Assembly: GCA_963792075.1 (NCBI GenBank)
Contig: CAWBUW010000012.1
Location: 397,854-461,853 of the forward strand
Source of the DNA: an uncultured Chloroflexia bacterium
GTDB lineage: Bacteria > Chloroflexota > Anaerolineae > Anaerolineales > UBA4823
Reading direction: 5' to 3'
Length of the DNA stretch: 64,000 nucleotides
The position numbers and the translations under genes were made by a program. Numbering within the stretch: the stretch's first letter is position 1; each line of letters begins with the position of its first letter. The notes beneath the pieces are model-generated. The model did no database searches, was not told where the DNA came from, and saw only the letters and a list, made by a program, of their open reading frames with translations. Below, one piece after another: positions 1-64,000 of the stretch.

Positions 1-16
1 GGTTAGTTGATTGCTA

Positions 17-1054
17 TCATGAAAATGTATTTTCAAAAAGCAGCTTAATCTGGCTGTTTCCCGGCTGGCAAAGCAGGTCAAATCCTTTTTGAAGTTGATC
101 GAGCGGCAAACGCTTTGTGATCAAAGCGGACAATTGGATCCTACCCAGAACGACCAGGTTAATCGCATCCGGAAAATCCCATGCATATCCTTGGGACCCT
201 GCCAGGCAGATTTCACGCTGGACAAACAGGTTGATGGGTATTCTTGGTGTTGGCTCCTCAAAAATCCCCAACAAGGTAACTTTCCCACCTTTTTTAATCA
301 CCTCCAGGGCCTGGACCAATGTGGCCTCCACGCCAACGGCTTCAAAAGCTTGATCCACACCTAATTTAGCGGTGAAACTCATTATGGTTTCTTTTACGTC
401 TTCACCTCGACGTATAAAAATGCCATGCGCACCGAGATCAATGGCCTTCTGAACCCGGAAATCGTTGATATCGGCAACGAAAGGTTTGGTCCCTGTCAGT
501 TGGTCTAAGAGCATGGCAACCAGCAGCCCAATTGCGCCCGCTCCGATAACAGCGCTCGATTGGCCAATGCGGATGCCACTCTTTTTTACGGCATGCAGCG
601 CGACCGATAACGGCTCGATCAGAGTCCCTTCTTCGAAGGAAACAGATGGGGGAAGTTTGTAAGTGCGGTTTACAGGGGCATAGAAATATGCCGCGAACGC
701 GCCTTGTCCTTTACGGTATTGGAAACTGATGTTTGTGCAAAGGTGATACTCACCCCGCTGGCAATAATGACAACTGCCGCATGCAATCAACGGTTCCACG
801 GTCACCCGGTCACCTTCTGCAAATTCATTGACCTCGCTTCCCACCCGGACCACCTCACCCGCAAGCTCATGCCCAACAGCTACCGGAAGTGATGCGGAGG
901 GGTGTTTCCCTTTGAAAATGTGCAGGTCGCTTCCACAGATTGCGGCTGTACGGACTTTTATCATCACCTCTTGCGGTTCCGGGTCACGCAAAGGCATATC
1001 ACGAAATTCAATCTTACCCGCTTCAGGAATAAACGCCATCGGATAGGTATTCAT
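17..1054 (-). CDS. Zn-dependent medium-chain alcohol/polyol dehydrogenase (sorbitol/threonine dehydrogenase-like)
   Basis: 345-aa ORF. Catalytic-Zn region GHELAGEVVRVG, structural-Zn cluster CGSCHYCQRGEYHLC, Rossmann GAGAIG. The ATG overlaps the upstream stop (ATGA at 1051-1054). Confidence 0.85.
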   Translation of the reverse strand: MNTYPMAFIPEAGKIEFRDMPLRDPEPQEVMIKVRTAAICGSDLHIFKGKHPSASLPVAVGHELAGEVVRVGSEVNEFAEGDRVTVEPLIACGSCHYCQRGEYHLCTNISFQYRKGQGAFAAYFYAPVNRTYKLPPSVSFEEGTLIEPLSVALHAVKKSGIRIGQSSAVIGAGAIGLLVAMLLDQLTGTKPFVADINDFRVQKAIDLGAHGIFIRRGEDVKETIMSFTAKLGVDQAFEAVGVEATLVQALEVIKKGGKVTLLGIFEEPTPRIPINLFVQREICLAGSQGYAWDFPDAINLVVLGRIQLSALITKRLPLDQLQKGFDLLCQPGNSQIKLLFENTFS

Positions 1055-1995
1055 CCAGCAGCCTCACTTTCATGAATAATAGGGTTGGTAAGAGAAGTAA
1101 GTTTTTCAATACTCACTTCAACAACATCCCCGGCTTTCAACGCTCCTGTTGGGTTTGGCTCTCCATCCATCAGCTTGGGACTGCCGGTGAGGATCACGTC
1201 TCCTGGTTCCAAAGTCGTCAGCGTGGAAAGGTAAACGATCAAATGCGGAACGTCAAAAAACATCTGGGAAGTATTTCCCTTTTGCATGATTTGACCATTC
1301 ACCCTGGTGAACATAGCCAAGTTGCCTGTATTCCTCAGCTCGCCGGGGGTGATCAAGACAGGCCCCAGGGGAGTAAAGGTATCAAACATCTTCCCGCTGG
1401 TCCATTGTGTGGTGCGTTTTTCCAACAGGCGGTCTCCCAGGTCATTGGCGATGGTGTACCCGGCAACGAAAGAGACCGCTTCCCGTAAGGTAAGGTTCTT
1501 TCCATGTTTACCGATCACGACAGCCAATTCCACTTCATAGGCAACGCTTTCCGCCGCCATAGGGATAACCACAGTGTGTTTGTCCCCGATCACGCCACCG
1601 GATGGCTTTAGAAAGACGGTTGGGTATTTCGGTTTTTCCAATTTATTAGGCGCGGCGTAGTTGCCTGCGATACAAATCACTTTTCCGGGACGAGGCACCG
1701 GAGCTAAAAGGGTAAAATCATTGACGTGAAAAACTGTCCCACTTTCCATGATCTCCGCATCGGATTCAGGGGAGAAGCCAAGCACCCAATTCGTGGCATC
1801 AGAGGAAAGCCCCAGGCCCTCAGGCCCGGACAGGAACAGATCTACTAATGAAATTGGAAGGGAATCCAGAGGCAGCTTCAGCGCAGGATGTTTTTTTACG
1901 TAGAGGCCGGCGGCGTTATTGAGATCGATACCAAGCTCGCCAACCAGTCGCGCAGAACGGACCTGACCCCTGGACAGATAAGAGATGAGCTGCAT
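1051..1995 (-). CDS. Fumarylacetoacetate hydrolase (FAH) family hydrolase/hydratase
   Basis: 314-aa ORF. The C-terminal ~200 aa show the FAH-fold pattern (YEVELAVVIGK, GDVILTGSP). Translationally coupled to the downstream ADH. Confidence 0.85.
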   Translation of the reverse strand: MQLISYLSRGQVRSARLVGELGIDLNNAAGLYVKKHPALKLPLDSLPISLVDLFLSGPEGLGLSSDATNWVLGFSPESDAEIMESGTVFHVNDFTLLAPVPRPGKVICIAGNYAAPNKLEKPKYPTVFLKPSGGVIGDKHTVVIPMAAESVAYEVELAVVIGKHGKNLTLREAVSFVAGYTIANDLGDRLLEKRTTQWTSGKMFDTFTPLGPVLITPGELRNTGNLAMFTRVNGQIMQKGNTSQMFFDVPHLIVYLSTLTTLEPGDVILTGSPKLMDGEPNPTGALKAGDVVEVSIEKLTSLTNPIIHESEAAG

Positions 1996-2009
1996 TGGGC
2001 CCTCCTGAA

Positions 2010-2822
2010 TTACGGTTTATTGAATTGCGGAAGGCGTTTTTCAAGGAAAGCTGCCCGCCCCTCAATCGCATCTTTACCCCGTCCGGTCTGGACTCTGAGG
2101 TCGCTTTCCAATGCCAGGCCAGCCTGTATGCCTTCGCGAAGCCCAGCATTTACACATTTTTTGGCCGCTGCGGTCACCGGCCCGGGATAAGAGGCGATGG
2201 TGCTGGCAATTTTCAATATTTCTTCCATGCATGTCGCGTCCGGGAAAACGTATTCCACCAAGCCATAATTCAAAGCTTCTTGTGCGTTAATGACCCTGCC
2301 TGTTAAGAGCAGATCCAAAGCCCTGCCGCGCCCCACCAATCGTGGCAGCCGTTGGGTGCCACTTCCCGAGGCAAATGCACCAACTTTTACTTCTGGAAAG
2401 CCGAACCTGGCACTTTCTGCGGCTGCCCTGAAATCGCAGGCAAGCGCCAGGACAGCTCCACCCCCTAAAGTGTGGCCGTTGCAGGCCGCGATAATGGGGA
2501 AGCGAGCATCTTCTACCATTTGGTTCAAGTTGGATTCCCAATAGTCATTTTCGAGTAGCCAACCAACGTCCTGGCTAAAATCGTTGATATCTGAGCCGAC
2601 AGAAAATGCTTTCCCAATTCCGGTCAATATGGCGCACCGGATCGAAATATCTTTTTCCAACTCAGGCAGGACGTTCATCAGAGCGCGTTTTACTGAGTGC
2701 CTCAATACGCCCAGCGGCTCAGAAGCAATTGTAACCAGCGCGACACCTTCGAAGGGCCGGATGACCTGGATTGCGGAGGTCTCTTCGGTTAGATTTGCAT
2801 GTTTTTGATTTAATTTTTTCAT
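2010..2822 (-). CDS. Enoyl-CoA hydratase/isomerase (crotonase) family protein
   Basis: 270-aa ORF. Crotonase signature IAACNGHTLGGGAVLALACDFR and GFPEVKVG oxyanion-hole region. Confidence 0.85.
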   Translation of the reverse strand: MKKLNQKHANLTEETSAIQVIRPFEGVALVTIASEPLGVLRHSVKRALMNVLPELEKDISIRCAILTGIGKAFSVGSDINDFSQDVGWLLENDYWESNLNQMVEDARFPIIAACNGHTLGGGAVLALACDFRAAAESARFGFPEVKVGAFASGSGTQRLPRLVGRGRALDLLLTGRVINAQEALNYGLVEYVFPDATCMEEILKIASTIASYPGPVTAAAKKCVNAGLREGIQAGLALESDLRVQTGRGKDAIEGRAAFLEKRLPQFNKP

Positions 2823-2831
2823 AGCAAGACA

Positions 2832-4415
2832 TTACCCCATTAACCGCTTGGGAATATTGACCGGGGGTTTGGATGTTAAATCCTTTCCCAAACCCATCGG
2901 TTTATCTAAGAACAAGCGTTCATCCATGAGCTTCAGGTCTTTAGCAATTTTCGGTTGAAAATCCATGAGCGCAAGAACGTCACGCTGAAGATCAATGCCG
3001 GGGGCAATCTCGATCAGCTCAAGACCTTTTTCCCCACGCCTGAAAACAGCGCGCTCAGTGACGTAGAGCGCCTCTTGTCCGCGTTCCTCAGCAAAAGGCC
3101 CATTATATGAAATCTGTTCAACGGCTGATAGAAACTTCCTGAATTTCCCTTCTTGTTGGATGACCGTTTTCCCCTCTGGCCAACTTATCTCGAGTTTGCC
3201 TGCCGTGAAGGTCCCACTGAAGATCACCTTTTTGGCATTTTGACTGATATTGATAAATCCGCCAACACCAATGATCCGTCCATTGAAACGGCTCACATTG
3301 ACGTTCCCGGCCGAGTCTACCTGGGCAAACGAGAGGAAAGCCAAGTCGAGCCCTCCCCCGTCATAAAAATCGAACTGGTAGGGTTGGTCGATGATGGAGG
3401 TGTAATTGATCGCCGCGCCCGCATCGGAGGAAGGCGCTCCACCGATCAGCCCTTGTTCATTCGTCAGGACGATTTGGTCTAAGATGCCTTCTTCAGCCGC
3501 GAGAGTCGCAATCCCGGTTGAAATTCCGGACCCCAGGTTACACACGGCTCCAGGTGCTAATTCAAGCGCGGCACGCCTGGCAATGACCTTGCGCACATCG
3601 AAGGGCAAGGGGTCGATCTCGCCCATGGGAATTTTGATCTCACCGGCGTAGGCGGGGCTGTATTCCATTTTGTAGGACTGCCGCTGGTTTGGATCCACCA
3701 CAACCAGGTCAACCAACATCCCGGGCATCTTGACCTGTTTTGCGGGTAAAGTCCCTCGTTGAGCAAGCCGGCCAACTTGAACGATGACAATACCGCCATT
3801 CCTGTGTGTGGCCTGCGCCATGGAAAGCATTTCACCAAAAACTGCTTCGCGTTCCATGCTTACGTTACCATCCTCATCCGCGGTGGTACCCCGGAGAAAA
3901 GCAATATCTACCGTGTAAGGTTTATAGAAGATCCACTCTTTTCCCTCAAGATTAACCAGTTCCACCAGGTCTTCCGTTGCGGACTTGCTCTGCCTGCCGC
4001 CATCCATACGCGGGTCGACAAAAGTATGCAGCCCCACACGTGAGAATAGACCAGGACGGCCAGCAGCCATCTCTCGCATCAATTCCGAAAGTGCGCCTTG
4101 AGGCAAGGTGTAGGCTTCAACAGTATCCTGTTCGGCGCGGTCTTGAAAAGCAGGGCTGTTAACCAATGCGCCTGTCACGATCCTCTTCACCAATCCAGGA
4201 TGGGCAAGATGCCCGACCCCCTGGCTGATATTATCGCCAATGCCAACCGGGTGAAGCAGCGTGATATTATGGGGGCTGTTTTCTTTGAGAAATCTTTTTT
4301 CAAGAGCGACAATTAACGCCTCTGGAATGGCATGCCCGCCACCTGAACCCCCGATAACAACCGTATCTCCGTCGCAGATGTAGCTGACAGCCTTTTCAAA
4401 AGTGACTACTTTCAA
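2832..4415 (-). CDS. Family I acyl-CoA:acetate/3-ketoacid CoA-transferase (fused alpha/beta, YdiF-like)
   Basis: The long ORF runs to 4442 with a TTG. I prefer the TTG at 4415, 7 nt after an AGGAG, which gives an N-terminus MKVVTFEKAVSYICDGDTVVIGG typical of this family. Length is about 527 aa. Confidence 0.8.
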   Translation of the reverse strand: MKVVTFEKAVSYICDGDTVVIGGSGGGHAIPEALIVALEKRFLKENSPHNITLLHPVGIGDNISQGVGHLAHPGLVKRIVTGALVNSPAFQDRAEQDTVEAYTLPQGALSELMREMAAGRPGLFSRVGLHTFVDPRMDGGRQSKSATEDLVELVNLEGKEWIFYKPYTVDIAFLRGTTADEDGNVSMEREAVFGEMLSMAQATHRNGGIVIVQVGRLAQRGTLPAKQVKMPGMLVDLVVVDPNQRQSYKMEYSPAYAGEIKIPMGEIDPLPFDVRKVIARRAALELAPGAVCNLGSGISTGIATLAAEEGILDQIVLTNEQGLIGGAPSSDAGAAINYTSIIDQPYQFDFYDGGGLDLAFLSFAQVDSAGNVNVSRFNGRIIGVGGFINISQNAKKVIFSGTFTAGKLEISWPEGKTVIQQEGKFRKFLSAVEQISYNGPFAEERGQEALYVTERAVFRRGEKGLELIEIAPGIDLQRDVLALMDFQPKIAKDLKLMDERLFLDKPMGLGKDLTSKPPVNIPKRLMG

Positions 4416-4450
4416 TTCAACACTCCTGGTTCCGAAGTCCAAACGCAGTT

Positions 4451-5899
4451 TTACAGCGCTTTTTTGATTAGCTTGACTTCCTTCGCTTCCGGTCTTTGTT
4501 TATAAAAGTCGTCCAGGGGATAACAACCTGAAACCAATCCTTTACGGGGAGCTGTGGTGCAATCGCTGAAAGTGCGACAAATGCGGTTCCGGACCAAGGG
4601 GCGTCCGGCAAGGACGTCTGCAGGTAGGTCCGGATAGGAAAGTGTAGAGCGCCCTAATCCAACGAAGTCGATCTGGTTCTCTCGAACGACAGCCTGGGCG
4701 ACATACGGTATCCAATCCTGAAGGTAACTGTAACCAGAACCGACCGTCGCCAGGTGGGGTGAGGTGGCTTTTAATTGCGCCGCCACCTTAATTTGGCGGG
4801 CAACCCCGACGATTGGATCTTCCGGAGGCAAATAGCCATCACTGGGAGGATAGTATGCCGGGCGAGTAAGATGCGGATTGTAATAAGGACTGGCGGCAGA
4901 GAAATTGACCAGCTCTACGCCGATCTCTTCCATCATTTTCATCAATGCAATAGGCTCATCCAGCTTGATCTCGCCCACCGCATCCGGATCTCCACCAAAA
5001 GCATAAGGGTAGCGGCCGTTTTCGTCACGATACCCTACCATGTGCCCGACTTTTTCTTCATCCGGGCGGAAGGGGGGCATGTCAAAGCTGCTAAAGCGGA
5101 CCCCAATTTTCAATCCGGGGCATTCGCTTTGGATGCCGCGTATAATTTCCCGCATGAAGCGAGTCCGGTTTTCAAAACTCCCGCCGTATGGGCCAGGACG
5201 CGTGACCGCGCCGAGAAATTCATGGCCCAGATAGCCATGGCAGTGTTTTACGTCTACAAAGTCAAACCCAATGGTTTGGGCGCGCTTCGCTGCCCGGATG
5301 TAGAAACCGATCAGGTCATCGATTTCCGTATCCGTCATGACGGGATAATCCGGTGCAATATTGAAGATCTTATCCAGCACGGGATGGTGATACAGTATTT
5401 TGGGCTCAAGCTTCGTTTTTTCATTCGGCCGGCAGAAACGCCCGGAGTGCGTGAGCTGCAAGCCTACAAACAGGTCATCCACCTGCCCAAAGTGATTCTG
5501 GTGTTCCTCAACCAAAGCCTGCCGTAATTTCTCCATATCCTGCATGGTCTGGTCAAGGATCATCAATTGATTCGGGTTCGCCCGCCCGTCGGGTCTCACT
5601 GCGGTGGCCTCGCCACCCCAGATCAATTTTGCGCCGCTGCGGCCGAAATTTCTCCACCGGCGGAAAACCAGGTCGGTCGGTCGCCCTTCCGGGGTGCCAT
5701 CCCAACCCTCCATCGGCAGAATGCAGAAGCGGTTTCCAATTTTCTTTCCATCTTTTAAACTATAAGGCTGCGCAAGAGGCCCCCTGGATGCCGGGGTTAT
5801 TTGTGCATCGACCGGAATGTGAACATGGAGTGATTCAAGATAGTTCTTGAATTCCTCGATCGATTTCATGCGTGTGATATGAGGGTACACTTTTTTCAT
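4451..5899 (-). CDS. NADH:flavin oxidoreductase, Old Yellow Enzyme family, with Cys-containing C-terminal extension
   Basis: OYE TIM-barrel motifs (HCHGYLGHEFLG, GGSFENRTRF). The ATG at 5899 is preceded by AAGGTGG. The ORF-track start at 5920 is a TTG that overlaps eda. Confidence 0.8.
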   Translation of the reverse strand: MKKVYPHITRMKSIEEFKNYLESLHVHIPVDAQITPASRGPLAQPYSLKDGKKIGNRFCILPMEGWDGTPEGRPTDLVFRRWRNFGRSGAKLIWGGEATAVRPDGRANPNQLMILDQTMQDMEKLRQALVEEHQNHFGQVDDLFVGLQLTHSGRFCRPNEKTKLEPKILYHHPVLDKIFNIAPDYPVMTDTEIDDLIGFYIRAAKRAQTIGFDFVDVKHCHGYLGHEFLGAVTRPGPYGGSFENRTRFMREIIRGIQSECPGLKIGVRFSSFDMPPFRPDEEKVGHMVGYRDENGRYPYAFGGDPDAVGEIKLDEPIALMKMMEEIGVELVNFSAASPYYNPHLTRPAYYPPSDGYLPPEDPIVGVARQIKVAAQLKATSPHLATVGSGYSYLQDWIPYVAQAVVRENQIDFVGLGRSTLSYPDLPADVLAGRPLVRNRICRTFSDCTTAPRKGLVSGCYPLDDFYKQRPEAKEVKLIKKAL

Positions 5900-5912
5900 T
5901 TTCGCCACCTTA

Positions 5913-6599
5913 TTAAGCAATCGGAGATTTTCCAGAACGTACTTTTTGAATCCACGCTAATATTTGTTTGACCTTCTCGGTGATCACTTCAAAGTTTCCG
6001 GAGGCGATGGTTTCTTTGGGGAAGAGCTTACTCCCTATCCCAACACAGGCAACTCCCGCTTTAAACCAACTGGAAACGCTTTCCTCCGTCGTATCCACGC
6101 CACCGGTTGGCATTAACCTGGACCAGGGTAAGGGGCCCAGCACATCTTTTACAAAACCGGGGCCGCCAACCGCCCCGCCTGGGAAGATCTTGCAGATTTC
6201 CACGCCCAGTTCCTCGGCATTTGAGATTTCAGAGACCGAACCGCACCCCGGAAGATAAGCAACTTTTCTGCGGTTACAGAGGCGCGCCACTTCGGGGTTA
6301 AGCACAGGGCCGACAATAAAGTTAGCCCCTAGCTGGATATACAATGCCGCCGTGGCAGGATCGATGATCGACCCGGCCCCCAGGATGACACGGTCATCCG
6401 ATTTGAAACAGGTAGCCAGCTCTTTAAAGACCTCGTGTGCCAGGTCGCCTCTATTCGTAAACTCGAAGCAGTGGGCTCCACCTGCGGCACAGGCCTCAAT
6501 CACAGCCGCGGCCACACGGGCATCAGGGTGGTAAAACACGGGTACCATCCCAGTTTCAATCATCGTGTTCAGGACTTTTAATCGAAAGTATTTTGCCAT
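5913..6599 (-). CDS. eda: 2-dehydro-3-deoxyphosphogluconate / 4-hydroxy-2-oxoglutarate aldolase
   Basis: 228-aa ORF of KDPG-aldolase size and pattern (FEFTNR, GAGSI, Schiff-base Lys context CKIFPGG). Sits next to the KDG kinase. Confidence 0.8.
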   Translation of the reverse strand: MAKYFRLKVLNTMIETGMVPVFYHPDARVAAAVIEACAAGGAHCFEFTNRGDLAHEVFKELATCFKSDDRVILGAGSIIDPATAALYIQLGANFIVGPVLNPEVARLCNRRKVAYLPGCGSVSEISNAEELGVEICKIFPGGAVGGPGFVKDVLGPLPWSRLMPTGGVDTTEESVSSWFKAGVACVGIGSKLFPKETIASGNFEVITEKVKQILAWIQKVRSGKSPIA

Positions 6600-6640
6600 G
6601 TTGTTTTCCTTGAAAAGATTATAGCTTCGCTGCTGCGCTG

Positions 6641-7675
6641 CTACCGGCTGACCCGGCCGGATTCATCTCCCCGCATCAACTTTTCAACTTCAGAGACAGA
6701 CACAAGGTTGAAATCGCCAAAAATTGTGTGCTTAAGCGCCGAAGCAGCAATTGCAAAGTTCAATGCTTTTTGGAGGTCTGAAGGATACGTCGTTAAACCG
6801 TAGATCAGGCCGCCCATGAAGCTGTCACCGCTGCCAACCCGGTCAACAATGTGGGTAATATCATAGATCGGGCCGGTGTACGTTCTGCCAGAGTTCCAGA
6901 GAAGTCCGCTCCACATGTTGTGCGACGCTGAAATGGAGCTCCTTAAGGTAATGGCAATCGTTTTCAGCTTCTCAAACTTTTTGGCCAGCGATTCACACAC
7001 AAATTGATACTTATCCGCGGTAACTTTCCCCTTGGTAATATCGGTTTCGGGAGCCTGAATGCCAAATACCTTTTCGGCATCTTCTTCGTTCCCAATGGCA
7101 ACGTCGCAGTAAGAGGTCAATTCTTCCATAACCTCAGAGGCGGTTTTTCCCCATTTCCACAGTTTCGCTCGATAATTCAAGTCACACGAGACGGTGATGC
7201 CCATTTCGCGCGCGGTCTTGACTGCTTCAAGGCAGGCTGCTGCCGCACCGGCTGAAACCGCAGGGGTAATTCCGGTCCAATGGAACCAACCCGCATCTTT
7301 GAAAATGGATTTCCAGTCAAACATATTGGGGGAAACCGTCGCAAATGAAGAATCCGCACGGTCATAAATGACCTGGCTGCCGCGCATGACCGCCCCATTT
7401 TCAAGAAAATAGATCCCCAAACGGTTCCCGCCACGTTGAATGAAACGAGTTCCGACGCCGTATTGTCGCAAATAATTCAGGCAAGCTGCTCCCAGGTCGT
7501 TATTGGGTAGACGGGTAACATATTCCGTTTCCAGGCCATAATTGGCCAGCGAGATTGCGACATTCGATTCACCCCCACCATAAGTTACATCCAATGTCCT
7601 TGCCTGGCTGAATCTCAATTGGTTAGGCGGTGAAAGCCGCAGCATGATCTCGCCAAAGGTGACAATCGTTTTCAT
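6641..7675 (-). CDS. kdgK: 2-dehydro-3-deoxygluconokinase (PfkB family)
   Basis: 344-aa ORF. N-terminal VTFGEIMLRLSP and C-terminal DRVGSGDSF (PfkB signature 2). AGAGG RBS. Confidence 0.8.
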   Translation of the reverse strand: MKTIVTFGEIMLRLSPPNQLRFSQARTLDVTYGGGESNVAISLANYGLETEYVTRLPNNDLGAACLNYLRQYGVGTRFIQRGGNRLGIYFLENGAVMRGSQVIYDRADSSFATVSPNMFDWKSIFKDAGWFHWTGITPAVSAGAAAACLEAVKTAREMGITVSCDLNYRAKLWKWGKTASEVMEELTSYCDVAIGNEEDAEKVFGIQAPETDITKGKVTADKYQFVCESLAKKFEKLKTIAITLRSSISASHNMWSGLLWNSGRTYTGPIYDITHIVDRVGSGDSFMGGLIYGLTTYPSDLQKALNFAIAASALKHTIFGDFNLVSVSEVEKLMRGDESGRVSR

Positions 7676-7682
7676 GATGCCT

Positions 7683-8462
7683 CTACAAACGGTGAATGTG
7701 GAATCCGCCGTCTACGTCGATGATCTGCCCGGTGGAAAATGGCAAATAGTCTTCAGCAATGGCAACAATTGCCTTACCGATATCTTCCGGGTACCCCCAG
7801 CGTTTTATTGGAGTGACCCCTTCAGCGATCAATTTGTCATATTTGTCTTTAACGACTTCGGTTAAAGGTGTCTTGATAATGCCAGGTCGGATTTCGTATA
7901 CGTTAATTCCTTCGTCAGCAAGACGGTCTGCATAAAGCAAGGTATTCATAGCCACAGCGGCTTTTGAAATGCAGTATTCAGCCCGGCTGGTGCTGCTGGT
8001 GTAGGCGCTGATCGAACCGATATTGACAATTTTTCCCAGCCCAATTTTCTTTTGCTTGATCATTTCGATCATCTTTTTTGAAACCAGTTGAGTAAGGAAA
8101 TAGGGCCCAATCGTGTTCACTTCCAGCACTTCATGCATGCTTTCTTCGCTGATCTCAAGCATGTCCATCCGCACACGCGGGCCGATCCCGGCATTGTTGA
8201 CCAGTAAATCGATCTGCCCATACTTGTCGATCGTTTCATCCACGATCTTCTGCCGGTCAGCAGCAATGGTAATATTTGCCAAAACTACCAAACCGTCAGA
8301 GCCCTCTTTTCGGACCAGGCTAAGCGTTTCGGCAGGAGGGTCCGGATTACCAAGATCATTGATGACGATCGTCCAGCCGGCTCGGGCCAGTTGGATAGCA
8401 GTACCGCGGCCAATGCCTCTTCCGGACCCGGTAATAATCGCAACCTTCGTTTTCTGATCCAT
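7683..8462 (-). CDS. Short-chain dehydrogenase/reductase (SDR)
   Basis: TGSGRGIGRG cofactor motif, NNAG, catalytic YxxxK (YCISK). The ATG at 8462 (MDQKTKVAIITG) is preferred, because the longer ORF to 8564 would overlap the upstream permease gene. Confidence 0.85.
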   Translation of the reverse strand: MDQKTKVAIITGSGRGIGRGTAIQLARAGWTIVINDLGNPDPPAETLSLVRKEGSDGLVVLANITIAADRQKIVDETIDKYGQIDLLVNNAGIGPRVRMDMLEISEESMHEVLEVNTIGPYFLTQLVSKKMIEMIKQKKIGLGKIVNIGSISAYTSSTSRAEYCISKAAVAMNTLLYADRLADEGINVYEIRPGIIKTPLTEVVKDKYDKLIAEGVTPIKRWGYPEDIGKAIVAIAEDYLPFSTGQIIDVDGGFHIHRL

Positions 8463-8511
8463 ATCACACCTCACAAGTTGATCAAGATTTACTGATGAGT
8501 TTTTCCAAAAA

Positions 8512-9732
8512 TCAATCCCAATCCAGGAAAGTTGGTAACGTGCCTTTATTGCGTAAGGAGCCAACTATTCCATCGGGGAAAAACAGCAAGACAAAAATAA
8601 GGATAAGCCCGGTGACCACAATGTTCAACTCCGTAGCGCCAAGCTTTGAAACCACAAACTCGTTTACTGCCAGCATGATGGCGGCGCCAATCACCGGACC
8701 GCTGACCGTTCCCTTGCCTCCCAAGATTGTATTCAATACGATCCCTGTCCCGATGGCTACGGTCAGGAAAATTGAAGGACGTAAATAAGTGAGTGAATAG
8801 CCATAGATGGCTCCTGACATTCCGATGAACAAACCGCTCAATCCGAATGCCAGGATCTTATAATGGCGCGTAGGGATTCCAGCCACCTCTGCCTTCGTCT
8901 CATCTTGAGAGATTGCCCGTAATCCCAGGCCAAATTTCGAGTGTTTGATGAAATAGGTCATCAAAACACAGAGGACCATGATAACAAGCATGTAATAGTA
9001 AAACGGTATTTTTGCGACCGCTCCATCCAGCCGGATCATAGGCATGGGTAACCCATTTGTTCCGCCGGTAAGCTTCCAATTATCCAGAGTTTCAGCTACC
9101 AATAATACTAAAGCGATCGTCGAGATGATGAAGGTACTGCCACGGGTGCGTAAGGCGATCAAACCAAAGAGCAAACCTCCAGCCATGGCAAAAATCCCTG
9201 CGATTGGGGCAGTGATGAAAGGAGAAACCTGCCAAAAGACAAATATCATGCCGGCAAAATAAGCGCCAACCGCAGTAAAAACATTATGACCAAGAGATAT
9301 ATAGCCCGCGTAACCCCCAATAATATTCCAACTGCTTGACCAAGTAATGTAAAGAAAACATATGGTCAGCATGTACAGCCAATAGTTCAAAGCTCCTGTT
9401 TTCAAGTGAATGATCGGGACGAGCAATAACCCTGCCAGGGTCAACAATGGAAGGCCTGCTTTGACCCATTGATGGGCGATAGAAAACCGGGTTATATAAG
9501 GCATCAAAAGGAACAAAAACCATAACCCGAGCCCAAGGATAAGCATCGCCTCACCCCATTGTTCCATCCAGGGGAGCGGCTCCAGGATACCAAAAGTGTG
9601 ATAAACAATCTCCCAAATACCGATGATGCATAAAAGTGCAACAGGAAGCGCAAACTTTTTCAAAACGCCGGTTTTCTTCGTTTTCGTTTCGGGTTCTTGA
9701 TCGGGCGCGTTATGCGGCAATAATTCTGACAT
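8512..9732 (-). CDS. Branched-chain-amino-acid-type ABC transporter permease (LivM-like) with N-terminal extension
   Basis: 406-aa polytopic ORF with the LivM-like pattern. Its start abuts the stop of the livH-like gene at 9733. Confidence 0.85.
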   Translation of the reverse strand: MSELLPHNAPDQEPETKTKKTGVLKKFALPVALLCIIGIWEIVYHTFGILEPLPWMEQWGEAMLILGLGLWFLFLLMPYITRFSIAHQWVKAGLPLLTLAGLLLVPIIHLKTGALNYWLYMLTICFLYITWSSSWNIIGGYAGYISLGHNVFTAVGAYFAGMIFVFWQVSPFITAPIAGIFAMAGGLLFGLIALRTRGSTFIISTIALVLLVAETLDNWKLTGGTNGLPMPMIRLDGAVAKIPFYYYMLVIMVLCVLMTYFIKHSKFGLGLRAISQDETKAEVAGIPTRHYKILAFGLSGLFIGMSGAIYGYSLTYLRPSIFLTVAIGTGIVLNTILGGKGTVSGPVIGAAIMLAVNEFVVSKLGATELNIVVTGLILIFVLLFFPDGIVGSLRNKGTLPTFLDWD

Positions 9733-10609
9733 TTATCCCTCCACCTTTTTACCAAGCAATCCTTGAGGTCTGAATAAAAGTATCAGGAAGAGGGCCAGGT
9801 AAAAAGTGATGGGGGACCAGGTCGCCCCTAAATAAAAATTCACAAACGCAGCGGCCGTGGCGAGCAGGAAGGAACTGACCAGGGCGCCCACCAGGCTGCC
9901 CATACCTCCCAAGACAACCAGGCTCATGATCATCCCGATCCAGGCTACATGTTTCGCGGGGTAAAAAGTAAACACGAAGCTGAGCAATGAGCCAGCCGCG
10001 CCCGCCATCGCCAGGCCAATCCCGAAGGAAAGGGTCGATATCCAGCTCACGTTCACACCTACGACTTGAGCTGCGTTCCTGTTTTGCATCGTGGCCCGGA
10101 TCGCGTTTCCGATACGGGTATACCTCAAGAAAAGCCACAAGCCACCGATCAGGACAATACTGATGATCAAAGCGTATAGTTGGCTTTGAGGGATAAAAAA
10201 TGGCCCAAAATTAAAAGATGTCTTGGCGTACTGTGGAGTAGTCGAACGGTAAATGCCGGTAAAGATGAAAGCCAATACGCCTTCGATTACCAGGCCCGTG
10301 GCAAAGGTGATCAACACGGTTATGTCGGTAAAGCGGGGATTATCGGCTCGGGAGGCGAATAAGAACTCGATAATAGATCATCCCGACCGCAAACATAACC
10401 GGCATCGTGATCGCCATTGAAAGAATTGGGTCCAGGTTAAACGATTTAAATAACCAAAAGGTCAGGTAAGCTGCCATAACGATAAAAGCGGAATGCGCCA
10501 GATTTACGATACGCATGACGCCAAAAATCAAAGTCATGCCGGATGACATCAGAGCGTAAACCCCACCTAAGGCAATGCCAAGAATTAATATCTGTAAAAC
10601 TTGCGTCAT
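9733..10609 (-). pseudogene. LivH-like ABC permease interrupted by a single frameshift (or an assembly indel)
   Basis: An 89-aa N-terminal ORF (10340-10609) and a 194-aa C-terminal ORF (9733-10317, frame open up to 10377) together make one ~290-aa LivH-type permease. The two frames overlap only in 10343-10377. Confidence 0.7.
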
Positions 10610-10611
10610 TT

Positions 10612-11355
10612 TTACTCCTCCGTAGCCAGCGGGTTGCGCCGTTTGCCGAGGTAAAGTTCTTGAATACGCGGATCGCTCAACACTTCTGAAGCCGGGCTTT
10701 CAAAACTATTCGTTCCAAGATCCAGGACAACGCCTTGATCCGCGATTTGAAGGCCCTTGCGCGCATTTTGCTCAACTAATAGAATGGTCATTCCATTATT
10801 GCGCAAGTCGGTGATGGTGGAAAATATTTGCTGAACAACCTTGGGGGAGAGCCCCAGCGACGGTTCATCCAGCATGATCATTTCGGGTTTAAGCACCAGC
10901 GCGCGAGCAATGGCACATAACTGCTGCTGCCCGCCAGAGAGGGTCCGGGCCATTTGAGAACTTTTTTCTTTAAGAATAGGGAACATAGTAAATATTTCCT
11001 CTATCCTTTGATCCACCAGGCGTGGATTCCGCATAACGTATCCACCCATACGCAAATTTTCTTTGACAGTCATTTCGGGGAATAAACTGCGGTCCGACGG
11101 AACATAACTTAATCCGCGTTGCAAAACTTGATCGGCGCGTAATCCGCTGATCACTTCTCCTTTGAAGGTAATTTTCCCTTCGCGGGGTTTTAATAAGCCA
11201 GCAATGACTTTTACTAATGTGGATTTTCCAGCGCCGTTGGGACCAATGATGCAGTAAGTTTTACCAGATTCAACGGTAAGCGATAGACCTTTGAGAATAT
11301 TAGGGCCACTTCCGTAACCAGCGACAACATTTTCAATTACGAGAGTTCCCATCAC
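10612..11355 (-). CDS. Liv-type ABC transporter ATP-binding protein (LivF-like)
   Basis: Walker A GPNGAGKST, signature LSGGQQQ, Walker B IMLDEPS. Confidence 0.9.
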   Translation of the reverse strand: MMGTLVIENVVAGYGSGPNILKGLSLTVESGKTYCIIGPNGAGKSTLVKVIAGLLKPREGKITFKGEVISGLRADQVLQRGLSYVPSDRSLFPEMTVKENLRMGGYVMRNPRLVDQRIEEIFTMFPILKEKSSQMARTLSGGQQQLCAIARALVLKPEMIMLDEPSLGLSPKVVQQIFSTITDLRNNGMTILLVEQNARKGLQIADQGVVLDLGTNSFESPASEVLSDPRIQELYLGKRRNPLATEE

Positions 11356-12096
11356 TCATTCTCCTAAATAGGCTTCCATCACCAGGTTGTTATTTTGAAT
11401 GTCTTTTGGACACCCCTCGGCAAGGACAGACCCATAGGCCATACAGATGACAGGATCGCTAATTTTCATTACCAGGTCCATATTGTGTTCAACGATAAGA
11501 AATGTAATCCCTTTTTTATTTAATTCTAAAATCCGGTCGATAATACTTTCCAGCAGGGTGGGGTTTACCCCACCGGCAGGTTCATCAAGCATAATAAGTT
11601 TTGGTTCGGACATTAAAACGGATGCAAACTCCATAAGTTTTTTCTGCCCGTAAGATAAATTCTTCGCTTTTTCTTGTACCAGGTGAGCAATACCAACAAA
11701 AGAGAGCAGTTCCATCGCATGCTCAGTCTCCCGCCCGGACATACTGGAACGAAACATGTCAAAGAAACCATTTACCTGGGACTGGACGACCATGTTTTCA
11801 AGAACGGTCATTTCTTGCAGATCACGCGTGATCTGGAAAGTGCGGTTGATCCCTCTACGGGTAATTTCATGAGGTTGCAGTCCATTGATCTTTTTACCCT
11901 GGAAAAAAACTTCTCCGGAGTTTGGGGTCAGTAAACCAGTGACCAAATTGAAAACGGTCGTCTTTCCAGCGCCATTTGGACCGATGAGGCTTACGATGCG
12001 TCCTTCGTCGACAGAAAATGTACAGTTGCTTACGGCCTGGATTCCGCCGAAATGCTTATTTAGATTTTTTATTTCTAATAATGCCATTTTAGTCAC
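11356..12096 (-). CDS. Liv-type ABC transporter ATP-binding protein (LivG-like)
   Basis: Walker A GPNGAGKTT, signature LSYGQKK, Walker B IMLDEPA. Directly abuts the LivF-like gene. Confidence 0.9.
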   Translation of the reverse strand: MTKMALLEIKNLNKHFGGIQAVSNCTFSVDEGRIVSLIGPNGAGKTTVFNLVTGLLTPNSGEVFFQGKKINGLQPHEITRRGINRTFQITRDLQEMTVLENMVVQSQVNGFFDMFRSSMSGRETEHAMELLSFVGIAHLVQEKAKNLSYGQKKLMEFASVLMSEPKLIMLDEPAGGVNPTLLESIIDRILELNKKGITFLIVEHNMDLVMKISDPVICMAYGSVLAEGCPKDIQNNNLVMEAYLGE

Positions 12097-12156
12097 CGTG
12101 AACCAGATGATGATCTTTCAAAAAAATTCCCAGCCTGTCCAAAAAGGACCTTAGCA

Positions 12157-12246
12157 TGCTGTTCATCCCCCACAAGTAGGGGGTGAACAGCACAAAATCC
12201 TGTCTATAGCGTGTCTGTCCCCAAAAAAGTTTTCAGGGACAGACAC
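12157..12246. repeat. Structured intergenic element, copy A (two hairpins)
   Basis: Hairpin 1 pairs 12157-12169 with 12178-12190 (13 bp). The linker contains ACAAAATCC. Hairpin 2 pairs 12209-12220 with 12235-12246 (12 bp) around a CAAAAAAGTTTTCA loop. Alignable to 28119-28202. Confidence 0.7.
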
Positions 12247-12265
12247 GATTTGCATCAAAACTGAT

Positions 12266-13675
12266 TTACCATTCAGGTTTTGGATAAACGAGGGGTTTGA
12301 CACCCGGAAATGCATCAGTCGGGTAAACAAACTCAAGTTTTCCATCTTGCCATTGGGTCATGATGAAGGATTTGTTGATCGGAAGACCCCGTTCGTCCCA
12401 ATAGAAATCGCCGAGAATAGTTTTTACAGGATTGTCTTTCGTGCGGGCAGCGAGCCAATCACGCAAAACAGTGTTATCGGTCGATCCGGTTGCCCGGACT
12501 GCCTGTTCAATTCCCTGGCATAGAGCAAAGGGGATGGCTTCGTCTTCACCACCTTCAGCGTTATATTTGGCTTTGAAGGCATCCAGGAACATCTGATTGG
12601 TGAATTCCTTGCCATTCAACATGCCAGTGAAATTCGCCAGCGGATGCCATGAGGCTTGAATGGTAATTCCATTCGCTGCACTCCCCAGCGCTTCGCCGAA
12701 TTCCTTCTGTCCGCCCTGGCTCATGAAGAGACCTTTAGGATTGTAGCCGACCTGCTGTAAAGCGCGAACGAGGTTAATGGCTTCATCCGCTGAGGTAACA
12801 GGGGCAAAAACAAAATCCGCATTCGCGGCCTTCAATGAAGAGGCTAAGGTGGTCCAGTCAGAGAAGCCTTCCGGCCATTGCTGTTTGAAGACAACTTCGG
12901 CATTCAACTTCGAGAGTTCACCCGGAGCAAGGCTGACGGTCTTGTCCGTGCCATCATTGTTCTTGAATGTGACATCTTCGCCGAGCAGGCCGGCGATCAA
13001 AGCGTTGGCGTAGAAATCATCTGCCCACGCTAATGCAATGGTCTTGGGTTGTTGGTCGGCAGGAATCAAATCCTGGATCATCATTACAGGAGATGCGCCG
13101 ATATATTCAGCAGCATTCGGCTGGAAGTAAACCAGGTATTTGAAACCGCGCTCATATACACGCAATGCGGCAGCCGAGGGGATGGGGTGTAAGACTTTTG
13201 CCTGCTCAGTAACTGCTGAAGCGGGGAAAGTCAATTTACTGGAGAAGGTGCCGAAGATGAGATCAACCTTATCGACATTGATAAAGCGTTCCATTTGAGC
13301 AAGTGTAGTGTCGACATCAGATTGGTTGTCGCTGACGACTAATTCCACAGGCCGTCCGAGCAGACCGCCCGCTTCGTTAATCAGGTCAACACAAAGCTGG
13401 TAACCATCACGGTGTTTCGTACCGGTGATCGAGAACTCACCTGTCAATGGAAGGGATGTTCCGATTTTGATCGGAGCCGCTTCGGCGGCAACCGGAACTT
13501 CAGTAGCCGTTGGGGGTTCTGTTGCAGCAGGAGCTTCCGGTGCAGTAACTTCGGTTGCTGCAGGAGCTTCCGGCGCAGTGGCTTCAGTCGGCGCAGGTGT
13601 AGCTTGCGCACAGGCGCCCAGCACCAGAGCACCGATCATGAAGACCGCAATTAGCAAAGACAAACTCTTTTTCAT
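12266..13675 (-). CDS. Lipoprotein solute-binding protein, type I periplasmic-binding fold (LivK-like)
   Basis: 469-aa ORF. Signal peptide plus lipobox LVLGAC, then an Ala/Pro/Thr/Glu linker with 11-aa repeats, then a LivK-like domain. RBS AAGAGGAG. Confidence 0.85.
   Translation of the reverse strand: MKKSLSLLIAVFMIGALVLGACAQATPAPTEATAPEAPAATEVTAPEAPAATEPPTATEVPVAAEAAPIKIGTSLPLTGEFSITGTKHRDGYQLCVDLINEAGGLLGRPVELVVSDNQSDVDTTLAQMERFINVDKVDLIFGTFSSKLTFPASAVTEQAKVLHPIPSAAALRVYERGFKYLVYFQPNAAEYIGASPVMMIQDLIPADQQPKTIALAWADDFYANALIAGLLGEDVTFKNNDGTDKTVSLAPGELSKLNAEVVFKQQWPEGFSDWTTLASSLKAANADFVFAPVTSADEAINLVRALQQVGYNPKGLFMSQGGQKEFGEALGSAANGITIQASWHPLANFTGMLNGKEFTNQMFLDAFKAKYNAEGGEDEAIPFALCQGIEQAVRATGSTDNTVLRDWLAARTKDNPVKTILGDFYWDERGLPINKSFIMTQWQDGKLEFVYPTDAFPGVKPLVYPKPEW
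13524..13589 (-). repeat. 33-nt tandem duplication inside the SBP linker coding region
   Basis: Two adjacent 33-nt units (13524-13556 and 13557-13589) differ at a few positions and encode TE(A/V)TAPEAPAA repeats. Confidence 0.8.
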
Positions 13676-13813
13676 TATCTTTCTCCTCTTAGGTTGTTAC
13701 TTGAAATTTGATGGAACGATTGACTTTCGCTGACTTTTGGCTCGCTTTGGCTTTACCTCCTCAAAGATATCAAGTCTCGTTGGATTCAAAATAGCAGATA
13801 ATGGCTGCTGCGA

Positions 13814-14656
13814 TCAGCTTTGAGTTTCGAAATGTCCCATTTTCTGAGATATAACTTCAGCCGTCTCGATCAACTTTCTTCCATACTTCTCGATATCATT
13901 CTCGGGGAAACGTTGGATCGGGACAGAAATACTGATGGCTGCAATGGGATAGCCGAATCGATTTAAGATGGGGGCTCCTACACACCGACCGCCTACCTCA
14001 TTCTCCTGCTCATCGACTGAGTAGCCGCGGCGGTTGATGATGGCGATCTCATTCATAAATTTATCTCGATCGGTAATCGTAAAGGGGGTCACTGGATAGA
14101 AGTTGTAAGTTGCGAGCAGTTTCTGTCGTTCTGGTTCCGGAAGAAATGAAAAGATTGCCTTTCCCAGGGCTGTGCTGTGTAGCGATCCACGCCGGCCTAA
14201 TTCTGAGCGAATCCCTAAAGCGTGGTCTCCAAACATGCGCTCGATGTAGACCACCTCGTTTCCATCCTGGACCGCAAGATTAAGGCTTTCGCCGCACCAA
14301 TCTCTAAGCTCTTCGAGAAAAGGAGCAGCCACTTTACGAAGGTCCAAATGGTCCAGAAGAACGGCCGCTCGTTCGGCCAACTTTAAACCCAGCCTGTATT
14401 TTCGATTGGCTGGGTTCTGGTCTAAATAATTATTGACTTTTAGGGTATAGATCAACCCGGAGGCCGTGCCAACAGGTAGATCGAGAAGCTTCGCAATTTC
14501 TGCATTCCCGAGTTCTACATGTCCATTATTAAAAAGATTTAAAATATCAAGGGCACGTTGGACTGAGGCGATGATTTTTCGGGCTGTAGGTTTAGAGGTC
14601 GTTTCCAAGGGTGATTCGATAATTCCTTCCACCGGTAGATTCAAAATCGATAACAT
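13814..14656 (-). CDS. IclR family transcriptional regulator
   Basis: N-terminal wHTH (SVQRALDILNLF...AEIAKLLDLPVGTASGLIYTL) and a C-terminal IclR effector domain. The start is uncertain: ATG at 14656 or TTG at 14704. Confidence 0.8.
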   Translation of the reverse strand: MLSILNLPVEGIIESPLETTSKPTARKIIASVQRALDILNLFNNGHVELGNAEIAKLLDLPVGTASGLIYTLKVNNYLDQNPANRKYRLGLKLAERAAVLLDHLDLRKVAAPFLEELRDWCGESLNLAVQDGNEVVYIERMFGDHALGIRSELGRRGSLHSTALGKAIFSFLPEPERQKLLATYNFYPVTPFTITDRDKFMNEIAIINRRGYSVDEQENEVGGRCVGAPILNRFGYPIAAISISVPIQRFPENDIEKYGRKLIETAEVISQKMGHFETQS

Positions 14657-14733
14657 GCGACAATGTCGAATGGCATTTGGTATTATCGCATGTTTTTGCG
14701 CCAATTACAAGGGATGAATATGATGAAATTGGG

Positions 14734-14767
14734 GTATGCGGGGACGGCTTTTGCCGTCCCCGCATAC
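14734..14767 (-). terminator. Stem-loop downstream of the FAD-protein gene
   Basis: A 15-bp stem GTATGCGGGGACGGC / GCCGTCCCCGCATAC with a TTTT loop. An outer AATTGGGG...CCCCAATT pairing extends it. Only a weak T-tract follows. Confidence 0.5.
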
Positions 14768-14796
14768 TCCAAACCCCAATTTTGTTATTTTATGGA

Positions 14797-16767
14797 TTAT
14801 GAATAAATATCGCCGCTGCGGAATCTCGCCCAGGCGGTTTCAAACCAGGAGTCACTCTCCGGGATCGGCCGGCATAGCACCCATTGATGCTGGACATTTC
14901 CCTCCCCTACGCACGAAGTCTCAAGCACTTTCGTCCGATAAGATGCGTCTTCGATGGCAATCTTCCATGAGCTGTCCAGCATCTCGTGGACCTGACTCCC
15001 GTCAGGTTTTAAGACGATTGACGAGCCGCGACTTCCTACTCCGCTGGCTAGAGCGAACCTTATGGCATCCAGATAGACGACGTGAGCAAAGGCCAATTGC
15101 CTTACTCTGAACGCGTATTGCAAATGATTCTTGTTCTTGACTTTACAACCCGTCTGTAAAATTCGATGAACCTGATCCCATGCAGAAGGGATCTCGTCTT
15201 CCAAGGCAGGCAAACTGCGGATATGTGCTCCTGAACGAGACATCCTGGCTTGTATTTCCTGCATTTCTGCCTGCCATGATTTCTTTGCCGTTTGACATAA
15301 TTCCGCCCATTCCAAAACATGCTGCATGCGATCGGTTACGGCCAGGTTGACTTCAGCCTCTACCAGAGTCCAATTGGTGTAACGGTTGGCAATGTACTCC
15401 GCTGCCCGGAAACCGGCGACTTGTCCCGCGTTCAAAGAGGCTCCCCCTGGGCGGGTGACGCCATGAGACCCATTCACCTCACCGATTGGAAAAAGATGCT
15501 TGAGGTTCTTCAATTCGTACCAGATATTCCCGGCCAGGCCGCCGTTATTGTGTTGGGCGCAGACTGCCACTTCCAAAGGCTCATGGATCAGATCGATGTT
15601 GTGGTTTTTATACAGCTCCACAGCGCCGGGGTTCATATGCAAGAGGCGTTCGACCGGCGTGCTCTGTAAAGCGCCAGACCTCTCCAAATAAATGCGCGCT
15701 TCGTCCGGGAGAGATGAAAATGAAAAATCACGCGGGTTTGAACGGAAATCAAGGAATACCCGGCGGCCTTTTACCATTGTCTCGATATACACCAGGATGT
15801 CGACAATGGACGAGCCGCCAATTGCTTTCCGGGCGTCAAAAGGCCATTGATACCCTTTGAGGAAAATCATACCGTTCATCTCTGCGGTCGATTTGAAATA
15901 AGCGGGTAAAAATTCTTGCTCATCTGAAACGCCGTCCACATCCGTGCTGATCACCCTCGGGATGACCTGCATGTAGGTTCCCGAAACGTTCCAGCGGAAT
16001 TTTATCGAAGCCAATCCATATTGCGATTCGGGTAAATTCGCTGCCTGGGCGCCGGCCATCAGCCCTAATCCGATGGCGCCAGAATGGACAGCGGGATATA
16101 CGCTTGTTTTATATAATCCGCCAGGACCGCCCACCGCGAAGATCAGGTTCTCACAAACATAAGCTTCAAAATTGCCTTCTTTATTCACGGCGATGAGGCC
16201 AGCCACACGAGGTGAATCTCCTCCGACTGAAATCAACTCAACCGCATTCCGCCCTTCACGAATTTCAACGCCCAATGCTTTCACCTGATCGATCAGCTTC
16301 AAACACATTTCTTTCGATGTATACGGGCCGATCGAAGTAGCCCGCTGCCGTGGATCATGGTCGGTCTTATAGCCTACAAACTGGCCGTATGCATCGCGAG
16401 GAAACGGGACCCCCAGATTAACCAGGTTGATGAAGCTTCGAACGGACAAACTCAATTCGACCAGGGCGAGATCTCCGTGCATCGATCCGTTGGCGAAATA
16501 GGTCTCGGCCATGGCCCGGGGCAAATCGACTTCATCGCCGCACAACGATAATTTGTAATAAGTTTGTTTATCACTGCCCGTATTGATCGAGGTGCCCTGC
16601 GAAAGTCCTTCCGTTATGATCATCAGGTCTTTAACGCCATTGAGAAAAAGTTGAGCGGCTGCATTCAATCCGGCGGCTCCGCTGCCTAAAACCAACGTAT
16701 GCACGCGAAATACCGGAACCTTATATTGATTCTGGTTTACAGTTAAATTGAGATATGCATCAGTCAT
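14797..16767 (-). CDS. FAD-binding oxidoreductase, fumarate reductase/succinate dehydrogenase flavoprotein-like (FAD_binding_2)
   Basis: 656-aa ORF. N-terminal dinucleotide fold VLVLGSGAAGLNAA. Size and pattern resemble FrdA/SdhA/aspartate-oxidase-type flavoproteins. GAGGAG RBS. Substrate unknown. Confidence 0.7.
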   Translation of the reverse strand: MTDAYLNLTVNQNQYKVPVFRVHTLVLGSGAAGLNAAAQLFLNGVKDLMIITEGLSQGTSINTGSDKQTYYKLSLCGDEVDLPRAMAETYFANGSMHGDLALVELSLSVRSFINLVNLGVPFPRDAYGQFVGYKTDHDPRQRATSIGPYTSKEMCLKLIDQVKALGVEIREGRNAVELISVGGDSPRVAGLIAVNKEGNFEAYVCENLIFAVGGPGGLYKTSVYPAVHSGAIGLGLMAGAQAANLPESQYGLASIKFRWNVSGTYMQVIPRVISTDVDGVSDEQEFLPAYFKSTAEMNGMIFLKGYQWPFDARKAIGGSSIVDILVYIETMVKGRRVFLDFRSNPRDFSFSSLPDEARIYLERSGALQSTPVERLLHMNPGAVELYKNHNIDLIHEPLEVAVCAQHNNGGLAGNIWYELKNLKHLFPIGEVNGSHGVTRPGGASLNAGQVAGFRAAEYIANRYTNWTLVEAEVNLAVTDRMQHVLEWAELCQTAKKSWQAEMQEIQARMSRSGAHIRSLPALEDEIPSAWDQVHRILQTGCKVKNKNHLQYAFRVRQLAFAHVVYLDAIRFALASGVGSRGSSIVLKPDGSQVHEMLDSSWKIAIEDASYRTKVLETSCVGEGNVQHQWVLCRPIPESDSWFETAWARFRSGDIYS

Positions 16768-16861
16768 TTAAAGGCTCCTCGGAGAATTTTGTTTGTGTTT
16801 TTGGATTATATCATCCGGTTTAATCGCAAAAACAGTGCCTTTTGTCAGGCAGCACGTTTAA

Positions 16862-16882
16862 TAATATACAGTTAGTATATTA
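16862..16882. promoter_or_regulatory. Operator-like inverted repeat TAATATAC-N5-GTATATTA upstream of the GRE operon
   Basis: Perfect 8-bp arms sitting where the -35 region of the putative promoter would be. Confidence 0.4.
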
Positions 16883-16899
16883 TCTGCTCGGCTTTGAGA

Positions 16900-16905
16900 T
16901 ATAAT
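16900..16905 (+). promoter_or_regulatory. Candidate -10 box TATAAT, 6 nt upstream of the activase ATG (leaderless configuration)
   Basis: An exact TATAAT at 16900-16905 with the ATG at 16912 and no SD between them. Confidence 0.4.
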
Positions 16906-16911
16906 ACGGGC

Positions 16912-17817
16912 ATGACCATCCCCTCCGGCCTGATCTTCGACCTCAAGCGCTATGCCATCAACGATGGGCCGGGCATCCGCACGACAGTGTTCCTCAAAGG
17001 CTGCCCACTGCGCTGCGCCTGGTGCCACAACCCGGAGAGCCAGTCGCCCCAGCCGGAGCTGATGTTCCGATCCAACCGCTGCATCGCCTGCGGCGCGTGC
17101 GAACAGGCCTGCAAATACGACGCCATCCACATGGAAATGGCTGACCAGGTGATCCGCGATCCGGAAAAGTGCATGAACTGTGGCGACTGCGCCGCAGCCT
17201 GCTACAGCGAGGCGCGCCAATGGGTCGGGCAGACCGTCACGCCCGCGCAACTCCTGGCGGAGATCGAACGTGACCAGGCGTTCTATGACGCTTCGGGCGG
17301 TGGGGTGACCTTTTCGGGCGGTGAGCCGCTGCTGCAGCCCGCTTTCCTGGCCGAAACGCTGCGCCTGTGCAAAGCGCACGAGATCCATACCAGCGTGGAC
17401 ACCTGCGGCTACGCCTCCTGGGCGAAGCTGGAAGCGCTGCACGGGCTGGTGGACCTGTACCTGTACGACCTGAAAGTAATGGACGACGCCCGCCATCGCC
17501 AGCACACCGGCGTCTCGAACCGGGTAATCCTGGAAAATATTCACAGGCTGGCCCAAGGCGGCGCGCACCTGGTCATCCGCATCCCGCTGGTAGCGGGGTT
17601 CAACGATGACGCCGGCAATCTGGAGCAGACTGCCGTTTTCCTGGCAAAGCTGCCCGGCATCGAACGCGTCGACCTGGCGCCGTATCACGAGATCGGCAGC
17701 GCCAAGTACAGCGCGCTGGAACGCAGCCAGCCACAGTTCAGCCCCCCCGGCCCGGACACGCTCGCCCAGGCGATCGAGATTTTCGCCCGCTACGGGCTGA
17801 GCGCCCAACAGATCTAA
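16912..17817 (+). CDS. Glycyl-radical enzyme activating enzyme (radical SAM, with two extra ferredoxin-like clusters)
   Basis: Radical-SAM [10 protein letters not shown] (CxxxCxxC) plus [11 protein letters not shown] and [20 protein letters not shown]-binding motif. ATG at 16912; the ORF-track start at 16894 is a TTG. Confidence 0.9.
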
Positions 17818-17824
17818 CCCTTTT

Positions 17825-17854
17825 GTTCGTTGGGTGCAGATGCGCCCAACGAAC
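17825..17854 (+). other. Intercistronic hairpin between the activase and GRE genes
   Basis: A 13-bp stem (one G-U pair in plus sense) with loop AGAT. It lies between the activase stop (17817) and the GRE RBS (~17865). Confidence 0.6.
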
Positions 17855-17875
17855 GAAGGAAAGAAGAGGAAGATT

Positions 17876-20245
17876 ATGTCCCTGACACCCCGTGTGCAGC
17901 AGCTCCGCCAGCAAAGCCTGGCAGCCGTCGAGAGCTTGTCCAGCGAGCGCGCTGAATTGATGACCGCCTTTTACCAGGAGCAAGGCAAGCGCCTGGTCTC
18001 AGTGCCGGTGCAACGCGCTCTGTCCTTCCAGTATTTGCTGGAGCACAAGACGATCTGCATCAACGCGGGCGAGCTGATCGTGGGCGAGAAAGGCCCGGCC
18101 CCTAAGGCGTCCCCCACCTATCCCGAGCTGTGCTGCCACAGCCTGTCAGACCTGGACATCCTCGACCAGCGCGAGAAGACCAGCTTTAAAGTCAGCCCGC
18201 AGACGCGCCAGGCCTACAAGAAGACAGTGATCCCGTTTTGGGAAGGCCGCTCGATACGTGACCTGATCTTCCAGGAGATGACCCCTGCCTGGATCAACGC
18301 CTACGAAGCGGGCATTTTCACCGAGTTCATGGAACAGCGCGCCCCCGGCCACACGGTACTGGATGACAAGATCTACCGCCTGGGCATGCTGGACTTCCAG
18401 GCGCAGATCACGGAGCGCCTGGCGAGCCTGAATTTCCTGCACGACCCACTGGCTTACGAACGCCAGGAAGAGCTGAAGGGCATGCACATCGCCGCGGGAG
18501 CATTGGTCCGCTTCGCCGAACGGCACGCCGAAAAAGCCCGCCAGATGGCAGCCCAGGAGGCGGACCCCCAGCGCCGAGCCGAGCTGGAGCAGGTCGCCGC
18601 AGTCTGCACACAGGTGCCGGCGCACGCCCCGCGCACATTCTGGGAAGCGCTGCAGTATTACTGGTTCGTACACCTGGGCGTGACCATCGAGCTGAACACC
18701 TGGGACGCCTTTTGCCCCGGCAGGCTGGACCAGCACCTGCTGCCCTTCTACCAACAGGGCCTGGCTGAAGGCAGCCTGACGCGTGAGCAGGCCGAAGAGC
18801 TGCTGCAGTGCTTCTGGATCAAGTTCAATAACCAGCCTGCGCCGCCCAAGGTGGGGGTGACGGCTGCCGAGAGCGGCACCTACACCGATTTCGCCCAGAT
18901 CAACGTGGGCGGCGTGCGCCCGGATGGCTCGGATGGGGTCAACGAGGTATCCTACCTGCTGCTGGACGTGATCGAAGAGATGCGCCTGCTGCAGCCCTCC
19001 TCCTCGATCCAGGTAAGCAAAAAAAACCCGGACCGCTTCGTCAAGCGGGCGGCGCGCATCATCCGCACCGGCTTTGGCCAACCATCCGTTTTCAACGCCG
19101 ACCTGATCGTACAGGAGCTGGTGCGCATGGGCAAGAGCGTGGTGGATGCGCGCTGCGGCGGATCGAGCGGCTGTGTGGAAGTGGGAGCCTTCGGCAAAGA
19201 GGCCTATAACCTGACCGGCTACTTCAACCTACCCAAGGTCCTGGAACTGACGCTGCACAACGGCTACGATCTGCGCAGAGAGAAACAGCTTGGCCCACAG
19301 ACGGGCGACCCGCTTACATTCCAGAGCTTCGACGAGCTGTTCGCCGCCTTCGAGGCGCAGCTCAACTACTTTATGGACGTCAAAGTGCAGGGCAACAACG
19401 TCATCGAGCGCCTGTACGCCCGCTACATGCCCTGCCCCTTCCTCTCCCTGTTGATCGATGACTGCATTGCCCGCGGCAAAGACTACCACGATGGCGGCGC
19501 ACGTTACAACACCAGCTACGTACAGGGAGTGGGCATTGGCACGATCACCGACTCGCTCTCCGCTTTGAAACACCACGTCTACGACCAGGGCGTGCTGCCT
19601 ATGGCGGAAATGTTGAAAGCGCTGGATACCGATTTCGCCTCCGCGGAACGCACGCGCCAGATGCTGCTCAACCGCACGCCGCGCTACGGCAACGACGATG
19701 ACTACGCCGACCTGCTGATGCAGCGCATCTTCGAGGCCTATTACCAGGCCGTCGAGGGGCGGCCTAACACCAAGGGCGGTGAATACCATATCAACCTGCT
19801 GCCCACAACCGTACACGTGTATTTTGGCGCGGTGACCCAGGCCACGCCGGACGGGCGCCACGCCGGGCTGCCGCTCTCCGAGGGTATCTCACCGGTGCAG
19901 GGCGCAGACCGCTGCGGTCCCACCGCGGCGATCCGTTCGGCAGCCAAGATGGACCACGTACGCACAGGCGGCACGCTGCTCAACCAGAAGTTCACCCCGC
20001 AGCTCCTGCAGGATGAGACCGGGTTGGACCGCCTGGTGCAGCTTGTACGCACTTATTTCAACCTGGATGGGCACCATATCCAGTTCAACGTGGTGGATGC
20101 AGCCACGCTGCGCGCGGCGCAGGCCAACCCGGAGCAATACCGCAGCCTGATCGTGCGCGTGGCCGGCTACAGCGACTACTTCTGCGACCTGGACCAAACT
20201 CTGCAGGACGAGATCATCGCCCGCACCGAGCACACATCTTTCTAA
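17876..20245 (+). CDS. Glycyl-radical enzyme, PFL2/dehydratase-eliminase clade, substrate unknown
   Basis: C-terminal glycine-radical loop LIVRVAGYSDYF. Thiyl loop GGSSGCVEVG (Cys, then Glu two residues later, not the PFL Cys-Cys). The ATG at 17876 is preceded by GAGGAAG and gives 789 aa. Confidence 0.9.
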   Translation: MSLTPRVQQLRQQSLAAVESLSSERAELMTAFYQEQGKRLVSVPVQRALSFQYLLEHKTICINAGELIVGEKGPAPKASPTYPELCCHSLSDLDILDQREKTSFKVSPQTRQAYKKTVIPFWEGRSIRDLIFQEMTPAWINAYEAGIFTEFMEQRAPGHTVLDDKIYRLGMLDFQAQITERLASLNFLHDPLAYERQEELKGMHIAAGALVRFAERHAEKARQMAAQEADPQRRAELEQVAAVCTQVPAHAPRTFWEALQYYWFVHLGVTIELNTWDAFCPGRLDQHLLPFYQQGLAEGSLTREQAEELLQCFWIKFNNQPAPPKVGVTAAESGTYTDFAQINVGGVRPDGSDGVNEVSYLLLDVIEEMRLLQPSSSIQVSKKNPDRFVKRAARIIRTGFGQPSVFNADLIVQELVRMGKSVVDARCGGSSGCVEVGAFGKEAYNLTGYFNLPKVLELTLHNGYDLRREKQLGPQTGDPLTFQSFDELFAAFEAQLNYFMDVKVQGNNVIERLYARYMPCPFLSLLIDDCIARGKDYHDGGARYNTSYVQGVGIGTITDSLSALKHHVYDQGVLPMAEMLKALDTDFASAERTRQMLLNRTPRYGNDDDYADLLMQRIFEAYYQAVEGRPNTKGGEYHINLLPTTVHVYFGAVTQATPDGRHAGLPLSEGISPVQGADRCGPTAAIRSAAKMDHVRTGGTLLNQKFTPQLLQDETGLDRLVQLVRTYFNLDGHHIQFNVVDAATLRAAQANPEQYRSLIVRVAGYSDYFCDLDQTLQDEIIARTEHTSF

Positions 20246-20251
20246 AAAAGA

Positions 20252-21670
20252 TCAGAATTGTGAGTGCAGGCCCTGGCGTTCGACCTCTTCATCGAACTGC
20301 TTCTGGCGAGCGCGGGCGCGCAGGCCGGCGCGCTGTAACTGCCAGAGGATAAAACGCACGCGGCTGGACATGGCCTTGGCGATATTCCATAATAGCAGAC
20401 TGCCCAATTCGGGGTCATCCTCACGCAGCGCCAGCAAGCGCTGGCGGTCCAGGGCCAGCACGATAGCCCCCTCCGCGCCGGTGATCAGGTCCGCGGTGCG
20501 CACACCTTCATCCAACATGCTCAGCTCACCAGTCATCTCTCCGGCCTTCAACTGGGCTGCCTTCTGCGGATGCCGGGGCAATTCGCCAGGACTTTCCGGA
20601 TCGCTCCACACTTCCACCGTGCCATCCCGGATAATAAACATCTCCTGCCGGTCCCGAGCGGGATCGACCAGGTTGGTATGCGGGGGGAAAGTATACTGGC
20701 GCATCTGCGCGGCCAGGCGAGAGCGCTGCGCCAGGCTCATACCATTTCCAAGCGAGGAATGCGCCAGAAAGTGGGCGGTCTCTTCGACGCGCGCCAGCTC
20801 CTGGTCAGACACCGGGGTGTACAGCGCATCGCTGAGCAGCGGTAGGCCCAGGTAAGATGACACCAGCCGCCGCGTGGCGTCCGGGCTTTCAAAGTGCGGC
20901 CAGTGACCAGCCTTCGGCAGCAGGTGCAGGTCCGCCTTGGGCCATTCATCTGCCACCACACCGGTGTCGCTCAGGGGGACCGTATTATCCTCCGCACCCC
21001 AAATTGCCAGGGTGGGCGTCTGGATCATGCTGAGCTTACCGCTCAGGTTATTTTCGCGCATGGCGAAGAAACACTCAGCCCGCACGCGCCCCTCGCCGGG
21101 ACGGCGAGCGTCCGCCCGCAGCCGGACGTAATCCGCCTGGGTGATCCCCGAGCGGTCCGCAAACGAAACTGGGCGCATCAGCCGGTCCGTCACCCCCATG
21201 AATGCTCGCTCCATCGCCGTGACCAGGAACTGGCCCAGGCCAAAACGCTCCATCATGGTCACCGGTGAAACCATCAGGTTGATCGTGGTCGAAAGGCGGC
21301 CGGTGATAGTTGGGCTGACCAGCACCATACGCTCGACCAGCACCGGGTAAGCGCGCGCCAGCGCAATCCCGATCATGCCGCCCATCGAATGCCCGACGTA
21401 TACCACCGGTCTATCACTGACCTTTTCGATCAAGCCGGCAAGCAACTCGACATATTTGTTAATCGTCGTACGCTCTTTGAACGGCGGTGAGCTGCCGTAT
21501 CCCGGCAGGTCTACCGAGATGCAGTGAAAACGCTGGCTCAGCAGCGTCGCAAGCGGCGTCATGGCATACGAGGAGCTTGACCAACCATGCACCAGGATCG
21601 CTTCCTGGCGGGCAGGCGAACCAAATTCGACGGTATGTATATCTTGGTCTTGGATCGTGTAGACCGGCAT
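20252..21670 (-). CDS. Alpha/beta-hydrolase fused to a C-terminal cyclic-nucleotide-binding (CAP_ED) domain
   Basis: 472-aa ORF. N-terminal hydrolase with nucleophile elbow GHSMGG. C-terminal cNMP-binding pattern FIIRDGTVEV...GELSMLDEGVRTADLIT. Confidence 0.8.
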   Translation of the reverse strand: MPVYTIQDQDIHTVEFGSPARQEAILVHGWSSSSYAMTPLATLLSQRFHCISVDLPGYGSSPPFKERTTINKYVELLAGLIEKVSDRPVVYVGHSMGGMIGIALARAYPVLVERMVLVSPTITGRLSTTINLMVSPVTMMERFGLGQFLVTAMERAFMGVTDRLMRPVSFADRSGITQADYVRLRADARRPGEGRVRAECFFAMRENNLSGKLSMIQTPTLAIWGAEDNTVPLSDTGVVADEWPKADLHLLPKAGHWPHFESPDATRRLVSSYLGLPLLSDALYTPVSDQELARVEETAHFLAHSSLGNGMSLAQRSRLAAQMRQYTFPPHTNLVDPARDRQEMFIIRDGTVEVWSDPESPGELPRHPQKAAQLKAGEMTGELSMLDEGVRTADLITGAEGAIVLALDRQRLLALREDDPELGSLLLWNIAKAMSSRVRFILWQLQRAGLRARARQKQFDEEVERQGLHSQF

Positions 21671-21674
21671 ATTT

Positions 21675-21685
21675 TTCCAGGCTTA
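21675..21685 (-). promoter_or_regulatory. 11-mer TAAGCCTGGAA just upstream of a start codon (also at 61454-61464)
   Basis: The minus-strand sequence TAAGCCTGGAA ends 4 nt before the ATG at 21670. The identical 11-mer ends 5 nt before the ATG at 61448. Confidence 0.35.
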
Positions 21686-21722
21686 AGGAACGGGTCGATT
21701 CTATTGTTTGGATAGTTTGCAA

Positions 21723-21742
21723 CATCTCAATAAAAGGGGGAA
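21723..21742. repeat. 18-nt motif CATCTCAATAAAAGGGGG shared with 52181-52198
   Basis: 18 nt are identical at the two loci. Each lies 55-70 nt upstream of a minus-strand start codon and next to a G/C hairpin. Confidence 0.5.
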
Positions 21743-21906
21743 CACCCCCCGACTTTTTGAAATGTTACGATAGTTTTCAATTATAGATCAGGGTGCAATA
21801 ATTGTGTTGTTTTATTTTTTCTATGCTAAAATCATACTGCGGTAGGATCAAGGGGGGCATTTATTGGTTTTTTACCTGTAAGCTTTGGGTGGATTTCCCC
21901 GTTCAT

Positions 21907-21926
21907 AAGTGGCGCTGCCACTTTTT
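21907..21926 (+). terminator. Terminator-like hairpin plus T-run inside the 5' leader of the SBP gene (possible attenuator)
   Basis: AAGTGGC-GCT-GCCACTT followed by TTTT, about 25 nt upstream of the AAGGAG RBS. A candidate extended -10 (TGCTAAAAT) lies at 21824-21832. Confidence 0.4.
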
Positions 21927-21953
21927 AAACTTTCTTTTCAAGGAGAATGAAAA

Positions 21954-23036
21954 ATGAAGTTCAACCGCTATCTGTTCGCCCTGCTGGTTGCGTTGGTTCT
22001 GGTCCTGAGCGCCTGCCAATCAGCCACCCCAGCCGCCCCAGCCGCCCCGGCTGCCACGGCTGCTCCAACCGCCGAGGTGATCCAGGATAAAGAGCTCAAC
22101 GTGCTCTGCACACCTTCTGAAGAATGGTGCCAGGGCGTGAAACAGGAATTTGAGGCCAAGTATGGCATCACGGTAAACTACGTGCGCATGTCAGCCGGTG
22201 AGGCGCTGGCCCGTCTGCAAGCGGAAAAAGACAACCCCCAGTTCGATGTCTGGTGGGGTGGCCCGATTGACACCTACGTGTCTGCCAAGGAAGCGGGGGT
22301 GCTCGAGGCCTACGATTCGCCCAACCTCAAAAACTTGCTCAACCAGACCCTGTACAAGGATGCCGATAAATATTGGGCTGGCATTTACGTAGGCACACTG
22401 GGATTCGCCACCAACAAAGACTGGCTGGCGGCGCATCCGGACGCCAAAGCCCCCAAATCCTGGGAGGATTTGCTCAAACCTGAGTTCACCGGGCAGGTGA
22501 TGGTGGCTCACCCCTCTACCTCCGGCACCTCCTACACCGCAATGGCAACCATCTTGCAGATCTACGGCGAGGAAGCCGGTTGGGAATACCTGAAGAAGTA
22601 CGCCGGGCAAATCTCGCAATACACCAAGAGCGGCGCCGCGCCGGCTAAGTTCGTCGGCCAGGGTGAGGGAGCCGTGGCGATCGTCTTCTCACATGACATC
22701 GTCAACGAGATCGAGAATAACCAGATGCCGCTGGTGCTGACCTTCCCCAAAGAAGGCACCGGCTATGAAATTGGCGGCATGGCGATCGTCAAAGGCGCCA
22801 AGCATCCCCAGGCAGCCCGCCTGTGGTACGATTGGGCGCTGACCGCCGAAGCCCAGGCGCTGGGCCCGAAATATAAAGCCTACCAGGCTCCTACGGTGGG
22901 GGGCGTCGAGCTCTCGCACCCAGAGCTGCTACAAGTCAAGCTGATCGATTACGACTTCCAGTGGGCCGGTAGTAATAAGAAAGCCTTCGTAGAACGCTAC
23001 ACCAACGAACTGGCTGCCGCCGAAAACCTGAAGTAA
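21954..23036 (+). CDS. Lipoprotein solute-binding protein, Fe3+/thiamine/polyamine-type (SBP family 1)
   Basis: 360-aa ORF. Signal peptide plus lipobox LVLSAC, an Ala/Pro linker, and an FbpA/PotD-like pattern. AAGGAG RBS. Confidence 0.8.
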   Translation: MKFNRYLFALLVALVLVLSACQSATPAAPAAPAATAAPTAEVIQDKELNVLCTPSEEWCQGVKQEFEAKYGITVNYVRMSAGEALARLQAEKDNPQFDVWWGGPIDTYVSAKEAGVLEAYDSPNLKNLLNQTLYKDADKYWAGIYVGTLGFATNKDWLAAHPDAKAPKSWEDLLKPEFTGQVMVAHPSTSGTSYTAMATILQIYGEEAGWEYLKKYAGQISQYTKSGAAPAKFVGQGEGAVAIVFSHDIVNEIENNQMPLVLTFPKEGTGYEIGGMAIVKGAKHPQAARLWYDWALTAEAQALGPKYKAYQAPTVGGVELSHPELLQVKLIDYDFQWAGSNKKAFVERYTNELAAAENLK

Positions 23037-23060
23037 ATCCATAAGCCTATTATGTTGTCA

Positions 23061-23092
23061 TGCTGCCCCAAAAGGAACCTTTTGGGGCAGCA
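23061..23092 (+). other. Intercistronic hairpin after the SBP gene
   Basis: A 13-14-bp perfect stem TGCTGCCCCAAAAG / CTTTTGGGGCAGCA with no U-tract, between the SBP stop (23036) and the permease RBS. Confidence 0.6.
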
Positions 23093-23113
23093 TGCCCCCA
23101 CCGAAAGAGGTTT

Positions 23114-25387
23114 ATGAACTTATCCAAGCGCCCTCCACTTTTTGCCAACCTGGCGCGCCGGTTTCGCGAATTTGAGCTGCTCTCGCGTGATCCAACCCTG
23201 GCCGCCAGCCTTCTCCTGAGCACTTTCTTCCTGGTAATTTTCGTGGTACTGCCCATCTACCAGACCACAATTACGGGCTTCTTCGACAAGAGCGGCGCGT
23301 TGAATTTCGAGTATTTCCGGCGCTTTTTTGACGCCTATTTCGGGCCGCTGCAACGCAAGATTTTCCTGGATACGCTCACGATGGGTGTGCTGACGGCTAC
23401 TTTTGGCACGCTGTTGGGGTTCATTTTTGCTTTTGCCATGGTGCGTTGTAATCTGCCCGGCCGCGGCCTGGTACATTTACTGGCGCTGGTGCCCACCGTC
23501 TCCCCTCCCTTCGCCATCGCGCTGGCTACGATCCTGCTTGCCGGGCGCAGCGGGCTGATCACCAAGAGATTGTTAGGCATCCAGTTCCAACCTGGCATGA
23601 ACGATGTGTACGGCATGGATGGGCTGGTCTTCGTGCAGGTGATTTCTTATTTCTCCGTGTCTTATTTGATCCTGCGCGCCATGCTGGAGAGGCTGGATGC
23701 GTCCATGGAAGAAGCTGCTGCCAGCCTGGGCGCAGGCCAGTTGACCATCTTTCGCACGGTAACGCTGCCGCTGCTCATCCCGGGCATTGCCGGGGCCTTC
23801 CTGCTCCTGTTCGTCGAATCGCTGGCCGACCTGGGCAACCCGTTGTTTATTTCGGGCAACGTGACCGTGCTTGCGGCGCAAATCTTCCTGGCAATTGTTG
23901 GCGAGTTCGATTACCAGAAAGCCGCGGCGCTGTCTGTGGTGCTCTTACTGCCCACGCTGACAATCTTCCTGGTCCAGCGCTATTATGTCAACCGCCGCTC
24001 GTATATTTCGGTCACCGGGAAGCCCACCGGCGGGCGCATCATCGAAAAAGACCCCCTGATCCGCTGGACGGCTAACTTGATCACCTACCTGGCCTGCCTG
24101 GTGATCATCGTTTTGTACCTGACGGTCTTCTACGGCTCATTCAGCACGGCCTGGGGGGTTAATTTCTCACCCACACTGCGCTGGTGGCAGCAAGCATTGG
24201 AGCGCGGCGTGGAAGCCATCCTGGATACCACTTTCCTGAGCGCACTGGCCACGCCTGCGGCGGTACTGCTGGGCATGGTGATCGCGTTCCTGGTGGTGCG
24301 CAAGAAGTTCAGCGGCAAAGAAGCGCTGGACTTTACCTCCAACCTGGGCGGCGCGGTGCCCGGAACGATCCTGGGGATGGGCTTTATCCTGATGTTTAAC
24401 ACTCCAAAACTGGCGCTGGTGGCGATCACTTACGCCATCCTGGCGCTTTTTTTCGTCTGGCTCACCGGAGAACGCACCTGGCCGCGATTGGTAATCCTGC
24501 TCCTGGGCACGCTGGCCGGGATCGGCCTGAGCCTGCTCGACCGCTGGCTGGGGCTGCCAGTATTACTTTATATCCTGGGCGGGCTGTACCTGTTCGCGGC
24601 GCTGCTGGCTTTCTTCGGGGCGCGTCACAAAGCGCTGGCAGCATTCCTGCTAACTGCCGGGCTGTACCTGTGCAGCTACAACCTGGCAGAGTACCTGGCC
24701 ACACCCATCGCTGCGTTCAGCCGCAGCATTCCGCGTGGTTTCTGGAGCAATGCCGTTTTCCAGCTTGCCGATTATATTAAGGTCTTTTTTCAGCTCCCCC
24801 CTGCCCTATCCGGCGTGGCTTTTCTACTGGCCTCCAGCCTGCTGCTCAGCCGGATGCGCGGGAAACTGAGCCTGCTGCTGAACACAATGCTTGGAGCGCT
24901 GACGCTGGCGCTTTCCTGCGCGCTGATCTTCACCGATAAACCGCTGGCTCTGGTGGGAACGCCTTTTATCATCTTGGCGGCTTACATCGTACGCAGCCTG
25001 CCCGCCTCGGTGCGCGCTGGCGTCGCTGCGCTGCACCAGATCGACCCCTCCATCGAAGAAGCTTCCAACATCCTGGGGGCGGATGCCCAGGTCACTTTCC
25101 GCAAAGTCACCCTACCGCTGATCACCCCCTCGCTGCTGGCCGGCCTGATCTTCAGCTTCACCCGCCACATGACCAGCCTTTCGGCGATCATCTTCCTGAT
25201 CACGGCACGCTGGCGCATTGTCACTGCCTCGATCCTCAGCGAATGGGAACAGGGCGGGGTGAGTATCGCCGCAGCGTATTCTACCGTGATCATCGTGATC
25301 GTCTTATTGGCGATCGGCCTGATCTATGCGCTAACCCGGCGCGCGCTGGGCAGCGATACTGGCATTGACCTCAGCCTGGGATCGTGA
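23114..25387 (+). CDS. Fused double-domain ABC permease (FbpB/ThiP-like) with a large hydrophobic insertion
   Basis: Two EAA-loop regions (EEAAASLGAGQLTIFRTVTLPLLIP and EEASNILGADAQVTFRKVTLPLITP). The ATG at 23114 follows AAGAGG. The upstream extension overlaps a hairpin. Confidence 0.8.
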   Translation: MNLSKRPPLFANLARRFREFELLSRDPTLAASLLLSTFFLVIFVVLPIYQTTITGFFDKSGALNFEYFRRFFDAYFGPLQRKIFLDTLTMGVLTATFGTLLGFIFAFAMVRCNLPGRGLVHLLALVPTVSPPFAIALATILLAGRSGLITKRLLGIQFQPGMNDVYGMDGLVFVQVISYFSVSYLILRAMLERLDASMEEAAASLGAGQLTIFRTVTLPLLIPGIAGAFLLLFVESLADLGNPLFISGNVTVLAAQIFLAIVGEFDYQKAAALSVVLLLPTLTIFLVQRYYVNRRSYISVTGKPTGGRIIEKDPLIRWTANLITYLACLVIIVLYLTVFYGSFSTAWGVNFSPTLRWWQQALERGVEAILDTTFLSALATPAAVLLGMVIAFLVVRKKFSGKEALDFTSNLGGAVPGTILGMGFILMFNTPKLALVAITYAILALFFVWLTGERTWPRLVILLLGTLAGIGLSLLDRWLGLPVLLYILGGLYLFAALLAFFGARHKALAAFLLTAGLYLCSYNLAEYLATPIAAFSRSIPRGFWSNAVFQLADYIKVFFQLPPALSGVAFLLASSLLLSRMRGKLSLLLNTMLGALTLALSCALIFTDKPLALVGTPFIILAAYIVRSLPASVRAGVAALHQIDPSIEEASNILGADAQVTFRKVTLPLITPSLLAGLIFSFTRHMTSLSAIIFLITARWRIVTASILSEWEQGGVSIAAAYSTVIIVIVLLAIGLIYALTRRALGSDTGIDLSLGS

Positions 25388-26511
25388 ACTTTTCTGACCC
25401 TGCGGGCCTGGCTGAACCATCAGAATCGGATAAAACTATGTACCTGAACCTGAACGACATCGTCAAAATCTTTCCTGCTCGCGGCGGCAACCGTGAAGTG
25501 ACTGCGGTCAACCACGTCTCGCTGGATATCGAAAAAGGCGAGCTGGTTACCCTGCTGGGACCATCGGGCTGCGGTAAAACTACCACACTGCGCATGATCG
25601 CCGGTTTCGAAATCCCCACTGCGGGGGATATTCTATTGGATGGGCGCTCGATCAACATGCTTCCGCCTCACCAGCGCGAGATGTCTATGGTTTTTCAGAG
25701 CTACGCCATTTTTCCCCACTTGAATGTGCTTGAAAATATTGCCTACGGGCTGAATGTCAAACATACGCCGAAAGATGAAGTCGCCCGGCGCGTGGCCAAA
25801 GTGATGGACCTGGTGCAGCTTGGCGGATACGAGCAGCGCGCGCCTAACCAGCTTTCCGGAGGCCAGCAGCAGCGCGTGGCGCTGGCGCGCGCCCTGGTGA
25901 TGCGCCCCAAGGTGCTTCTGATGGATGAACCGCTCTCCAATCTGGACGCCAAGCTGCGCGAACAGATGCGCACCGAGATCCGCCGCATCCAAAAAAGCAT
26001 CGGCATTACCAGTGTGTACGTGACCCACGACCAGATTGAAGCCATGACGCTGTCTGACCGCATCGTGGTAATGAACCAGGGCGTGATCGAACAGGTCGGC
26101 CCACCCCCACAAATCTACCGCCGCCCGGCGACGCGTTTTGTGGCCGATTTCATCGGCCGGGCGAATTTTATCGAAGGCCGCGTGCTCGAACAGAAAAACG
26201 GCTCGCTCAGCGTAGAAGCCTTCGGCAAGGCGCTGAACGTGATCAAGCCAGAAGTTTCGCTGCTACCCGGCAGCCCGGTGACCCTGGTGGTCCGCCCGGA
26301 AGCGTTCTGCATCGGGCAGTCCGGCAGCCCCTGGCAAGGCGTTGTGCGCCGCGCCACATACCTGGGCAATGCGATTGATTATGAGGTAGAGATCCACGGG
26401 CAGGTGCTGGTGATCCAGGAGACCAATCCCCTTCAAACCCAGATACTGGCAGAAGGCGAACAGATAGGGATCGCTATCCTGGAAGATTGCGCCCACGTGC
26501 TACCGAGGTGA
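25384..26511 (+). CDS. ABC transporter ATP-binding protein (FbpC/PotA-like) with C-terminal regulatory domain
   Basis: Walker A GPSGCGKTT, signature LSGGQQQRVALARAL, Walker B LLMDEP. The start is either the GTG at 25384 overlapping the permease stop or the ATG at 25438. Confidence 0.85.
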   Translation: MNFSDPAGLAEPSESDKTMYLNLNDIVKIFPARGGNREVTAVNHVSLDIEKGELVTLLGPSGCGKTTTLRMIAGFEIPTAGDILLDGRSINMLPPHQREMSMVFQSYAIFPHLNVLENIAYGLNVKHTPKDEVARRVAKVMDLVQLGGYEQRAPNQLSGGQQQRVALARALVMRPKVLLMDEPLSNLDAKLREQMRTEIRRIQKSIGITSVYVTHDQIEAMTLSDRIVVMNQGVIEQVGPPPQIYRRPATRFVADFIGRANFIEGRVLEQKNGSLSVEAFGKALNVIKPEVSLLPGSPVTLVVRPEAFCIGQSGSPWQGVVRRATYLGNAIDYEVEIHGQVLVIQETNPLQTQILAEGEQIGIAILEDCAHVLPR

Positions 26512-27581
26512 ACAAGCTGCGCGCCCGAGAACTGGGCATCCCCCTGGAAGGTACGCCTGGCGCGTACAACGCCATCACAGATGTGTCTGGTGTGGAGGTA
26601 GGCTACACCACGCGCATCGAAGGCGATCACATCCGCACCGGGGTAACGATCATACACCCGCGCGGGCGCGCCAACCATGACCCGGTCTTTGCCGGCTGGT
26701 TCCCGCTCAACGGCAACGGCGAGCTGACCGGCGCGGCCTGGATCGAGGAGGGCGGCTTCCTGGAAGGCCCGATTGGGCTGACCAACTCGCACAGCGTGGG
26801 CGTGGTGCGAGACACGATCATTGACTGGCAGGTGCAAAACGACGCCATCTTCCAACGCTGGTCGCTGCCGGTCGTGGCAGAAACCGCGGACGGCTGGTTG
26901 AACGACATGAACGGTTTCCACATCCAGCCAGAACACGTCTGGCAGGCGCTGGATTCGGCGCAGGGAGGCCCCCTGGCGGAGGGCAGCGTGGGCGGCGGGA
27001 CGGGCATGCTCGGCTACGAGTTCAAAGCCGGCACCGGCACTGCCTCGCAGAAGCTGCCGCAGAAGTTCGGCGGCTACACGCTGGGCGCGCTGGCGCAGGT
27101 CAACTTTGGGCGGCGTTACCAGCTTACCGTGGCGGGCGTGCCGGTAGGCCAGCACATCCCCGAAGGCGCGCCCTTCACCAAAGGCCAGCATCCGCTGCAC
27201 GAGCAGGGCTCGCTGGTCATTGTCTTCGCCACCGATGCGCCCCTGCTGCCGCACCAGCTTAAACGCATCGCCCGCCGCGGCGCGCTGGGCATGGCGCGCA
27301 CCGGCGGGCTGGCCGGCAACGGTTCAGGCGACCTATTCCTGGCTTTTTCCAGCGCCAACCCGGGCGCGGCGCGCCCAGAAGGCGGCCTGGCGCAGGTGCT
27401 GGTGCTGTCCAACGACCTGGCCGACCCACTTTTCGCCGCGGCGGCTTATGCAGCAGAAGAGGCAATCCTCAACGCGCTGCTGGCCGCGGAAACCATGACG
27501 GGTTTCAACGGCCTGACTGTGCCAGCGCTGCCGCACGACCGGCTGCAAGCCGTGCTGCGGCAGTATCACCGGCTTGAGTGA
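26487..27581 (+). CDS. Peptidase S58 (DmpA/BapA-type, P1 family) aminopeptidase
   Basis: N-terminal pattern RELGIPLEGTPGAYNAITDVSGVEVGYTT...RTGVTIIHP and FATDAPL...SGDLFLAFS, typical of DmpA-like Ntn hydrolases. The start is uncertain: TTG at 26487 or GTG at 26508 overlapping the ATPase stop. Confidence 0.8.
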   Translation: MRPRATEVNKLRARELGIPLEGTPGAYNAITDVSGVEVGYTTRIEGDHIRTGVTIIHPRGRANHDPVFAGWFPLNGNGELTGAAWIEEGGFLEGPIGLTNSHSVGVVRDTIIDWQVQNDAIFQRWSLPVVAETADGWLNDMNGFHIQPEHVWQALDSAQGGPLAEGSVGGGTGMLGYEFKAGTGTASQKLPQKFGGYTLGALAQVNFGRRYQLTVAGVPVGQHIPEGAPFTKGQHPLHEQGSLVIVFATDAPLLPHQLKRIARRGALGMARTGGLAGNGSGDLFLAFSSANPGAARPEGGLAQVLVLSNDLADPLFAAAAYAAEEAILNALLAAETMTGFNGLTVPALPHDRLQAVLRQYHRLE

Positions 27582-27603
27582 CTAATTACGAAAAACGAGC
27601 CCC

Positions 27604-28080
27604 TCAGACTCCCAGCAAGTTCGCCATGTCCTGCTGCGCCTGGCTCAGCGGCAACCCCAGTGAGTAAGTCCATTCGGTGAGCAGCGATTTCATCGCCCGC
27701 TCCAGGATGGATTTTTCTTGCTCGTTCAGCTTGGTGCTCTGTTTGAAATGTGTCAGATCTCGCACCACCCGGCAAATGGATGCCAACTGGCCATCTTTCA
27801 TTTGCGCCATGAGCTGGTCTTTACGCAGCACCCGGTCTTCCAGCAGCTTCTCGCTTGGGCCGGTCAGGATGGCGAACAGAGTCACAAACTCATCAGGCGG
27901 GGTAGGCACGCGCAGGCTCTGCTGCTGTAAATCATTAATCGGAATCCAAATCGTCAGGTCAGATGTGCGAACGACGTAACAGTTCGTAGGGCGGTCACGA
28001 ATAATTTTCTCTTCGATGTGTACGATTTCGCCCAGGCCATAACTCCAGTGAATTACTTTATCACCAATTTGAAAGCCCAT
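27604..28080 (-). CDS. CarD/CdnL family RNA-polymerase-binding transcriptional regulator
   Basis: N-terminal FQIGDKVIHWSYGLGEI (CarD_TRCF RID-like). ATG at 28080 preceded by AAGAGG. 158 aa. Confidence 0.85.
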   Translation of the reverse strand: MGFQIGDKVIHWSYGLGEIVHIEEKIIRDRPTNCYVVRTSDLTIWIPINDLQQQSLRVPTPPDEFVTLFAILTGPSEKLLEDRVLRKDQLMAQMKDGQLASICRVVRDLTHFKQSTKLNEQEKSILERAMKSLLTEWTYSLGLPLSQAQQDMANLLGV

Positions 28081-28118
28081 CTCACACCTCTTTCCTAGAA
28101 ATAAAAGAACAATATTAT

Positions 28119-28202
28119 GGTGTGCACCCCTCACGAGTGGGGGGTGCACACCACAAAAACCTTTTTCTTTAGGCGCTGTCCCTAAAAATACTTTTCAGGA
28201 CA
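28119..28202. repeat. Structured intergenic element, copy B
   Basis: Hairpin 1 pairs 28119-28130 with 28141-28152 (12 bp perfect). The linker contains ACAAAAACC. It is followed by TGTCCCTAAAAATACTTTTCAGGACA. Same order and orientation as copy A. Confidence 0.7.
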
Positions 28203-28226
28203 CCCCATGAGGTCTACAGGGTTGGT

Positions 28227-28514
28227 TTAATAACGTCGGTCGTAAGAGCTGCGGCGCGGCTGATCTTCGCGGGGACGGGCAATGTTCACTTTGATCGCCC
28301 GGTTATCCAGCGATTTCTCATTCAGGAGCTTGATCGCGTTCTGTGCTTCTTCAGCGCTGCTCATCGTCACAAAGGCAAAACCTTTCATACGCCCCGTGTC
28401 ACGATCCTTGATCATGTCCACTGAGACTACTGTTCCGGCCTGAGCGAACATGGTTCGCAGGCCGTCCTCAGTTGTATCATAAGACAGGTTTCCAACATAC
28501 AATTTTGTTTCCAT
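28227..28514 (-). CDS. RRM-type RNA-binding protein
   Basis: 95-aa ORF. RNP-2 LYVGNL and RNP-1 KGFAFVTM. Arg-rich tail. Confidence 0.9.
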   Translation of the reverse strand: METKLYVGNLSYDTTEDGLRTMFAQAGTVVSVDMIKDRDTGRMKGFAFVTMSSAEEAQNAIKLLNEKSLDNRAIKVNIARPREDQPRRSSYDRRY

Positions 28515-28602
28515 TTTCTTTTCCTTTTTTGTCTACACGATCATCGACTGTTGGCCAGTCCTCAAGACGACCGTTGAGATATTTTCCAGGATCAACTGAG
28601 GG

Positions 28603-28638
28603 AAGAAAAAAGCCGCCATTCGATACGGAATGGCGGCT
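28603..28638 (-). terminator. Canonical intrinsic terminator downstream of the DUF885 gene
   Basis: An 11-bp stem AGCCGCCATTC / GAATGGCGGCT with a 6-nt loop. In minus sense it is followed by TTTTTTCTTCC. Confidence 0.75.
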
Positions 28639-28735
28639 CATATAATCGATCTCAAATCCGGAATTCGTCCAGATGTATTATACCTCAATATCTCAGATAC
28701 ACCATCCTTGTAGATGAGTATTTATTCATTTTTGT

Positions 28736-30526
28736 CTATATTTCCGCCTCAATCACCTGCTCCAGGATCGAGAGCGGCATAGCGCCGTGCTGCAGCACCA
28801 CGTGGTGGAAGCGGCGTAGATCGAAACGGTTTCCTAGCGCCTGCTGCATACGCTGACGCAGCGCCACAATCTTGATCTCGCCCACTTTGTAAGCACAGGC
28901 CTGGCCGGGCATGACGATATAACGTTCCACCTCGCTGACGATACTGGCCTCGGGGTCCCCGGTGTGTGCCAGCATGTAATCAATTGCCTGCTGGCGCGTC
29001 CAGCGCTTGGCGTGGATACCGGTATCTACCACCAGGCGCAAGGCGCGGAACAGCTCGGAAGCCAAGTACCCCAGCTCACCAGTAGGGTCATCCTGGTATG
29101 CTCCCTGTTCGCTCGTCAGCTTCTCAGCGTACAGCGCCCAACCTTCAGCATACGCTGTAAAGGGGATGAAGCGCCGGAAGAGCGGCACGCGGCGCAGCTC
29201 CATGGCGATCGAAATCTGGAAATGATGCCCGGGGATGCCTTCGTGATAAGCGAGGGTCTTCATGCCAAACTGCGGCACTTCTTTCATGTCGCGCAAGTTA
29301 GCATAAAATACACCGGGACGCCCGCCGCCTACTGCGCCCATCTGGTAATAGGCGCCGGGTGCGGTCGCTTCGCGGAACGCCGGGATGCGCTCTACCTTGA
29401 GCTCCGCCTTGGGGCGCAAGTCGAACAGGCCGGCGAGGCGCTGGTTCATTTCATCCAGGATGCACTGGTAACCCGCCAGGCAGGCCGCCCGGCCCTCATC
29501 GGTATTGGGGTACAGGTAGCGCTCGTCTTTTGACAGCGCGGCCATCTGTTGGGAGACGTTCGCCTCCGGATAGCCCAACTGCGCCAGGATGGCAGCCATC
29601 CTGGCCTCGATGCGCGCCACTTCTTGCAGGCCGGTCTGGTGCACTTCTTCAGGCGTCAGATCCGTGCTGGTCTGGCTGCGCAGTTGGTGAGCGTAGTACG
29701 CCGCGCCATCCGGCAGCTTCCACACGCCATCCTCCTCGGTGGCTTTAGGCTCCAACTCGGTGAAGTAAGCGATCAGCGTCTGGTAGGCCGGATAAACCGT
29801 CTGCTCGATCGCCTGCGCGGTAGCATCGAGCAACTTCTGCTTTCCGGCTGTGCTCAGCTTGAGCTTGTCCAGCTTCTCCTGGAAAACCGTGTACAGCTCA
29901 TTTTCACGCGCCGGCTTACCGGAAAAGGCGATCATCTCATCCAGCACGCGTCGGATGACAAAGCGCGGCGGCAAATAGCCTTGCGCTTCGCGGAGGCACA
30001 GCCCCTCCAGCACCTGGCTAAAATACACCCCAGATCTGTTCAGGCGGCGCACGTAGTTCCAGGCGTTCCATCTTCCATCCACCGGGTGCATGGTGGTCAT
30101 AAAATTGGGAAACTCTGACTGCGCCCCAAACATCTGGTTGAGTGGATAGTCGTGGTGGCGGAAGCGCTCGCCGCGCAGTTGATCATCCAGGTAATATTCG
30201 AGGATATCAGTAGAAAGCCGGGTGGCGGCATCCTGGCGGTCGCGCGGATAAGAACGCAGCACTTTGAGGTCGCGCTTCAGGCGGGCAAATATTTTATCCA
30301 CGTGTTTTTCAGAGGCGTCGCCCAACCGGCCGTTGTGAAAGTTGATCCCCACGCGTTCCAGGAAGCCCAGCATCGTCAGCAGCTCGGGGGATTCGAACAT
30401 CATAGGCAGCAGCACACGTAAGTAGACCTGGTGGATGCTCCAGGGTTTGAACCAGAAGAAACTTACCAGCCACCAGGCGAAGAGGAGGAGGAGCAAAACG
30501 AGGCCAAGATAGAGTGCAGTCGTCAT
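28736..30526 (-). CDS. DUF885 family protein (putative metallopeptidase-like), N-terminal membrane anchor
   Basis: Characteristic YHEGIPGHHFQ motif. ATG at 30526 (MTTALYLGLVLLLLL) preceded by GGAGGG. Confidence 0.8.
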   Translation of the reverse strand: MTTALYLGLVLLLLLFAWWLVSFFWFKPWSIHQVYLRVLLPMMFESPELLTMLGFLERVGINFHNGRLGDASEKHVDKIFARLKRDLKVLRSYPRDRQDAATRLSTDILEYYLDDQLRGERFRHHDYPLNQMFGAQSEFPNFMTTMHPVDGRWNAWNYVRRLNRSGVYFSQVLEGLCLREAQGYLPPRFVIRRVLDEMIAFSGKPARENELYTVFQEKLDKLKLSTAGKQKLLDATAQAIEQTVYPAYQTLIAYFTELEPKATEEDGVWKLPDGAAYYAHQLRSQTSTDLTPEEVHQTGLQEVARIEARMAAILAQLGYPEANVSQQMAALSKDERYLYPNTDEGRAACLAGYQCILDEMNQRLAGLFDLRPKAELKVERIPAFREATAPGAYYQMGAVGGGRPGVFYANLRDMKEVPQFGMKTLAYHEGIPGHHFQISIAMELRRVPLFRRFIPFTAYAEGWALYAEKLTSEQGAYQDDPTGELGYLASELFRALRLVVDTGIHAKRWTRQQAIDYMLAHTGDPEASIVSEVERYIVMPGQACAYKVGEIKIVALRQRMQQALGNRFDLRRFHHVVLQHGAMPLSILEQVIEAEI

Positions 30527-30616
30527 AGGAATCCCTCCGGGAGATGTTGGGCAATAACTAATTCTATCACCGCCCAAGGACTCCTGCCAAGAACCTCCAT
30601 AAAATTATATATAATG

Positions 30617-30622
30617 TATAAT
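30617..30622 (+). promoter_or_regulatory. Candidate -10 box TATAAT, 7 nt upstream of the GntR ATG (leaderless configuration)
   Basis: Exact TATAAT hexamers at 30617-30622 and 30610-30615, with the ATG at 30630 and no SD. A 12-nt AT palindrome ATTATATATAAT lies at 30604-30615. Confidence 0.35.
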
Positions 30623-30629
30623 ATATGTA

Positions 30630-31343
30630 ATGTCTGACCTCCTGCGCAAACCCCTGAAAGACGAAATCTTCGACATCCTGAACAAGCGCATCATCGCCGG
30701 CAAGTATGCACCCGGTGAATGGCTGCGCCAGGAGGAGATTGCCTCACAGCTGGGCGTAAGCATGACGCCGGTGCGCGAGGCATTCGACCTGCTCGCCTCG
30801 GCGGGGATGGCCGAGCGCGTGCCCTACCGCGGCGTGCGCGTTTTGCAGCTTTCCACCCATGAGATTGTCGATGCCTATGCCCTGCGCCTGCTGCTGGAAC
30901 CCTCAGCGGCGCGGGCGGCCGCCCAACAGGCCACGCCCCAGCAAATCCAGGGGCTCACCACGCTCATGGAACAAATGCAAGAGCTGTCCACGCTCAACCA
31001 GATGCACACGCTGCGCCAGCTCAACCGTGAGTTCCACCTGCTATTGGTCCAGGCAGCGGGCAGCGCTCTGCTGACCAAAACCTATACCATGGTTGCCAAC
31101 GGCTTCCCGGACTGGATGCTCTACGAGGCCATGTTCCGCTACCCGGAGATGCTGGCCTCCTCCCTGGCGGGAGAAAACGAAGAACACCGCCTGATCCTGT
31201 CCGCGCTGGAGGCAGGCCAGCCTGAACAAGCTGCGCATCATACCGCGGCGCACATCCTTCACCTGGGTAAAGAGCTGCAGCAGTTCTTGAACATCCCCGC
31301 CCAGTGTATTGCTGAAAAAGAACACCTGATACTCGAAAAATAA
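30630..31343 (+). CDS. GntR family transcriptional regulator (FadR/FCD subfamily)
   Basis: N-terminal wHTH (EEIASQLGVSMTPVREAF) and a C-terminal all-helical FCD-like domain. No SD; a TATAAT lies 7 nt upstream of the ATG. Confidence 0.85.
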   Translation: MSDLLRKPLKDEIFDILNKRIIAGKYAPGEWLRQEEIASQLGVSMTPVREAFDLLASAGMAERVPYRGVRVLQLSTHEIVDAYALRLLLEPSAARAAAQQATPQQIQGLTTLMEQMQELSTLNQMHTLRQLNREFHLLLVQAAGSALLTKTYTMVANGFPDWMLYEAMFRYPEMLASSLAGENEEHRLILSALEAGQPEQAAHHTAAHILHLGKELQQFLNIPAQCIAEKEHLILEK

Positions 31344-31359
31344 AAAGGAGAACAACCGT

Positions 31360-32004
31360 ATGAGCACTGAACTATTCAAATCCATGGCCCAATCCATTAT
31401 CGATGGCGACGACGAACTCGCCAGAGAATTGGCCCAAAAAGCGTTGGCTGAGGGGATCGACCCACTGGAGGCAATCAGCCAGGGCTTTGTGGCGGGCGTC
31501 AACCAGGTCGGCGAAGCCTTCGCCTGCGGTGACGCTTTCCTGCCCGAGCTGGTCATGGCCGGCGAGGCCATGAAAGCCGCAGTCAGCACGCTGGAGCCGG
31601 AAATGGCCCGCCGCGGCACCCACCGCCAGGTGTTTGGCAAAGTGGTGCTGGGCACCGTCGAAGGTGATATCCACGAAATCGGTAAATCGCTGGTGGGTAC
31701 GATGCTCTCCGCCTCCGGCTTCCAGGTGTTTGACCTGGGCGTGGACGTGGCTACAGCCAAAATCGTAGCCAAAGCGCGCGAGGTCAGCGCAGATATCGTC
31801 GCAATCAGCGCGCTGCTCACCACGACCATGGTGAAGCAGAAAGAGGTCATCGAAGCCCTCGCCGCAGCCGGCCTCCCCTGCAAGGTAATGGTCGGCGGCG
31901 CACCCGTGACGCGCGAGTGGGTCACACGCATTGGCGCACATGGCTACTCGGAAGATGCCATCGGCGCGGTGCAGGTCGCCAAGCAGTTGGTCGGCGCGGC
32001 ATAG
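31360..32004 (+). CDS. Cobalamin-binding corrinoid protein (methyltransferase cognate, MtgC/MttC-like)
   Basis: 214 aa. B12-binding DxHxxG (GDIHEIG), SxL (SALLTTT) and GG (VMVGGAP) motifs after an N-terminal helical cap. AAGGAG RBS. Confidence 0.9.
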   Translation: MSTELFKSMAQSIIDGDDELARELAQKALAEGIDPLEAISQGFVAGVNQVGEAFACGDAFLPELVMAGEAMKAAVSTLEPEMARRGTHRQVFGKVVLGTVEGDIHEIGKSLVGTMLSASGFQVFDLGVDVATAKIVAKAREVSADIVAISALLTTTMVKQKEVIEALAAAGLPCKVMVGGAPVTREWVTRIGAHGYSEDAIGAVQVAKQLVGAA

Positions 32005-32014
32005 GGGGTACCCC

Positions 32015-33466
32015 ATGCCTAAACCGATCCTATCGATCACCAACCCCAAGCTTGGGTTGGACGTCCTCACGCCTGAGGAAGTACAACAAATCCACGCAGC
32101 TACGCTGCACATCCTGGAGCATGTCGGCGTGCGCTTCCCCTCGGCGCGCGCGCTGGAAATCTGGGAAGCGCACGGCGCCAGCGTGGACCATGAGAAAAGC
32201 ATCGTGCGCGCCAAGCCGCAACTGATCGAGGATGCCCTGAGCAAGGCGCCGCCTGCGTACCCGCTGGCCGCACGCGACCCGCAGCAAGACCTGCCCCTGG
32301 ATGGCAACCACGTGTTCCTCGGAACGGATGGCTGCGGCGTGGAGGTGCTCGATCTGCACTCCGGAGTGCGGCGCACCTCCTGCCTGCAAGATGTAGCCGA
32401 TATCGCCCGCCTGGCGGACGCCACGCCCGAGATCGGTTTCCATTGGGTGGCAGTTTCTGCGCAGGACAAGCCCGCCCACACGCGCGGCCTGCATGAGATC
32501 AAAGCCGTCTGGGAGAACTCGACCAAGCACGTGCAGACCGAGAGCATTTACTCCGCGACCGAAGCGCGCGCGGCCATCGAGATGGCCGCGGCGATCGCAG
32601 GTGGAAAAGAGGCACTGCGCCAGCGTCCGCTGCTCTCGCTGATGCAGTGCACCGCCCCGCCCCTCGGGCATGACGGCGGCAGCCTGGAGGCAGCGCTGGT
32701 GGCTGCGGAATACGGCATTCCCACCGGCTTCATGACCATGGCTTCCTGCCTGACCACCGGCCCGGCGACGCTGGCGGGCACGCTGGCAGTCGGCAACGCA
32801 GAGGTCATCGCTGCCACCGCACTGCTGCAGCTTGCTTTTCCTGGTGCGCCCGTATTTTACGCCGCGGCCCAGACCGCCTCAGATTTACGTTCAGGCGCGT
32901 ACACCGGTGGCGGGCCAGAGGATTTCCTCTTCGGCGCGGCGACCAACGTGCTCTCTGATTATTATAAGATCCCACTTTCGATGGGCGCTTTCGCTACCGG
33001 GGCTAAGAAACCCAACTGGCAGGCCGGGCTGGAAAACAGCATGTCAGCCTTTATGGCTTGCGTGGTGATGTCGGATATGCTGCTGGGGGCGGGTTTCCTG
33101 CACGGCAGCCGTATCTGGAGTTACGCCCAAATGCTGCTGGACTGCGAAACCTTCGCCATCATCCAAAAAATGATGCAGGGCATCGTGATCAACGAAGATA
33201 CGTTGGCGCTGGATACCATCGCCGCCGTTGGGCCGGGCGGCAACTTCCTGACCCAAAAGCACACCCGCAAACACATGCGGGATGTCTTTATTCCTCAGTT
33301 CATGGACCGCCGCCCTTACAATGAATGGGAAAGCAAACAGGATGACGCCGGTGACTGGGCGCAAGCCAAAGCGCGCCAGGTGCTCTCCAACCACCAACCC
33401 GACCCCTTGGACCCGCAGCTTTCCGCTGAACTGGGACGGATGATTGCCTCGCTCGAAGGAGCGTAA
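32015..33466 (+). CDS. MttB (trimethylamine methyltransferase) superfamily protein, non-pyrrolysine, paralog 1
   Basis: 483 aa from the ATG at 32015 (AGGGGG RBS). N-terminal family pattern LTPEEVQQIHAATLHILEHVGVRF. No in-frame TAG. Confidence 0.85.
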   Translation: MPKPILSITNPKLGLDVLTPEEVQQIHAATLHILEHVGVRFPSARALEIWEAHGASVDHEKSIVRAKPQLIEDALSKAPPAYPLAARDPQQDLPLDGNHVFLGTDGCGVEVLDLHSGVRRTSCLQDVADIARLADATPEIGFHWVAVSAQDKPAHTRGLHEIKAVWENSTKHVQTESIYSATEARAAIEMAAAIAGGKEALRQRPLLSLMQCTAPPLGHDGGSLEAALVAAEYGIPTGFMTMASCLTTGPATLAGTLAVGNAEVIAATALLQLAFPGAPVFYAAAQTASDLRSGAYTGGGPEDFLFGAATNVLSDYYKIPLSMGAFATGAKKPNWQAGLENSMSAFMACVVMSDMLLGAGFLHGSRIWSYAQMLLDCETFAIIQKMMQGIVINEDTLALDTIAAVGPGGNFLTQKHTRKHMRDVFIPQFMDRRPYNEWESKQDDAGDWAQAKARQVLSNHQPDPLDPQLSAELGRMIASLEGA

Positions 33467-33470
33467 TTCT

Positions 33471-34931
33471 ATGCAGCCAAAAATCGAACTCCTGACTTAC
33501 GAAATGATCGCCCGCATCCTGGATGAGGCGTTTCAACTGATGCTGCAGCCTGGCATCAAAGTACAGTCACCTGAAGCGCGGCAGTTACTGGCAGCAGCCG
33601 GAGCCCAAATCGACGAAGACCACGAGGTAGCGCGCATTCCGGAAAAGCTGGTGCGCCAGGCGCTGAGCACTGTTCCCGAACAATTCTATCTGTACGACCG
33701 CCTCGGCCGCGCCACGGTGAACTATGGCGGCGACGCGGTGCACTTCGACCCGGGTTCCTCCGGGGTGCACGTGCTGGATCCGGAAACACTGGAACACAAG
33801 CCTTCCTATACCGCGGACCTGGTGCGGCTGATCCAGGTGGCCGAAATGCTGCCCGAGTACGACGCCCAATCTACCGCCGTAGTATGCAACGAAATCCCCA
33901 AGGCCATTGGCGACATCTACCGCCTGTACCTGGTGCTGCTCTACTCCCAGAAACCGGTCGTGACCGGCTCTTTTTCGGTGAAGACACTGCCCGCCATGAT
34001 TGACATGCTGGCCTCCTTTGCCGGCGGACGGGCGGCGCTGGCCGATAAGCCCCAAGGGGTCTTCGATGTCTGCCCCTCCCCGCCGCTGATCTGGAGCGGG
34101 TTCGCCGCGCAGAACCTGATCGAGCTGGCGCGGGCAGGTGTACCTGCGGAGATGGTTTCCATGCCCCTGGCCGGCGCGGCCGCGCCGGTGACCCTGCTCG
34201 GCTCGATCGTACAGCACGCCGCCGAAAGCTTGAGCGGCATTGTCATCCACCAACTCGCCAAAGCAGGCGCGCCCATCGTATGGGGCGGCGCCCCGGCGAT
34301 CTTTGACATGCGCCACGGCACCACGCCGATGGGCGCGGTCGAGACGGCGATGCTGGATGCGGCCTACGCTCAGGTAGGCAAGTCGCTGCGCATCCCCACG
34401 CACGGCTACCTGGGCGCCAGCGATGCCAAGATCGTGGACGCACAGGCCGGCCTGGAAAGCGGTGTGAGCGCCATGATCGCCGCTCTGGCAGGGATCAACA
34501 TGATCTCGGGCGCAGGCATGCTCGACTTCCTCGCCTGCCAGTCTGCCGAGAAGCTGGTCGTGGATGCTGAGGCAATCGGCATGGCCAAACGCATGGTAGC
34601 GGGCATCCAGTTGCGCACCGAAACGCTGGCTACAGCGCTGTTTGAAGGGATCAACTTCAAGGGCGATTTCCTCAAGCAAAAGGCCACCCGCCAGCTCTTT
34701 GCCCAAGAACAACACCTGCCCTCGGCGGTGATAGACCGAGACTCGATCCGCGGCTGGCAGCAGGCCGGGGCCCTCGACACCTTCGCCCGCGCCCGCCAGC
34801 GCACGAACGAGCTGCTTGCGGCGTACCAACGCCCAGGAATTCCAGCGGAACAAGAGCAGGAACTGCGCCGGCAAATGACCACCCTGGCACGCCAGGCGGG
34901 CATGGAGCAGCTTCCCCACCTCCAACTTTGA
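33471..34931 (+). CDS. MttB superfamily protein, non-pyrrolysine, paralog 2 (highly divergent from paralog 1)
   Basis: 486 aa from the ATG at 33471 (GAAGGAG RBS). N-terminal LTYEMIARILDEAFQLMLQPGIKV. No in-frame TAG. Confidence 0.85.
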   Translation: MQPKIELLTYEMIARILDEAFQLMLQPGIKVQSPEARQLLAAAGAQIDEDHEVARIPEKLVRQALSTVPEQFYLYDRLGRATVNYGGDAVHFDPGSSGVHVLDPETLEHKPSYTADLVRLIQVAEMLPEYDAQSTAVVCNEIPKAIGDIYRLYLVLLYSQKPVVTGSFSVKTLPAMIDMLASFAGGRAALADKPQGVFDVCPSPPLIWSGFAAQNLIELARAGVPAEMVSMPLAGAAAPVTLLGSIVQHAAESLSGIVIHQLAKAGAPIVWGGAPAIFDMRHGTTPMGAVETAMLDAAYAQVGKSLRIPTHGYLGASDAKIVDAQAGLESGVSAMIAALAGINMISGAGMLDFLACQSAEKLVVDAEAIGMAKRMVAGIQLRTETLATALFEGINFKGDFLKQKATRQLFAQEQHLPSAVIDRDSIRGWQQAGALDTFARARQRTNELLAAYQRPGIPAEQEQELRRQMTTLARQAGMEQLPHLQL

Positions 34932-34939
34932 GAATGTCC

Positions 34940-34974
34940 GGTGATAGCGGGTGGCTTGGCCACCCGCTATCACC
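34940..34974 (+). other. 16-bp perfect hairpin between MttB paralog 2 and the DUF1638 gene
   Basis: GGTGATAGCGGGTGGC-TTG-GCCACCCGCTATCACC, starting 9 nt after the MttB2 stop. No U-tract. Confidence 0.65.
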
Positions 34975-34983
34975 CCTAAAAGG

Positions 34984-34989
34984 TATAAT
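34984..34989 (+). promoter_or_regulatory. Candidate -10 box TATAAT, 7 nt upstream of the DUF1638 ATG (leaderless configuration)
   Basis: An exact TATAAT at 34984-34989 with the ATG at 34997 and no SD. Confidence 0.35.
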
Positions 34990-34996
34990 TTGCCCA

Positions 34997-35746
34997 ATGC
35001 ACCTCTTGGCCCTCACCTGCGAAGCCCTCGCCCGCCCGGCTTATCACTTTGCGGCTCATTCACCACATATCGTGGATATCGAGCTGGTACCGCGCAACTT
35101 GCACCAGCCAGTGGATATCCGCACCCGCCTGCAGCAGCATATTGACGCACACACAGGGGAAAAGCTGGATGCCATCTTGCTGGCCTATGGCCTGTGCGGG
35201 CTGGCAACTGCGGGGCTGGCAGCTCACGATATCCCCCTGGTCATCCCCCGCGCCCACGACTGCATCACGCTTTTCCTTGGCAGCCGGGAAACCTATTTGC
35301 AGGAAAACAAAAAAGAGCCGGGTACCTACTGGTATTCGCAGGATTACCTGGAACGCAACGCCGGGCACAGCGCATCGCTGACCATGGGTGCCAGCACAGG
35401 GGAAGATGCCCAGGCCATGTATCAGAAATACGTTGAAAAATATGGCCAGGCTAAAGCTGACCGCTTAATGAAGGTGATGGACGACTGGATGATGAACTAC
35501 AAACGCGCCGTGTACCTGGATACCGGGCTGGGCGGCGATGGGAGCGTGGAAGCGGAAGCCCGCCAGGTAGCCGAAGCACACCATTGGGCTTTCGAGCGCA
35601 TCCCGGCTAATTTGACCTTGATCCAGCGCCTGTTCGAAGGCGATTGGGGAGAAGATTTTCTGGTCGTGCCGCCAGGGCATGAAATCGCGGTCACTTATGA
35701 CGAGGAGATCATCTCCGCACGTCCGCCCGCGCTCCCGGAAGACTAG
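34997..35746 (+). CDS. DUF1638-like protein
   Basis: 249 aa from the ATG at 34997. The pattern DAILLAYGLCG...VIPRAHDCITLFLGS matches my recollection of DUF1638. The upstream part of the ORF-track ORF is a perfect hairpin and is probably non-coding. Confidence 0.65.
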   Translation: MHLLALTCEALARPAYHFAAHSPHIVDIELVPRNLHQPVDIRTRLQQHIDAHTGEKLDAILLAYGLCGLATAGLAAHDIPLVIPRAHDCITLFLGSRETYLQENKKEPGTYWYSQDYLERNAGHSASLTMGASTGEDAQAMYQKYVEKYGQAKADRLMKVMDDWMMNYKRAVYLDTGLGGDGSVEAEARQVAEAHHWAFERIPANLTLIQRLFEGDWGEDFLVVPPGHEIAVTYDEEIISARPPALPED

Positions 35747-35749
35747 GGG

Positions 35750-35860
35750 TTGTCCAAAAAGACGAAAACAAGGAGAAAATACACGTACCTGTGGGGGTGG
35801 CGAAAAGTGCCACCCCCACAGGTACGTATTAATTTTCTTCCTTTGTTTCTTTTTGGACAG
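35750..35860. terminator. Nested ~110-nt palindrome between convergent genes (probable bidirectional terminator)
   Basis: The inner 19-bp stem pairs 35783-35801 with 35809-35827 (ACGTACCTGTGGGGGTGGC / GCCACCCCCACAGGTACGT). It is flanked by an A-rich arm (TTGTCCAAAAAGACGAAAACAAGGAGAAAA) and a T-rich arm (TTTTCTTCCTTTGTTTCTTTTTGGACAG) that are imperfectly complementary to each other. Confidence 0.65.
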
Positions 35861-35865
35861 CCTGT

Positions 35866-36840
35866 CTACTTATACACTTCCGGATTCACGCAATTGGGCA
35901 GGCGCTCGCCTTTCAATGCCGCGATCAGGTTCTCGGCCGCCATGCGCGCCATCTTGCTGCGCGTGGTGAAGCTGGCAGAGGCAATGTGTGGGGCGATCAC
36001 CAGGTTGTCCAGCTCGAGTAGCGGGCTGTTCAAGGGCAGAGGTTCCGGGTCGGTTACGTCCAACGCGGCGGCAAAGATCCACTGTTCGCGGAGCGCAGTA
36101 TAGAGCGCCTCATGGTCCACCACCGCACCGCGCGAAGTATTGACCAGCACCGCGGTAGGTTTCATGAGCGCCAGCGTGGCGGCATTGATCAGGTGACGCG
36201 TCTCCGCAGTCAGCGGTACGTGCAGCGAAACAAAATCCGCCTGGCGCAGCAGCGTCTCTAAATCCACCGGGAGAGCTGCCAGGACCGGGTCGGGGGTCGC
36301 TGCGGGGTCCGTATAAATGACGCGCAGGCCAAAGCCGGCGGCGCGTTTAGCCATTGCCTGCCCGATGCGCCCAAATCCAACCAGGCCCAGGGTCGCTCCG
36401 ATGAAATCCGCGCCGAGCAACAACGAAGGCCCCCAGGTGTGCCACTTCCCATCCCGCACATATTGATCTCCCTCCACCACCCGCCGGGCAGCCGCCATCA
36501 GCAGGGCGAAGGCAAAATCGGCGGTAGCATCGGTAAGAATGCCGGGTGTATTGCCCACCGGCAGGCCGCGCTGCGTAGCCGCAGGGATATCGATGTTATC
36601 GTAACCCACCGCGTGATTGCTGATCACTTTCAAATTCGGCCCGGCAGCATCCATCACCTCCCCGTCCACGCGGTCTGTGAGCAAGCAGAGCAGGCCATCC
36701 ACGTCACGGATATGCGCCAGGAGCTCCTGGCGCGTGGGAGGCAGATCGCCAGGCCAGATATCGGCAGTGCAGAAATCCTGCACCAGCTTCAGCCCCTGAT
36801 CTGGGATGCGCCGAGTGACGAAAACTTTGGGTTTGGACAT
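35866..36840 (-). CDS. D-isomer-specific 2-hydroxyacid dehydrogenase (glyoxylate/hydroxypyruvate reductase-like)
   Basis: 324 aa. NAD motif [11 protein letters not shown] and the catalytic Arg/Glu/His region (NTSRG...APHIASAS). Confidence 0.85.
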
Positions 36841-36844
36841 ACGA

Positions 36845-37825
36845 TCACTCCAATTGTTTGATCCAGGCCTGGGTGCTGGAGATCAGTTGTTCACGCAGCG
36901 GGTAGCCGTTGAACTTCGCTTTCTCCATACCCAGCAACACGCCGCCGATCACAGGGGGGGCATTCAGACGGACCAGGTGGGCACCTGGTGCCTCTTGCTG
37001 GATCGTCTGGCGCAGCGGATCGATGTACAACGGGCCGCCCTCGAAAATGCTGCCTACCATGACGACATCAAATGTCTCCGCTTGCAGCTTGAGCTGGCGG
37101 ATCACGCCAATCGCCGAGTTGCCCAACTCGCGCGCAATCCAGGCAATCACTTCCTGCGCGACCGCATCACCCGCAGAGGCGGTTTGAAAAACGGTACGCG
37201 CCCAGCCTGCACCTGGATGGTACCGTTCGAGCACAATCCCTTCGATCAGGCTGTTGGCATCTGCCGCGCCAGTCAGAGTCACGAATGCCTGGGTGAGCGC
37301 GGTCTGCGGTCCGCGCGACGACCAGGCGTGGCAGACCTCCTGCACGGCGCGGAAGACCATTTCCCCGCCGCCGCCAAACTCACCACAGGTAATGCCATTG
37401 CCGGTCACGCGCCCCTCCCGCCCCTGGCGGTCACGGCCGCGCACGTTGTTCCCTGTTCCGGCGATCAGCACCACGCCCCAGCCCTCAGCCGCGCCGGCAG
37501 TGAGGCCGATCACCGAATCATTGACTACTTCGATCGGACAGCCCAGCCCCAGTACGCTAATCGCTTCCAACGTATCCGGCAGCTCTGAGGGCCAATCGTA
37601 GCCCGCCACGCCAAAACCGGCGCCTTCCAACTGCTGCGCAGTCAACCCGGCAAATTCCAGCGCCTGGCTAACGCACTCGTGCAGCGCTCGTTTCAAGCCA
37701 CGATACCCTACTACTTCATGGTTGCCCGGGCCGGTTTGCCCGAAACCCACTACCTGGCCGTTCTCAGCCGCGATCAAGGCATGTGTCTTGGTGCCACCGA
37801 CGTCGACTCCCAGGAAATAACGCAT
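36845..37825 (-). CDS. BadF/BadG/BcrA/BcrD-type ATPase (N-acetylglucosamine-kinase-like sugar kinase)
   Basis: ATG at 37825 gives [19 protein letters not shown] (ASKHA phosphate-1 motif). 326 aa. Confidence 0.75.
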
Positions 37826-37847
37826 GCGCACTCCTATGCATCCTTTT

Positions 37848-37888
37848 GTATTGTTTGTTGGGCGGCTACGCCGCCCAACAAACAATAC
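37848..37888. other. 18-bp perfect hairpin between the GH4 gene and the BadF-type kinase gene
   Basis: GTATTGTTTGTTGGGCGG-CTACG-CCGCCCAACAAACAATAC. No U-tract in the direction of transcription. Confidence 0.65.
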
Positions 37889-37911
37889 AAATTAATTTTT
37901 CGGGTAGATTC

Positions 37912-39210
37912 TTAGCTATGGAAGAACTTGGGCAGGTAAGGCCGGTTCGTCTCCAAAAGGTCATCCAATACCTGCTGGGCTTTATCTGCTTTTGGCCCCA
38001 AAGGGTTCGCCAGCAACGCCTGGTAGGCGGCTTTGCGGTCGCCATGCACTGCGGCTTCCACAGTCAAGAGCTCATACATTTTTATCTGCGCCACCAGGCC
38101 GAAACAGGCCGGCGGCAGCGGCTCGGCAGGCAGAGGATGCACACCGCGGCGGTCTACCCGAGCCGGGATCTCGATGACCCAATCTTCTGGCCAACTGGCA
38201 ACCGCGCCGCTGTTGCGCACGTTGACCACGTGCACCTGGCCCAGGTCATTGTGATGCGAGTTGATCAACTGCGTGGCCAAAGTGGAATAGTATGCCCCGC
38301 CGCGCTTCATCAAGTCGGCGGGCGGCTCGACCAGGTTTGGATCGGCATATTCACGCAGCAGATCTTTTTCGATTTCCATGACCTCGTCCGCGCGTGAAGG
38401 CGGCCATTTTTCCTGCGCTTTCAACTTCTTATCAGTATAGTAAAAATACTGCAGGTAATAGTTAGGCAGCATGCCTAAAGTTTCGAGCAGCGGTACATCC
38501 CAATCAGGATGCGGGTCTGTGCGCGCTTCTTCTACAATAGACTGGAAAATACGCGGCCACATTTCTTCACCATCTACCGTGAACCCGCGGTGCCAGGTCA
38601 GGTGGTTCAGTCCCAGCGTGTTCAGCGCGGCGCGATCGGGGTCTATCTTCACACCCAGGCCCGCTTCTAAACGTTTGAGCATGCTCATTTTGGTGGTAAT
38701 GCCCACGTTGCACACCCCCACCGATGTGACGCCGGGAGCATAGCGGTTCAGCGCCTCGGTCACCAGGCCGGCCGGGTTGGTGAAGTTCGCCAACAGCGCA
38801 CCCGGCGCTGTCTCGCGGATATCTTTGGCAATCCCCAGGACCACGGGGATCGTACGCAGCGCTTTGGCCATGCCGCCGATGCCGGTCGTTTCCTGCCCGA
38901 TCAACCCATGCCGCAGGCCCAGGTACTCATCCGCACGCCGGGCAGGCATCATCCCGACGCGCAACTGCGTGGTCACGTAAGATGCACCGCGGATCGCTTC
39001 GCGCTGGTCTGTGCTCAGGGTCACCTTAAACGGTTCCCCCCTGGCACGCACCATGCGCTGGGCAAACCCGCCGACAACCTCCAGGCGTTGAGGATCGATA
39101 TCCATGAGCCACAGCTCGGTGAGCGGCAGCGTTTCGACGCGAGCCAGGAAACCATTGACCAATTCAGGGGTGTAGGTCGAGCCTCCACCAATCACAGCTA
39201 TTTTCATCAT
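37912..39210 (-). CDS. Glycoside hydrolase family 4 (6-phospho-beta-glucosidase-like)
   Basis: N-terminal MKIAVIGGGSTYTPELV NAD-binding fold and the GH4 Cys region VGVCNVG. Tandem ATGs at 39210/39207 follow AGAGGTGG. Confidence 0.85.
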   Translation of the reverse strand: MMKIAVIGGGSTYTPELVNGFLARVETLPLTELWLMDIDPQRLEVVGGFAQRMVRARGEPFKVTLSTDQREAIRGASYVTTQLRVGMMPARRADEYLGLRHGLIGQETTGIGGMAKALRTIPVVLGIAKDIRETAPGALLANFTNPAGLVTEALNRYAPGVTSVGVCNVGITTKMSMLKRLEAGLGVKIDPDRAALNTLGLNHLTWHRGFTVDGEEMWPRIFQSIVEEARTDPHPDWDVPLLETLGMLPNYYLQYFYYTDKKLKAQEKWPPSRADEVMEIEKDLLREYADPNLVEPPADLMKRGGAYYSTLATQLINSHHNDLGQVHVVNVRNSGAVASWPEDWVIEIPARVDRRGVHPLPAEPLPPACFGLVAQIKMYELLTVEAAVHGDRKAAYQALLANPLGPKADKAQQVLDDLLETNRPYLPKFFHS

Positions 39211-39248
39211 TCCACCTCTTATCATCCAATCAAAAGGTCTCGCACCCT

Positions 39249-40640
39249 TTATTTGAATTGCGGTAAATAGGGCCGGTACGCAGCCAGGTAATCATCCAAA
39301 ATACAACGGGCAGTGTCCAGGTCACGGACCACCGGGTCGAGCAGCAGCGCTTGCAGCGCAAGCTGGTAGTCACCCTTCACTGCAGCATCGACACACAGTT
39401 GAGAGACCGTAATCTCGCGCCGACACAGTTCGGCAATACCCTCTGGCAGCTCACCCACCGGGACAGGATGCAACCCCGCCCCGTCCACCAGCACAGGGGT
39501 CTCCACGGCTGCGCCTAGGGGCAGGTTTCCGATCTGCCCGCGGTTAGGCAAGATGGCAGCCGGGTGCAGGTGCTGGCCTGCCGCGGCAATCGTTTCGACT
39601 ATTTCCAAAGCGCCCTCCGAGTCGGTTTCGCGCAGAGCATCCACCGGCATGTCCCCCGCAGCCATTTGTTCCAAGCGGGCCAGGCTGAAATCACGCAGAT
39701 TATCAAACAAATCCCAATCGTACAGGCGCAGGTTGTATTTTTCCCAGGGCGTTGTCAGTGGATCAGAGACCCAGGGCAGATACTCGCACAGGTGAGTGTC
39801 GCCAGGCACCGGGAAGAGCCCAAAAGCAGCATAGATTTGGCGGGTCAGCGGCTCAAAATGCGGGTCGAAGGCCTGCCAGCGCTGGCGGAAAAGCGGGTAA
39901 AGGTCTTCTCCGGTCTGCCGGTCGTGCAGGGAGAGCATCCAGGAAAAGTGATTTATACCGGCGGCGCGCAAGTCCAGGCGGGCCAATGCCTGCCTGACCA
40001 CCTGCTCGCGCAGCGGGTGTTCGAGGATATCCGAGTGCATGCCGGTGATCCCTGGCGGGATGGTAAAGCCCAGGTCCGGGCCAAGCACCAACCCCGCAAA
40101 GCAGTAACCTATCAAAATTTGGTGGCACAGGCCCACAGCGCGGATACGGCTGTGGCGGTTCACGGCATCGCAGATGCGCGTCATCGGGTTGGTATAGTTA
40201 ATGAACCATGCCTGCGGGCAGATCCGTTCCATGTCCCGTACAATTTCCATCACCGGGACCAGGTTGCGCGCCGCGTGGGCAAAACCACCTGGGCCACCAT
40301 TCTCAGCATAAGGTTGGCGCGCTTTGTACTTGAGCGGGATTTCGAAGTCCTGCCGCCACAGCGCTTCGCGCGCGCCTACCTCAATGGCGGAGACCACAAA
40401 CTGCGCCCCTTCCAAAGCCTCCGCGTGGTTCTGGTGCGCGCTGAGCACCATCTGGCAGTCCCATTCGCGGTTCAGGCGCTCCGCCAGCCGGCTGACAATC
40501 GCTAACGCTTCCGGGTTGCGGTCCACCAACGCCAAATGCGACCCACGCAGCCGCTCTGACCGCAGCAGCGCCGAAAGCGTGTTTTCGCCAAACGAGGCGC
40601 TGCCTGCACCGATGACGACAATTTTTACCGGCAGGCTCAT
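39249..40640 (-). CDS. Glycoside hydrolase family 4 (alpha-glucosidase/alpha-galactosidase-like)
   Basis: 463 aa. N-terminal VKIVVIGAGSASFG and GH4 Cys region VGLCHQ. Confidence 0.8.
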   Translation of the reverse strand: MSLPVKIVVIGAGSASFGENTLSALLRSERLRGSHLALVDRNPEALAIVSRLAERLNREWDCQMVLSAHQNHAEALEGAQFVVSAIEVGAREALWRQDFEIPLKYKARQPYAENGGPGGFAHAARNLVPVMEIVRDMERICPQAWFINYTNPMTRICDAVNRHSRIRAVGLCHQILIGYCFAGLVLGPDLGFTIPPGITGMHSDILEHPLREQVVRQALARLDLRAAGINHFSWMLSLHDRQTGEDLYPLFRQRWQAFDPHFEPLTRQIYAAFGLFPVPGDTHLCEYLPWVSDPLTTPWEKYNLRLYDWDLFDNLRDFSLARLEQMAAGDMPVDALRETDSEGALEIVETIAAAGQHLHPAAILPNRGQIGNLPLGAAVETPVLVDGAGLHPVPVGELPEGIAELCRREITVSQLCVDAAVKGDYQLALQALLLDPVVRDLDTARCILDDYLAAYRPYLPQFK

Positions 40641-40641
40641 T

Positions 40642-41997
<1,356 letters not shown>

Positions 41998-43020
41998 CTA
42001 TTTTACCTGACAACCACAGGATTGGCGGATCACCAGCTCCGTTGGCAGCAGCACCAAGGGCTCTACCGCGATTGATCCATCCCGGATCACCTGCAGCAGC
42101 AGGCGCACCGCTTCTCGCCCTACCTGTTCGATCGGGGCATGTACCGTTGTCAGTGCAGGCGTGAGGAAGGCCGCCAGGGGTAGATCATCATAACCGACTA
42201 CCGCCACATCTGAGGGAACCCGCTTGCCCATCTCATGCAGCGCGGCCAGCACACCCACGGCGGACTCATCGTCGCCGCTAAAAACCGCATCGAAGGCCAC
42301 ACCCTGGCGCAGGATGTCCCGGATCGCACAGGCCGCATCGTCGCGACTAAAATTCCCCTGGGCTACCAGCGCCGGGTCAAAAGGCAGGTGATGCTGGTGA
42401 AGTGCAGCCCGGTAGCCGCGCTCGCGCCAGGCCGAGTCTTCGTGCTGGTCTGGGCCGCGCAGAAAGACAATCCGCCGCCGGTGGTGATCCTGGATCAGGT
42501 GTTCTACCAGCCTCCGTGCACCTTCCTTGTTTTCCACCGTTACCAGTGGGACATTCACACCCTCAGGCGGCGTCTGGTGCATCAGCACTAACGGAAAGCC
42601 TGCGGCAGCATAACGGTGAAGCTCGGATTCGGCCAGGCTGCCGGTAAAAACGATCAGGCCATCGGTGTTATGTTTGTCCAGCGTATGGCGACTCGCGCTC
42701 CCAGGTTGTGGCTGTGTCGTGTGGATCAAGAGGTCATAGCCAGCATGGCGTGCCGCCTGTTCAATGCCGCGCAGCATGGGCAGGAAAAATTCACCGCTGA
42801 TCTCTGGCAGCAGCAGCCCGAGCGTGCTGGTCTTATGCCCCGCCAGGACACGGGCCGCGGTGTGGGGAACATAGTTCAATTCATGGATCACGGCACGCAC
42901 GCGTGCGGCAGTCTCCGGGAGCACCACGGGAGAATCGTTCAATACCCGGCTGACGGTAGCAATGGAAACACCGGCCTGGCGGGCGACATCAGCAATTGTG
43001 GGGGAGGAAATCGGGTCCAT
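41998..43020 (-). CDS. LacI family transcriptional regulator
   Basis: ATG at 43020 gives MDPISSPTIADVARQAGVSIATVSRVLN (LacI HTH), followed by a periplasmic-binding-like sugar domain. 340 aa. Confidence 0.85.
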   Translation of the reverse strand: MDPISSPTIADVARQAGVSIATVSRVLNDSPVVLPETAARVRAVIHELNYVPHTAARVLAGHKTSTLGLLLPEISGEFFLPMLRGIEQAARHAGYDLLIHTTQPQPGSASRHTLDKHNTDGLIVFTGSLAESELHRYAAAGFPLVLMHQTPPEGVNVPLVTVENKEGARRLVEHLIQDHHRRRIVFLRGPDQHEDSAWRERGYRAALHQHHLPFDPALVAQGNFSRDDAACAIRDILRQGVAFDAVFSGDDESAVGVLAALHEMGKRVPSDVAVVGYDDLPLAAFLTPALTTVHAPIEQVGREAVRLLLQVIRDGSIAVEPLVLLPTELVIRQSCGCQVK

Positions 43021-43048
43021 ACTTAGATGAAAGCGCTTACATCTAAGT
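43021..43048 (-). promoter_or_regulatory. LacI/cre-type palindromic operator abutting the LacI start codon
   Basis: ACTTAGATGAAAGCGCTTACATCTAAGT has 9-bp perfect outer arms. Its core TGAAAGCGCTTACA (43028-43041) matches the LacI-family consensus TGnAAnCGnTTnCA. Confidence 0.7.
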
Positions 43049-43146
43049 ATACCGGTTTTCTGGAGGCGAGTCAAGCGAAGTATTGAGGAGGAAGTGGGGA
43101 TAAGTATGCCGCGCTTTGCGCGGCACACTTATCCCCCAGACCGAGA

Positions 43147-44208
43147 TCAAGATTTGCCGGTAAAATACCCGGCCAGGCGCTGCCACCCCTGGCGCATTTG
43201 GGCGCGCAAGGAGGACGACTTCAACCTCCAGGTGCCTACGATACCATAGGGTAGGAAAAGCACAATCGCAATATAGATCGCACCGGAGATAAAACTGGCG
43301 CTCTCACCAAGCAGGCGGCGCAAGCCGAAATCCAGCAAACGATAGACCGCCGCCCCCACCAAAGCTCCGTGAAGTGTACCCACGCCGCCAATCAAGATAA
43401 TGAGCAGAGCCGTTACTGTGAAGCCAAGTCCTGCCACGTTCGGGCTGACGATGGGCTGGTAGATGGTGTGCAGCCAGCCCGCCAGAGCGGCTGTCATCGA
43501 AGAGAGCAGCAGGGCGGCCATTTTGAAGTAAAAGGTATTATATCCCAGCATGAGCGCCCGTCCTTCATTCTCCCGAATGGCGGTGCATACGCGGCCTGTA
43601 GGTGAATCGACAAAAAGTCTATAGAGAAGATAAACCAGGATGAGGATCGTTAACGTGATCAGATACAGCCGCAATCGCTCTGTGGCCGGGCTGATGAATT
43701 CGGGGATGATCACTCCTTGCAGCCCCACGTCAGCGCCGGTATAATCGCCAACTTCGCGTGACATAATGATGATGTGAAATACGCTGGCCATGCCCAACGT
43801 CACCAGCGCAAAGGTGATGCCTTTGACGCGCGGCAGCACACTGCCAAACAGCAGAGCCTGCAGCACAGCCAGGAACATGACCAGGCCTAAAGTCTGCCAC
43901 ACATTGAAGCCCAAAAACTTGAGCGCGATACCGCTCCCGTAAGCGCCTACTGCAAAGAACATGCTGTGTCCGAAGGAAAGCAGGCCGGTGAAACCGAAGA
44001 TCAGATCATAACTCAGGGCGTACAGCGCCAGGATGAAAATTTCAATCCCCAGGCCTTGCACAAACTTGGAAGTCCCGCTTGCGTTCACCCAGACACCGGC
44101 CGGGGACACGCCATCCAAAAGCCCGACCAGGAAGGGGAGCAGGAGGAGGCCTGCCAGGGAGAGCAGGGCGGCCATGTTTTTTTGGAAGAAGGAGCTTGTC
44201 TTTTGCAT
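43147..44208 (-). CDS. Liv-type ABC transporter permease (LivM-like)
   Basis: 353-aa polytopic ORF with the LivM-like pattern. Confidence 0.85.
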   Translation of the reverse strand: MQKTSSFFQKNMAALLSLAGLLLLPFLVGLLDGVSPAGVWVNASGTSKFVQGLGIEIFILALYALSYDLIFGFTGLLSFGHSMFFAVGAYGSGIALKFLGFNVWQTLGLVMFLAVLQALLFGSVLPRVKGITFALVTLGMASVFHIIIMSREVGDYTGADVGLQGVIIPEFISPATERLRLYLITLTILILVYLLYRLFVDSPTGRVCTAIRENEGRALMLGYNTFYFKMAALLLSSMTAALAGWLHTIYQPIVSPNVAGLGFTVTALLIILIGGVGTLHGALVGAAVYRLLDFGLRRLLGESASFISGAIYIAIVLFLPYGIVGTWRLKSSSLRAQMRQGWQRLAGYFTGKS

Positions 44209-44211
44209 GAT

Positions 44212-45759
44212 CTACTCCTTCTTACCCAACAGCCCGTTGGGCAGCAGCAGCAGGACCACAATCATGAGTAAAACGGTGGAGGCCGGTACGATGGGCGGCG
44301 TTGGTTTGAAAATAACCTCCGTGAAGGGGATTTGGATGCCAATCGAACCGTACTTGATGATGAACTGCTGGAGGAGTCCTACCAATACGGATCCCAGCGC
44401 CGCACCAGGGTAGCTGGTCAGGCCTCCGATGGCCAGGGCGATCAGCGCATTCAAAAAGAAGCTTTCCCCCATAGAATTGGAAAGCCCTTGCGATGGCGCA
44501 GCCATCACCCCCCCCAGGGCTGCCAGCCCTACGCCGAGGGCAAAGACCATGGTGAATACCCGGCGCACATTGATCCCAAGAGCTTCGACCATCTCGCGAT
44601 CTTGAACACCCGCCCGGATGATCATGCCCAGTCGTGAACGTTTCAACAGGAGCCAGACGGCAACCAAAACGATCAAACCGAGCAAAGGTATGAAGATTTC
44701 ATTATAGATACGGATACGTCCATCCATGAACTGAACCGTGGTGCAGTTTCTTTGCAGCGCGGCAACCAGGTTTTCGGCCGGGCAGCCCTCCCCACTTCCG
44801 CCGAACAAGGCTGGTTTGGGCATGATGAACTCCGGACGCCCCCAGATGGCGCGCACCATTTCGATACCAACCGCGCTCAGCCCAAGGGTGAGCATGAGCT
44901 GGTAAATGGGGCGAACGTACAGCGGGCGGATCAGCGTTGTCTCGATTAATGCTCCCAGTCCGGCACCGCTTAAGACGGCCACCAGCATCGCCACCAGGAA
45001 CAGCCCGTTACTGCCCAGGCCGTTTAGAAAACCGGTAAAGGCATCGTTTCCCACCAGGGCAGCCACACCCAATACCACGGCAGCTCCAAACAACGCATAG
45101 CTGCGCCAGGTAAGGCGCGTGACATTTTGCGAATGGCGCCCAATGAGCGAAAGGCTGAAAGCGCCCAATGAGCTGCCCACCAAAAGACCGATAAGGGCAA
45201 GCAGGGGGGATATTTTATCAAACGCCACAACTGGACGCGGCATATCAATGCCTTGCTCGACCATTACGGAATAGGTTCCCGGGCTTTGTGCGTAATTTTC
45301 TAAGTCCCAGGCTGCAATCGGATAGCGCAGCATCACGGCAACGACGATCAACCCGGCAAGAAGAAGGCCCAGCCAGGGTAAAATGGGCTTCAATTTCCCA
45401 TCAAGTGGAATGCGCGAGCTTAAAGACACCCAAACTTCACTCAATAAAAATCCGCTCAGGATCAGCAGCAGGGGTGTCAGTAAATCTACGAAAGTATCCG
45501 GCCGTATATACACAGTCCAACCGATATAGGCGCCGATCATGAAAAGTGTGCCATGCGCCAGGTTGAGCACATCCAACAGGCCAAAGATCAGCGAAAATCC
45601 AGATGCTACCAGGAATGTGATGGATCCCACCGCCAGACCGCGCAATAAAGTAATAAAGAAATCCTGAGTAGGCATACCCTGCGCAGCGACTGCAAACAAC
45701 CCGAACAGCACACCCAAAATAATCACGCGGAACAGGTTTTTTCGGAAGTAGACTTTCAT
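44212..45759 (-). CDS. Liv-type ABC transporter permease (LivH-like) with ~200-aa internal insertion
   Basis: 515 aa. LivH-like N-terminus (LNLAHGTLFMIGAY) and C-terminal two thirds, separated by an extra hydrophobic segment. Confidence 0.8.
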   Translation of the reverse strand: MKVYFRKNLFRVIILGVLFGLFAVAAQGMPTQDFFITLLRGLAVGSITFLVASGFSLIFGLLDVLNLAHGTLFMIGAYIGWTVYIRPDTFVDLLTPLLLILSGFLLSEVWVSLSSRIPLDGKLKPILPWLGLLLAGLIVVAVMLRYPIAAWDLENYAQSPGTYSVMVEQGIDMPRPVVAFDKISPLLALIGLLVGSSLGAFSLSLIGRHSQNVTRLTWRSYALFGAAVVLGVAALVGNDAFTGFLNGLGSNGLFLVAMLVAVLSGAGLGALIETTLIRPLYVRPIYQLMLTLGLSAVGIEMVRAIWGRPEFIMPKPALFGGSGEGCPAENLVAALQRNCTTVQFMDGRIRIYNEIFIPLLGLIVLVAVWLLLKRSRLGMIIRAGVQDREMVEALGINVRRVFTMVFALGVGLAALGGVMAAPSQGLSNSMGESFFLNALIALAIGGLTSYPGAALGSVLVGLLQQFIIKYGSIGIQIPFTEVIFKPTPPIVPASTVLLMIVVLLLLPNGLLGKKE

Positions 45760-45767
45760 GGTTTTCC

Positions 45768-46484
45768 TCAGGCCGCACCCAGGTAGCGGTGAATGGTGGC
45801 TTTATCATTGACAAGGTCCCGCATATTCCCGGATTGCACCGAACAGCCTTCTTCAATGATGGTGTAATACTCGGCGAGCTGGCTTGCCACCAGGAAGTTC
45901 TGCTCCACCAATACCACAGTTGACTCGACGGATAACTGGCGGATAGCTGCCATAAGCTGCTCAATGAGGACGGGCGCCAGCCCTTCGCTGGGTTCATCAA
46001 TCAGCAGCAGGTGGTTGTCCGCCACGAGCGCGCGAGCAATTGCCAGCATCTGCTGCTGGCCGCCTGAAAGATTGGCACCAGATAGTCTAATCAAGCGTTC
46101 CAGATCAGGGAATAGAGAATAAATAAATTCTTTTTTACGGTCGTAATCGCCCTTTTTTCGCTCCGCAATCTTGAGGTTCTCTTCTACGGTCAGATCGCGG
46201 AAAATGGCGCGATTTTCAGGAACAAAGCCGATACCCATCGTCGCAATGTCAAATGAACGCAGGCCCTGGATTGGGTGACCTTCAAACATGACCTTACCTG
46301 TACGCGGTGGCGTGAGGCCAAGGATTGACTTCAATGTGGTCGTTTTGCCTGCCCCATTGCGACCAAGCAGTGCGGTAACGCTTCCCTTAGGCACGTTCAG
46401 GCTTACCCCCTGTAGAATATGGTACTGCCCAATAAAAGTATGGACGTCCTGAAGCTCGAGGATATTTTCCACAACTGCGCTCAT
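45768..46484 (-). CDS. Liv-type ABC transporter ATP-binding protein (LivF-like)
   Basis: Walker [10 protein letters not shown], signature LSGGQQQ, Walker B LLIDEPS. Confidence 0.9.
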
Positions 46485-47257
46485 AAGTTTAACTCATACA
46501 AACCGCCCAGGTAAGCGGTTTGAACTTCCTTGTTGGCCGCAATTTCTGCGGGCGTCCCCTCCGCCAAAACGCCGCCCTGGTGCATCACCGTGATGACATC
46601 CGACACTCGCATGACAACATTCATATTATGTTCGACCAGCATCACGGTTTTATTGCCGGTCTTTTGGATTTCCTGGATCAAGGCGATCAACTCCGGCACC
46701 TGTTCTGAGGCCATGCCTGCCGTGGGTTCATCGAGCAGCAGTACCTCTGGATCGGGCGCCAGGATCATGCTCAGCTCCAGCTTGCGCTGGTCGCCATGCG
46801 GCAGCGTGCGCGCCAGGGTCAGGGCACGCCCTTCCAGGCCCACTTTCTGCAGCACTTCCCAGGCACGCTGCTCATAATGCTTGAAAGCGCCTGCCGGGCT
46901 GAAACACTTGAAATTATCGGGTCCCAAGGATTGGCAGGCCAGGCGGACATTTTCTAACACGGTAAGATTGGGAAAGATATTGGTAATTTGGAAGGAACGC
47001 CCCATACCCATGTGGATCGTGCGGTATACGGGCTGGTGGGTTATATCCTTGCCCTTGAAGAGTACCTTCCCACTTGTCGGCTCAAGGTTGCCACTAAGCA
47101 GGTTGAAGTACGTGGTTTTCCCCGCTCCATTGGGACCGATGATGGAGTGCAGCGAACCAGCCCTCACCCGGAGGCTGACATCCGCTACAGCGACCAGAGC
47201 ACCGAATTCCTTGCGCAGGCTTACGGTTTCCAGAATGGTCTCAGCATCCATGCTCAT
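46481..47257 (-). CDS. Liv-type ABC transporter ATP-binding protein (LivG-like)
   Basis: Walker A GPNGAGKTT, Walker B LLLDEPT. The ATG at 47257 is preferred because the longer ORF runs into a hairpin. 4-nt overlap with the LivF-like gene. Confidence 0.9.
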   Translation of the reverse strand: MSMDAETILETVSLRKEFGALVAVADVSLRVRAGSLHSIIGPNGAGKTTYFNLLSGNLEPTSGKVLFKGKDITHQPVYRTIHMGMGRSFQITNIFPNLTVLENVRLACQSLGPDNFKCFSPAGAFKHYEQRAWEVLQKVGLEGRALTLARTLPHGDQRKLELSMILAPDPEVLLLDEPTAGMASEQVPELIALIQEIQKTGNKTVMLVEHNMNVVMRVSDVITVMHQGGVLAEGTPAEIAANKEVQTAYLGGLYELNL

Positions 47258-47280
47258 CTTCCCAGGCAGAAAAGGTTTGC

Positions 47281-47319
47281 GTGGTGAACGCCCCAACCGC
47301 GATGGGAGGCGTTCACCAC
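47281..47319 (-). other. Intercistronic hairpin after the SBP gene of the second Liv-type transporter
   Basis: A 12-14-bp stem GTGGTGAACGCC / GGCGTTCACCAC, between the SBP stop (47336) and the ATPase start (47257). Confidence 0.55.
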
Positions 47320-47335
47320 ATAATTCTAGTTTATA

Positions 47336-48770
47336 TTATTTGCCAGACAGGTTCCCGTAAGGCAGGCTACCGCAGCGAGCCTTCAAAGCCTCGGGGAGCA
47401 GGCAGGGCGGTTCAGGTCGAGTAGTATTGACGTATTCGTAGAAGTTAGCGCCGGGGTCGGTAACGTTGAGCAGCTTCAGGATATACATATCCTGGATCGC
47501 CACGTGGTCTTCGGGGCGGATGTAGATCGTGCCTTTGGGGCCTTCGAAGGTCATACCTTCCATCACCTTAATCAGTGCATCACTGCTGGTATCGCCCTTG
47601 GTAAGCTTCAGGGCTTCTACCAGCATGATGGCGGCGTTCATGCCATCGGCATCGAACAGGTCGGGGTTAACGCCATAGCGCGGTTTGGTGTTGGCAACCA
47701 GGAAGTCGTTGATCGGGTTCTTGGGAGCACTGTAGTGGTAGAGGATACCACTGGTGCTGCCAATAGCGCCGCCATACCAGAGCGGCATGAGGACGTTATC
47801 GATGAAAGTTGCGCCCAGCGCCATTTTTTCGGTCACCCCCTGGTCCTTAGCGGCCTGCATCAGCGGGACGAAGCCACCACCTGCCCAGGTGACGATGTAG
47901 GACTTCGGCGCCGGAGTTCAGGATTTGTTCCATGTACGGAGTGAAATCCGCGGTGTCGAGCGGGGCAAAGATATCATCCGCAACAAAAGTACCACCATCC
48001 AGAGTACAGGCATCCCGGAAAGCAGCCGCTGAACCACGCCCAAAAGCGTAGTCGGGGGCAATCTGGACGAAGGTTTTGTACTGCTTGGTCAGATACGCAC
48101 ATTCGTTCATCGCGTCCTGGTAGTTGTTGCGGCTGGTGCGGAAGGTGTACTCGTTGAAGTTGGCGCCGGTGATGTCATTGGCGGCCGCGGGGGCTACGAT
48201 CAACGGGATTTTGCTTTCCAGAGCGATCCCCTGCAAGGTCGCAGTAGCGGCTGAGGAAGCCGTGCCGACCAGGAAGTTGACCTTCTGCACATCAATCAGC
48301 TCGCGGGCAACGGTAGCGGTGTTCGCAGGATCGCCAGCATCATCGCGCACGAATACCTGGATCTCGCAGTTTTCCACCTTGAAGGTGTTTTCCTGGGCAG
48401 TCTTGAGGTCGAAGACTTCGCCGGCCGAGCCGGGAGCGCCAGCAACATATTCCATGCCCAACATGAACGAGCGCAGGATATGTGCGCCGTAAATCGCCAG
48501 GGCGCCGGTGGCGTCCGTGATCAAACCGACTTTGACCGGCTCAGCGCAGGTCAAGCCGGCAGGCGGCGCTTCAGTAGGCGCTGCGGTCGGCTCTGCGGTC
48601 GGCGCTTCGGTGGGTACGGCGGTCGGTTCAGGCGCTTTGGTAGGCTCAACAACTGGGGCTGTCGTGGGCGCGGCAGTCGGTTCTGATACAGAGGTGGCTG
48701 CCGGCGCGCAAGCCGACAATACCAGCGCCAGGATGATCACGACATAAATTAGGGATCGGTACAGTTTCAT
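47336..48770 (-). pseudogene. Lipoprotein LivK-like solute-binding protein interrupted by a single frameshift (or an assembly indel)
   Basis: The N-terminal ORF (47847-48770) has a lipobox LVLSAC and a Pro/Thr/Ala/Glu linker. The C-terminal part (47336-47860) reads KSYIVTWAGGGFVPLMQAAKDQG in a frame open up to 47917. Together they make about 470 aa, the same size as the other SBP. Confidence 0.7.
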
Positions 48771-48886
48771 AATTTTCTACTCCTCCTTCAAAGAGTGAAC
48801 AATTTTAATTCTTTTCACATATCAAACGACGAATATACCTCAATAGTTACTTTCCAGGCAGCCACCTCCTCAATATTCTTTTCATA

Positions 48887-48908
48887 TGGTATACCTCTGG
48901 TATACCTC
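48887..48908 (-). promoter_or_regulatory. Two tandem 11-nt direct repeats (TGGTATACCTC x2), each containing the palindrome GGTATACC
   Basis: Exact repeat with 11-bp phasing in the 175-bp region upstream of the second Liv-type operon. AAGAAT/GAATAT -10-like hexamers follow about 8 nt downstream in minus sense. Confidence 0.5.
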
Positions 48909-48945
48909 GTGCGTGCAAAGCACGCACAAATTACACCACAGATCC

Positions 48946-49761
48946 TCATAACATAAAGTCGGACACCACCTGGGCGGCGGTCTCCGGTACTTCAACGGGA
49001 AAGAAATGGCCTGCGTTTGGCAGCAGCTTGACCTGGCTGTGTGGGATTTGCTTCGCCAGCAAATCCGCGTTGCCAGATGGAACCACCTTATCATGCTCAC
49101 CAAAAAGGATCAGCGTGGGCATGGCCAGGTTGGGCAATTTATGCTCAAAACAAGCCGCCTCCGCCAACAGCCCCAGGCCGATCGCCATCTGCGCCTGGTA
49201 AGGGACAGGCTCGACCGGGTTCTGCAGGCGGAACTGCACCCAGGCCTGGATAATCTCCGGATTGGCTTCGGCGAAGCCCGGAGCGCAGCTCACCGCGAGG
49301 CCGTTTGTGAAACGGGTCAGCGGGTCGCTGGTGACGTCGGAGAGCACCGCCATCGCTTCTGGCGTAATCGGAATGTGGTGTGGGCCGCCAAAATTTGTTG
49401 CAGAAAGGATCAGCTTTTCAACACTCTCTGTATGGCTGAGAGCCATTGCCTGGGCAATGAAGCCGCCCATCGAGTGGCCCATGATCACCGCTTTCTCTAC
49501 CCCCAACGCCTGCAGCAGGCCGGCCGTATCATCCGCCAGCATCTGCGCAGTATAAGGACCGGCCGGTTTGTCAGTCTGGCCCACGCCGCGGTTGTCAAAG
49601 ACAATGACCGGCACGCGCTGCGCCAACAGCGGGACCATCCGGTACCACATCCACAACGGGTAGCCCAACCCGGCAATCAGCACCAGCGGCTTAGCGGAAG
49701 TAAGCTGCGAGCCATGCACTTCATAATAAATGTCAATTCCATTCGCGTGTACTTTCGACAT
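48946..49761 (-). CDS. Alpha/beta-hydrolase
   Basis: 271 aa. Nucleophile elbow GHSMGG, HG oxyanion region, C-terminal His (NAGHFFP). Confidence 0.8.
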   Translation of the reverse strand: MSKVHANGIDIYYEVHGSQLTSAKPLVLIAGLGYPLWMWYRMVPLLAQRVPVIVFDNRGVGQTDKPAGPYTAQMLADDTAGLLQALGVEKAVIMGHSMGGFIAQAMALSHTESVEKLILSATNFGGPHHIPITPEAMAVLSDVTSDPLTRFTNGLAVSCAPGFAEANPEIIQAWVQFRLQNPVEPVPYQAQMAIGLGLLAEAACFEHKLPNLAMPTLILFGEHDKVVPSGNADLLAKQIPHSQVKLLPNAGHFFPVEVPETAAQVVSDFML

Positions 49762-49763
49762 GA

Positions 49764-51344
49764 TTACTCCCTGGTAGTTTTCTCCACCACCCCAGTATTC
49801 TCGACTGCGAACGCCTTGCGCAACTCTGCCTTGATCACCTTGCCATAGGGTGAATAGGGCAAGGCCGGCACGAACTCGATCCGCTTAGGGATTTTGAAGC
49901 GCGCCAGCCGGCTGGCGCAAAACGCCAGCAGCTCTCTTGCTTCAGTTTTCTGGTCCGGCTTGAGTGCGACTATCATCAAACCGACCTCCCCCCATTTAGG
50001 GTCCGGTTGGCCAATCAGCGCCGCATCTTCCACGGCAGGGTGCTCGCGAAAGACCGCCTCCACCTCGGCGGCATAAACGTTCTCGCCGCCGCTGATGATC
50101 ATATCCTTGTAGCGCCCGGAGATGTAATAAAAGCCATCTTCGTCCTGCCGCGCCATATCGCCGGTATAGAACCAGCCTTCCTTCAGCGCTTGAGCCGTTG
50201 CGGTGGGATTGCGCCAGTATCCGGAGCATACGTGCGGCCCGGCGATGATCAGTTCCCCAGTTTGCCCGACCGGCACATCTTTCCCTTGCGCATCCACCAG
50301 GCGCATCTGGCTGTGGAAGATGGGCTTGCCGACGGAGCCCGCTTTGGGCTCCGATTCCTCATCGGTCATGCTGAAACAGTTGGTGCCCACTTCGGTCAGG
50401 CCATAGCCCTGGCGGAACACCACGCCTTTGGCAGCGCGCCAAGCCTTCATCAGAGAAATCGGGCAGGGTGCGCCGCCGCTGACGAAAAAGCGCACATGGC
50501 TGAAATCCGCCTCGGCAAAATAGGGCGTATTCTGCCACATCTGGAACAGCGTAGGGACGCCCAAAACCACGCTGCACTTTTCTACGACGATCATACGCAG
50601 CGAGGTCTCGGGATCGAAGTTGCGCGCCAGGACGATCCGCCCGCCCGCGTAGAACAGGGGGACCAGGAAGATGAACAGGCCGCCAGCATGGAACATAGGG
50701 GTCAGGATGGGCGCGATATCACGCTCAGACAATCCCCAAGAAATGACCGTGTTGATGGCGTTCCACAGCACCTGGCGATTCGGGATGACTGCGCCCTTGG
50801 GCTTCCCGGTCGTGCCCGAGGTGTAGAGGATGCAGTACGGATCCTCGCCATCCAGCGATGGGCGTTCAGGCTCTACAGGCGAGGCCTGCGCCAGGAGCGC
50901 TTCATAGCTGGCTGCGCCGGGGATGAGAGCGCCTTCCAAAGCCAGATAAGCTTCTACCGAAGTACTGCTACCCCCATCCTGGACCGCCCGGATCTCCGCC
51001 AGCGCGCCCACAAACTCCGGGCCGCAAAGCAGGACTTTAGGCTGGGCATCGTTGATGATGTAGCTCAGCTCACGGCTGGTCAGCCGCCAATTGAGCGGGG
51101 TAAAGATGGCGCCGATTTTGCCTAACCCAAAAAGCAAATCCAGGTACGCCAATCCGTTGTGCGCCAGGATTGCCACTCGGTCGCCCTTCGTCACGCCAAA
51201 GCGCTTGCGCATCAAATTAGCGCAGCGGTTGGCGCGTGTGTTGAGTTCGGCGTAAGAATAGCGTCCGCCGTCGTGCACGTCAACCAACGCCAGGCGTGCA
51301 GGCGTCAGCAGGGCGCGTTTGCTGAGCAGGTCCGCCGCATGCAT
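49764..51344 (-). CDS. AMP-dependent acyl-CoA synthetase/ligase
   Basis: 526 aa. Canonical AMP-binding P-loop YTSGTTGKPKG and the GYGLTE and TGD motifs. Confidence 0.85.
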   Translation of the reverse strand: MHAADLLSKRALLTPARLALVDVHDGGRYSYAELNTRANRCANLMRKRFGVTKGDRVAILAHNGLAYLDLLFGLGKIGAIFTPLNWRLTSRELSYIINDAQPKVLLCGPEFVGALAEIRAVQDGGSSTSVEAYLALEGALIPGAASYEALLAQASPVEPERPSLDGEDPYCILYTSGTTGKPKGAVIPNRQVLWNAINTVISWGLSERDIAPILTPMFHAGGLFIFLVPLFYAGGRIVLARNFDPETSLRMIVVEKCSVVLGVPTLFQMWQNTPYFAEADFSHVRFFVSGGAPCPISLMKAWRAAKGVVFRQGYGLTEVGTNCFSMTDEESEPKAGSVGKPIFHSQMRLVDAQGKDVPVGQTGELIIAGPHVCSGYWRNPTATAQALKEGWFYTGDMARQDEDGFYYISGRYKDMIISGGENVYAAEVEAVFREHPAVEDAALIGQPDPKWGEVGLMIVALKPDQKTEARELLAFCASRLARFKIPKRIEFVPALPYSPYGKVIKAELRKAFAVENTGVVEKTTRE

Positions 51345-51349
51345 GCAGT

Positions 51350-52114
51350 CTAAGTCCCCACCACGATACCGCCGTCTACGCGCAGTGTTTCGCCAGTGAT
51401 GAAGGAAGCTTCGTCCGAGGCAAGGAACACGTATGCATTGGCAATGTCGCGCGGTTCGCCCATGCGGCCCAACGGCGTGTGGCCCTTCATGCCCTCCAGG
51501 ATTTTCTCCGGCATGGCCGCGACCATCTCAGTGGCCGTAAAACCTGGAGCTACGGCGCAGACACGGACACCATAACGCCCTAATTCACGCGCCCAGACCT
51601 TGGTCATGCCGATCACACCCGCCTTGGTGGCGACATAGTTGGTCTGGCCGAAATTGCCATCCAGGCCGACCACCGAAGTGGCGTTCAGCACCACCCCGCC
51701 ATGCTGGCGGATCATCACAGGGGCCACGGCCTGCGTGCAGTTAAATACCCCTTTCAGGTTGACTGCAATCACCAGGTCGAAATCTGCCTCAGCCATCTGG
51801 CCCACCAACTGGCCTTCTTTGAACTTGACCAGCAAGCCGTCGCGCAGGATACCGGCGTTGTTGACCAGCACATCAATCCGTCCGTACTGGGCCGCCACAT
51901 CATCGATCCAGGCCTGCACGGCCTGGCGGCTGGTGACGTCCACTTTATAGAAGCGCGCCTCGGCGCCCAACAGGCGCACCGTCTCCTGCCCAACCGCTTC
52001 GTTGACGTCGCAAATGACGACTTTAGCGCCTTCTTCAGCGAAGCGCAGGGCAGTGGCTTTACCGATCCCGGCTGCGCCGCCGGTAACCAGAACAACTTTA
52101 TCTTTGAATCGCAT
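51350..52114 (-). CDS. Classical SDR (FabG-like 3-oxoacyl reductase)
   Basis: 254 aa. TGGAAGIGKA, NNAG, YVATK (YxxxK). GGAGGA RBS. Confidence 0.85.
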   Translation of the reverse strand: MRFKDKVVLVTGGAAGIGKATALRFAEEGAKVVICDVNEAVGQETVRLLGAEARFYKVDVTSRQAVQAWIDDVAAQYGRIDVLVNNAGILRDGLLVKFKEGQLVGQMAEADFDLVIAVNLKGVFNCTQAVAPVMIRQHGGVVLNATSVVGLDGNFGQTNYVATKAGVIGMTKVWARELGRYGVRVCAVAPGFTATEMVAAMPEKILEGMKGHTPLGRMGEPRDIANAYVFLASDEASFITGETLRVDGGIVVGT

Positions 52115-52183
52115 AGGAAATCCTCCAGGTGAATATCAATCTATCACAGCACAGTTACCCGCTGGTTACACCTATCGTATCAT

Positions 52184-52260
52184 CTCAATAAAAGGGGGGA
52201 AGTGGAGCGTTTTGTGCGTGCGAAGTACACACAAAACGCTCCACACCCCAATTTATTGAG
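52184..52260. other. ~77-nt long imperfect palindrome
   Basis: A 15-bp inner stem pairs 52202-52216 with 52230-52244. Outer pairing CTCAATAAA/TTTATTGAG and GGGG/CCCC extends it. Located between the DUF35 and SDR genes. Confidence 0.6.
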
Positions 52261-52279
52261 AAGTTACCACCTATCTTTT

Positions 52280-52310
52280 TATAGGATGATGCTGGCAGCA
52301 TCATCCTATA
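52280..52310. other. 14-bp perfect hairpin immediately after the DUF35 stop codon
   Basis: TATAGGATGATGCT-GGC-AGCATCATCCTATA. There is no U-tract in minus sense. Confidence 0.6.
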
Positions 52311-52311
52311 A

Positions 52312-52737
52312 TTAAAATACACGAAATGCCAGGTAGGTATGGCTCTTCTCGCCGGCAGTATGTTCGATAAAATCGACCACCAGCGGTGCGCCGATCTGGA
52401 TCGCATCCGGATAGGCCGGGTCCAAGCCAAGAATATGCGCGCTGATACGCGGGCCTTCTTCCAGCTCCACGATCCCACTGACATACGGCTTCTCGCGCCC
52501 ATAGCCTTGCTCAATCATAAACGTTGGGGCGATATAGATCACCGTAAAGGCCGCCAGCTTGCCCTTGCCTGAGGTCTCGACCCATTCCATCCGGTCGCTG
52601 CGGCAGTGCGGGCAAATCGCCCGCGGGGGTAGTGCCAGCTTACCGCAGGCAGCACAACGTGCCGCCATAAGTTTCTTCTCCGCCAGGAATTGATCGAAAG
52701 CAGCCGCACTAAATGGTCGCGCCAGGGTTTCTGTCAT
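52312..52737 (-). CDS. DUF35 Zn-ribbon/OB-fold protein (thiolase partner)
   Basis: 141 aa. Zn ribbon CAACGKLALPPRAICPHCRS followed by an OB-fold region. AGGAGG RBS. Immediately downstream of the thiolase-like gene. Confidence 0.8.
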   Translation of the reverse strand: MTETLARPFSAAAFDQFLAEKKLMAARCAACGKLALPPRAICPHCRSDRMEWVETSGKGKLAAFTVIYIAPTFMIEQGYGREKPYVSGIVELEEGPRISAHILGLDPAYPDAIQIGAPLVVDFIEHTAGEKSHTYLAFRVF

Positions 52738-52746
52738 TTCCGCCTC

Positions 52747-54012
52747 CTAATTGCGCCGCTCATAAATATGTACTACACAGGTGGAACCGGTCGCGCCCAC
52801 GTTGTGTGTCAGCGCCAGCGGGATATCTCCTGCTACCTGGCGCGCCTGCGCCTCGCCGCGCATCTGCTTCCAGACTTCCACAGCCTGCGCTACGCCTGAA
52901 GCGCCCACCGGGTGGCCCTTAGACTTCAACCCGCCGGAGGTGTTGATTGGACGAGCGCCGTCGCGAGCGGTGACTCCATCTTCGGCGGCTTTATAGCCAT
53001 CTCCCGGTGCAAAGAAACCCAGGTCTTCGCCGGCGATAACTTCCGCAATCGTGAAGCAGTCATGCACTTCAGCGATACGGATATCGCTGGCGCTCACCCC
53101 TGCCATTGCATAAGCGACCTGCGCTGCCCGGCGCGCGGCGGGGATGCTGGTCAGCTCTTCCCGGTCGTGCAGCGGAACGCCAGAAGCCTGGCCCGAGCCG
53201 ATGATGTAGATCGGGTGGTCGCTGAACTCATGCGCTCGCTCGGCAGACACCAGCAGGACCGTTGCCGCGCCATCCGTGATCGGCGAGCAGTCGAACAAGC
53301 GCAGGGGCCAGGCAACCATGGGGTTGGCCGAGTTGTCGTGCAGGAAATCCCAGACTGTTTGCCAGGTTGGCGCCGGCTTGCCCTTTTTGATCGCGGCGGA
53401 AATGCGCCCCTGCATCCAATCGGGAAGCGAGACGCCAAACTGGGCCAGGGGATTGAGCGCCCCGTTGGCATGGTTCTTGATCGCCACGTGCATCAGATGT
53501 TCCGGCTTCATCCCATAACGGTGCATGTAAGCCGTCGCCATGGCTGCGTACAAACCGGGGAAGGTAAATCCCGCGGCGATTTCGAAGGGGATATCCGCCG
53601 CGGTTGCCAGCGTATCGGTCACTTCGGCAGTGGGCAGGTTGGTCATTTTCTCCACGCCACCCGCCAGCACCACGTCTTGCATCCCTGATGCAACCGCCAT
53701 CACTCCCTGGCGCAGCGCCACACCGCCGCTGGCGCAGGCGTCTTCCAGCCGGGTGGCGGGAATGGGCGCCAGGCCGACCGCATCGGCCATCAGCGGAGCA
53801 ATGTGCCCCTGGCGCTCGAACTGGTCACTGGAAAAATTGCCCAGGTACAGGCTTTCGATCTGTGTAGGATCCAGGCCTTTATCTACCGATTTGGAAAGAG
53901 CCTGGTATGCCTCGACAAAAAGGTCGCGGCTGTTCTTTTCGGGGAAAGCGCCGAAACGGGACATACCCGCACCGACCAGGGCGACCCCGCGTGGGAGACG
54001 AGTCGATTTCAT
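52747..54012 (-). CDS. Thiolase-like protein (SCP-x / non-specific lipid-transfer-type thiolase)
   Basis: 421 aa. Nucleophile region LEDACASGG and C-terminal GGLKSKGHPVGASG. Paired with DUF35, as in known thiolase-DUF35 systems. Confidence 0.85.
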   Translation of the reverse strand: MKSTRLPRGVALVGAGMSRFGAFPEKNSRDLFVEAYQALSKSVDKGLDPTQIESLYLGNFSSDQFERQGHIAPLMADAVGLAPIPATRLEDACASGGVALRQGVMAVASGMQDVVLAGGVEKMTNLPTAEVTDTLATAADIPFEIAAGFTFPGLYAAMATAYMHRYGMKPEHLMHVAIKNHANGALNPLAQFGVSLPDWMQGRISAAIKKGKPAPTWQTVWDFLHDNSANPMVAWPLRLFDCSPITDGAATVLLVSAERAHEFSDHPIYIIGSGQASGVPLHDREELTSIPAARRAAQVAYAMAGVSASDIRIAEVHDCFTIAEVIAGEDLGFFAPGDGYKAAEDGVTARDGARPINTSGGLKSKGHPVGASGVAQAVEVWKQMRGEAQARQVAGDIPLALTHNVGATGSTCVVHIYERRN

Positions 54013-54020
54013 AATCCTAT

Positions 54021-55085
54021 TTACCCTTTCAGGAAGGTTGTAAAGGCTTCCAAGAATTCAGCAGGCTTTTCCACATAAGGGGTGTGGCCGGTGTCGGTAA
54101 TCACCACCTCGTGGAACGACCCGCCCCGCGCTGCGTACTGCTCCAACACGTTACGCGTCTGGCCGACCATCGGCTGAGGTGGATAAACCTCATCCCCTGG
54201 CCAACCTGGGACGAAGCCAAGCTTGCCCAGGGTGCCCAGGTCAAAGAACGAGTTGTCCGAGACGATCTGATCCGAATCACCACGCACCCACAGCACCCGC
54301 GGCTTAGGCGTGGCAGCGATAAAACGCTTCACAGAATCGCCCACATACTTGGGCGTCGCGGCGTTGATCCCGCCCCATTTACCCGGTGCCACGTTCGGCC
54401 AGTTAGCAGAGGGCACAAAATCGCCGGGGTATTTCTCTGGGCCAATCTTCTCGGTCAGCAGCGAAGAGAGCAGGTCTTCTTCGCGAGCCGGTTTGAAAGG
54501 CGGTTTCCAGTAGAAGCTGTTCATTACGACGCGCGGGCTGGCGGTCGGGCTATCCATGCTGCGGTCGCCCTGAGCCATGCGCTGCGGGAATTCAGGGTTC
54601 ACCACCCCACCGCCAGAACCAGCAAAGTCAGGATAACAGGGCGTGCCGTTAATATCTTTGCTGCCACCAAAACCGTAGGGCGAGCCAGGGTTGACCAGCG
54701 TGGCGGAGAGAATACGAGCGCTGTTGGCCGCGATCAAATTAAAAACCAAGGCGCCGCCCAAGGAATGACCAACTGCGTGGAACTTCGCTGCGCCCAACGC
54801 ATCCGCCAGCGCGAAGGCATCGTCCACCCAGTCACCCAGGCCACGCGTGGCATCGATCAACAAGTCTTCAGTATCGCCATAACCACGCAGGTCAGGCGCT
54901 ACGGCGCGAAAACCTGCCGGGAGATGGAGCATGATCTCCTCCCAAAACGTCGCGGAGGAAGCGTTGCCGTGGAAAAAGAACACGGGCACACCGTTTTCTG
55001 GACCGCAGAACAGGGCATGCACTTTGAGGCGGGTCGTTTGTACAATCCTGGAGGTAATCCCAGGCAGAGTCGGGACAGTAGACAT
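54021..55085 (-). CDS. Alpha/beta-hydrolase
   Basis: 354 aa. FFFHGNASS oxyanion region, nucleophile elbow GHSLGG, C-terminal His (DTGHTPY). Confidence 0.75.
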   Translation of the reverse strand: MSTVPTLPGITSRIVQTTRLKVHALFCGPENGVPVFFFHGNASSATFWEEIMLHLPAGFRAVAPDLRGYGDTEDLLIDATRGLGDWVDDAFALADALGAAKFHAVGHSLGGALVFNLIAANSARILSATLVNPGSPYGFGGSKDINGTPCYPDFAGSGGGVVNPEFPQRMAQGDRSMDSPTASPRVVMNSFYWKPPFKPAREEDLLSSLLTEKIGPEKYPGDFVPSANWPNVAPGKWGGINAATPKYVGDSVKRFIAATPKPRVLWVRGDSDQIVSDNSFFDLGTLGKLGFVPGWPGDEVYPPQPMVGQTRNVLEQYAARGGSFHEVVITDTGHTPYVEKPAEFLEAFTTFLKG

Positions 55086-55161
55086 TGGTTTTCTCCTTTC
55101 GAATATGCGTGGTAAGCTGGTTTATGCAAATTGAGGTTGTTCGAACCAACCCGGAATTATT

Positions 55162-56706
55162 TTACCTGACAAACCGCTCGCGCAGCTCACGTTTGAGGAT
55201 CTTACCCGCCGCAGAAATGGGCAGGCTGTCCACGAAGATGACACTACGCGGAACCTTATATTTTGCCAGGCGAGCGCCCATAAATTCGAGCAGCTCGGCT
55301 TCGCTGGCGCTGGAACCTGGCTTGAGCACCACGCAAGCCTTGCCCACCTCCCCCCAACGGGGCTCAGGTACGCCAAACACAGCGCACATGTGAACGGCTG
55401 GGTGCTGGTAAAGTGCCTTTTCGATCTCCGCCGGATACACATTTTCACCACCGCTGATAAACATATCTTTCTTGCGATCAACGATGTAGAAATACCCTTC
55501 CGCATCATAGCGCGCCACGTCGCCGGTATGGAAGAAGCCCAATGAGTCCAAAACCGCGGCGCTGGTTTCCGGGTCAGCAAAATAGCCAGAGCAGTAAGAA
55601 GGACCCTTGAGCACCAACTCTCCATCCTGGTCCGGCCCCAGGAATTGCCCCTGGTCATCTACGATCCGGGCATCCACGTAAAAATTAGGGCGGCCAATCG
55701 AGCCTGCCTTGCGGATGGCATCTTCCGGCGCCAGGGCAAAAATACCCGGCCCAAACTCCGTCATTCCAAAGCCCTGTTTGAAACGGATGTGTTTTTCACG
55801 CGTATACTGCTCCACCAACGTCACCGGCAGCGGAGCGCCTCCCGAGGTGCAAAAACGCAATGAGGAGAGGTCTGCCTGCGACCAGTTCGACGCCTGGGTC
55901 AGCATCTGGTACATCGTGGGCACACCGGCGAAGACCGTGACGTGCTCGCGCTCAATCAGGTTGAGTACCTGCGCCGGATCAAACTGGCGGATCAAGATTG
56001 TAGCGCCGCCAAAGATCACCTGCGGCAGCGTGTAAACAAACAGGCCGCCCGTATGGAACATGGGGAAAACGTTCAAATAAATATCGTTGTGCGTGACGTC
56101 ATGGATCACCGTATTGAGCGTGTTCCAGGCGATCATACGATGGGAAACCTGGGCGGCTTTGGAGAGACCCGTGGTCCCACCCGTGAAAATCAACGCGGCG
56201 ATATCCTCGGCTTCCAATGATTCGCAAGTTACAGGGGTATCCGCCTGCGCTTGCAGCAGGGTCTCAAAGTGCTGGCTCCCGGCGATGCCTTCCCCTTCGA
56301 TATGGAAAAACCTGACAGGGAGAGCCGGACCCTCACGGAGCGCTTCGGCTAGCTGGCGCACGCTCTCTCGGAAATCATCCGAATACACCAGCACCTTCGG
56401 CGTCGTCTGGCGGAAAATCTCAACCAATTCTTGCCAGTGCAGGCGCCAATTCAACGCGGTGTGGATGGCGCCGAGCTTGGAGCAGGCAAAGAACGCGTCC
56501 AGGTGTTCTACCCCATCTCGCGCCAGGATCGCCACCCGGTCGCCCTTTGACACCCCCAGCAAGCGGAAGCCATTTGCCAGGCGGTTGGCGCGCCGGTTCA
56601 TCTCCTGGTAAGTCAGCCGCCATTCAGGGGATTTGCCTGCATCCACAATCGCCAGTGCCTGGGGTGAGTAAAGTTCTCTACGCGCCAGATAATCTCCGAT
56701 ATACAT
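55162..56706 (-). CDS. AMP-dependent synthetase/ligase with variant P-loop
   Basis: 514 aa. The AMP-binding P-loop variant FTGGTTGLSKA differs from the canonical TSGTTGxPKG. GFGMTE and TGD motifs are present. Confidence 0.85.
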   Translation of the reverse strand: MYIGDYLARRELYSPQALAIVDAGKSPEWRLTYQEMNRRANRLANGFRLLGVSKGDRVAILARDGVEHLDAFFACSKLGAIHTALNWRLHWQELVEIFRQTTPKVLVYSDDFRESVRQLAEALREGPALPVRFFHIEGEGIAGSQHFETLLQAQADTPVTCESLEAEDIAALIFTGGTTGLSKAAQVSHRMIAWNTLNTVIHDVTHNDIYLNVFPMFHTGGLFVYTLPQVIFGGATILIRQFDPAQVLNLIEREHVTVFAGVPTMYQMLTQASNWSQADLSSLRFCTSGGAPLPVTLVEQYTREKHIRFKQGFGMTEFGPGIFALAPEDAIRKAGSIGRPNFYVDARIVDDQGQFLGPDQDGELVLKGPSYCSGYFADPETSAAVLDSLGFFHTGDVARYDAEGYFYIVDRKKDMFISGGENVYPAEIEKALYQHPAVHMCAVFGVPEPRWGEVGKACVVLKPGSSASEAELLEFMGARLAKYKVPRSVIFVDSLPISAAGKILKRELRERFVR

Positions 56707-56742
56707 GGGAATGCTCCTTATGTGTTTCAGTAAAGCGCCTGT

Positions 56743-57747
56743 TTAAGCGGAAGCCGTCCATTTCCAGACTGAGGAGGCCATGCTGATCCCACCGCCGCTG
56801 GCGCAGAAGAGCACGATCTGGCCGGGTTTGGGGCCGCGACCCTGCGCAATGGCATCATCCAACGCCATTACCACACAGGGTGAGCCGGTGTACCCCCATT
56901 TATCCATCACCCAGTGCGTTTTGGTGATGGGCTGCCCTACCAGGTCCATCATCATTTCGATCGTACGCAGGTTGAGCTGAGTGAAGAGAAACAAGTCCAC
57001 GTCGCGGAAGGTCAGGCCGGCTTTATCCAGCGCACCTTGCATCAACCTGGGCCAATATTCCGTATTAAAGGTCTTGGGGAATTTCTTAACAAACTGCACC
57101 TTCGGCGGGCCAAATTCCTCCAGGTTAGCCGGCGTACAAGGACGGTAAGTACCGCCGGTATAGATGCCCAGCGCGTCATGGAACTCACCCACTGCCAGCA
57201 AGTTACTTGCCAGGAAGCCCGGCGTATCCCCCACGCCCAGAACGGCCGCGCCAGCGCCATCTGCGAACAGGTTGGCGGTCTTTTTATCGGTCAGGTCTAA
57301 ATAACGGCTCATCCCGTACCCACCCGCCACCAACACATATTTCATGGATGGCTCGGTCAGCAAATTGCGCGCGCCCTGGTCCAGGGCAGTCACCCAGCCG
57401 GCGCAGGCGCTGTTGATGTCAAAACAGCCAGCCCGGCCGGCCCCCAGCTTATGTTGTACCACGACCGAGGTACTGGGAGAGAGGTAGTCCGGCGTATCCG
57501 TCGAGACGATGATCAGGTCCAGATCCTGTGCGGTCAGCCCAGCGCGCTGCAAAGCGCGTTGCGATGCCAGGGTGATCAAGTCCGAGGTCGCTTGTTCGGG
57601 CGCCATCCAGCGCCGTTCCCGGATGCCCACATTCTCTTCCAGCCAGGCTGAGGTAGATTCTCCCAGCATTGCATCTATTTCGGCGTTGGTGACCACTCGT
57701 TCGGGTACATAACTTCCCGTCGCAAGCAACTGCACGTTACGGTTCAT
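56743..57747 (-). CDS. KAS III (FabH)-like thiolase-fold protein that retains Cys but lacks the His and Asn of the catalytic triad
   Basis: 334 aa from the ATG at 57747 (GGAGAAG RBS). Cys context NSACAGW. By-eye alignment to E. coli FabH: PHQANLRI becomes FTQLNLRT and HGNTSAAS becomes WGYTGSPC. Confidence 0.8.
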   Translation of the reverse strand: MNRNVQLLATGSYVPERVVTNAEIDAMLGESTSAWLEENVGIRERRWMAPEQATSDLITLASQRALQRAGLTAQDLDLIIVSTDTPDYLSPSTSVVVQHKLGAGRAGCFDINSACAGWVTALDQGARNLLTEPSMKYVLVAGGYGMSRYLDLTDKKTANLFADGAGAAVLGVGDTPGFLASNLLAVGEFHDALGIYTGGTYRPCTPANLEEFGPPKVQFVKKFPKTFNTEYWPRLMQGALDKAGLTFRDVDLFLFTQLNLRTIEMMMDLVGQPITKTHWVMDKWGYTGSPCVVMALDDAIAQGRGPKPGQIVLFCASGGGISMASSVWKWTASA

Positions 57748-57824
57748 AAGAGTTTCTTCTCCAAAAGGGTATGATAACGAAAAATCACGCTGCATTGAGC
57801 CAGCCGCGCCAACTGCCGGGCCGG

Positions 57825-58034
57825 TTACGTGGAGTGCGTGTCTAACGGCACAAAGCGTTGGATAAACGCCACGGCTTCCTGCCAGGAACTGAAGTTCAGC
57901 TCCTGTTCCGTTTGAATATGCCGGATGGAGCCGCGATAAGGCTGCGGAGGGCCGCCCTCAGGCTGCTCTCCAACGGGAGGCAGGACAAACCGGATGACGA
58001 AAGATGTGATCGTGGGTGAGGCAGGTATATCCAT
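57825..58034 (-). CDS. Small hypothetical protein (69 aa)
   Basis: Opens with the ATG at 58034; the ORF-track start at 58064 is a TTG. It sits between the regulator and the KAS III-like gene. The sequence SFVIRFV...YRGSIRHIQTEQELNFSSWQEAVAFIQRFV looks protein-like. No family recognised. Confidence 0.45.
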   Translation of the reverse strand: MDIPASPTITSFVIRFVLPPVGEQPEGGPPQPYRGSIRHIQTEQELNFSSWQEAVAFIQRFVPLDTHST

Positions 58035-58040
58035 ACGCAA

Positions 58041-58055
58041 TGTATCCTGGATACA
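58041..58055. promoter_or_regulatory. 15-nt palindrome TGTATCC-T-GGATACA upstream of the small ORF
   Basis: Perfect 7-bp arms, ending 6 nt upstream of the ATG at 58034. Confidence 0.4.
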
Positions 58056-58090
58056 GGATATCAAAGTCCGGTAACACCAGAGTTACACTA

Positions 58091-58137
58091 TGGGATGGTG
58101 GGTGTGGGCAGCTTCGCTGCCCACACCCACCATCCCA
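58091..58137. other. 22-bp perfect hairpin 6 nt downstream of the regulator stop codon
   Basis: TGGGATGGTGGGTGTGGGCAGC-TTC-GCTGCCCACACCCACCATCCCA. No U-tract. Confidence 0.7.
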
Positions 58138-58142
58138 TCCCA

Positions 58143-61100
58143 CTAATTGGCCAACTGGTCGTAAAGCGCCTGGGTCTCTGCGGATGGCGCCAGGTCCAGC
58201 TCCGCACGCAAGGTCTGCACGCAGCGTTGGTAGGTACGGCCCACCTGCCCGCGATCTCCCAGATGAGCATAGGCCTGCATCAGGTGGCGGTAAGCCCGTT
58301 CCCAGCAATTATCCTGCGCCAGGATGCGCTGGCCCAGCTCAACCACTTCGCTATATTGGCCGGCGTGCAGCAGCAGGTCCGAGAGCCGGTCGGCGGCCTC
58401 CAAAAACATGACGGCCATGCGCTCGCGTTCTTGGGCAGCCCACGTCTCGTAGAGCGTCTCTGGCAGGTATTCCCCTTGGTACAGCTTCAGCGCGGCGCGC
58501 AGCGTCTCCAGCCGGCGGTCATCGGGTCGTGGAGATTCCGGCCGTTCCGCCTGGCGCACCAGGCGCTCAAACTGCTCCACATCCAGCCAGATATCCGCCT
58601 CAGAGCGTAAACCATACCCTGTTCCTTCTCGCAAAATAAAAGCCGATTCAGCGCCGGGTTTCCGCTCCGGTTCCAGCACCTGGTAGAGCGTATTCAGCGT
58701 AATCTTGAAATTACGTTGGACTGTGCTGGCGTCAGCCCCCGGCCAGAGGTGCTCGCAAATCTGATCACGTTCCAGGGGAGTATGGCGAAAGGTAAGCAGC
58801 AGTTGAAAAAGGTGACGGGCTTTCTCCCTCCGCCAACCGGAGGCGGGGACGAGATCGTCGCCACGCCAGACCTGAAAGCTGCCCAGGGTGCTGACGCGAA
58901 GCTGGTAACCTGGATGCAGGGACACGTCTGTAAGCCCCATAACGCCCAGCAGGCGGGTAACATACCCTGCCTCCCAGCCATGCTGTCGCGCCAAGGCGAG
59001 CAGCGGGACAAAGATGCGCTCATCCGGCGCGCCCAGTAGGGAAGGACGGATCCATAAGAAATCATAACCACGTTCGCGGCAGGCCGCCAACACTTCCGGC
59101 AGCACCGGTTCCAAACGCTGGTGCCGTTTTTGGCGCTGCCAGCTCAAGCACAACCACAGCCGGGCTGCATTACGCCCAAACACATCGCTGCATTCCTGGA
59201 ACCCGGTAAACGCCCGGCTCAACCAGGTTTCAGCCGCCTCATATCTGCCGGCGAGTACCAGGCTGGCGCCTAAAGCCAGGCGCACCAGCGAAGCGATCCA
59301 TTCATCCCCGGCCTGCGCCGCAATCTCGATCGCGTCCAGAGCGTACTGCTGCGCCTGGGGCAGCTCTCCTAGATAGCCATAAGCGCGGCACAGACCCCAA
59401 TTCGCCTCCACCAGCAGGCGGGGGACGCTCAAGCTGCGGCTGATTTGCACGCATTTTTCAAACTGGAGACGGGCATTGGCGTAGTTTGCGAAGCGTTGGT
59501 CCGTAAAAGCCGCCTGCGCCATCAAGGCATGTCCCTGGCGCATATATCCCACCGCAGTGATGAACGGGGACTTAAGCTCCTCGCCGCGCTGGGTACCTTC
59601 CAACGCAGCCTGGTAAGCCAGCTCACCCTCGCCCTGAAAAGAGTAGATCAACGAGAGAAGCAGCAAGGTTTCCCGGTGGGCGCGTGGAGTCTGCACTGGC
59701 GCGCGGCGCTCAGCCGCAGCGCGTGCCTCCAAGGCCTGGCGCGCCTCGCCGATCCGTCCGGTGCGCAGCAGCACGCGAAAAAGCAGTTGCTCGTTCGAGG
59801 GGCCTTCACTGCGCAAATCATCCGCTTTTTGGCGCAAGCGCTCGGCCTCTTCCACCCGGCCGGCATTCAGCTTGTTCTCGGCCAGCAGTTCGTACAGGCG
59901 CACCTGCGCCTCGCGGTCTTCAAACCCATCGCTGAGAAAAACGGATTGTTGTAACAGCTCCTCCGCCTTGCTCGGATTGACCGTATCCAGGTAGACGCGC
60001 GCCTGGCCACGCAGGGCACGCGCTACGCCACCTGATTGGCCATGCGATCGCCAGACCGCTTCGGCCTGCTGGTACCAACCCAACGCTTCCTGAAAACGGG
60101 AGTACAGGCGGGCAAGGTCACCCATGTAAAACAACAGCAGGGGTTGTGCAGACAGCGTTTCAGGCGGCAGGGCATCCAACTGAGATGCCAGCGCTTCCAA
60201 ACGCCCAGAGGCTAAGAGTTGGCCGCCGAATTCAGCCAACTGTGCTGCGACATCCGACCAGGCCTCTGCCCACCTGTAGTGATAAATCGCATTTTCATGA
60301 TCCTGGCGGGTGAGGAAATAGACGGCCGCGCTGGCGTGCCAGGCCTGGCGCTGCTCTTTGGACGCCTGCTGCCGTAAAAACTCATGGAATATATGATGAT
60401 AACGCAGGATGCCCTCGCTGGTCTCCACCACGAACAAATCCTGCCGGCGCAAATACGCCAGCATCGCCGTGCTGTCGCGCACCTCGCTGCCGGTCCCCAC
60501 AGGCTTCCTCTCCGGATCGATACGTAGGGACTGCAAAGAGCAGCTACGCACGGCGTCGCACGCTTCCGGGATTAACTCACGCAGCGTGGCTGTGATCAGC
60601 AAGAACTCGCGAATATCCGCCGACTGCTGTGCAAAAACATCACGTGCCAGCACCTCGAACAAGGCATCCAGCGAGTCCATTTGCAAATATGCGGAGAAAT
60701 TGAGCGCTGTCGCCGAACGGCTGCGCAGGTTCTGCCAGGTTAGCTGAAGCGCAATCGCCCAACCCTCGGTATAGTCCAACAGCACGTCCACTTCATCCGA
60801 GGTAAGCTCATAACCGTACTGCTGTGCGAACAAAGCTGCGGTTTCTGGACCGGTAAATGTAAGGGCAGTCTGGTCAAGCAGGAGGACATCGCCCTGCAAG
60901 CGCCAGCGGGCCAGGTTCGGCAGTTGGATCGGCGGACGGCCGGCCAACAACACGTGCAGCGCTGCGGGCGCCAGCCCAATCAAGCGATCCATGATTTGAG
61001 CCACCTCACCCGATTCCAAAACCAGGTGGATATCGTCCATCACCAAAAGTGTGGGCGCGGTCAGGCCTTCACTCAAAGCATTTAAGTATCCATCCAGCAA

Positions 61101-61448
61101 GCTGCGCCAGGGCAGCGGCCCTTGTGAGCCATCCCAGGATTCGAGAAATGCAGTGGGCAGTCCATCCAGGCCGGGAAGCGATAATTGGGTGGCATGGCAC
61201 AGGTACAGCAGGAATACGAGTGGGTCGCTGTCTTCCTGAGTAACCTGATACCAGATCAAAGGCTGCATCTCCGTGGTCAGTTCGGCTAATGCGGTGCTCT
61301 TCCCATATCCTGCGCCAGCCTGCAGCAGTGTCAGGCGATAGTGCTGCGCGTCAGCCAGGCGCTGGCTGACGCGTGGGCGCGACAAAGTGCGCGGCGCGCG
61401 GCGCGGGGGAATGATTTTTGTACGCAGGATCTTCGGAAAGATGGGCAT
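58143..61448 (-). CDS. STAND-type ATPase (MalT-N-like) + TPR region + C-terminal SARP module (OmpR-type wHTH + BTAD) transcriptional regulator
   Basis: 1101 aa. MalT-like N-terminus (KIIPPRRAPRTLSRPRV...LLQAGAGYGKST, Walker A), a long helical-repeat middle, and a C-terminal LGSFQVWRGDDLVP...EKARHLFQLLL...LWPG plus a BTAD-like helical domain. Confidence 0.85.
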   Translation of the reverse strand: MPIFPKILRTKIIPPRRAPRTLSRPRVSQRLADAQHYRLTLLQAGAGYGKSTALAELTTEMQPLIWYQVTQEDSDPLVFLLYLCHATQLSLPGLDGLPTAFLESWDGSQGPLPWRSLLDGYLNALSEGLTAPTLLVMDDIHLVLESGEVAQIMDRLIGLAPAALHVLLAGRPPIQLPNLARWRLQGDVLLLDQTALTFTGPETAALFAQQYGYELTSDEVDVLLDYTEGWAIALQLTWQNLRSRSATALNFSAYLQMDSLDALFEVLARDVFAQQSADIREFLLITATLRELIPEACDAVRSCSLQSLRIDPERKPVGTGSEVRDSTAMLAYLRRQDLFVVETSEGILRYHHIFHEFLRQQASKEQRQAWHASAAVYFLTRQDHENAIYHYRWAEAWSDVAAQLAEFGGQLLASGRLEALASQLDALPPETLSAQPLLLFYMGDLARLYSRFQEALGWYQQAEAVWRSHGQSGGVARALRGQARVYLDTVNPSKAEELLQQSVFLSDGFEDREAQVRLYELLAENKLNAGRVEEAERLRQKADDLRSEGPSNEQLLFRVLLRTGRIGEARQALEARAAAERRAPVQTPRAHRETLLLLSLIYSFQGEGELAYQAALEGTQRGEELKSPFITAVGYMRQGHALMAQAAFTDQRFANYANARLQFEKCVQISRSLSVPRLLVEANWGLCRAYGYLGELPQAQQYALDAIEIAAQAGDEWIASLVRLALGASLVLAGRYEAAETWLSRAFTGFQECSDVFGRNAARLWLCLSWQRQKRHQRLEPVLPEVLAACRERGYDFLWIRPSLLGAPDERIFVPLLALARQHGWEAGYVTRLLGVMGLTDVSLHPGYQLRVSTLGSFQVWRGDDLVPASGWRREKARHLFQLLLTFRHTPLERDQICEHLWPGADASTVQRNFKITLNTLYQVLEPERKPGAESAFILREGTGYGLRSEADIWLDVEQFERLVRQAERPESPRPDDRRLETLRAALKLYQGEYLPETLYETWAAQERERMAVMFLEAADRLSDLLLHAGQYSEVVELGQRILAQDNCWERAYRHLMQAYAHLGDRGQVGRTYQRCVQTLRAELDLAPSAETQALYDQLAN

Positions 61449-61543
61449 TTTAGTTCCAGGCTTATTTTACGCCAAAGCACCCTGTTCTTGGTAACTATTT
61501 ATCGCGCCAGTCCATGTGCTAAAATAACGTGAATTCGGATAAG

Positions 61544-61594
61544 GGTTTTGGGGTTGTTTTGGGCGGCGAAGCCGCCCAAAACAACCCCAAAACC
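61544..61594. other. 24-bp perfect hairpin in a divergent promoter region
   Basis: GGTTTTGGGGTTGTTTTGGGCGGC-GAA-GCCGCCCAAAACAACCCCAAAACC. Located between the regulator start (61448, minus) and the dehydrogenase start (61635, plus). Confidence 0.7.
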
Positions 61595-61634
61595 TCTTAC
61601 ACCCGAGCTGATGTTGGGCAGCACAGGAGGTCTT

Positions 61635-62570
61635 ATGCAGCCGGAAGTATTCCCGATGCACCAGGTGCTGGTGCTCTCCCAAAAAGCAGATGAATACCGC
61701 AAGCTGGTCGGGGCTGTGGCTTTGCCCGGCTTATCCATCGTCGATCAGCCTGCTCCCGAATGTGATATCGTCCTTGGCGATCCCACCCGGGTGCGCGACT
61801 TGCTGCCAGAGCTGCCCGCCCTGCAATGGGTCCAATCCACCTGGGCCGGGGTGGAGCCGCTGCTCGACCCCTCGCTGCGCCGAGATTACGTGCTCACCAA
61901 TGCGCGCGGCGTGTTCGGCCCGCTGATGTCCGAATACGTGTTTGGCTACATGCTGCTGCACGAGCGCAAGGTCCTGCAGCGATACCGCGCCCAACAGGCC
62001 GGCCAGTGGGATGCCACACTGACAGGTACTCTGCGAAGAAAAACCCTCGGCCTGCTGGGTGTAGGCTCAATCGGCGCGCACCTGGCTGGCACAGCCAAAC
62101 ACTTCGGCATGTGCGTGCGGGGATACACCCGCCAGAGCGAAACTTGCCCGGCGGTGGATGCATGGTTCCATGGCGCAGATCTGCTCCGCTTTGCCGCCGG
62201 GTTAGATTACCTGGCCTGCGTGCTGCCCAACACCCCGGCTACACATCAAATCGTAGATGCTGCTCTGCTGCAGACGCTGCCCGCGCACGCGGTATTAATC
62301 AACGTGGGACGTGGCAGCACGGTGGACGAATCCGCCCTGGCTGAGGCGCTGCAAGCCGGCAAGCTGGCCGGAGCCGTGTTAGATGTTTTCCAGCAGGAAC
62401 CGCTCCAAGCAGAGCATATTTTCTGGCGCACGCCGAACCTGCTCATCACCAGCCACACCGCCGCGCCTAGCTTCCCGGAAGATATCAGTGCCCTGTTCAT
62501 CGAAAACTACCGGCGTCTGCTGCGCGGCGAACCGCTGCGCTACCGGGTGGACTTCACTTTAGGTTATTAG
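61635..62570 (+). CDS. D-isomer-specific 2-hydroxyacid dehydrogenase family protein
   Basis: 311 aa from the ATG at 61635 (AGGAGG RBS). NAD motif GLLGVGSIGAHLA. NVGRGSTVDE and SHTAAPS catalytic regions. Confidence 0.8.
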   Translation: MQPEVFPMHQVLVLSQKADEYRKLVGAVALPGLSIVDQPAPECDIVLGDPTRVRDLLPELPALQWVQSTWAGVEPLLDPSLRRDYVLTNARGVFGPLMSEYVFGYMLLHERKVLQRYRAQQAGQWDATLTGTLRRKTLGLLGVGSIGAHLAGTAKHFGMCVRGYTRQSETCPAVDAWFHGADLLRFAAGLDYLACVLPNTPATHQIVDAALLQTLPAHAVLINVGRGSTVDESALAEALQAGKLAGAVLDVFQQEPLQAEHIFWRTPNLLITSHTAAPSFPEDISALFIENYRRLLRGEPLRYRVDFTLGY

Positions 62571-62610
62571 GTGAATGTTGGGTGATGCAAGGCATTGCCC
62601 AACATTCACC
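62570..62610 (+). terminator. 19-bp hairpin between convergent genes, better paired in plus-sense RNA
   Basis: GGTGAATGTTGGGTGATGC-AAG-GCATTGCCCAACATTCACC. Its two G-U pairs in plus sense become A-C mismatches in minus sense. Confidence 0.55.
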
Positions 62611-62616
62611 TGATTC

Positions 62617-63474
62617 TCAAGAAAAGAGGGGCTGCATCTCCTGCCGTCGCAGCAGATCCTGCATCGCTTCTTCATCTGGCCGGCCGGTGAAGCGGCCTCC
62701 TGCCTCCAGGATCTTCGGCAGCACGTGGATATCCCCCGCGGTGTTGAGGAATACGCCCGGCTGGCCCAGAATCCAATGCACTGCCAGGTCGATATCCGCC
62801 TGCACTTCTAAGGGTTCATACCAGGTAGAGCGTTGGTGCGGCCGCTCACCCCAGGGCGCGCGCACGATCCCCTTGATCGTCTGCACGGCCACATTGCGCT
62901 CAGCGCACAGATGGAAAAGCTTTTCAACATTCCCGTGGTAGGTTTGATTTTGCATCAGAATGTGACTGTACGGCAGCAGCACCGAATCAAAGTCAAACTT
63001 TTCCAGGCTGGCCAGGTGGCGCTCAGCGATGGCGATCTCATGCCCGGTGACGCCGATAAAGCGCACCAGGCCCTGTCGGCGAGCCTCCAGCGCTGCTTCC
63101 AGCACGCCGCCCGGTCCCAGGGCTACTTGCCATTCCGCCGGATCCAATAGAAAATGCAACTGCCACAAATCCACATGATCTACGTGCAGCAGTTCCAAAG
63201 AACGATGAAGCTCCTGCCGCGCCTTGGCGGCTGTTCGCTCACCGGACTTGGTTGACAGGAAAGACGGGCGGCCATGGCGGGCGATCCAGGAGCCCAGCCG
63301 TTTCTCCGATTCGCCATAGCTGGCAGCCGTATCTACATGATTGACGCCAGACTGCTCCAGCAGATCCATCGTGGCATCCGCTTCTTTCTGAGTGACACTC
63401 CAAAACGCTGCTGCGCCGAAGATGGTCCGGCTGCTAAGGTGGCCTGTACGGCCAAAGATCGCACGTGGGATCAT
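62617..63474 (-). CDS. Aldo/keto reductase
   Basis: 285 aa from the ATG at 63474 (GGAGGT RBS). AKR motifs [12 protein letters not shown] and [12 protein letters not shown]. Confidence 0.85.
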
Positions 63475-63535
63475 AGTTACCTCCACAGAATAGGTGGTCA
63501 GGATTGCAAAATTTACTTTTCAGACAGATACTTAT

Positions 63536-63541
63536 TATAAT
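63536..63541 (+). promoter_or_regulatory. Candidate -10 box TATAAT, 7 nt upstream of the glycerate-kinase ATG (leaderless configuration)
   Basis: An exact TATAAT at 63536-63541 with the ATG at 63549 and no SD. Confidence 0.35.
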
Positions 63542-63548
63542 ATCTCCT

Positions 63549-64000
63549 ATGCAATCTGAACGTTTTTCTACAGCCACACTGCGCAGCCTGCCCATTGGCG
63601 CCGCCATCCAAAATATTCTGGCAGCCGCTATCCAGGCGGTTGAGCCTGGCGCAGCCCTGCGCCAGGCGGTGCAGCGGCAGGGGGATTCTCTGTACGTCAC
63701 CGGGCAGATGTACTCGCTGAAGCAGGTCGATCACGTCTACCTGGCTGCGTTGGGAAAAGCGGCGCTGCCTATGGCTGAGGCGCTGGCCGAAGTGCTCGGG
63801 GATCGCCTGACCGCCGGCCTGGTAATCCCCAAACATGCCGCCTCCCTGGCGGATGCGCGCCTGGAAATTGTGGCCGGCAGCCACCCGGTGCCGGATGCAC
63901 GCAGCGTGAATGCGGGAGAGCGCTTGCTCGATTTTCTCGGCCAGGCCCGTCCTGCCGACCTGGTTTTCTGCCTCATCTCGGGCGGCGGGTCGGCGCTGGT
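63549..64000 (+). CDS. Glycerate 2-kinase / hydroxypyruvate-reductase-like (DUF4147-MOFRL family), 5' part only; continues beyond the window
   Basis: Not in the ORF track because it is truncated. My translation from the ATG at 63549 reads MQSERFSTATLRSLPIGAAIQNIL...LGKAALPMAEAL...GSHPVPD...LISGGGSAL. Confidence 0.75.
   Translation, partial: MQSERFSTATLRSLPIGAAIQNILAAAIQAVEPGAALRQAVQRQGDSLYVTGQMYSLKQVDHVYLAALGKAALPMAEALAEVLGDRLTAGLVIPKHAASLADARLEIVAGSHPVPDARSVNAGERLLDFLGQARPADLVFCLISGGGSAL

Follow-up and report, generated by a model that had tools for sequence, protein, structure and literature searches.

A glycyl radical enzyme and activase pair of an Anaerolineae-type Chloroflexota probably encodes trans-4-hydroxy-L-proline dehydratase (HypD)

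The gene pair under study, an activase and a glycyl radical enzyme (GRE) in a 64-kb stretch of Anaerolineae-type Chloroflexota DNA (the window; Table 1), very probably encodes trans-4-hydroxy-L-proline dehydratase (HypD), an enzyme already characterised, and its activase. Family models, comparison with a crystallised homolog and the residues predicted to line the pocket all point this way. The pair is a self-contained unit without conserved neighbours. For HypD, a locus lacking pathway neighbours is the norm, and the finding is an ordinary one, of a known enzyme in a setting typical for it. It would place a further Anaerolineae genome among the many anaerobes able to use hydroxyproline, for which plant cell-wall glycoproteins, collagen and necromass are sources, and has little importance beyond correct annotation. 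For GREs, missing genomic context is not equivalent to function unknown, as pocket residues and family models can reveal the substrate.

Table 1 Positions of the activase–hypD pair and other features in the 64-kb window.
Feature	Position	Strand	Details
Liv-type transporter	8512-13675		Divergent from the pair, two genes between
9-bp perfect inverted repeat, ATAATATAC-N5-GTATATTAT (candidate operator)	16861-16883		29 nt upstream of activase ATG
Activase (radical SAM GRE-activating enzyme)	ATG 16912 to 17817; alternative TTG 16894	+	301 aa from ATG 16912
Activase CX3CX2C radical-SAM motif, CPLRCAWC	17002-17025	+	aa 31-38
Activase ferredoxin-like CX2CX2CX3C motifs (n=2), auxiliary [4Fe-4S] clusters	17080-17112, 17170-17202	+	From motif positions and Pfam Fer4/Fer4_7
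Predicted HypD (GRE)	ATG 17876 to 20245; alternative GTG 17834	+	789 aa from ATG 17876
GRE Cys loop, GCVE	19169-19180	+	aa 432-435; thiyl-radical Cys433 and Glu435 correspond to C. difficile HypD Cys434 and Glu436
GRE glycyl radical loop, RVAGYS	20156-20173	+	aa 761-766; Gly764 corresponds to C. difficile HypD Gly765
Convergent gene	20252-21670	-	Stop codon 6 nt past GRE stop
ABC transporter system	21954-26511		Nearby
GntR/FCD regulator, corrinoid protein, two non-Pyl MttB homologues, DUF1638 operon	30630-35746		10 kb downstream
Second Liv-type transporter	43147-48770		

Both ORFs are intact and full length, and all of the motifs on which the original prediction relied (CPLRCAWC and two Cys4 motifs in the activase; GCVE and RVAGYS in a GRE of 789 aa) were located in the sequence, as was the convergent gene just past the GRE stop. 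Pfam analysis identified Radical_SAM and Fer4 domains in the activase, while matches of the GRE to PFL-like (771 bits) and Gly_radical (125 bits) indicate that it is not a chance ORF. The GRE start codon is preceded by GGAAAGAAGAGGAAG; the GRE product is identical to a public protein (P0001) and the 301-aa activase product also has an exact counterpart in public data. The reading of GCVE as a mark of 1,2-eliminating GREs held: on its motifs the pair classifies as a 1,2-eliminase-type GRE with a CXE loop and an activase bearing a ferredoxin domain.

Among GRE family models, the GRE passed only the NCBI equivalog for HypD (NF043068; 1295.7 bits, cutoff 1100), with ORF residues 20-801 aligned to profile positions 3-783 of 784. 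Scores for other GRE equivalogs were far under their cutoffs (HpsG, 549/1000; HpfG, 504/1000; CutC, 476/1050; indoleacetate decarboxylase, 392/1100; 4-hydroxyphenylacetate decarboxylase, 343/1150; PFL, 122/994), and the PFL2/glycerol dehydratase subfamily model TIGR01774 was also missed (661.5 bits, cutoff 678.2). The top phmmer matches in PDB were HypD structures 6vxc/6vxe (1086 bits, over residues 19-801 of the 803-aa ORF, equivalent to 5-787 of the 789-aa protein), followed by glycerol dehydratase (573 bits), HpzG (8iof; 445 bits), HpyG (8id1; 442 bits) and HplG (7vua; 404 bits). A resemblance to glycerol dehydratase or HypD had been proposed from length, and these scores bear it out for HypD but not for glycerol dehydratase. 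In sequence alignment, ORF residues 19-801 are colinear with residues 27-808 of the crystallised C. difficile HypD (CdHypD) chain, with 452 of 782 residues identical (58%) and one 1-residue gap; at this level of identity the specificity may have shifted relative to CdHypD. The name trans-4-hydroxy-L-proline dehydratase is already carried by several of the nearest homologues in databases, at 76-78% identity, as assigned by NCBI (P0047 and P0091 from Anaerolineae; P0107 from Chloroflexota) or, in three more cases, by JGI.

Fifteen active-site residues of CdHypD have been defined by structure and mutagenesis (F152, R156, H160, W277, D278, K326, S334, D339, F340, C434, V435, E436, Y450, T645 and G765; Backman et al. 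2020, PMC7077986), and all 15 are retained in the GRE of the window. These include His160, Asp278, Asp339 and Glu436, each essential by mutagenesis (PMC7077986) and represented by H, D, D and E here and in 72/72 orthologues, and all of the substrate-binding positions, with roles in carboxylate binding (Ser334, Tyr450, Thr645), ring packing (Phe340, Phe152, Trp277) and charge (Arg156, Lys326), as assigned in CdHypD (PMC7077986). The position of Ser334 is occupied by Phe in glycerol dehydratase (GD), propanediol dehydratase (PD), CutC and IslA, and conservation of D278 and D339 sets HypD apart from other eliminases (PMC7077986); the GRE has Ser at the former position. The complete set of 15 was also retained in all 72 full-length orthologues from 80 fetched loci. 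The residue test is discriminating, as a GRE paralogue from these loci that is not HypD (L040, 5266-7659) lacks 12 of the 15 residues. The original prediction had considered the substrate not inferable from context and perhaps new, and had named close grouping with a GRE of established function that shares all substrate-binding residues, for example a bona fide HypD, as the outcome that would speak against this. That outcome is what the HypD equivalog, the 58% identity and the 15/15 residues give, and the proposal of a new substrate falls.

The following steps of activation, binding and catalysis have been shown or proposed for C. difficile HypD and are transferred here on the basis of residue-for-residue conservation. 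The [4Fe-4S] cluster of the activase CX3CX2C motif would reductively cleave S-adenosylmethionine, and the resulting 5'-deoxyadenosyl radical would take a hydrogen from Gly764 in the RVAGYS loop, leaving a stable glycyl radical. On binding of trans-4-hydroxy-L-proline, with its carboxylate held by Ser333, Tyr449 and Thr644 and its ring packed by Phe339, Phe151 and Trp276, the radical would move to Cys433 in the GCVE loop. The Cys433 thiyl radical would then abstract a substrate hydrogen at C5, the hydroxyl on C4 would be lost as water with Asp277, His159, Asp338 and Glu435 in acid/base roles, and the hydrogen would be given back to C4 to yield (S)-delta1-pyrroline-5-carboxylate (P5C). P5C would presumably enter general metabolism, reduced to proline by a housekeeping ProC or oxidised to glutamate, with ProC or the glutamate-forming enzyme encoded elsewhere in the genome.

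The enzyme resembles C. difficile HypD (PDB 6VXC/6VXE; Levin 2017, Backman 2020) in its length (789 aa in both), colinearity over the whole chain, Gly loop and CXE Cys loop, and in being encoded beside its own activase, which carries two ferredoxin-like motifs. It differs in its host, an Anaerolineae-type Chloroflexota rather than Clostridium, and in the lack of an adjacent proC and/or prd operon, as found at Clostridiales-type HypD loci, anywhere in the 64 kb, so that a Stickland role is not implied. HypD itself is not defined by an adjacent proC or prd. The activase also differs in falling under the NCBI HypD-activase cutoff: its best equivalog is NF043069 (T4HPD_activ_SAM), at 359.6 bits against a cutoff of 425, while the GRE-activase subfamily model TIGR02494 (PFLE_PFLC) was passed (352.2 bits, cutoff 174.35). 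We infer that the 301-aa protein is the HypD activase from its adjacency to hypD, as an activase lies directly upstream of hypD in at least 57 of about 74 orthologous loci.

The comparison of orthologue neighbourhoods suggested in the original prediction was carried out by clustering the ORFs of 80 orthologous loci (blastp) and scanning the 150 nearest neighbours with Pfam. The activase is the sole conserved neighbour of hypD across these loci and the remaining neighbours are essentially random, with 186 Pfam families identified among the 150 proteins, each in no more than five; neither a proC cluster nor a conserved transporter was found near hypD. The solo pair is therefore not unusual, contrary to the emphasis originally placed on its orphan context, in agreement with the literature, which describes HypD as widespread and in most cases encoded apart from downstream genes. 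Occasional neighbours in relatives would fit hydroxyproline or peptide metabolism, with four proteins of the Pro_racemase family and three to four Xaa-Pro peptidases (Peptidase_M24/AMP_N).

As had been claimed for the genes adjacent to the pair, no usual companion gene was identified in the window. A Pfam scan of the 64 kb, covering all called ORFs of at least 90 aa plus three shorter or alternative-frame ORFs, and using the activase instead of a longer antisense ORF (16858-17808), found no microcompartment shell protein, aldehyde dehydrogenase, 1,3-propanediol dehydrogenase, P5C reductase or other P5C-consuming enzyme, proline reductase, sulfite reductase or obvious hydroxyproline transporter. 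The statement that a dedicated transporter is lacking needs qualification: an ABC system and a Liv-type system do lie nearby, but neither is conserved beside orthologues in the 80 loci. The Liv-type system closest to the pair was considered as a hydroxyproline importer because such a transporter lies directly upstream of the activase-hypD region in three Firmicutes loci (L040, L044 and L077). This idea was dropped in view of the low identity (22-46%), divergent orientation, two intervening genes and second such transporter in the window, and because synteny with the closest relative (87% aa identity) does not extend to the left block of the window. On the other side, neither an S58 peptidase, nor the ABC transporter, nor an alpha/beta hydrolase that carries a cNMP-binding domain was accepted as a HypD partner, because the 87%-identical relative lacks this 7.3-kb hypD-carD block and the other loci contain nothing homologous to it.

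A HypD-clade enzyme with a real substrate other than free trans-4-hydroxy-L-proline is very unlikely. Candidate substrates would be a hydroxyproline stereoisomer, or hydroxyproline derived from demethylated N-methyl-hydroxyprolines or betonicine, with the corrinoid/MttB operon in the window as the possible source. GREs for other hydroxyproline derivatives do exist, as HplG, HpyG and HpzG are CXE-loop enzymes that act on hydroxyproline-type rings by hydrogen abstraction beside the ring heteroatom (PMC13450708), identity to the characterised enzyme is just 58%, and with the hypD-carD block missing from the closest relative MttB, if present past the end of that contig, would be about 3 kb away. 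However, HplG, HpyG and HpzG are far more distant than HypD in the PDB search, and the window enzyme has the HypD pocket, including D278 and D339 (via water), which contact the unsubstituted ring nitrogen. In addition, an MttB homologue is found within 10 kb in 0/80 orthologous loci (blastp E<1e-10), MTTB is not among the commonest neighbour Pfam families, and carD, an RRM-protein gene and DUF885, on the opposite strand, separate hypD from the MttB operon. An undescribed anaerobic route, in which this operon would demethylate betonicine or N-methyl-hydroxyproline to supply hydroxyproline to HypD as the final enzyme, or drift to another hydroxyproline-like substrate in spite of the conserved pocket, seems equally improbable. 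B12-independent glycerol or 1,2-propanediol dehydratases have the CXE loop and a length of about 790 aa in common with the GRE, and the glycerol dehydratase (PDB 1R8W/1R9D; about 787 aa) is also a 1,2-eliminase, with 1r8w the second-best PDB match. This identity is nevertheless scarcely credible, given a score about half that of HypD, Ser in place of GD Phe333 and PD Phe338, the presence of the HypD-specific Asp278 and Asp339, the missed subfamily model and the lack of shell, aldehyde dehydrogenase, 1,3-propanediol dehydrogenase or other diol-pathway genes in the window.

It is also most improbable that the pair is a horizontally acquired cassette, now silent or decaying and without a physiological role, although several features of its surroundings could be read in this way. 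The compositional break noted to one side of the pair was confirmed (G+C 0.497 for 1-16860 and 0.623 for 16861-20245; GC3 about 0.5 to the left and about 0.7-0.8 to the right), both flanks of the pair are lineage-specific indels when compared with the closest relative, GC3 of the pair (0.82) exceeds the local average (about 0.70), and HypD orthologues (64-79% identity) are scattered over many phyla, suggesting transfer. However, the block of odd composition is the left 16.9 kb and not the activase-hypD pair, neither ORF is disrupted and every catalytic residue is retained. In the 87%-identical relative, synteny moreover covers both the pair and the carD-RRM-DUF885 backbone downstream of it (about 82% nucleotide identity), indicating that the pair has been kept through speciation.

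Rfam and tRNA scans of the window gave no match, indicating that there is no riboswitch upstream of the pair and no tRNA at the G+C break. The inverted repeat upstream of the activase (Table 1), followed closely by a TATAAT box (16899-16904), coincides with this break and with the left edge of homology to the closest relative, and is a candidate operator. The repeat core (TATACAGTTAGTATA) is conserved at the same position in L081, and L010 and L017 have similar sites upstream of their activase genes, giving repeat-like sites in 3 of 67 loci, compared with about 0.4 expected.

The orfs of the glycyl radical enzyme (GRE) and its activase, with their motifs (CPLRCAWC, two Cys4, GCVE and RVAGYS), lie where the original prediction placed them. 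The shorter of two possible GRE products (789 aa), whose ATG is preceded by a purine-rich Shine-Dalgarno-like stretch, is 100% identical to a public protein (P0001) encoded on a 2.75-Mb contig. The only curated NCBIfam model passed is the equivalog for trans-4-hydroxy-L-proline dehydratase (HypD; NF043068, 1295.7 bits, cutoff 1100, aligned end-to-end); the GRE falls far under the cutoffs for HpsG, HpfG, CutC, the indoleacetate and hydroxyphenylacetate decarboxylases and PFL, and just short of that of the generic PFL2/glycerol-dehydratase subfamily model. Among all PDB sequences the top match is C. difficile HypD (6vxc/6vxe; 1086 bits, residues 19–801 of the longer orf; 452/782 identities, 58%, one single-residue gap), followed by glycerol dehydratase (573 bits), while other hydroxyproline-acting GREs (HpzG, 8iof; HpyG, 8id1; HplG, 7vua) give 404–445 bits, a ranking that argues against the new substrate originally considered possible.

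The residues binding Hyp (trans-4-hydroxy-L-proline) and those involved in catalysis were defined by a substrate-bound structure and mutagenesis of HypD (Backman et al. 2020, PMC7077986). They are Cys434-Val435-Glu436 and Gly765, an acid/base network (His160, Asp278, Asp339), carboxylate ligands (Ser334, Tyr450, Thr645), packing residues (Phe340, Phe152, Trp277) and charge-balancing residues (Arg156, Lys326); Asp278 and Asp339 are kept in HypD and not in other eliminases, and Ser334 lies at the site of a Phe in GD, PD, CutC and IslA (PMC7077986). Mapped via the alignment (add 13 to the C. difficile HypD number for the 803-aa orf, subtract 1 for the 789-aa protein), 15/15 active-site residues are identical in the GRE which, with the equivalog match, is the outcome that the prediction had itself named as refuting a new substrate. 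Of the 73 full-length GREs that the fetched orthologous loci encode, 72 also keep all 15 (MAFFT alignment). The lone exception, a 34%-identical paralogue (5266–7659 in locus L040), fails at 12/15 positions, so the 15-residue test discriminates. Judged by sequence, the pair is thus an already known enzyme, HypD, with its activase, in surroundings usual for HypD.

The reaction steps have been shown experimentally for C. difficile HypD only, and family membership and conserved residues suggest the same course here (PMC7077986, PMC13450708). Reductive SAM cleavage by the activase would generate a radical on Gly764, which would move to Cys433, and the thiyl radical would take H from C5 of Hyp. The C4 hydroxyl would then depart with Asp277 as acid, positioned by His159 and Glu435, and return of H to C4 would give (S)-delta1-pyrroline-5-carboxylate (P5C), which may be reduced by housekeeping ProC or oxidized to glutamate.

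The 301-aa activase product has a verbatim copy in public data, and family models (NCBIfam) align from approximately residue 12–14 of the longer, TTG-initiated form. It carries Radical_SAM and Fer4 domains (Pfam) and passes the GRE-activase subfamily model; the HypD-activase equivalog is its best equivalog match, yet under cutoff (359.6 vs 425). Antisense orfs overlapping activase (16858–17808, −, 316 aa) and hypD (18146–19081, −, 311 aa) are high-GC artefacts; a longest-ORF gene caller takes the antisense orf and misses the real activase. A perfect palindrome, ATAATATAC-N5-GTATATTAT (16861–16883), lies just 5′ of both a TATAAT box and the ATG of the activase, at a spacing that suggests a very short leader or leaderless mRNA. 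Its core is kept in L081 (921–943), the contig of the closest relative, and similar TATAC-N5-GTATA sites lie 5′ of the activase in two other loci (L010, 8894; L017, 4974), making it a possible operator for some regulator.

Table Coordinates of features in and around the hypD region.
Feature	Position	Strand	Remarks
Flavoprotein (FrdA/NadB-like), IclR regulator, OYE-type oxidoreductase, SDR, Zn-ADH	1–16860		left block
Liv-type ABC transporter, PfkB kinase, KDPG/KHG aldolase, CoA-transferase, enoyl-CoA hydratase, FAA hydrolase	1–16860		left block
Activase	16894 (TTG) or 16912 (ATG) to 17817	+	301 aa from ATG
CPLRCAWC radical-SAM motif	17002–17025	+	activase
Two CX2CX2CX3C motifs	17080–17112, 17170–17202	+	activase
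GRE (hypD)	17834 (GTG) or 17876 (ATG) to 20245	+	803 or 789 aa
GCVE Cys loop	19169–19180	+	GRE
RVAGYS glycyl radical loop	20156–20173	+	GRE
Alpha/beta hydrolase fused to cNMP-binding-like domain	20252–21670	−	7.3-kb block; convergent, ends 6 nt past GRE stop
ABC system: SBP, 775-aa double permease, ATPase (PhnS2/U2/T2-like)	21954–26511		7.3-kb block
S58 (DmpA-type) peptidase	26487–27581		7.3-kb block
GntR/FCD regulator	30630–31343	+	operon 30630–35746
Corrinoid (B12-binding) protein	31360–32004	+	operon 30630–35746
Two uninterrupted (non-pyrrolysine) MttB-superfamily methyltransferases	31931–33466, 33444–34931	+	
DUF1638	34928–35746	+	operon 30630–35746

The closest genome-collection relatives of the GRE (72–79% aa identity) are nearly all from Anaerolineae or Chloroflexota MAGs, with orthologues at 64–70% in Gemmatimonadota, Ignavibacteriota, Aminicenantes, Acidobacteriota, Bathyarchaeota, Calditrichota and Bacillota. 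Several 76–78% matches in a 5.8-billion-protein collection are already named ‘trans-4-hydroxy-L-proline dehydratase’ (NCBI, Anaerolineae and Chloroflexota; JGI, others). No assay of an Anaerolineae HypD was apparent in the literature, although the targeted search was uninformative.

The pair had been described as an orphan, and a Pfam scan of all called orfs ≥90 aa in the window, plus three shorter or alternative-frame orfs, likewise found no microcompartment shell protein, aldehyde dehydrogenase, P5C reductase, proline reductase or sulfite reductase. This absence of adjoining partners is not unusual: when all orfs of the 80 loci were clustered, the sole conserved neighbour was the activase directly upstream (at least 57 of ~74 loci). 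The 150 nearest other neighbours matched 186 Pfam families, the commonest being GntR/FCD regulators (5), Pro_racemase (4), a family that includes hydroxyproline epimerases, and M24 Xaa-Pro peptidases (3–4); the few that recur are consistent with metabolism of hydroxyproline or peptides. In two more close relatives the surroundings are entirely unrelated (copper oxidase and CopCD genes in one, restriction-modification and glycosyltransferase genes in the other). With the same picture of HypD genomic context in Huang et al. 2018 (PMC6219649), these random neighbours make ‘orphan’ status the norm for HypD rather than an anomaly; adjacency to downstream genes characterizes Clostridiales (Stickland). 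L040 (Desulfosporosinus sp. FKB), L044 and L077 have a Liv-type ABC transporter directly upstream of their activase-hypD region; in L040 the paralogous GRE, with a non-HypD pocket, lies between transporter and hypD, possibly a hydroxyproline-related locus with two GREs.

Both predicted boundaries of the pair, a compositional break on the left and a convergent gene on the right, were confirmed. G+C rises from 0.497 (1–16860) to 0.623 (16861–20245) and GC3 from ~0.5 to ~0.7–0.8; across 16861–64000 G+C is ~0.59–0.62 and GC3 ~0.7, so the pair shares the composition of the 47 kb on its right. L081, home of the closest relative, P0002 (87% aa identity), has the order activase-HypD-CarD-RRM protein-DUF885, and its BLASTN alignment covers window positions 16861–20244 at 82% identity, then jumps to 27621–30478. 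Left-side homology thus stops exactly at the G+C break, and the 7.3-kb block 20246–27603 is an indel relative to the L081 lineage; a k-mer check (8–14 nt) reported no flanking direct repeats. hypD and carD are convergent in L081, parted only by a strong hairpin (~4310–4390). The left block looks like a sugar-acid/acyl-CoA island unrelated to the pair and probably arose by horizontal acquisition or rearrangement; neither tRNA nor integrase was seen at the junction (16861). Pathway partners are absent from both flanks.

The corrinoid/MttB operon, 10 kb from hypD, might speculatively be tied to N-methyl-hydroxyproline or betonicine catabolism, but across the 80 orthologous loci MttB homologues are absent within 10 kb of hypD. 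At 427 and 382 bits, both methyltransferases fall under the 525-bit cutoff for trimethylamine methyltransferase, so they probably act on a different methylated amine or on a betaine. Elsewhere in the window, a Peripla_BP_6 binding protein appears split into N- and C-terminal orfs (47336–47860/47847–48770, −) and a BPD_transp_2 permease into 89-aa and 194-aa pieces (9733–10317/10340–10609, −), which could reflect a frameshift, a pseudogene or a sequencing error.

Follow-up and report, generated by a model that had tools for sequence, protein, structure and literature searches.

The window, a stretch of 64,000 nucleotides from an uncultured Chloroflexia bacterium, carries on its minus strand one co-directional unit (43147-61448) composed of a regulator, a cluster of acyl-CoA enzymes and a Liv-type ABC importer (Table 1). 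All genes listed in a preliminary description of this DNA are present in that orientation, with the regulator upstream and the importer downstream. The gene list requires one correction: the binding-protein gene is split by a frameshift, the frame changing at 47904/47905, and its intact counterpart in a related locus is one 455-aa gene. We read the N-terminus of the binding protein, which ends in ...LVLSAC, as a signal of the lipoprotein type; a linker rich in Pro and Thr comes next.

Table 1. Features of the minus-strand unit, in the order of transcription.
Feature	Position	Strand	Basis or remark
STAND/TPR/SARP regulator	58143..61448	-	Pfam and NCBIfam; 5' of the cluster
Small protein SM, 69 aa	57825..58034	-	Between regulator and KAS
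FabH-like KAS (C/T/Y KAS), Cys115/Thr256/Tyr286	56743..57747	-	Pfam ACP_syn_III and ACP_syn_III_C
Acyl-CoA ligase LIG1	55162..56706	-	Pfam AMP-binding, 276.9 bits
Alpha/beta-hydrolase HYD1, 354 aa	54021..55085	-	Pfam Abhydrolase_6 and Abhydrolase_1
SCP2/archaeal-type thiolase	52747..54012	-	NCBIfam PRK06064, 452.9 bits (cut-off 420, passed)
DUF35 protein (Zn-ribbon and OB fold), thiolase partner	52312..52737	-	Pfam zf-ChsH2 and OB_ChsH2_C
Intergenic inverted repeats	52197..52311		23-nt arms, 52197-52249; perfect 16-nt palindrome, 52279-52311
Classical FabG/PhaB-like SDR, 254 aa	51350..52114	-	Pfam adh_short_C2, 229.7 bits
Acyl-CoA ligase LIG2	49764..51344	-	Pfam AMP-binding, 301.1 bits
Alpha/beta-hydrolase HYD2, 271 aa	48946..49761	-	Pfam Abhydrolase_1, 122.4 bits
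Liv-type substrate-binding lipoprotein, frameshift-split	47336..48770	-	Pfam Peripla_BP_6 in two ORFs
ABC importer, two ATPases and two permeases (BPD_transp_2)	43147..47296	-	Pfam; Liv-type system with binding protein, 43147-48770

The regulator consists of an N-terminal MalT-like STAND ATPase, a TPR region and a C-terminal SARP part (winged helix and BTAD). Pfam reports BTAD (86.6 bits), TPR_12 and AAA_22, and NCBIfam reports MalT (183.8 bits, under the cut-off) and an AfsR-type SARP at residues 849-1097. Most Anaerolineae loci have the regulator encoded upstream of the cluster, and the same architecture is found in a distant locus. The small protein SM has no match in Pfam or NCBIfam; 64 tblastn rows were obtained among the sequences searched, with the motif SFVIRFV...YRGxIRHIQ...NFxxWxxAVxFIxRFVPL, a variable linker and a preserved reading frame, and SM is annotated as a gene in three loci. 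The hairpins described earlier are present as two inverted repeats between the DUF35 and SDR genes, a gap that is occupied by a third hydrolase gene in many relatives. The SDR scores 281 bits against FabG models, slightly below the cut-off of 296. In classical SDRs an Asp that ends beta-strand 2 indicates NAD(H). The SDR is assigned an NAD-type signature because its beta-strand 2 ends in Asp (VVICDVNE), a residue kept in all 74 homologous SDR matches.

The true start of the KAS lies 16 codons inside the longest ORF, as judged from a 100%-identical database protein of 334 aa. The earlier observation that it lacks the His and Asn of KAS III is correct and can be sharpened: alignment to FabH of T. 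thermophilus (1UB7) shows that the nucleophile is kept as Cys115, while His is replaced by Thr256 and Asn by Tyr286. This Cys/Thr/Tyr triad is conserved in 83/83 and 88/91 homologues and is almost invariant in a clade present in bacteria and archaea. The protein is below the cut-off in every NCBIfam FabH model. Its AF2 model (pLDDT 75.7) has FabH proteins as best Foldseek matches (TM ~0.8), and the fold and the position of the nucleophilic Cys are those of FabH. No solved structure of the clade was found, and Thr/Tyr at the His/Asn positions was not matched among the solved entries whose alignments were inspected. KAS III-like enzymes with altered triads include CerJ, DpsC and PqsBC; unlike these and FabH, the C/T/Y KAS stands in a context of nutrient uptake, not of lipid or polyketide synthesis. 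Gene calling in the annotated loci gave no ACP gene.

The KAS is encoded in 288 GTDB species representatives and is the most constant member of the cluster. Neighbourhood conservation, proposed earlier as a check, is evident: regulator, SM, KAS, LIG1, (HYD1), thiolase, DUF35, SDR, LIG2, HYD2, binding protein and ABC genes recur, in shuffled order, in 80 fetched species-representative loci, labelled mostly as Anaerolineae/Chloroflexota. Given this recurrence, the arrangement is far above chance expectation. Looser forms extend as far as archaea. Loci of Thermofilum and Caldisericia combine the C/T/Y KAS with hydrolases, SDR, thiolase, ligase or CoA-transferase and a Liv ABC system; a Bipolaricaulota locus has the same set, with no ligase or CoA-transferase called in the cluster itself. 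Of 23 diverse loci flanked by 4 kb or more on both sides, 22 have a CoA-activating enzyme, 21 a hydrolase, 21 a transporter, 5 a thiolase and 4 PHA markers. Genes for ABC ATPase and permease are kept downstream of the cluster in relatives, and the transport partners in metagenome loci are SSF symporters (13 loci), MFS proteins (8), TonB-type barrels (14) and porins. KAS and LIG1 are neighbours in nearly all loci, the position of LIG1 being held in other lineages by different ligases or a CoA-transferase. LIG1 has, as described before, a variant P-loop (TGGTTGLSKAA); that of LIG2 is canonical (TSGTTGKPKGA). In six genomes LIG2 is swapped for an 816-aa fusion of a CoA-transferase of the butyryl-CoA:acetate type with a binding protein.

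Both hydrolases carry serine-nucleophile boxes of the form GHSxGG (GHSLGG in HYD1, GHSMGG in HYD2). HYD1 has a large insert, and its AF2 model is confident in the core and poor in the lid. Its top NCBIfam model is an intracellular short-chain PHA depolymerase, at a low score of 60 bits and over the N-terminal part, and its best Foldseek match is the PHB depolymerase of B. thuringiensis (8YNV), by margins too small to discriminate. The likeness of the hydrolases to PHA depolymerases is weak and non-discriminating. HYD2 is esterase/lactonase-like, with the esterases 6EB3 and 8V16 as best structures; a hydrolase of this type immediately precedes the KAS in many lineages.

The preliminary description saw in these families an echo of Ole/beta-lactone biosynthesis, and an Ole-type olefin or beta-lactone pathway, or another secondary-metabolite pathway under SARP control, would agree with the presence of a thiolase-fold enzyme, AMP-ligase, SDR and alpha/beta-hydrolase next to a SARP/BTAD regulator. 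The likeness to OleABCD is limited to these four superfamilies and does not extend to catalytic residues, SDR subclass, nucleophile type, importer linkage or ligase interchangeability. The KAS scores ~155 bits against FabH structures and ~45 bits against entries which we take to be X. campestris OleA. OleA keeps the His and Asn that are missing here, and the nucleophile of OleB is an Asp of the haloalkane-dehalogenase type, not the Ser of HYD1 and HYD2. The SDR is of the short classical type, as the same description had itself objected, and a CoA-transferase can take the place of the ligase. Importers (ABC, SSF, MFS or TonB-type) are linked to every homologous cluster annotated, no exporter was identified among the annotated loci, and homologous clusters exist in Thermofilum. 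With each testable hallmark of an Ole system absent, such a pathway is highly improbable.

The best structural match of the thiolase is the acetoacetyl-CoA thiolase of 6ESQ (286.9 bits), with aligned ACASG and HDCF motifs; the archaeal acetyl-CoA acetyltransferase model gives 433 bits. The DUF35 protein matches PDB 6OK1_B (65 bits) and 6ESQ_E (62.4 bits), and its gene always comes after the thiolase gene in relatives. The two proteins, closest to the subunits of the archaeal thiolase/HMG-CoA synthase/DUF35 complex, also match PhlC and PhlB, and a third thiolase-fold protein, the KAS, is encoded nearby. The KAS, thiolase and DUF35 protein might therefore form a tripartite complex with channelled condensation or C-acyl transfer as its core function, and a Bipolaricaulota locus has the contiguous order thiolase-DUF35-KAS. 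However, several Anaerolineae clusters have the KAS without thiolase/DUF35, and the few thiolases of the diverse loci are sometimes of the classical type without DUF35. The KAS is FabH-like; HMG-CoA synthase models match it weakly and over part of the protein, and the region in which those synthases have their catalytic Glu reads TDTPD. Mevalonate or phloroglucinol genes were not seen nearby. Although such complexes have been described (6ESQ and the derived acylases PhlACB and SmaATase; PMC6392133, PMC12960953), a tripartite complex is quite improbable here. A thiolase with a co-transcribed OB-fold DUF35 protein beside a FabG-like (R)-type SDR is also shared with the haloarchaeal PhaA/BktB ketothiolases (PMC7137286) and the KT/DUF35/reductase/MaoC complex of S. 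acidocaldarius (bioRxiv 10.1101/2024.07.05.601840), as are CoA-dependent, ACP-independent chemistry and, in some relatives, MaoC. Those systems are anabolic and NADPH-dependent, whereas the present SDR has an NAD-type signature and stands in an import context; the haloarchaeal catalytic subunits are reported to be Ser-His-His, whereas the thiolase of the window retains the Cys motif.

No PHA-specific gene was found in the window, and no protein of the window attains the NCBIfam equivalog cut-off for any PHA enzyme. Homologous clusters do contain such genes. A secreted esterase in locus L100 passes NF050058, a model of extracellular short-chain PHA depolymerases (273.8 bits, cut-off 150), and has homologues in 4 more loci. 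The Anaerolineales locus L078 (KAS 77% identical) has between KAS and LIG1 two PHA synthases, one of class I (660 bits, cut-off 622.65) and one class III-like, besides a possible phasin (weak match). The PhaC-like proteins of loci L150 and L158 are of class III and have the box GYCMGG, another locus encodes a FabG/PhaB-like SDR together with a thiolase of the acetoacetyl-CoA type, and MaoC/PhaJ-like hydratases are present within homologous clusters. Malate synthase and isocitrate lyase lie within the cluster in two loci and matches to both adjoin it in a third, as recognised by eye and BLAST, without a family scan. The statement that the cluster fits no described pathway stands insofar as no publication on the cluster or the KAS clade was found in a literature search; it fails insofar as PHA depolymerase and PHA synthase genes in homologous clusters place the gene set in or beside well-known metabolism. 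This goes part of the way towards the contrary evidence named beforehand, orthologous clusters in well-characterised degradation operons.

A mainly synthetic storage operon is unlikely but credible. The ligases would activate imported short-chain acids, thiolase/DUF35 would condense them, the SDR would reduce the product to (R)-3-hydroxybutyryl-CoA and a PhaC encoded elsewhere would polymerise it, with the hydrolases as depolymerases for later mobilisation. Thiolase and SDR would be a PhaA/PhaB pair, haloarchaeal two-subunit thiolase/OB-fold ketothiolases supply PHA precursors (PMC7137286), archaeal KT/DUF35 complexes favour condensation (bioRxiv 10.1101/2024.07.05.601840), and three clusters contain PHA synthases. 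However, PhaC is absent from the window and the other 79 Anaerolineae loci, L078 being the exception. The secreted depolymerase, uptake of the TonB type and genes of the glyoxylate shunt speak for scavenging and assimilation, and the replacement of a ligase by CoA-transferases and the NAD-type signature likewise argue against synthesis.

The nearest structures of LIG1 are 8WEU/8WEV and FadD13. The closest, 8WEV, is annotated as feruloyl-CoA synthetase, and the nearest solved relatives of the binding protein include binders of aromatic acids. The operon could accordingly serve CoA-dependent breakdown of an imported carboxylate other than PHA products, such as side-chain shortening of a hydroxycinnamate or conversion of another hydroxy-/oxo-acid or ester to acetyl-CoA; a propenoyl side chain can be shortened by MaoC, SDR and thiolase, and the PHB-esterase Pfam family includes feruloyl esterases. 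This is rather unlikely: the L100 esterase passes a specific depolymerase model beyond that broad family, the PHA synthases of three clusters are left unexplained, the CoA-transferases are of a short-chain type, and ring-processing genes are absent from every annotated locus.

The unit is most likely an operon for the inducible use of a nutrient rather than a gene cluster for biosynthesis. The catabolic reading, offered before as a fallback with ABC uptake, CoA activation and thiolytic cleavage, is supported by the importer linkage, the CoA-transferase in place of LIG2, the glyoxylate-shunt genes and the NAD-type SDR. From gene families, residues, synteny and co-occurrence with importers and PHA genes we infer the substrate, the direction of flux, the individual reactions and the chemistry of the KAS as follows. 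The lipoprotein and ABC permease would bring in a small carboxylate, the cytoplasmic hydrolases HYD1 and HYD2 would cleave ester bonds, and LIG1 and LIG2 would form CoA thioesters. The SDR would oxidise (R)-3-hydroxyacyl-CoA to 3-oxoacyl-CoA, which thiolase/DUF35, and probably the FabH-like protein too, would thiolyse to acetyl-CoA. The likeliest substrates would be 3-hydroxybutyrate and its short oligomers or esters, the products of PHB/PHA breakdown. That the operon uses 3-hydroxybutyrate or its oligomers, by way of (R)-3-hydroxybutyryl-CoA and then acetoacetyl-CoA, is a tentative assignment, a little short of an even chance.

The same enzyme roles occur in PHB mobilisation and ketone-body catabolism (PhaZ/PhaY, 3HB dehydrogenase/PhaB, acetoacetyl-CoA synthetase or CoA-transferase, PhaA) and in the atoDAEB logic of E. 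coli: ester hydrolases and a dedicated importer are combined with CoA activation by a ligase or CoA-transferase, with an SDR for the step at C3 and with a thiolase of the acetoacetyl-CoA type. Some homologous clusters contain genuine genes for PHA depolymerase and PHA synthase. The differences are the Liv-type ABC importer, the archaeal two-subunit thiolase and the C/T/Y KAS, which is not known from such pathways. The degradative direction is only probable, since archaeal thiolase/DUF35 complexes favour condensation and reductases that use NADH are able to work in PHA synthesis as well. The proposed route can be completed without the KAS, so that its role is putative. The KAS may form an acyl-Cys115 intermediate from short acyl-CoAs without the help of ACP. 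It might then split a CoA-activated 3HB dimer by CoA-dependent thiolysis of the ester, or else be an acetoacetyl-CoA thiolase of non-canonical type; as for its relatives with altered triads, malonyl decarboxylation would be unlikely. In relatives that carry PhaC, the (R)-3-hydroxybutyryl-CoA pool could also supply PHA. The new element of the cluster is this previously unstudied FabH-like protein with a rewired active site and a putative role.

All genes named in the preliminary description are present on the minus strand, as recorded by ORF listing and family scans (see table). The LacI, GH1 and GH4 genes further downstream belong to sugar metabolism, and the unit is therefore bounded at 43147-61448. 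The start of the FabH-like gene (KAS) was corrected to a position 16 codons inside the longest ORF. The binding-protein gene of the importer (47336-48770) is a single 455-aa gene in relatives and carries here a frameshift at approximately 47904/47905 that yields two overlapping ORFs; the split reflects an error of sequencing or assembly, or else marks a pseudogene that would disable uptake in this strain. The intergenic hairpins noted earlier exist as well. Two inverted repeats occupy the spacer between the DUF35 and SDR genes (52197-52311), and one is a perfect palindrome of 16 nt (TTATAGGATGATGCTG C CAGCATCATCCTATAA). The spacer may serve as an operator or a terminator, or be the scar of a deletion; a third alpha/beta-hydrolase gene occupies this position in many relatives. 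Promoter and terminator scans gave a signal no higher than the shuffled expectation.

Genes of the regulator-linked acyl-CoA unit and its importer
Feature	Position	Strand	Description
REG (regulator)	58143-61448	-	STAND ATPase + TPR + C-terminal SARP/BTAD
SM (small ORF)	57825-58034	-	69 aa
KAS (FabH-like)	56743-57747	-	
LIG1	55162-56706	-	AMP-ligase
HYD1	54021-55085	-	354-aa alpha/beta-hydrolase
THL (thiolase)	52747-54012	-	
DUF35	52312-52737	-	
SDR	51350-52114	-	classical type
LIG2	49764-51344	-	AMP-ligase
HYD2	48946-49761	-	271-aa alpha/beta-hydrolase
Liv-type ABC system	43147-48770	-	binding protein + two ATPases + two permeases

The small protein SM, encoded between REG and KAS, is without a family match; it is matched by 64 tblastn rows among the sequences compared, has the motif SFVIRFV-(variable linker)-YRGxIRHIQ-x6-NFxxWxxAVxFIxRFVPL, and may work together with the STAND/SARP regulator. 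Elsewhere in the window, positions 8001-16000 have a G+C content of 0.46-0.50, compared with 0.55-0.63 in the remainder, and may represent a horizontally acquired island. A sugar-utilisation block (35866-43128) comprises LacI, GH1, two GH4, a BadF-type ATPase and a 2-hydroxyacid dehydrogenase; upstream of it, the minus strand encodes a DUF885 protein (28736-30577) and the plus strand an MttB-family trimethylamine-methyltransferase-like protein (31931-33466).

The resemblance to Ole/beta-lactone biosynthesis, put forward in the preliminary description, breaks down at each testable defining feature. OleA is a thiolase-fold condensing enzyme with Cys-His-Asn plus a Glu base. KAS retains the nucleophilic Cys (DINSACAGW), and alignment with FabH structures, which extends over its full length, places Thr256 (FTQLN) at the position of the His and Tyr286 (WGYTGS) at that of the Asn, so that the earlier remark that both residues are missing was correct. 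KAS is also closer to FabH, scoring about 155 bits with FabH structures and about 45 bits with the 3ROW/3S21/4KU5-series entries, which we take to be OleA of X. campestris. OleB is a haloalkane-dehalogenase-like alpha/beta-hydrolase with an Asp nucleophile; HYD1 (GHSLGG) and HYD2 (GHSMGG) have serine nucleophile elbows. OleD is an extended NADPH reductase of about 330 aa and of the 3-beta-HSD type; the SDR of the unit is a classical protein of 254 aa (adh_short, FabG-like) with an NAD-type Asp. Both ligases best resemble CoA ligases of the FadD13/feruloyl-CoA type. The Ole/beta-lactone reading was thus rejected on catalytic residues, SDR class and hydrolase nucleophile, with the genetic context also against it.

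Lack of conservation, named in the preliminary description as an outcome that would count against its reading, does not apply. Thousands of KAS relatives are present in databases; the best 120 of them are 79-100% identical, and those among the 120 with an organism name are nearly all Anaerolineales or Chloroflexi. With each GTDB species represented by a single genome, 288 genomes were found to encode a KAS relative. With the window proteins as tblastn queries, REG, SM, KAS, LIG1, in part HYD1, THL, DUF35, SDR, LIG2, HYD2, the binding protein and the ABC components were recovered in 80 Anaerolineae-set loci (homologous loci are designated by L numbers), at identities of 45-85% and in variable gene order; thiolase/DUF35 is absent from some of them. 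The gene set belongs to the regular genetic equipment of Anaerolineae. Nine Anaerolineae loci (L011, L012, L013, L021, L043, L048, L051, L052 and L082) have small ORFs inserted between KAS and LIG1, which cluster with a gene that matches the '23S rRNA-intervening sequence protein' family (PF05635; member scanned, L013:11011-11391); this gap looks like a mobile insertion hotspot.

Comparable neighbourhoods occur in other lineages. The locus of Thermofilum adornatum encodes a thiolase, an SDR, a ligase, two hydrolases, a Liv ABC system, KAS and a binding protein; that of a Caldisericia member two hydrolases, KAS, an SDR, a binding protein, ABC components, TetR, a CoA-transferase and a thiolase; and that of a Bipolaricaulota member TetR, contiguous thiolase, DUF35 and KAS genes, three SDRs, an enoyl-CoA hydratase, two hydrolases and ABC components. 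Locus L087, from one MAG, has a second KAS paralogue, a CoA-transferase and a regulator with a STAND/TPR/BTAD architecture like that of REG. A metagenome scan seeded with non-Anaerolineae KAS members yielded 80 further loci, in which an alpha/beta-hydrolase directly upstream of KAS and a ligase or CoA-transferase directly downstream are recurrent, as are SDR and MaoC hydratase neighbours; importers near KAS in these loci include SSF symporters, MFS proteins, TonB-type outer-membrane barrels and porins. In 23 of the diverse loci the flanks extend for 4 kb or more on either side; of these loci, 22 encode a CoA-activating enzyme, 21 a hydrolase, 21 a transporter, 13 an SDR and five a thiolase. 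No exporter was identified among the genes of the annotated loci. Malate synthase and isocitrate lyase are encoded inside two loci (L007 and L037), and matches to both lie beside a third cluster (L099).

LIG2 is replaced in the same position in six Anaerolineae genomes by an 816-aa protein that fuses a CoA-transferase of the butyryl-CoA:acetate type (acetyl-CoA hydrolase/transferase family) to a Liv-type binding domain, and CoA-transferases of the same type adjoin KAS in other phyla. This replacement, and the KAS-adjacent CoA-transferases in several distant lineages, argue for CoA ester formation, and the type of these enzymes points to short-chain carboxylates. The fusion is located at L072:6704-9154 and occurs also in L049, L063, L070, L074 and L077. 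No N-terminal signal peptide was seen in it by eye; binding-protein domains in the cytoplasm, joined to a CoA-transferase, are uncommon.

REG is of the SARP/LAL type and combines a BTAD and winged-helix module with a STAND ATPase and a TPR sensor. It matches BTAD with 86.6 bits, TPR_12 and AAA_22, with SARP models on residues 849-1097, and a MalT model with 183.8 bits, which is below the cutoff. Set against the known domain order of AfsR, the order ATPase-TPR-SARP in REG is reversed. The thiolase is of the SCP2 type (PRK06064, 452.9 bits; cutoff 420); the catalytic Cys and HDCF motifs are both conserved in the alignment with 6ESQ, an archaeal acetoacetyl-CoA thiolase complex that is the closest relative of the pair. 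The adjacent DUF35 gene encodes a protein with two CxxC pairs and an OB domain. By these features, the pair is a genuine member of the archaeal-type two-subunit ketothiolases. In classical SDRs, Asp at the end of beta-strand 2 denotes NAD(H); this Asp is present in 74 of 74 homologous SDR matches, which by that rule indicates NAD(H) as the probable coenzyme. In haloarchaea, two-subunit thiolase/OB-fold ketothiolases supply PHA precursors (PMC7137286).

KAS is the least explained part of the unit. A search of 1.84 billion cluster representatives returned one tight cluster at 80% identity, the next being below 50%. The Thr and Tyr are present in 14 of 15 full-length representatives at 39-49% identity, the remaining one having Asn for Thr, and six more distant representatives have the canonical PHQAN and GNT motifs. 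The Cys/Thr/Tyr (C/T/Y) triad occurs in 83/83 Anaerolineae-set matches and 88/91 diverse-set matches; named members of the clade come from Thermofilum and Infirmifilum (archaea), Caldisericia, Bipolaricaulota and Saprospiraceae. No solved structure scored higher with KAS than the typical FabH level, the predicted structure matches FabH and adds little beyond the sequence, and the literature searches found no paper on the cluster or the clade. A role as true FabH in fatty-acid initiation was rejected: the triad is lost, the scores are below the curated cutoffs (PRK09352, 229 bits, cutoff 249; TIGR00747, 199, cutoff 292), the gene calls of the annotated homologous loci include neither ACP nor fab genes, and the clade is present in an archaeon. 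HMG-CoA synthase models match the N-terminal part only, with 33-45 bits, and that role was dismissed because the matches are weak and partial. Several Anaerolineae loci, and 18 of the 23 diverse ones, have KAS but lack thiolase/DUF35, counts that disfavour an obligate KAS/thiolase/DUF35 complex of the PhlACB or HMG-CoA-synthase type. The constant pairing of KAS with a hydrolase and a CoA-activating enzyme, the frequent thiolase-less loci and the lack of ACP genes suggest that it may be an ACP-independent acyl-Cys enzyme acting on short acyl-CoAs.

A second FabH-like paralogue, of the PRK06840 family (419-487 bits, cutoff 315), is absent from the window and encoded at L087:11013-12026, L158:5218-6270, L166:11022-12047 and L169:7555-8580; it has Cys and His residues at shifted positions. 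Since its gene often adjoins that of the C/T/Y KAS, the two may form a heterodimer like PqsBC in some lineages.

Markers of PHA metabolism occur in only a minority of related loci, and no protein of the window passes a curated model for a PhaC synthase or a PhaZ depolymerase. A signal-peptide-bearing esterase in L100 matches the NCBIfam model for extracellular short-chain PHA depolymerases (NF050058, 273.8 bits; cutoff 150); it has relatives in L097, L101 and L104 and a more distant one in L126. Class III PhaC-like proteins with a GYCMGG box are found in L150 and L158. L078, an Anaerolineales locus with a KAS 77% identical to that of the window, encodes a PHA synthase of class I (660 bits, cutoff 622.65) and a class III-like synthase inserted between KAS and LIG1; the class III-like proteins of L150 and L078 score 361 and 360, respectively, with a cutoff of 365.3. 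A 158-aa protein encoded between a hydrolase and the class I synthase (L078:8486-8962) matches Phasin_2 below threshold (E=0.0034) and may be a divergent phasin. In L146, the thiolase matches acetoacetyl-CoA thiolase models and the SDR matches FabG/acetoacetyl-CoA-reductase models. The similarity of HYD1 and HYD2 to PHA depolymerases is weak; the predicted HYD1 structure has an unreliable lid, and its top match, a PHB depolymerase, does not stand out from numerous other hydrolases. The nearest solved relatives of the window binding protein include aromatic-acid binders.

From the families, residues and linkages observed, we infer a substrate, a direction and the individual reactions as follows. 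The binding protein and ABC permease would import 3-hydroxybutyrate (3HB) or short 3HB oligomers or esters, HYD1 and HYD2 would hydrolyse ester bonds, LIG1 and LIG2 would form CoA esters, the SDR would oxidise (R)-3-hydroxybutyryl-CoA to acetoacetyl-CoA, and thiolysis would give acetyl-CoA. The unit would work like a PHB-mobilisation or ketone-body catabolic operon, from which it differs by the added uncharacterised thiolase-fold enzyme, KAS. Utilisation rather than biosynthesis is argued for by the constant presence of importers, the CoA-transferase replacement, the glyoxylate enzymes and the NAD-type SDR, while a synthetic or cyclic PHA role is possible because KT/DUF35 complexes favour condensation in Sulfolobus. 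Very probably, the unit is a transporter-linked utilisation locus for the catabolism or storage of an imported carboxylate, and not one for Ole-type or other secondary-metabolite biosynthesis. Its specific assignment to 3HB or PHA products is tentative, at somewhat under even chances; with the two other utilisation readings listed, one of low and one of still lower probability, it adds up to a likely outcome. Within the utilisation route, KAS could perform CoA-dependent ester cleavage of a CoA-activated 3HB dimer, for which PhaZa1, which cleaves PHB thiolytically, offers a precedent (PMC7147478), or could act as a non-canonical acetoacetyl-CoA thiolase. That the C/T/Y proteins form a new functional class of the thiolase superfamily, ACP-independent and acyl-Cys-forming, with Thr/Tyr for His/Asn and CoA-dependent cleavage as their reaction (3HB-oligomer ester thiolysis or a FabH-fold acetoacetyl-CoA thiolase), is a speculative and rather unlikely proposal. 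Ester thiolysis of a 3HB oligomer would yield two 3HB-CoA per one ATP.

Anaerolineae are abundant, mostly uncultured scavengers of sludge, sediments and aquifers, and their diet is poorly known. Here, a highly conserved, regulator-controlled operon ties a dedicated importer to 3-hydroxyacyl-CoA chemistry, and the substrate hypothesis, PHB-derived 3-hydroxybutyrate and its oligomers, is concrete and testable. The cluster also singles out a compact, well-defined and uncharacterised FabH-like clade with a Cys/Thr/Tyr active site in bacteria and archaea, whose constant neighbours are a hydrolase, a CoA-activating enzyme and an importer. The reaction of KAS, once worked out, would add new chemistry to the thiolase superfamily, and could also reveal a cheap anaerobic activation of polyester breakdown products. 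If either cleavage reaction is true, it would mean an energy-saving scavenging of storage polyesters for energy-limited anaerobes, from Anaerolineae to the archaeon Thermofilum.

Follow-up and report, generated by a model that had tools for sequence, protein, structure and literature searches.

A protein with the fold of ketoacyl-ACP synthase III (KAS III, FabH) is encoded on the minus strand at positions 56743..57747 of the window, the whole 64-kb stretch of DNA analysed here. Its 334 residues include the active-site set D84-C115-T256-Y286, in which the FabH nucleophile is kept and Thr and Tyr stand in place of the catalytic His and Asn. The locus raises the question of what a FabH-type protein with such a site does. 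The analysis suggests that it probably catalyzes some other reaction of acyl-CoA, within a cluster of genes for nutrient uptake, and not the normal condensation of fatty-acid synthesis.

Gene start and fold

The longest open reading frame for the gene spans 56743..57795 on the minus strand and would encode 350 residues. An internal ATG at 57747 gives the 334-residue product, with the same coordinates as in the preliminary description of this DNA. Because homologues are 331–337 residues long, in line with this shorter form, and a GGAG Shine–Dalgarno sequence lies about 10 nt upstream, the ATG at 57747 is the likely start and is preferred over the 57795 reading frame.

Pfam assigns the domains ACP_syn_III and ACP_syn_III_C to the protein. 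FabH structures match it at 1e-44 to 1e-42 in a phmmer search of the PDB, and an AF2 model (pLDDT 93.9) was related by Foldseek to FabH, BioZ and ZhuH with TM scores of about 0.9. All NCBIfam FabH models fall below their cut-offs (NF006829, 229.3 versus 249; TIGR00747, 199.4 versus 292.1). The NCBIfam models for HMG-CoA synthase (HMGS) cover only the N-terminal half (residues ~21–198) at 1e-5 to 1e-12, with 23–45 bits against cut-offs of 244–360, and no HMGS was found among the best 60 PDB matches listed. In the same phmmer search the PqsBC structures 6esz and 6et0 matched at 1e-13 to 1e-14, and the closest KAS III-like acyltransferase among the matches listed was ChlB3 (7eqi) at 6e-13. OleA structures reached only about 1e-11, compared with 1e-44 for FabH.

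Active-site residues

The preliminary description had held, from an alignment by eye, that the Cys is kept while His is replaced by Thr and Asn by Tyr. This was confirmed by phmmer alignments to PDB sequences and by MAFFT alignment with E. coli FabH. Cys115 (codon TGC, 57403..57405, minus strand) is equivalent to the nucleophile Cys112 of E. coli FabH, Thr256 (ACT, 56980..56982, minus strand) replaces His244, and Tyr286 (TAC, 56890..56892, minus strand) replaces Asn274. In the phmmer alignments, dinsaCagw falls on the FabH Cys motif, lflfTqlnlrtie pairs with lfvpHqanlriid, and dkwgYtgspc pairs with dryGNTstas. All four strings quoted in the earlier description are present in the translation.

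A fourth position distinguishes the site. Asp84 (GAT, 57496..57498, minus strand) is clade-specific, being found in 20 of 21 representatives, at a position occupied by Thr81 in E. coli FabH and by S, V, T, G or I in FabH relatives. In an hhalign comparison with HMGCS it lies opposite the catalytic Glu79, in an ungapped strand, with C115 opposite Cys111. The active-site sets are then D-C-T-Y for the clade, E-C-H-N for HMGS and T-C-H-N for FabH. By homology, Asp84, Tyr286 and Thr256 are expected to lie close to Cys115.

For the His region, the hhalign alignment to HMGS was taken as unreliable. A reading of YTGS as the NIYTGS motif of HMGS is doubtful: hhalign pairs Tyr286 with HMGS Tyr277 only by way of a 5-residue gap, and the ungapped FabH-based alignment sets Tyr286 on Asn274.

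Other FabH features were followed through 226 clade sequences. The Gly-rich oxyanion loop S317-G-G-G is kept. Of the CoA-site residues, Trp35 is conserved in 208/226 sequences, Phe161 in 223/226 and Asn259 in 217/226, while Arg151 has become Lys. The basic ACP-docking patch of E. coli FabH, which we take to consist of R36, K214, R249 and K256/K257, is largely lost or reversed in charge (R36 to N, K214 to E or Q, K256 to D or E, K257 to L). As an exception, R249 is retained in 189/226 sequences and varies in distant members.

A widespread clade

The 226 relatives share 31–100% identity. Cys and Tyr are each present in 226/226 and Thr in 224/226, compared with His in 96/96 and Asn in 96/96 of the C-H-N representatives, a pattern far beyond chance. 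Near-invariant residues specific to the clade are D84, P224, N228, W232, T256, Y286 and C291. In no alignment column of the clade is His conserved at 60% or more. A search for a compensating Asn across the clade found a sole clade-specific conserved Asn, Asn228, at the position of FabH Ala216. A His and an Asn supplied from elsewhere in the sequence, the caveat raised in the preliminary description, thus found no support in the alignment. With the His/Asn pair absent and no conserved His in its stead, a standard decarboxylating KAS III is very unlikely. The earlier claim to this effect stands, and the sub-threshold NCBIfam FabH scores agree with it.

In a neighbor-joining tree, all 21 Tyr-bearing representatives (clustered at 50% identity) form one clade with zero C-H-N members inside it. 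Judged from these alignments, the Thr/Tyr set is the signature of a monophyletic clade and not of decay. At least 599 species genomes, from several bacterial phyla and from Thermofilum archaea, carry a clade member; among the archaea it was seen in Thermofilum and Infirmifilum. It is a large, uncharacterised FabH-type branch found in many bacteria and some archaea, and a literature search found no paper on the D-C-T-Y clade, on a Thr/Tyr KAS III or on any characterised member. Cultured hosts include Archangium gephyra, Pyxidicoccus fallax and Thermofilum adornatum. The clade-wide nature of the change, the position of Asp84 at the HMG-CoA synthase Glu and the archaeal members in importer clusters had been missed earlier.

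Gene context

In the window, the gene belongs to an importer/CoA-ligase/esterase operon, not to a fab operon, and all of the neighbors described here lie on the minus strand. The acyl-CoA ligase ACL1 (55162..56706), placed in the AMP-binding family by Pfam, is the most constant neighbor of the clade. Its best PDB matches are the feruloyl-CoA synthetase 8wev and 8weu at 1e-118, followed by FadD13. It is followed by the 354-residue α/β-hydrolase ABH1 (54021..55085), which has a GHSLGG serine motif and haloalkane dehalogenases as best PDB matches.

An SCP2/archaeal-ACAT-type thiolase (52747..54012) has intact CAS93, HDCF317 and GHP366 motifs as defined in PMC12960953. It scores 452.9 with NF004720 (cut-off 420) and is most similar to the thiolase of the archaeal complex 6esq (3e-84). 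Beside it are a DUF35 protein with a zinc ribbon and OB fold (52312..52737; Pfam) and a classical 254-residue SDR of the FabG or (3R)-hydroxyacyl-CoA-dehydrogenase type (51350..52114). The best PDB match of the SDR is 4nbw (2e-92), and the (3R)-hydroxyacyl-CoA dehydrogenase 2et6 matches at 5e-64.

A second acyl-CoA ligase, ACL2 (49764..51344), and a small esterase-like α/β-hydrolase, ABH2 (48946..49761; best PDB match Est1, 6eb3, 4.5e-39), come next. A frameshift near 47,900 divides the gene for the Liv-type substrate-binding protein (47336..48770) into two ORFs, and the importer to which it belongs also has two ABC ATPases and two BPD_transp_2 permeases, at 43147..47296. On the other side, a 1101-residue regulator with STAND/AAA, TPR and BTAD domains (58143..61448) is conserved upstream of the cluster. 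The window context contains no PKS, NRPS or ACP genes and no second KAS gene.

Much of this arrangement recurs at other clade loci. There a Liv-type ABC importer is grouped with esterase-like α/β-hydrolases, with either a CoA ligase or a CoA-transferase, and with an SDR of the 3-hydroxyacyl-CoA-dehydrogenase type; a thiolase, alone or together with DUF35, is often present too. A CoA-activating enzyme is always near. The steadiest neighbor is a CoA ligase immediately downstream (57/73 loci), and a CoA-transferase is present in the clusters of other lineages. Nearly every lineage has two or three α/β-hydrolases of esterase type alongside the gene, and in two lineages Lipase_2 or Esterase_PHB genes are nearby. 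The SDR is present at 20/20 close loci and also in the Thermofilum, Caldisericia, L088 and Bipolaricaulota clusters. The STAND/AAA-TPR-BTAD regulator was seen at 16/20 close loci, with one of the same type at L088.

The preliminary description had named the thiolase as a possible source of the condensation or cleavage chemistry and the thiolase/DUF35 pair as a possible partner. This link is facultative: the pair is present at 14 of 46 loci with full flanks and at 11/20 among close relatives, and the ACL1-type ligase is the steadier companion. Thiolase and DUF35 genes directly adjoin the clade gene in an Acidobacteriota (L049) and a Bipolaricaulota (L090) locus, in an arrangement like that of HMGS operons. 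A second KAS III-like gene is adjacent in the L088 cluster and about 3 kb away in that of L045. Near the Archangium gene, two ORFs between ACL1 and the hydrolase have no Pfam match and may not be real genes. The Competibacter copies have none of the recurring neighbors. No malonyl-CoA-forming or carboxylase genes were found in the clade clusters. The importer-centered clusters, those of archaea included, look catabolic.

Proposed function and mechanism

The reading we favor, at somewhat under an even chance, places the protein in the thiolase superfamily as an active enzyme that does not decarboxylate and that acts on acyl-CoA, probably without ACP. Its acyl-CoA, supplied by the co-transcribed ligase ACL1 or, in other lineages, by a CoA-transferase, would enter the FabH-like CoA tunnel and acylate Cys115, as the retained FabH features suggest. 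The conserved Gly-rich loop would hold the thioester oxyanion. The alignment shows that the His/Asn pair used for malonyl decarboxylation is absent. General acid or base catalysis on the acylated enzyme may fall instead to Asp84, aided by the hydroxyls of Tyr286 and Thr256. The preferred reaction would be carbanion chemistry without loss of CO2, in which a 3-oxo- or 3-hydroxyacyl thioester undergoes a Claisen or aldol C–C bond formation like that of HMGS, OleA or thiolase, or the reverse cleavage. This would be one step of a module comprising import of an organic acid or ester, de-esterification, CoA activation, interconversion of 3-hydroxy- and 3-oxoacyl-CoA, and thiolysis. Weak family similarities allow guesses at the substrates, namely 3-hydroxyalkanoate or PHA oligomers, hydroxycinnamates, or lipids.

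The fold, the conservation in 226 sequences, the single clade in the tree, the clade-specific residues, the alignment of Asp84, the CoA-site residues, the altered basic surface residues, the archaeal members, the context of ligase, CoA-transferase and SDR, and the thiolase–DUF35 neighbors in L049 and L090 argue for this proposal. Thermofilum-type archaea, to our knowledge, lack ACP. With regard to Asp84, HMGS catalysis relies on the Glu, Cys and His of its E-C-H-N tetrad (PMC11522927, PMC12960953). On the other side, HMGS and OleA both retain the His, and we know of no precedent for enolate stabilization by a Thr/Tyr pair in this fold. Several of these clusters also contain a canonical thiolase, and the need for a further C–C enzyme there is not evident. 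A setting rich in esterases suits O-acyl chemistry equally well, and the isolated Competibacter copies also count against the proposal.

Alternative explanations

Such O-acyl chemistry is at the center of the strongest competitor, which we consider rather unlikely: a Cys-dependent acyltransferase that shuttles acyl groups, by C–O or C–S transfer, from CoA to a hydroxyl acceptor or back. Asp84 or Tyr286 would then activate or protonate the alcohol. Exchange between a hydroxy-acid oxo-ester and a CoA thioester, for instance CoA-thiolysis of oligo-esters, is a possible example. KAS III-like acyltransferases with altered triads are known (CerJ, DpsC and ChlB6), Asp and Tyr are chemically fit for handling an alcohol or alkoxide, and the ever-present CoA-activating enzyme and the esterase and lipase genes are in keeping with this chemistry. 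Nevertheless, the characterised KAS III-like acyltransferases retain a His, for which the clade has no conserved counterpart, and their genes belong to natural-product clusters, with ACPs or sugars instead of importers. No acceptor was identifiable. Moreover, the steady 3-hydroxyacyl-CoA-dehydrogenase-type SDR and the HMGS-like Asp84 point to β-keto or enolate chemistry, as in the preferred non-decarboxylating reading.

Could the enzyme still decarboxylate malonyl-CoA? The hydroxyls of Tyr286 and Thr256 would then form an alternative oxyanion hole, and the SDR would reduce the resulting 3-ketoacyl-CoA in an elongation free of ACP. The FabH fold and CoA tunnel are kept, the SDR is often adjacent, and hydroxyl oxyanion holes occur in other enzyme families. 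Nevertheless, this is improbable. Mutation of the His or Asn of FabH abolishes decarboxylation, and both residues are invariant in the C-H-N relatives. The clusters are without malonyl-CoA-forming or carboxylase genes, and a context of ABC importer, esterases and thiolase looks catabolic.

A non-catalytic scaffold, docked through DUF35 on a neighboring thiolase that does all the chemistry in the manner of PhlA, MucA or the inactive HMGS unit of P. fluorescens, has a smaller chance still. Tripartite HMGS-like/ACAT/DUF35 complexes with dead HMGS-like subunits exist (PMC6392133, PMC12960953). The window thiolase, with its intact CxS, HDxF and GHx motifs and its similarity to 6esq, would be a suitable partner, and the clade gene is contiguous with thiolase–DUF35 genes in L049 and L090. 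Nevertheless, the dead subunits lack the Cys, which the clade keeps throughout together with near-invariant Asp, Thr and Tyr. Thiolase and DUF35 are missing from 32/46 full-flank loci, and the protein is FabH-like (~1e-44) with no HMGS among the best 60 PDB matches listed. The non-catalytic partner offered as an option in the preliminary description fits poorly with conservation of Cys, Thr and Tyr in 224–226 of 226 sequences and of Asp84 in 20/21.

A diverged Ole-type olefin/β-lactone pathway (the KAS-like protein as OleA, the AMP-ligase as OleC, the α/β-hydrolase as OleB and the SDR as OleD) draws on the co-occurrence of the same four protein classes, on an OleBC-resembling ABH–AMP-binding fusion near the L091 member and on the match of ABH1 to haloalkane dehalogenases, which are relatives of OleB, but it is very improbable and was rejected, as the active site (C-T-Y versus the Cys-His-Asn plus trans Glu of OleA, with OleA structures only at ~1e-11 versus 1e-44 for FabH), the subfamilies (an ABH1 nucleophile that is Ser and not the Asp of OleB and dehalogenases, an SDR of the classical 254-residue FabG type and not the extended OleD type, and an ACL1 close to bona fide CoA ligases at 1e-118) and the context (importer, thiolase and CoA-transferase being out of place in an Ole pathway) all differ.

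Implications

The thiolase superfamily is a textbook example of a reaction type being dictated by a handful of catalytic residues (C-H-N, C-H-H, C-H-C or E-C-H-N). A large D-C-T-Y clade under strong selection would add an entry to this list and possibly a new C–C or acyl-transfer catalyst for engineering. At present its genes carry the annotation 'ketoacyl-ACP synthase III', a label that is probably wrong for at least 599 species genomes and thousands of metagenomic proteins. Metabolic reconstructions of Chloroflexi that abound in wastewater and sediment would be misled by a wrong label. The conserved cluster, in addition, points to a pathway of uptake and catabolism that is so far uncharacterised.

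A broader proposition is possible but on balance doubtful. The D-C-T-Y clade may be a previously unrecognised catalytic class of the thiolase superfamily, derived from FabH and mechanistically convergent on HMG-CoA synthase or thiolase. Its catalysis would draw on an Asp base and on Tyr/Thr hydroxyls in place of His/Asn for acyl-Cys chemistry free of ACP and CO2, either making or breaking C–C bonds or exchanging ester and thioester with conservation of bond energy. The clade would then mark an uncharacterised pathway of organic-acid or ester assimilation shared horizontally among anaerobes (Anaerolineae, Caldisericia, Bipolaricaulota, Spirochaetia), myxobacteria and Crenarchaeota.

Comparison with known systems

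FabH (E. coli 1hn9, T. thermophilus 1ub7) is the nearest known system both by sequence (1e-44, ~30–33% identity) and by fold (TM ~0.9). The Cys nucleophile motif, the Gly-rich oxyanion loop and several CoA-tunnel residues are common to both. The clade differs in His244 to Thr, Asn274 to Tyr, Thr81 to Asp and Phe87 to Ser, the last of which may open a long channel, and one helix face is remodelled (V212P, A216N, L220W). It also differs in the apparent loss of most of the basic surface patch, in scoring below all NCBIfam FabH cut-offs, and in being found in archaea and in importer clusters instead of fab operons.

HMG-CoA synthase resembles the clade in an equivalent Cys and perhaps in its general base, the carboxylate of Asp84 aligning with Glu79/82. 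The E-C-H-N tetrad by which HMG-CoA synthase is defined (PMC12960953) is altered in that His is Thr, Asn is Tyr and the acid is Asp, not Glu. Overall the clade proteins are FabH-like. As in the archaeal thiolase/HMGS/DUF35 complex (6esq), several genomes pair the gene with an archaeal-ACAT-type thiolase and DUF35, although most loci are without them.

PhlA, MucA and the HMGS-like unit of P. fluorescens are inactive partners without the Cys and, like the clade protein, are non-canonical-site members of the superfamily encoded with an SCP2/ACAT-type thiolase and DUF35 (PMC6392133, PMC12960953). PhlA has Gly115 and Cys83 at the Cys and Glu positions (PMC6392133). These subunits are HMGS-derived and have lost Cys and Glu, whereas the clade descends from FabH and retains the Cys along with a near-invariant D/T/Y set. 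Orthology to PhlA was considered because KAS-like, thiolase and DUF35 genes co-occur. It was rejected: PhlA resembles HMGS, with 38.5% identity to the archaeal enzyme, and has no such Cys, and the query is FabH-like.

PqsBC shares the FabH fold, an incomplete triad and, in PqsC, an acyl-Cys intermediate. PqsC lacks the Asn and keeps the His, and PqsB lacks all catalytic residues. The system differs in belonging to quinolone biosynthesis, and the window holds no second KAS gene.

The Ltp2/Sal retro-aldolases act without a covalent Cys nucleophile. They are a precedent for thiolase-superfamily enzymes in which canonical residues are replaced by Tyr, with or without Cys, and which catalyze a non-thiolase C–C cleavage with DUF35 partners (PMC12329534). 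They differ from the clade in being SCP2-thiolase-like, not FabH-like, and in their context of steroid side-chain degradation.

OleA, too, is KAS III-like and carries out non-decarboxylative C–C chemistry on acyl-CoAs with a carboxylate base, alongside an AMP-ligase, an α/β-hydrolase and an SDR. It differs in retaining His and Asn, in taking its Glu from the other subunit, in its distant similarity (~1e-11) and in partner enzymes that belong to other subfamilies.

Fold and active-site residues

The KAS-like gene lies in an open reading frame at 56743..57795 (-) of the window. ATG 57747 is the best start, since the resulting protein of 334 aa fits the homologue lengths (331–337 aa) and a GGAG sequence is found about 10 nt upstream. 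Both KAS III Pfam domains are present, and the solved structures that match best are those of FabH enzymes (1e-44 to 1e-42). The clade alignment yielded a confident AlphaFold2 model (pLDDT 93.9, pTM 0.93), which matched the structures of FabH, BioZ and ZhuH with TM of about 0.9 at 28–33% identity; the predicted fold is that of an ordinary FabH.

In HMMER alignments Cys115 falls on the FabH nucleophile, 'VPHQANLR' of FabH stands opposite 'LFTQLNLR' of the query, and 'YGNTST' stands opposite 'WGYTGS'. Aligning the query independently to E. coli FabH with MAFFT gave the same equivalences (C112 = C115, H244 = T256, N274 = Y286). As the two methods agree, the residue table of the preliminary description, with Cys kept, His replaced by Thr and Asn by Tyr, is right in every line. 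A His and an Asn brought into the site from elsewhere in the sequence, which would have overturned that reading, were not found, because no column of the clade alignment reaches even 60% His; the only clade-specific Asn is Asn228.

Eight hallmark positions, at least 85% conserved in 21 clade representatives and rare outside, emerged from comparison with 96 FabH-type Cys-His-Asn (C-H-N) representatives: Asp84, Gly194, Pro224, Asn228, Trp232, Thr256, Tyr286 and Cys291. Pro224, Asn228 and Trp232 (FabH Val212, Ala216 and Leu220) lie on one helix face. In addition, the FabH Phe87 position is Ser in 218/226 clade sequences. Asp84 is the most informative hallmark. It occupies the position of FabH Thr81, at which FabH relatives carry S, V, T, G or I. 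Profile–profile alignment with S. aureus HMG-CoA synthase (HMGS; sequence identical to PDB 1xpk) set 'VIVATESAVD' opposite 'IIVSTDTPD' of the clade, thereby pairing Asp84 with the catalytic Glu79 and Cys115 with Cys111. HMG synthases possess an E-C-H-N tetrad and depend on its Glu, Cys and His (PMC11522927, PMC12960953). The four positions read D-C-T-Y in the clade, T-C-H-N in FabH and E-C-H-N in HMGS. Basic surface residues of FabH, which we take to be the ACP-docking patch, are replaced in the clade (R36 by N, K214 by E/Q, K256 by D/E and K257 by L).

Clade and distribution

Full-length matches from a set of about 15 billion proteins, with one representative per 50%-identity cluster, were aligned with E. 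coli FabH. Ninety-six had the C-H-N triad and 19 had C-T-Y in all three columns; counting C-N-Y and S-P-Y variants, 21 representatives bear the Tyr. The nearest relatives of the query are among these 21, and four divergent members score amid C-H-N sequences. A neighbor-joining tree gathered 21/21 in a single clade without any C-H-N sequence. In a set of 226 sequences (close matches, 80 genomic loci and distant cluster members; 31–100% identity), Cys and Tyr were each present in 226/226 and Thr in 224/226, the other two having Asn, and the glycine loop was kept. The Thr/Tyr triad is a clade trait, not an accident. The FabH fold, nucleophile and glycine loop have been retained, His and Asn lost, and an Asp gained at the HMGS base position, all under strong purifying selection.

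When GTDB was scanned with a sequence pattern, one genome for each species, at least 600 stretches matched, and 599 of those listed were confirmed by tblastn. The hosts include Anaerolineae and other Chloroflexota, Chloroflexus, Myxococcota (among them the cultured Archangium gephyra and Pyxidicoccus fallax), Competibacteraceae, Acidobacteriota and Ignavibacteria. Distant members (39–42% identity) occur in the bacterial Caldisericia, Saprospiraceae, Bipolaricaulota and Spirochaetia, and in the crenarchaea Thermofilum adornatum, T. pendens and Infirmifilum.

Gene cluster in the window

The KAS-like gene is the first of a compact minus-strand operon. Next in order come an acyl-CoA ligase (ACL1), a Ser α/β-hydrolase of 354 aa, a thiolase of the SCP2/archaeal-ACAT type, a DUF35 protein, a FabG-like SDR, another acyl-CoA ligase, a small α/β-hydrolase resembling esterases, and a Liv-type ABC importer composed of a substrate-binding protein, a pair of ATPases and a pair of permeases. 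Upstream, a STAND/AAA-TPR-BTAD regulator of 1101 aa (58143-61448 (-)) probably controls the operon; it is conserved in this position at 16 of 20 close loci, and the same protein type is found in a distant cluster (L088).

Among solved structures, ACL1 is closest to a feruloyl-CoA synthetase/fatty-acyl-CoA synthase (1e-118) and then FadD13, the SDR to 4nbw (2e-92) and a (3R)-hydroxyacyl-CoA dehydrogenase, and the small hydrolase to carboxylesterase Est1. The thiolase is closest to the acetoacetyl-CoA thiolase of the archaeal thiolase/HMGS/DUF35 complex (3e-84), and its CAS, HDCF and GHP motifs (defined in PMC12960953) are all intact. The binding protein is nearest to the uncharacterized Liv-family 'possible substrate binding proteins' 3nnd and 3n0x (~1e-25), with much weaker matches to Leu/Ile/Val-binding homologues (~1e-10). 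Its gene (47336-48770 (-)) is split by a one-base frameshift near 47,900 into two overlapping frames, 48770-47847 and 47860-47336, and has either decayed to a pseudogene or been misassembled; at the single homologous locus compared, L006, both halves share one frame.

Directly past the importer genes, a regulator of the LacI family is grouped with a GH1 β-glucosidase and a GH4 glycosidase (39249-43128 (-)) in what looks like a separate sugar-utilization unit. A D-2-hydroxyacid dehydrogenase gene is found near the cluster both here (61548-62570 (+)) and in Thermofilum adornatum (L082, 12796-13758), and may be a coincidence or a peripheral pathway member. G+C rises from 0.46–0.52 in 1-16000 to 0.55–0.63 in 16000-64000, a step that could mark an island, a change in gene class or a join made during assembly.

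Neighborhoods in other genomes

Window neighbors were searched by tblastn against 80 loci. The D-C-T-Y gene is linked to CoA-activating enzymes, with ACL1 directly downstream in 57/73 loci. The SDR was present in 26/46 full-flank loci and 20/20 close relatives, and thiolase with DUF35 in only 14/46 and 11/20, respectively. Copies from Competibacter, Contendobacter and related gammaproteobacteria (62–66% identity; L037, L039, L040, L042, L043, L051, L055 and L057) are solitary, without the usual neighbors; that of L042 adjoins an MmeI-type restriction-modification gene.

In Thermofilum (L082) the clade member lies among genes for a thiolase, an SDR, an AMP-ligase, a pair of α/β-hydrolases, ABC ATPases and permeases, and a binding protein. 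The clade member is accompanied in Caldisericia (L084) by two hydrolases, an SDR, an importer, TetR, a CoA-transferase and a thiolase, and in Bipolaricaulota (L090, a C-N-Y variant) by TetR, thiolase, DUF35, SDRs, hydrolases, an enoyl-CoA hydratase and an importer. Its companions in an unassigned MAG (L088) are an SDR, an importer, two hydrolases, a second KAS III-like gene, a CoA-transferase and a BTAD regulator. In Spirochaetia (L089) it is paired with an AMP-ligase, and the two adjoin acyl-CoA dehydrogenase and ETF; Archangium (L058) has a TetR regulator, a ligase, a hydrolase and a class-2 lipase. Because the same parts list recurs across distant lineages, we infer a shared module of importer, esterases, CoA activation, 3-hydroxy/3-oxoacyl-CoA dehydrogenase and often thiolase, to which the D-C-T-Y enzyme is the constant extra. 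Such a module appears to serve CoA-based catabolism and to stand apart from fab genes.

The second KAS III-like gene was seen in two lineages, adjoining the D-C-T-Y gene in L088 (11013-12026 (+)) and about 3 kb upstream of it in L045 (~5704-6717 (+)). It belongs to NCBIfam NF005308 (PRK06840; 487 bits) and aligns as Cys-His-His with Asp/Glu at the HMGS Glu position; its product may be a heterodimer partner or another uncharacterized KAS III variant. Separately, L091 encodes an 893-aa α/β-hydrolase and AMP-binding fusion of OleBC-like architecture (16355-19036 (-)), 5 kb from the clade member, together with Esterase_PHB and Lipase_2 genes.

Proposed function and comparison with known families

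An acyl-CoA would be expected to acylate Cys115, and malonyl decarboxylation in the FabH manner would be impossible. With pocket geometry taken from homology, Asp84 and the hydroxyls of Tyr286 and Thr256 may perform acid–base chemistry on the acyl-enzyme. We tentatively favor non-decarboxylative carbanion chemistry, namely HMGS-, OleA- or thiolase-like making or breaking of C–C bonds in β-oxo or β-hydroxy thioesters, because a carboxylate occupies the HMGS base position, the steady metabolic partner is an SDR of the 3-hydroxyacyl-CoA-dehydrogenase type, and some phyla have thiolase–DUF35 right beside the gene, an arrangement shared with HMGS operons. The esterases ever-present beside the gene are consistent with O-acyl transfer or ester–thioester exchange, a possible role of lower probability. 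Residual decarboxylation through a hydroxyl oxyanion hole is improbable. A PhlA-like scaffold role is harder still to credit, since known scaffolds of this type lose the Cys and always accompany thiolase/DUF35, and an Ole-like pathway is very improbable indeed.

The query does not belong to the decarboxylating FabH family, as the defining residues are missing and all NCBIfam FabH models score it under their curated cut-offs; the source annotation of clade proteins is 'ketoacyl-ACP synthase III'. Nor is the query an HMGS, because it lacks His and Asn and its sequence does not qualify for membership. Identities as a PhlA/MucA-type scaffold and as OleA were both rejected. The earlier interpretation holds in part: its view that the protein is not a standard decarboxylating FabH stands, His and Asn being gone, while the suggested non-catalytic partner is unlikely given the invariant Cys. 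Within the libraries searched, a Thr/Tyr or D-C-T-Y KAS III appeared in no solved structure, in no curated family model and in no paper. The variant is relevant to enzymology and to annotation, and cultured hosts exist. With partial likeness to FabH, HMGS, the PhlA/MucA scaffold and OleA alike, it is a real, conserved, uncharacterized catalytic variant of the KAS III fold.
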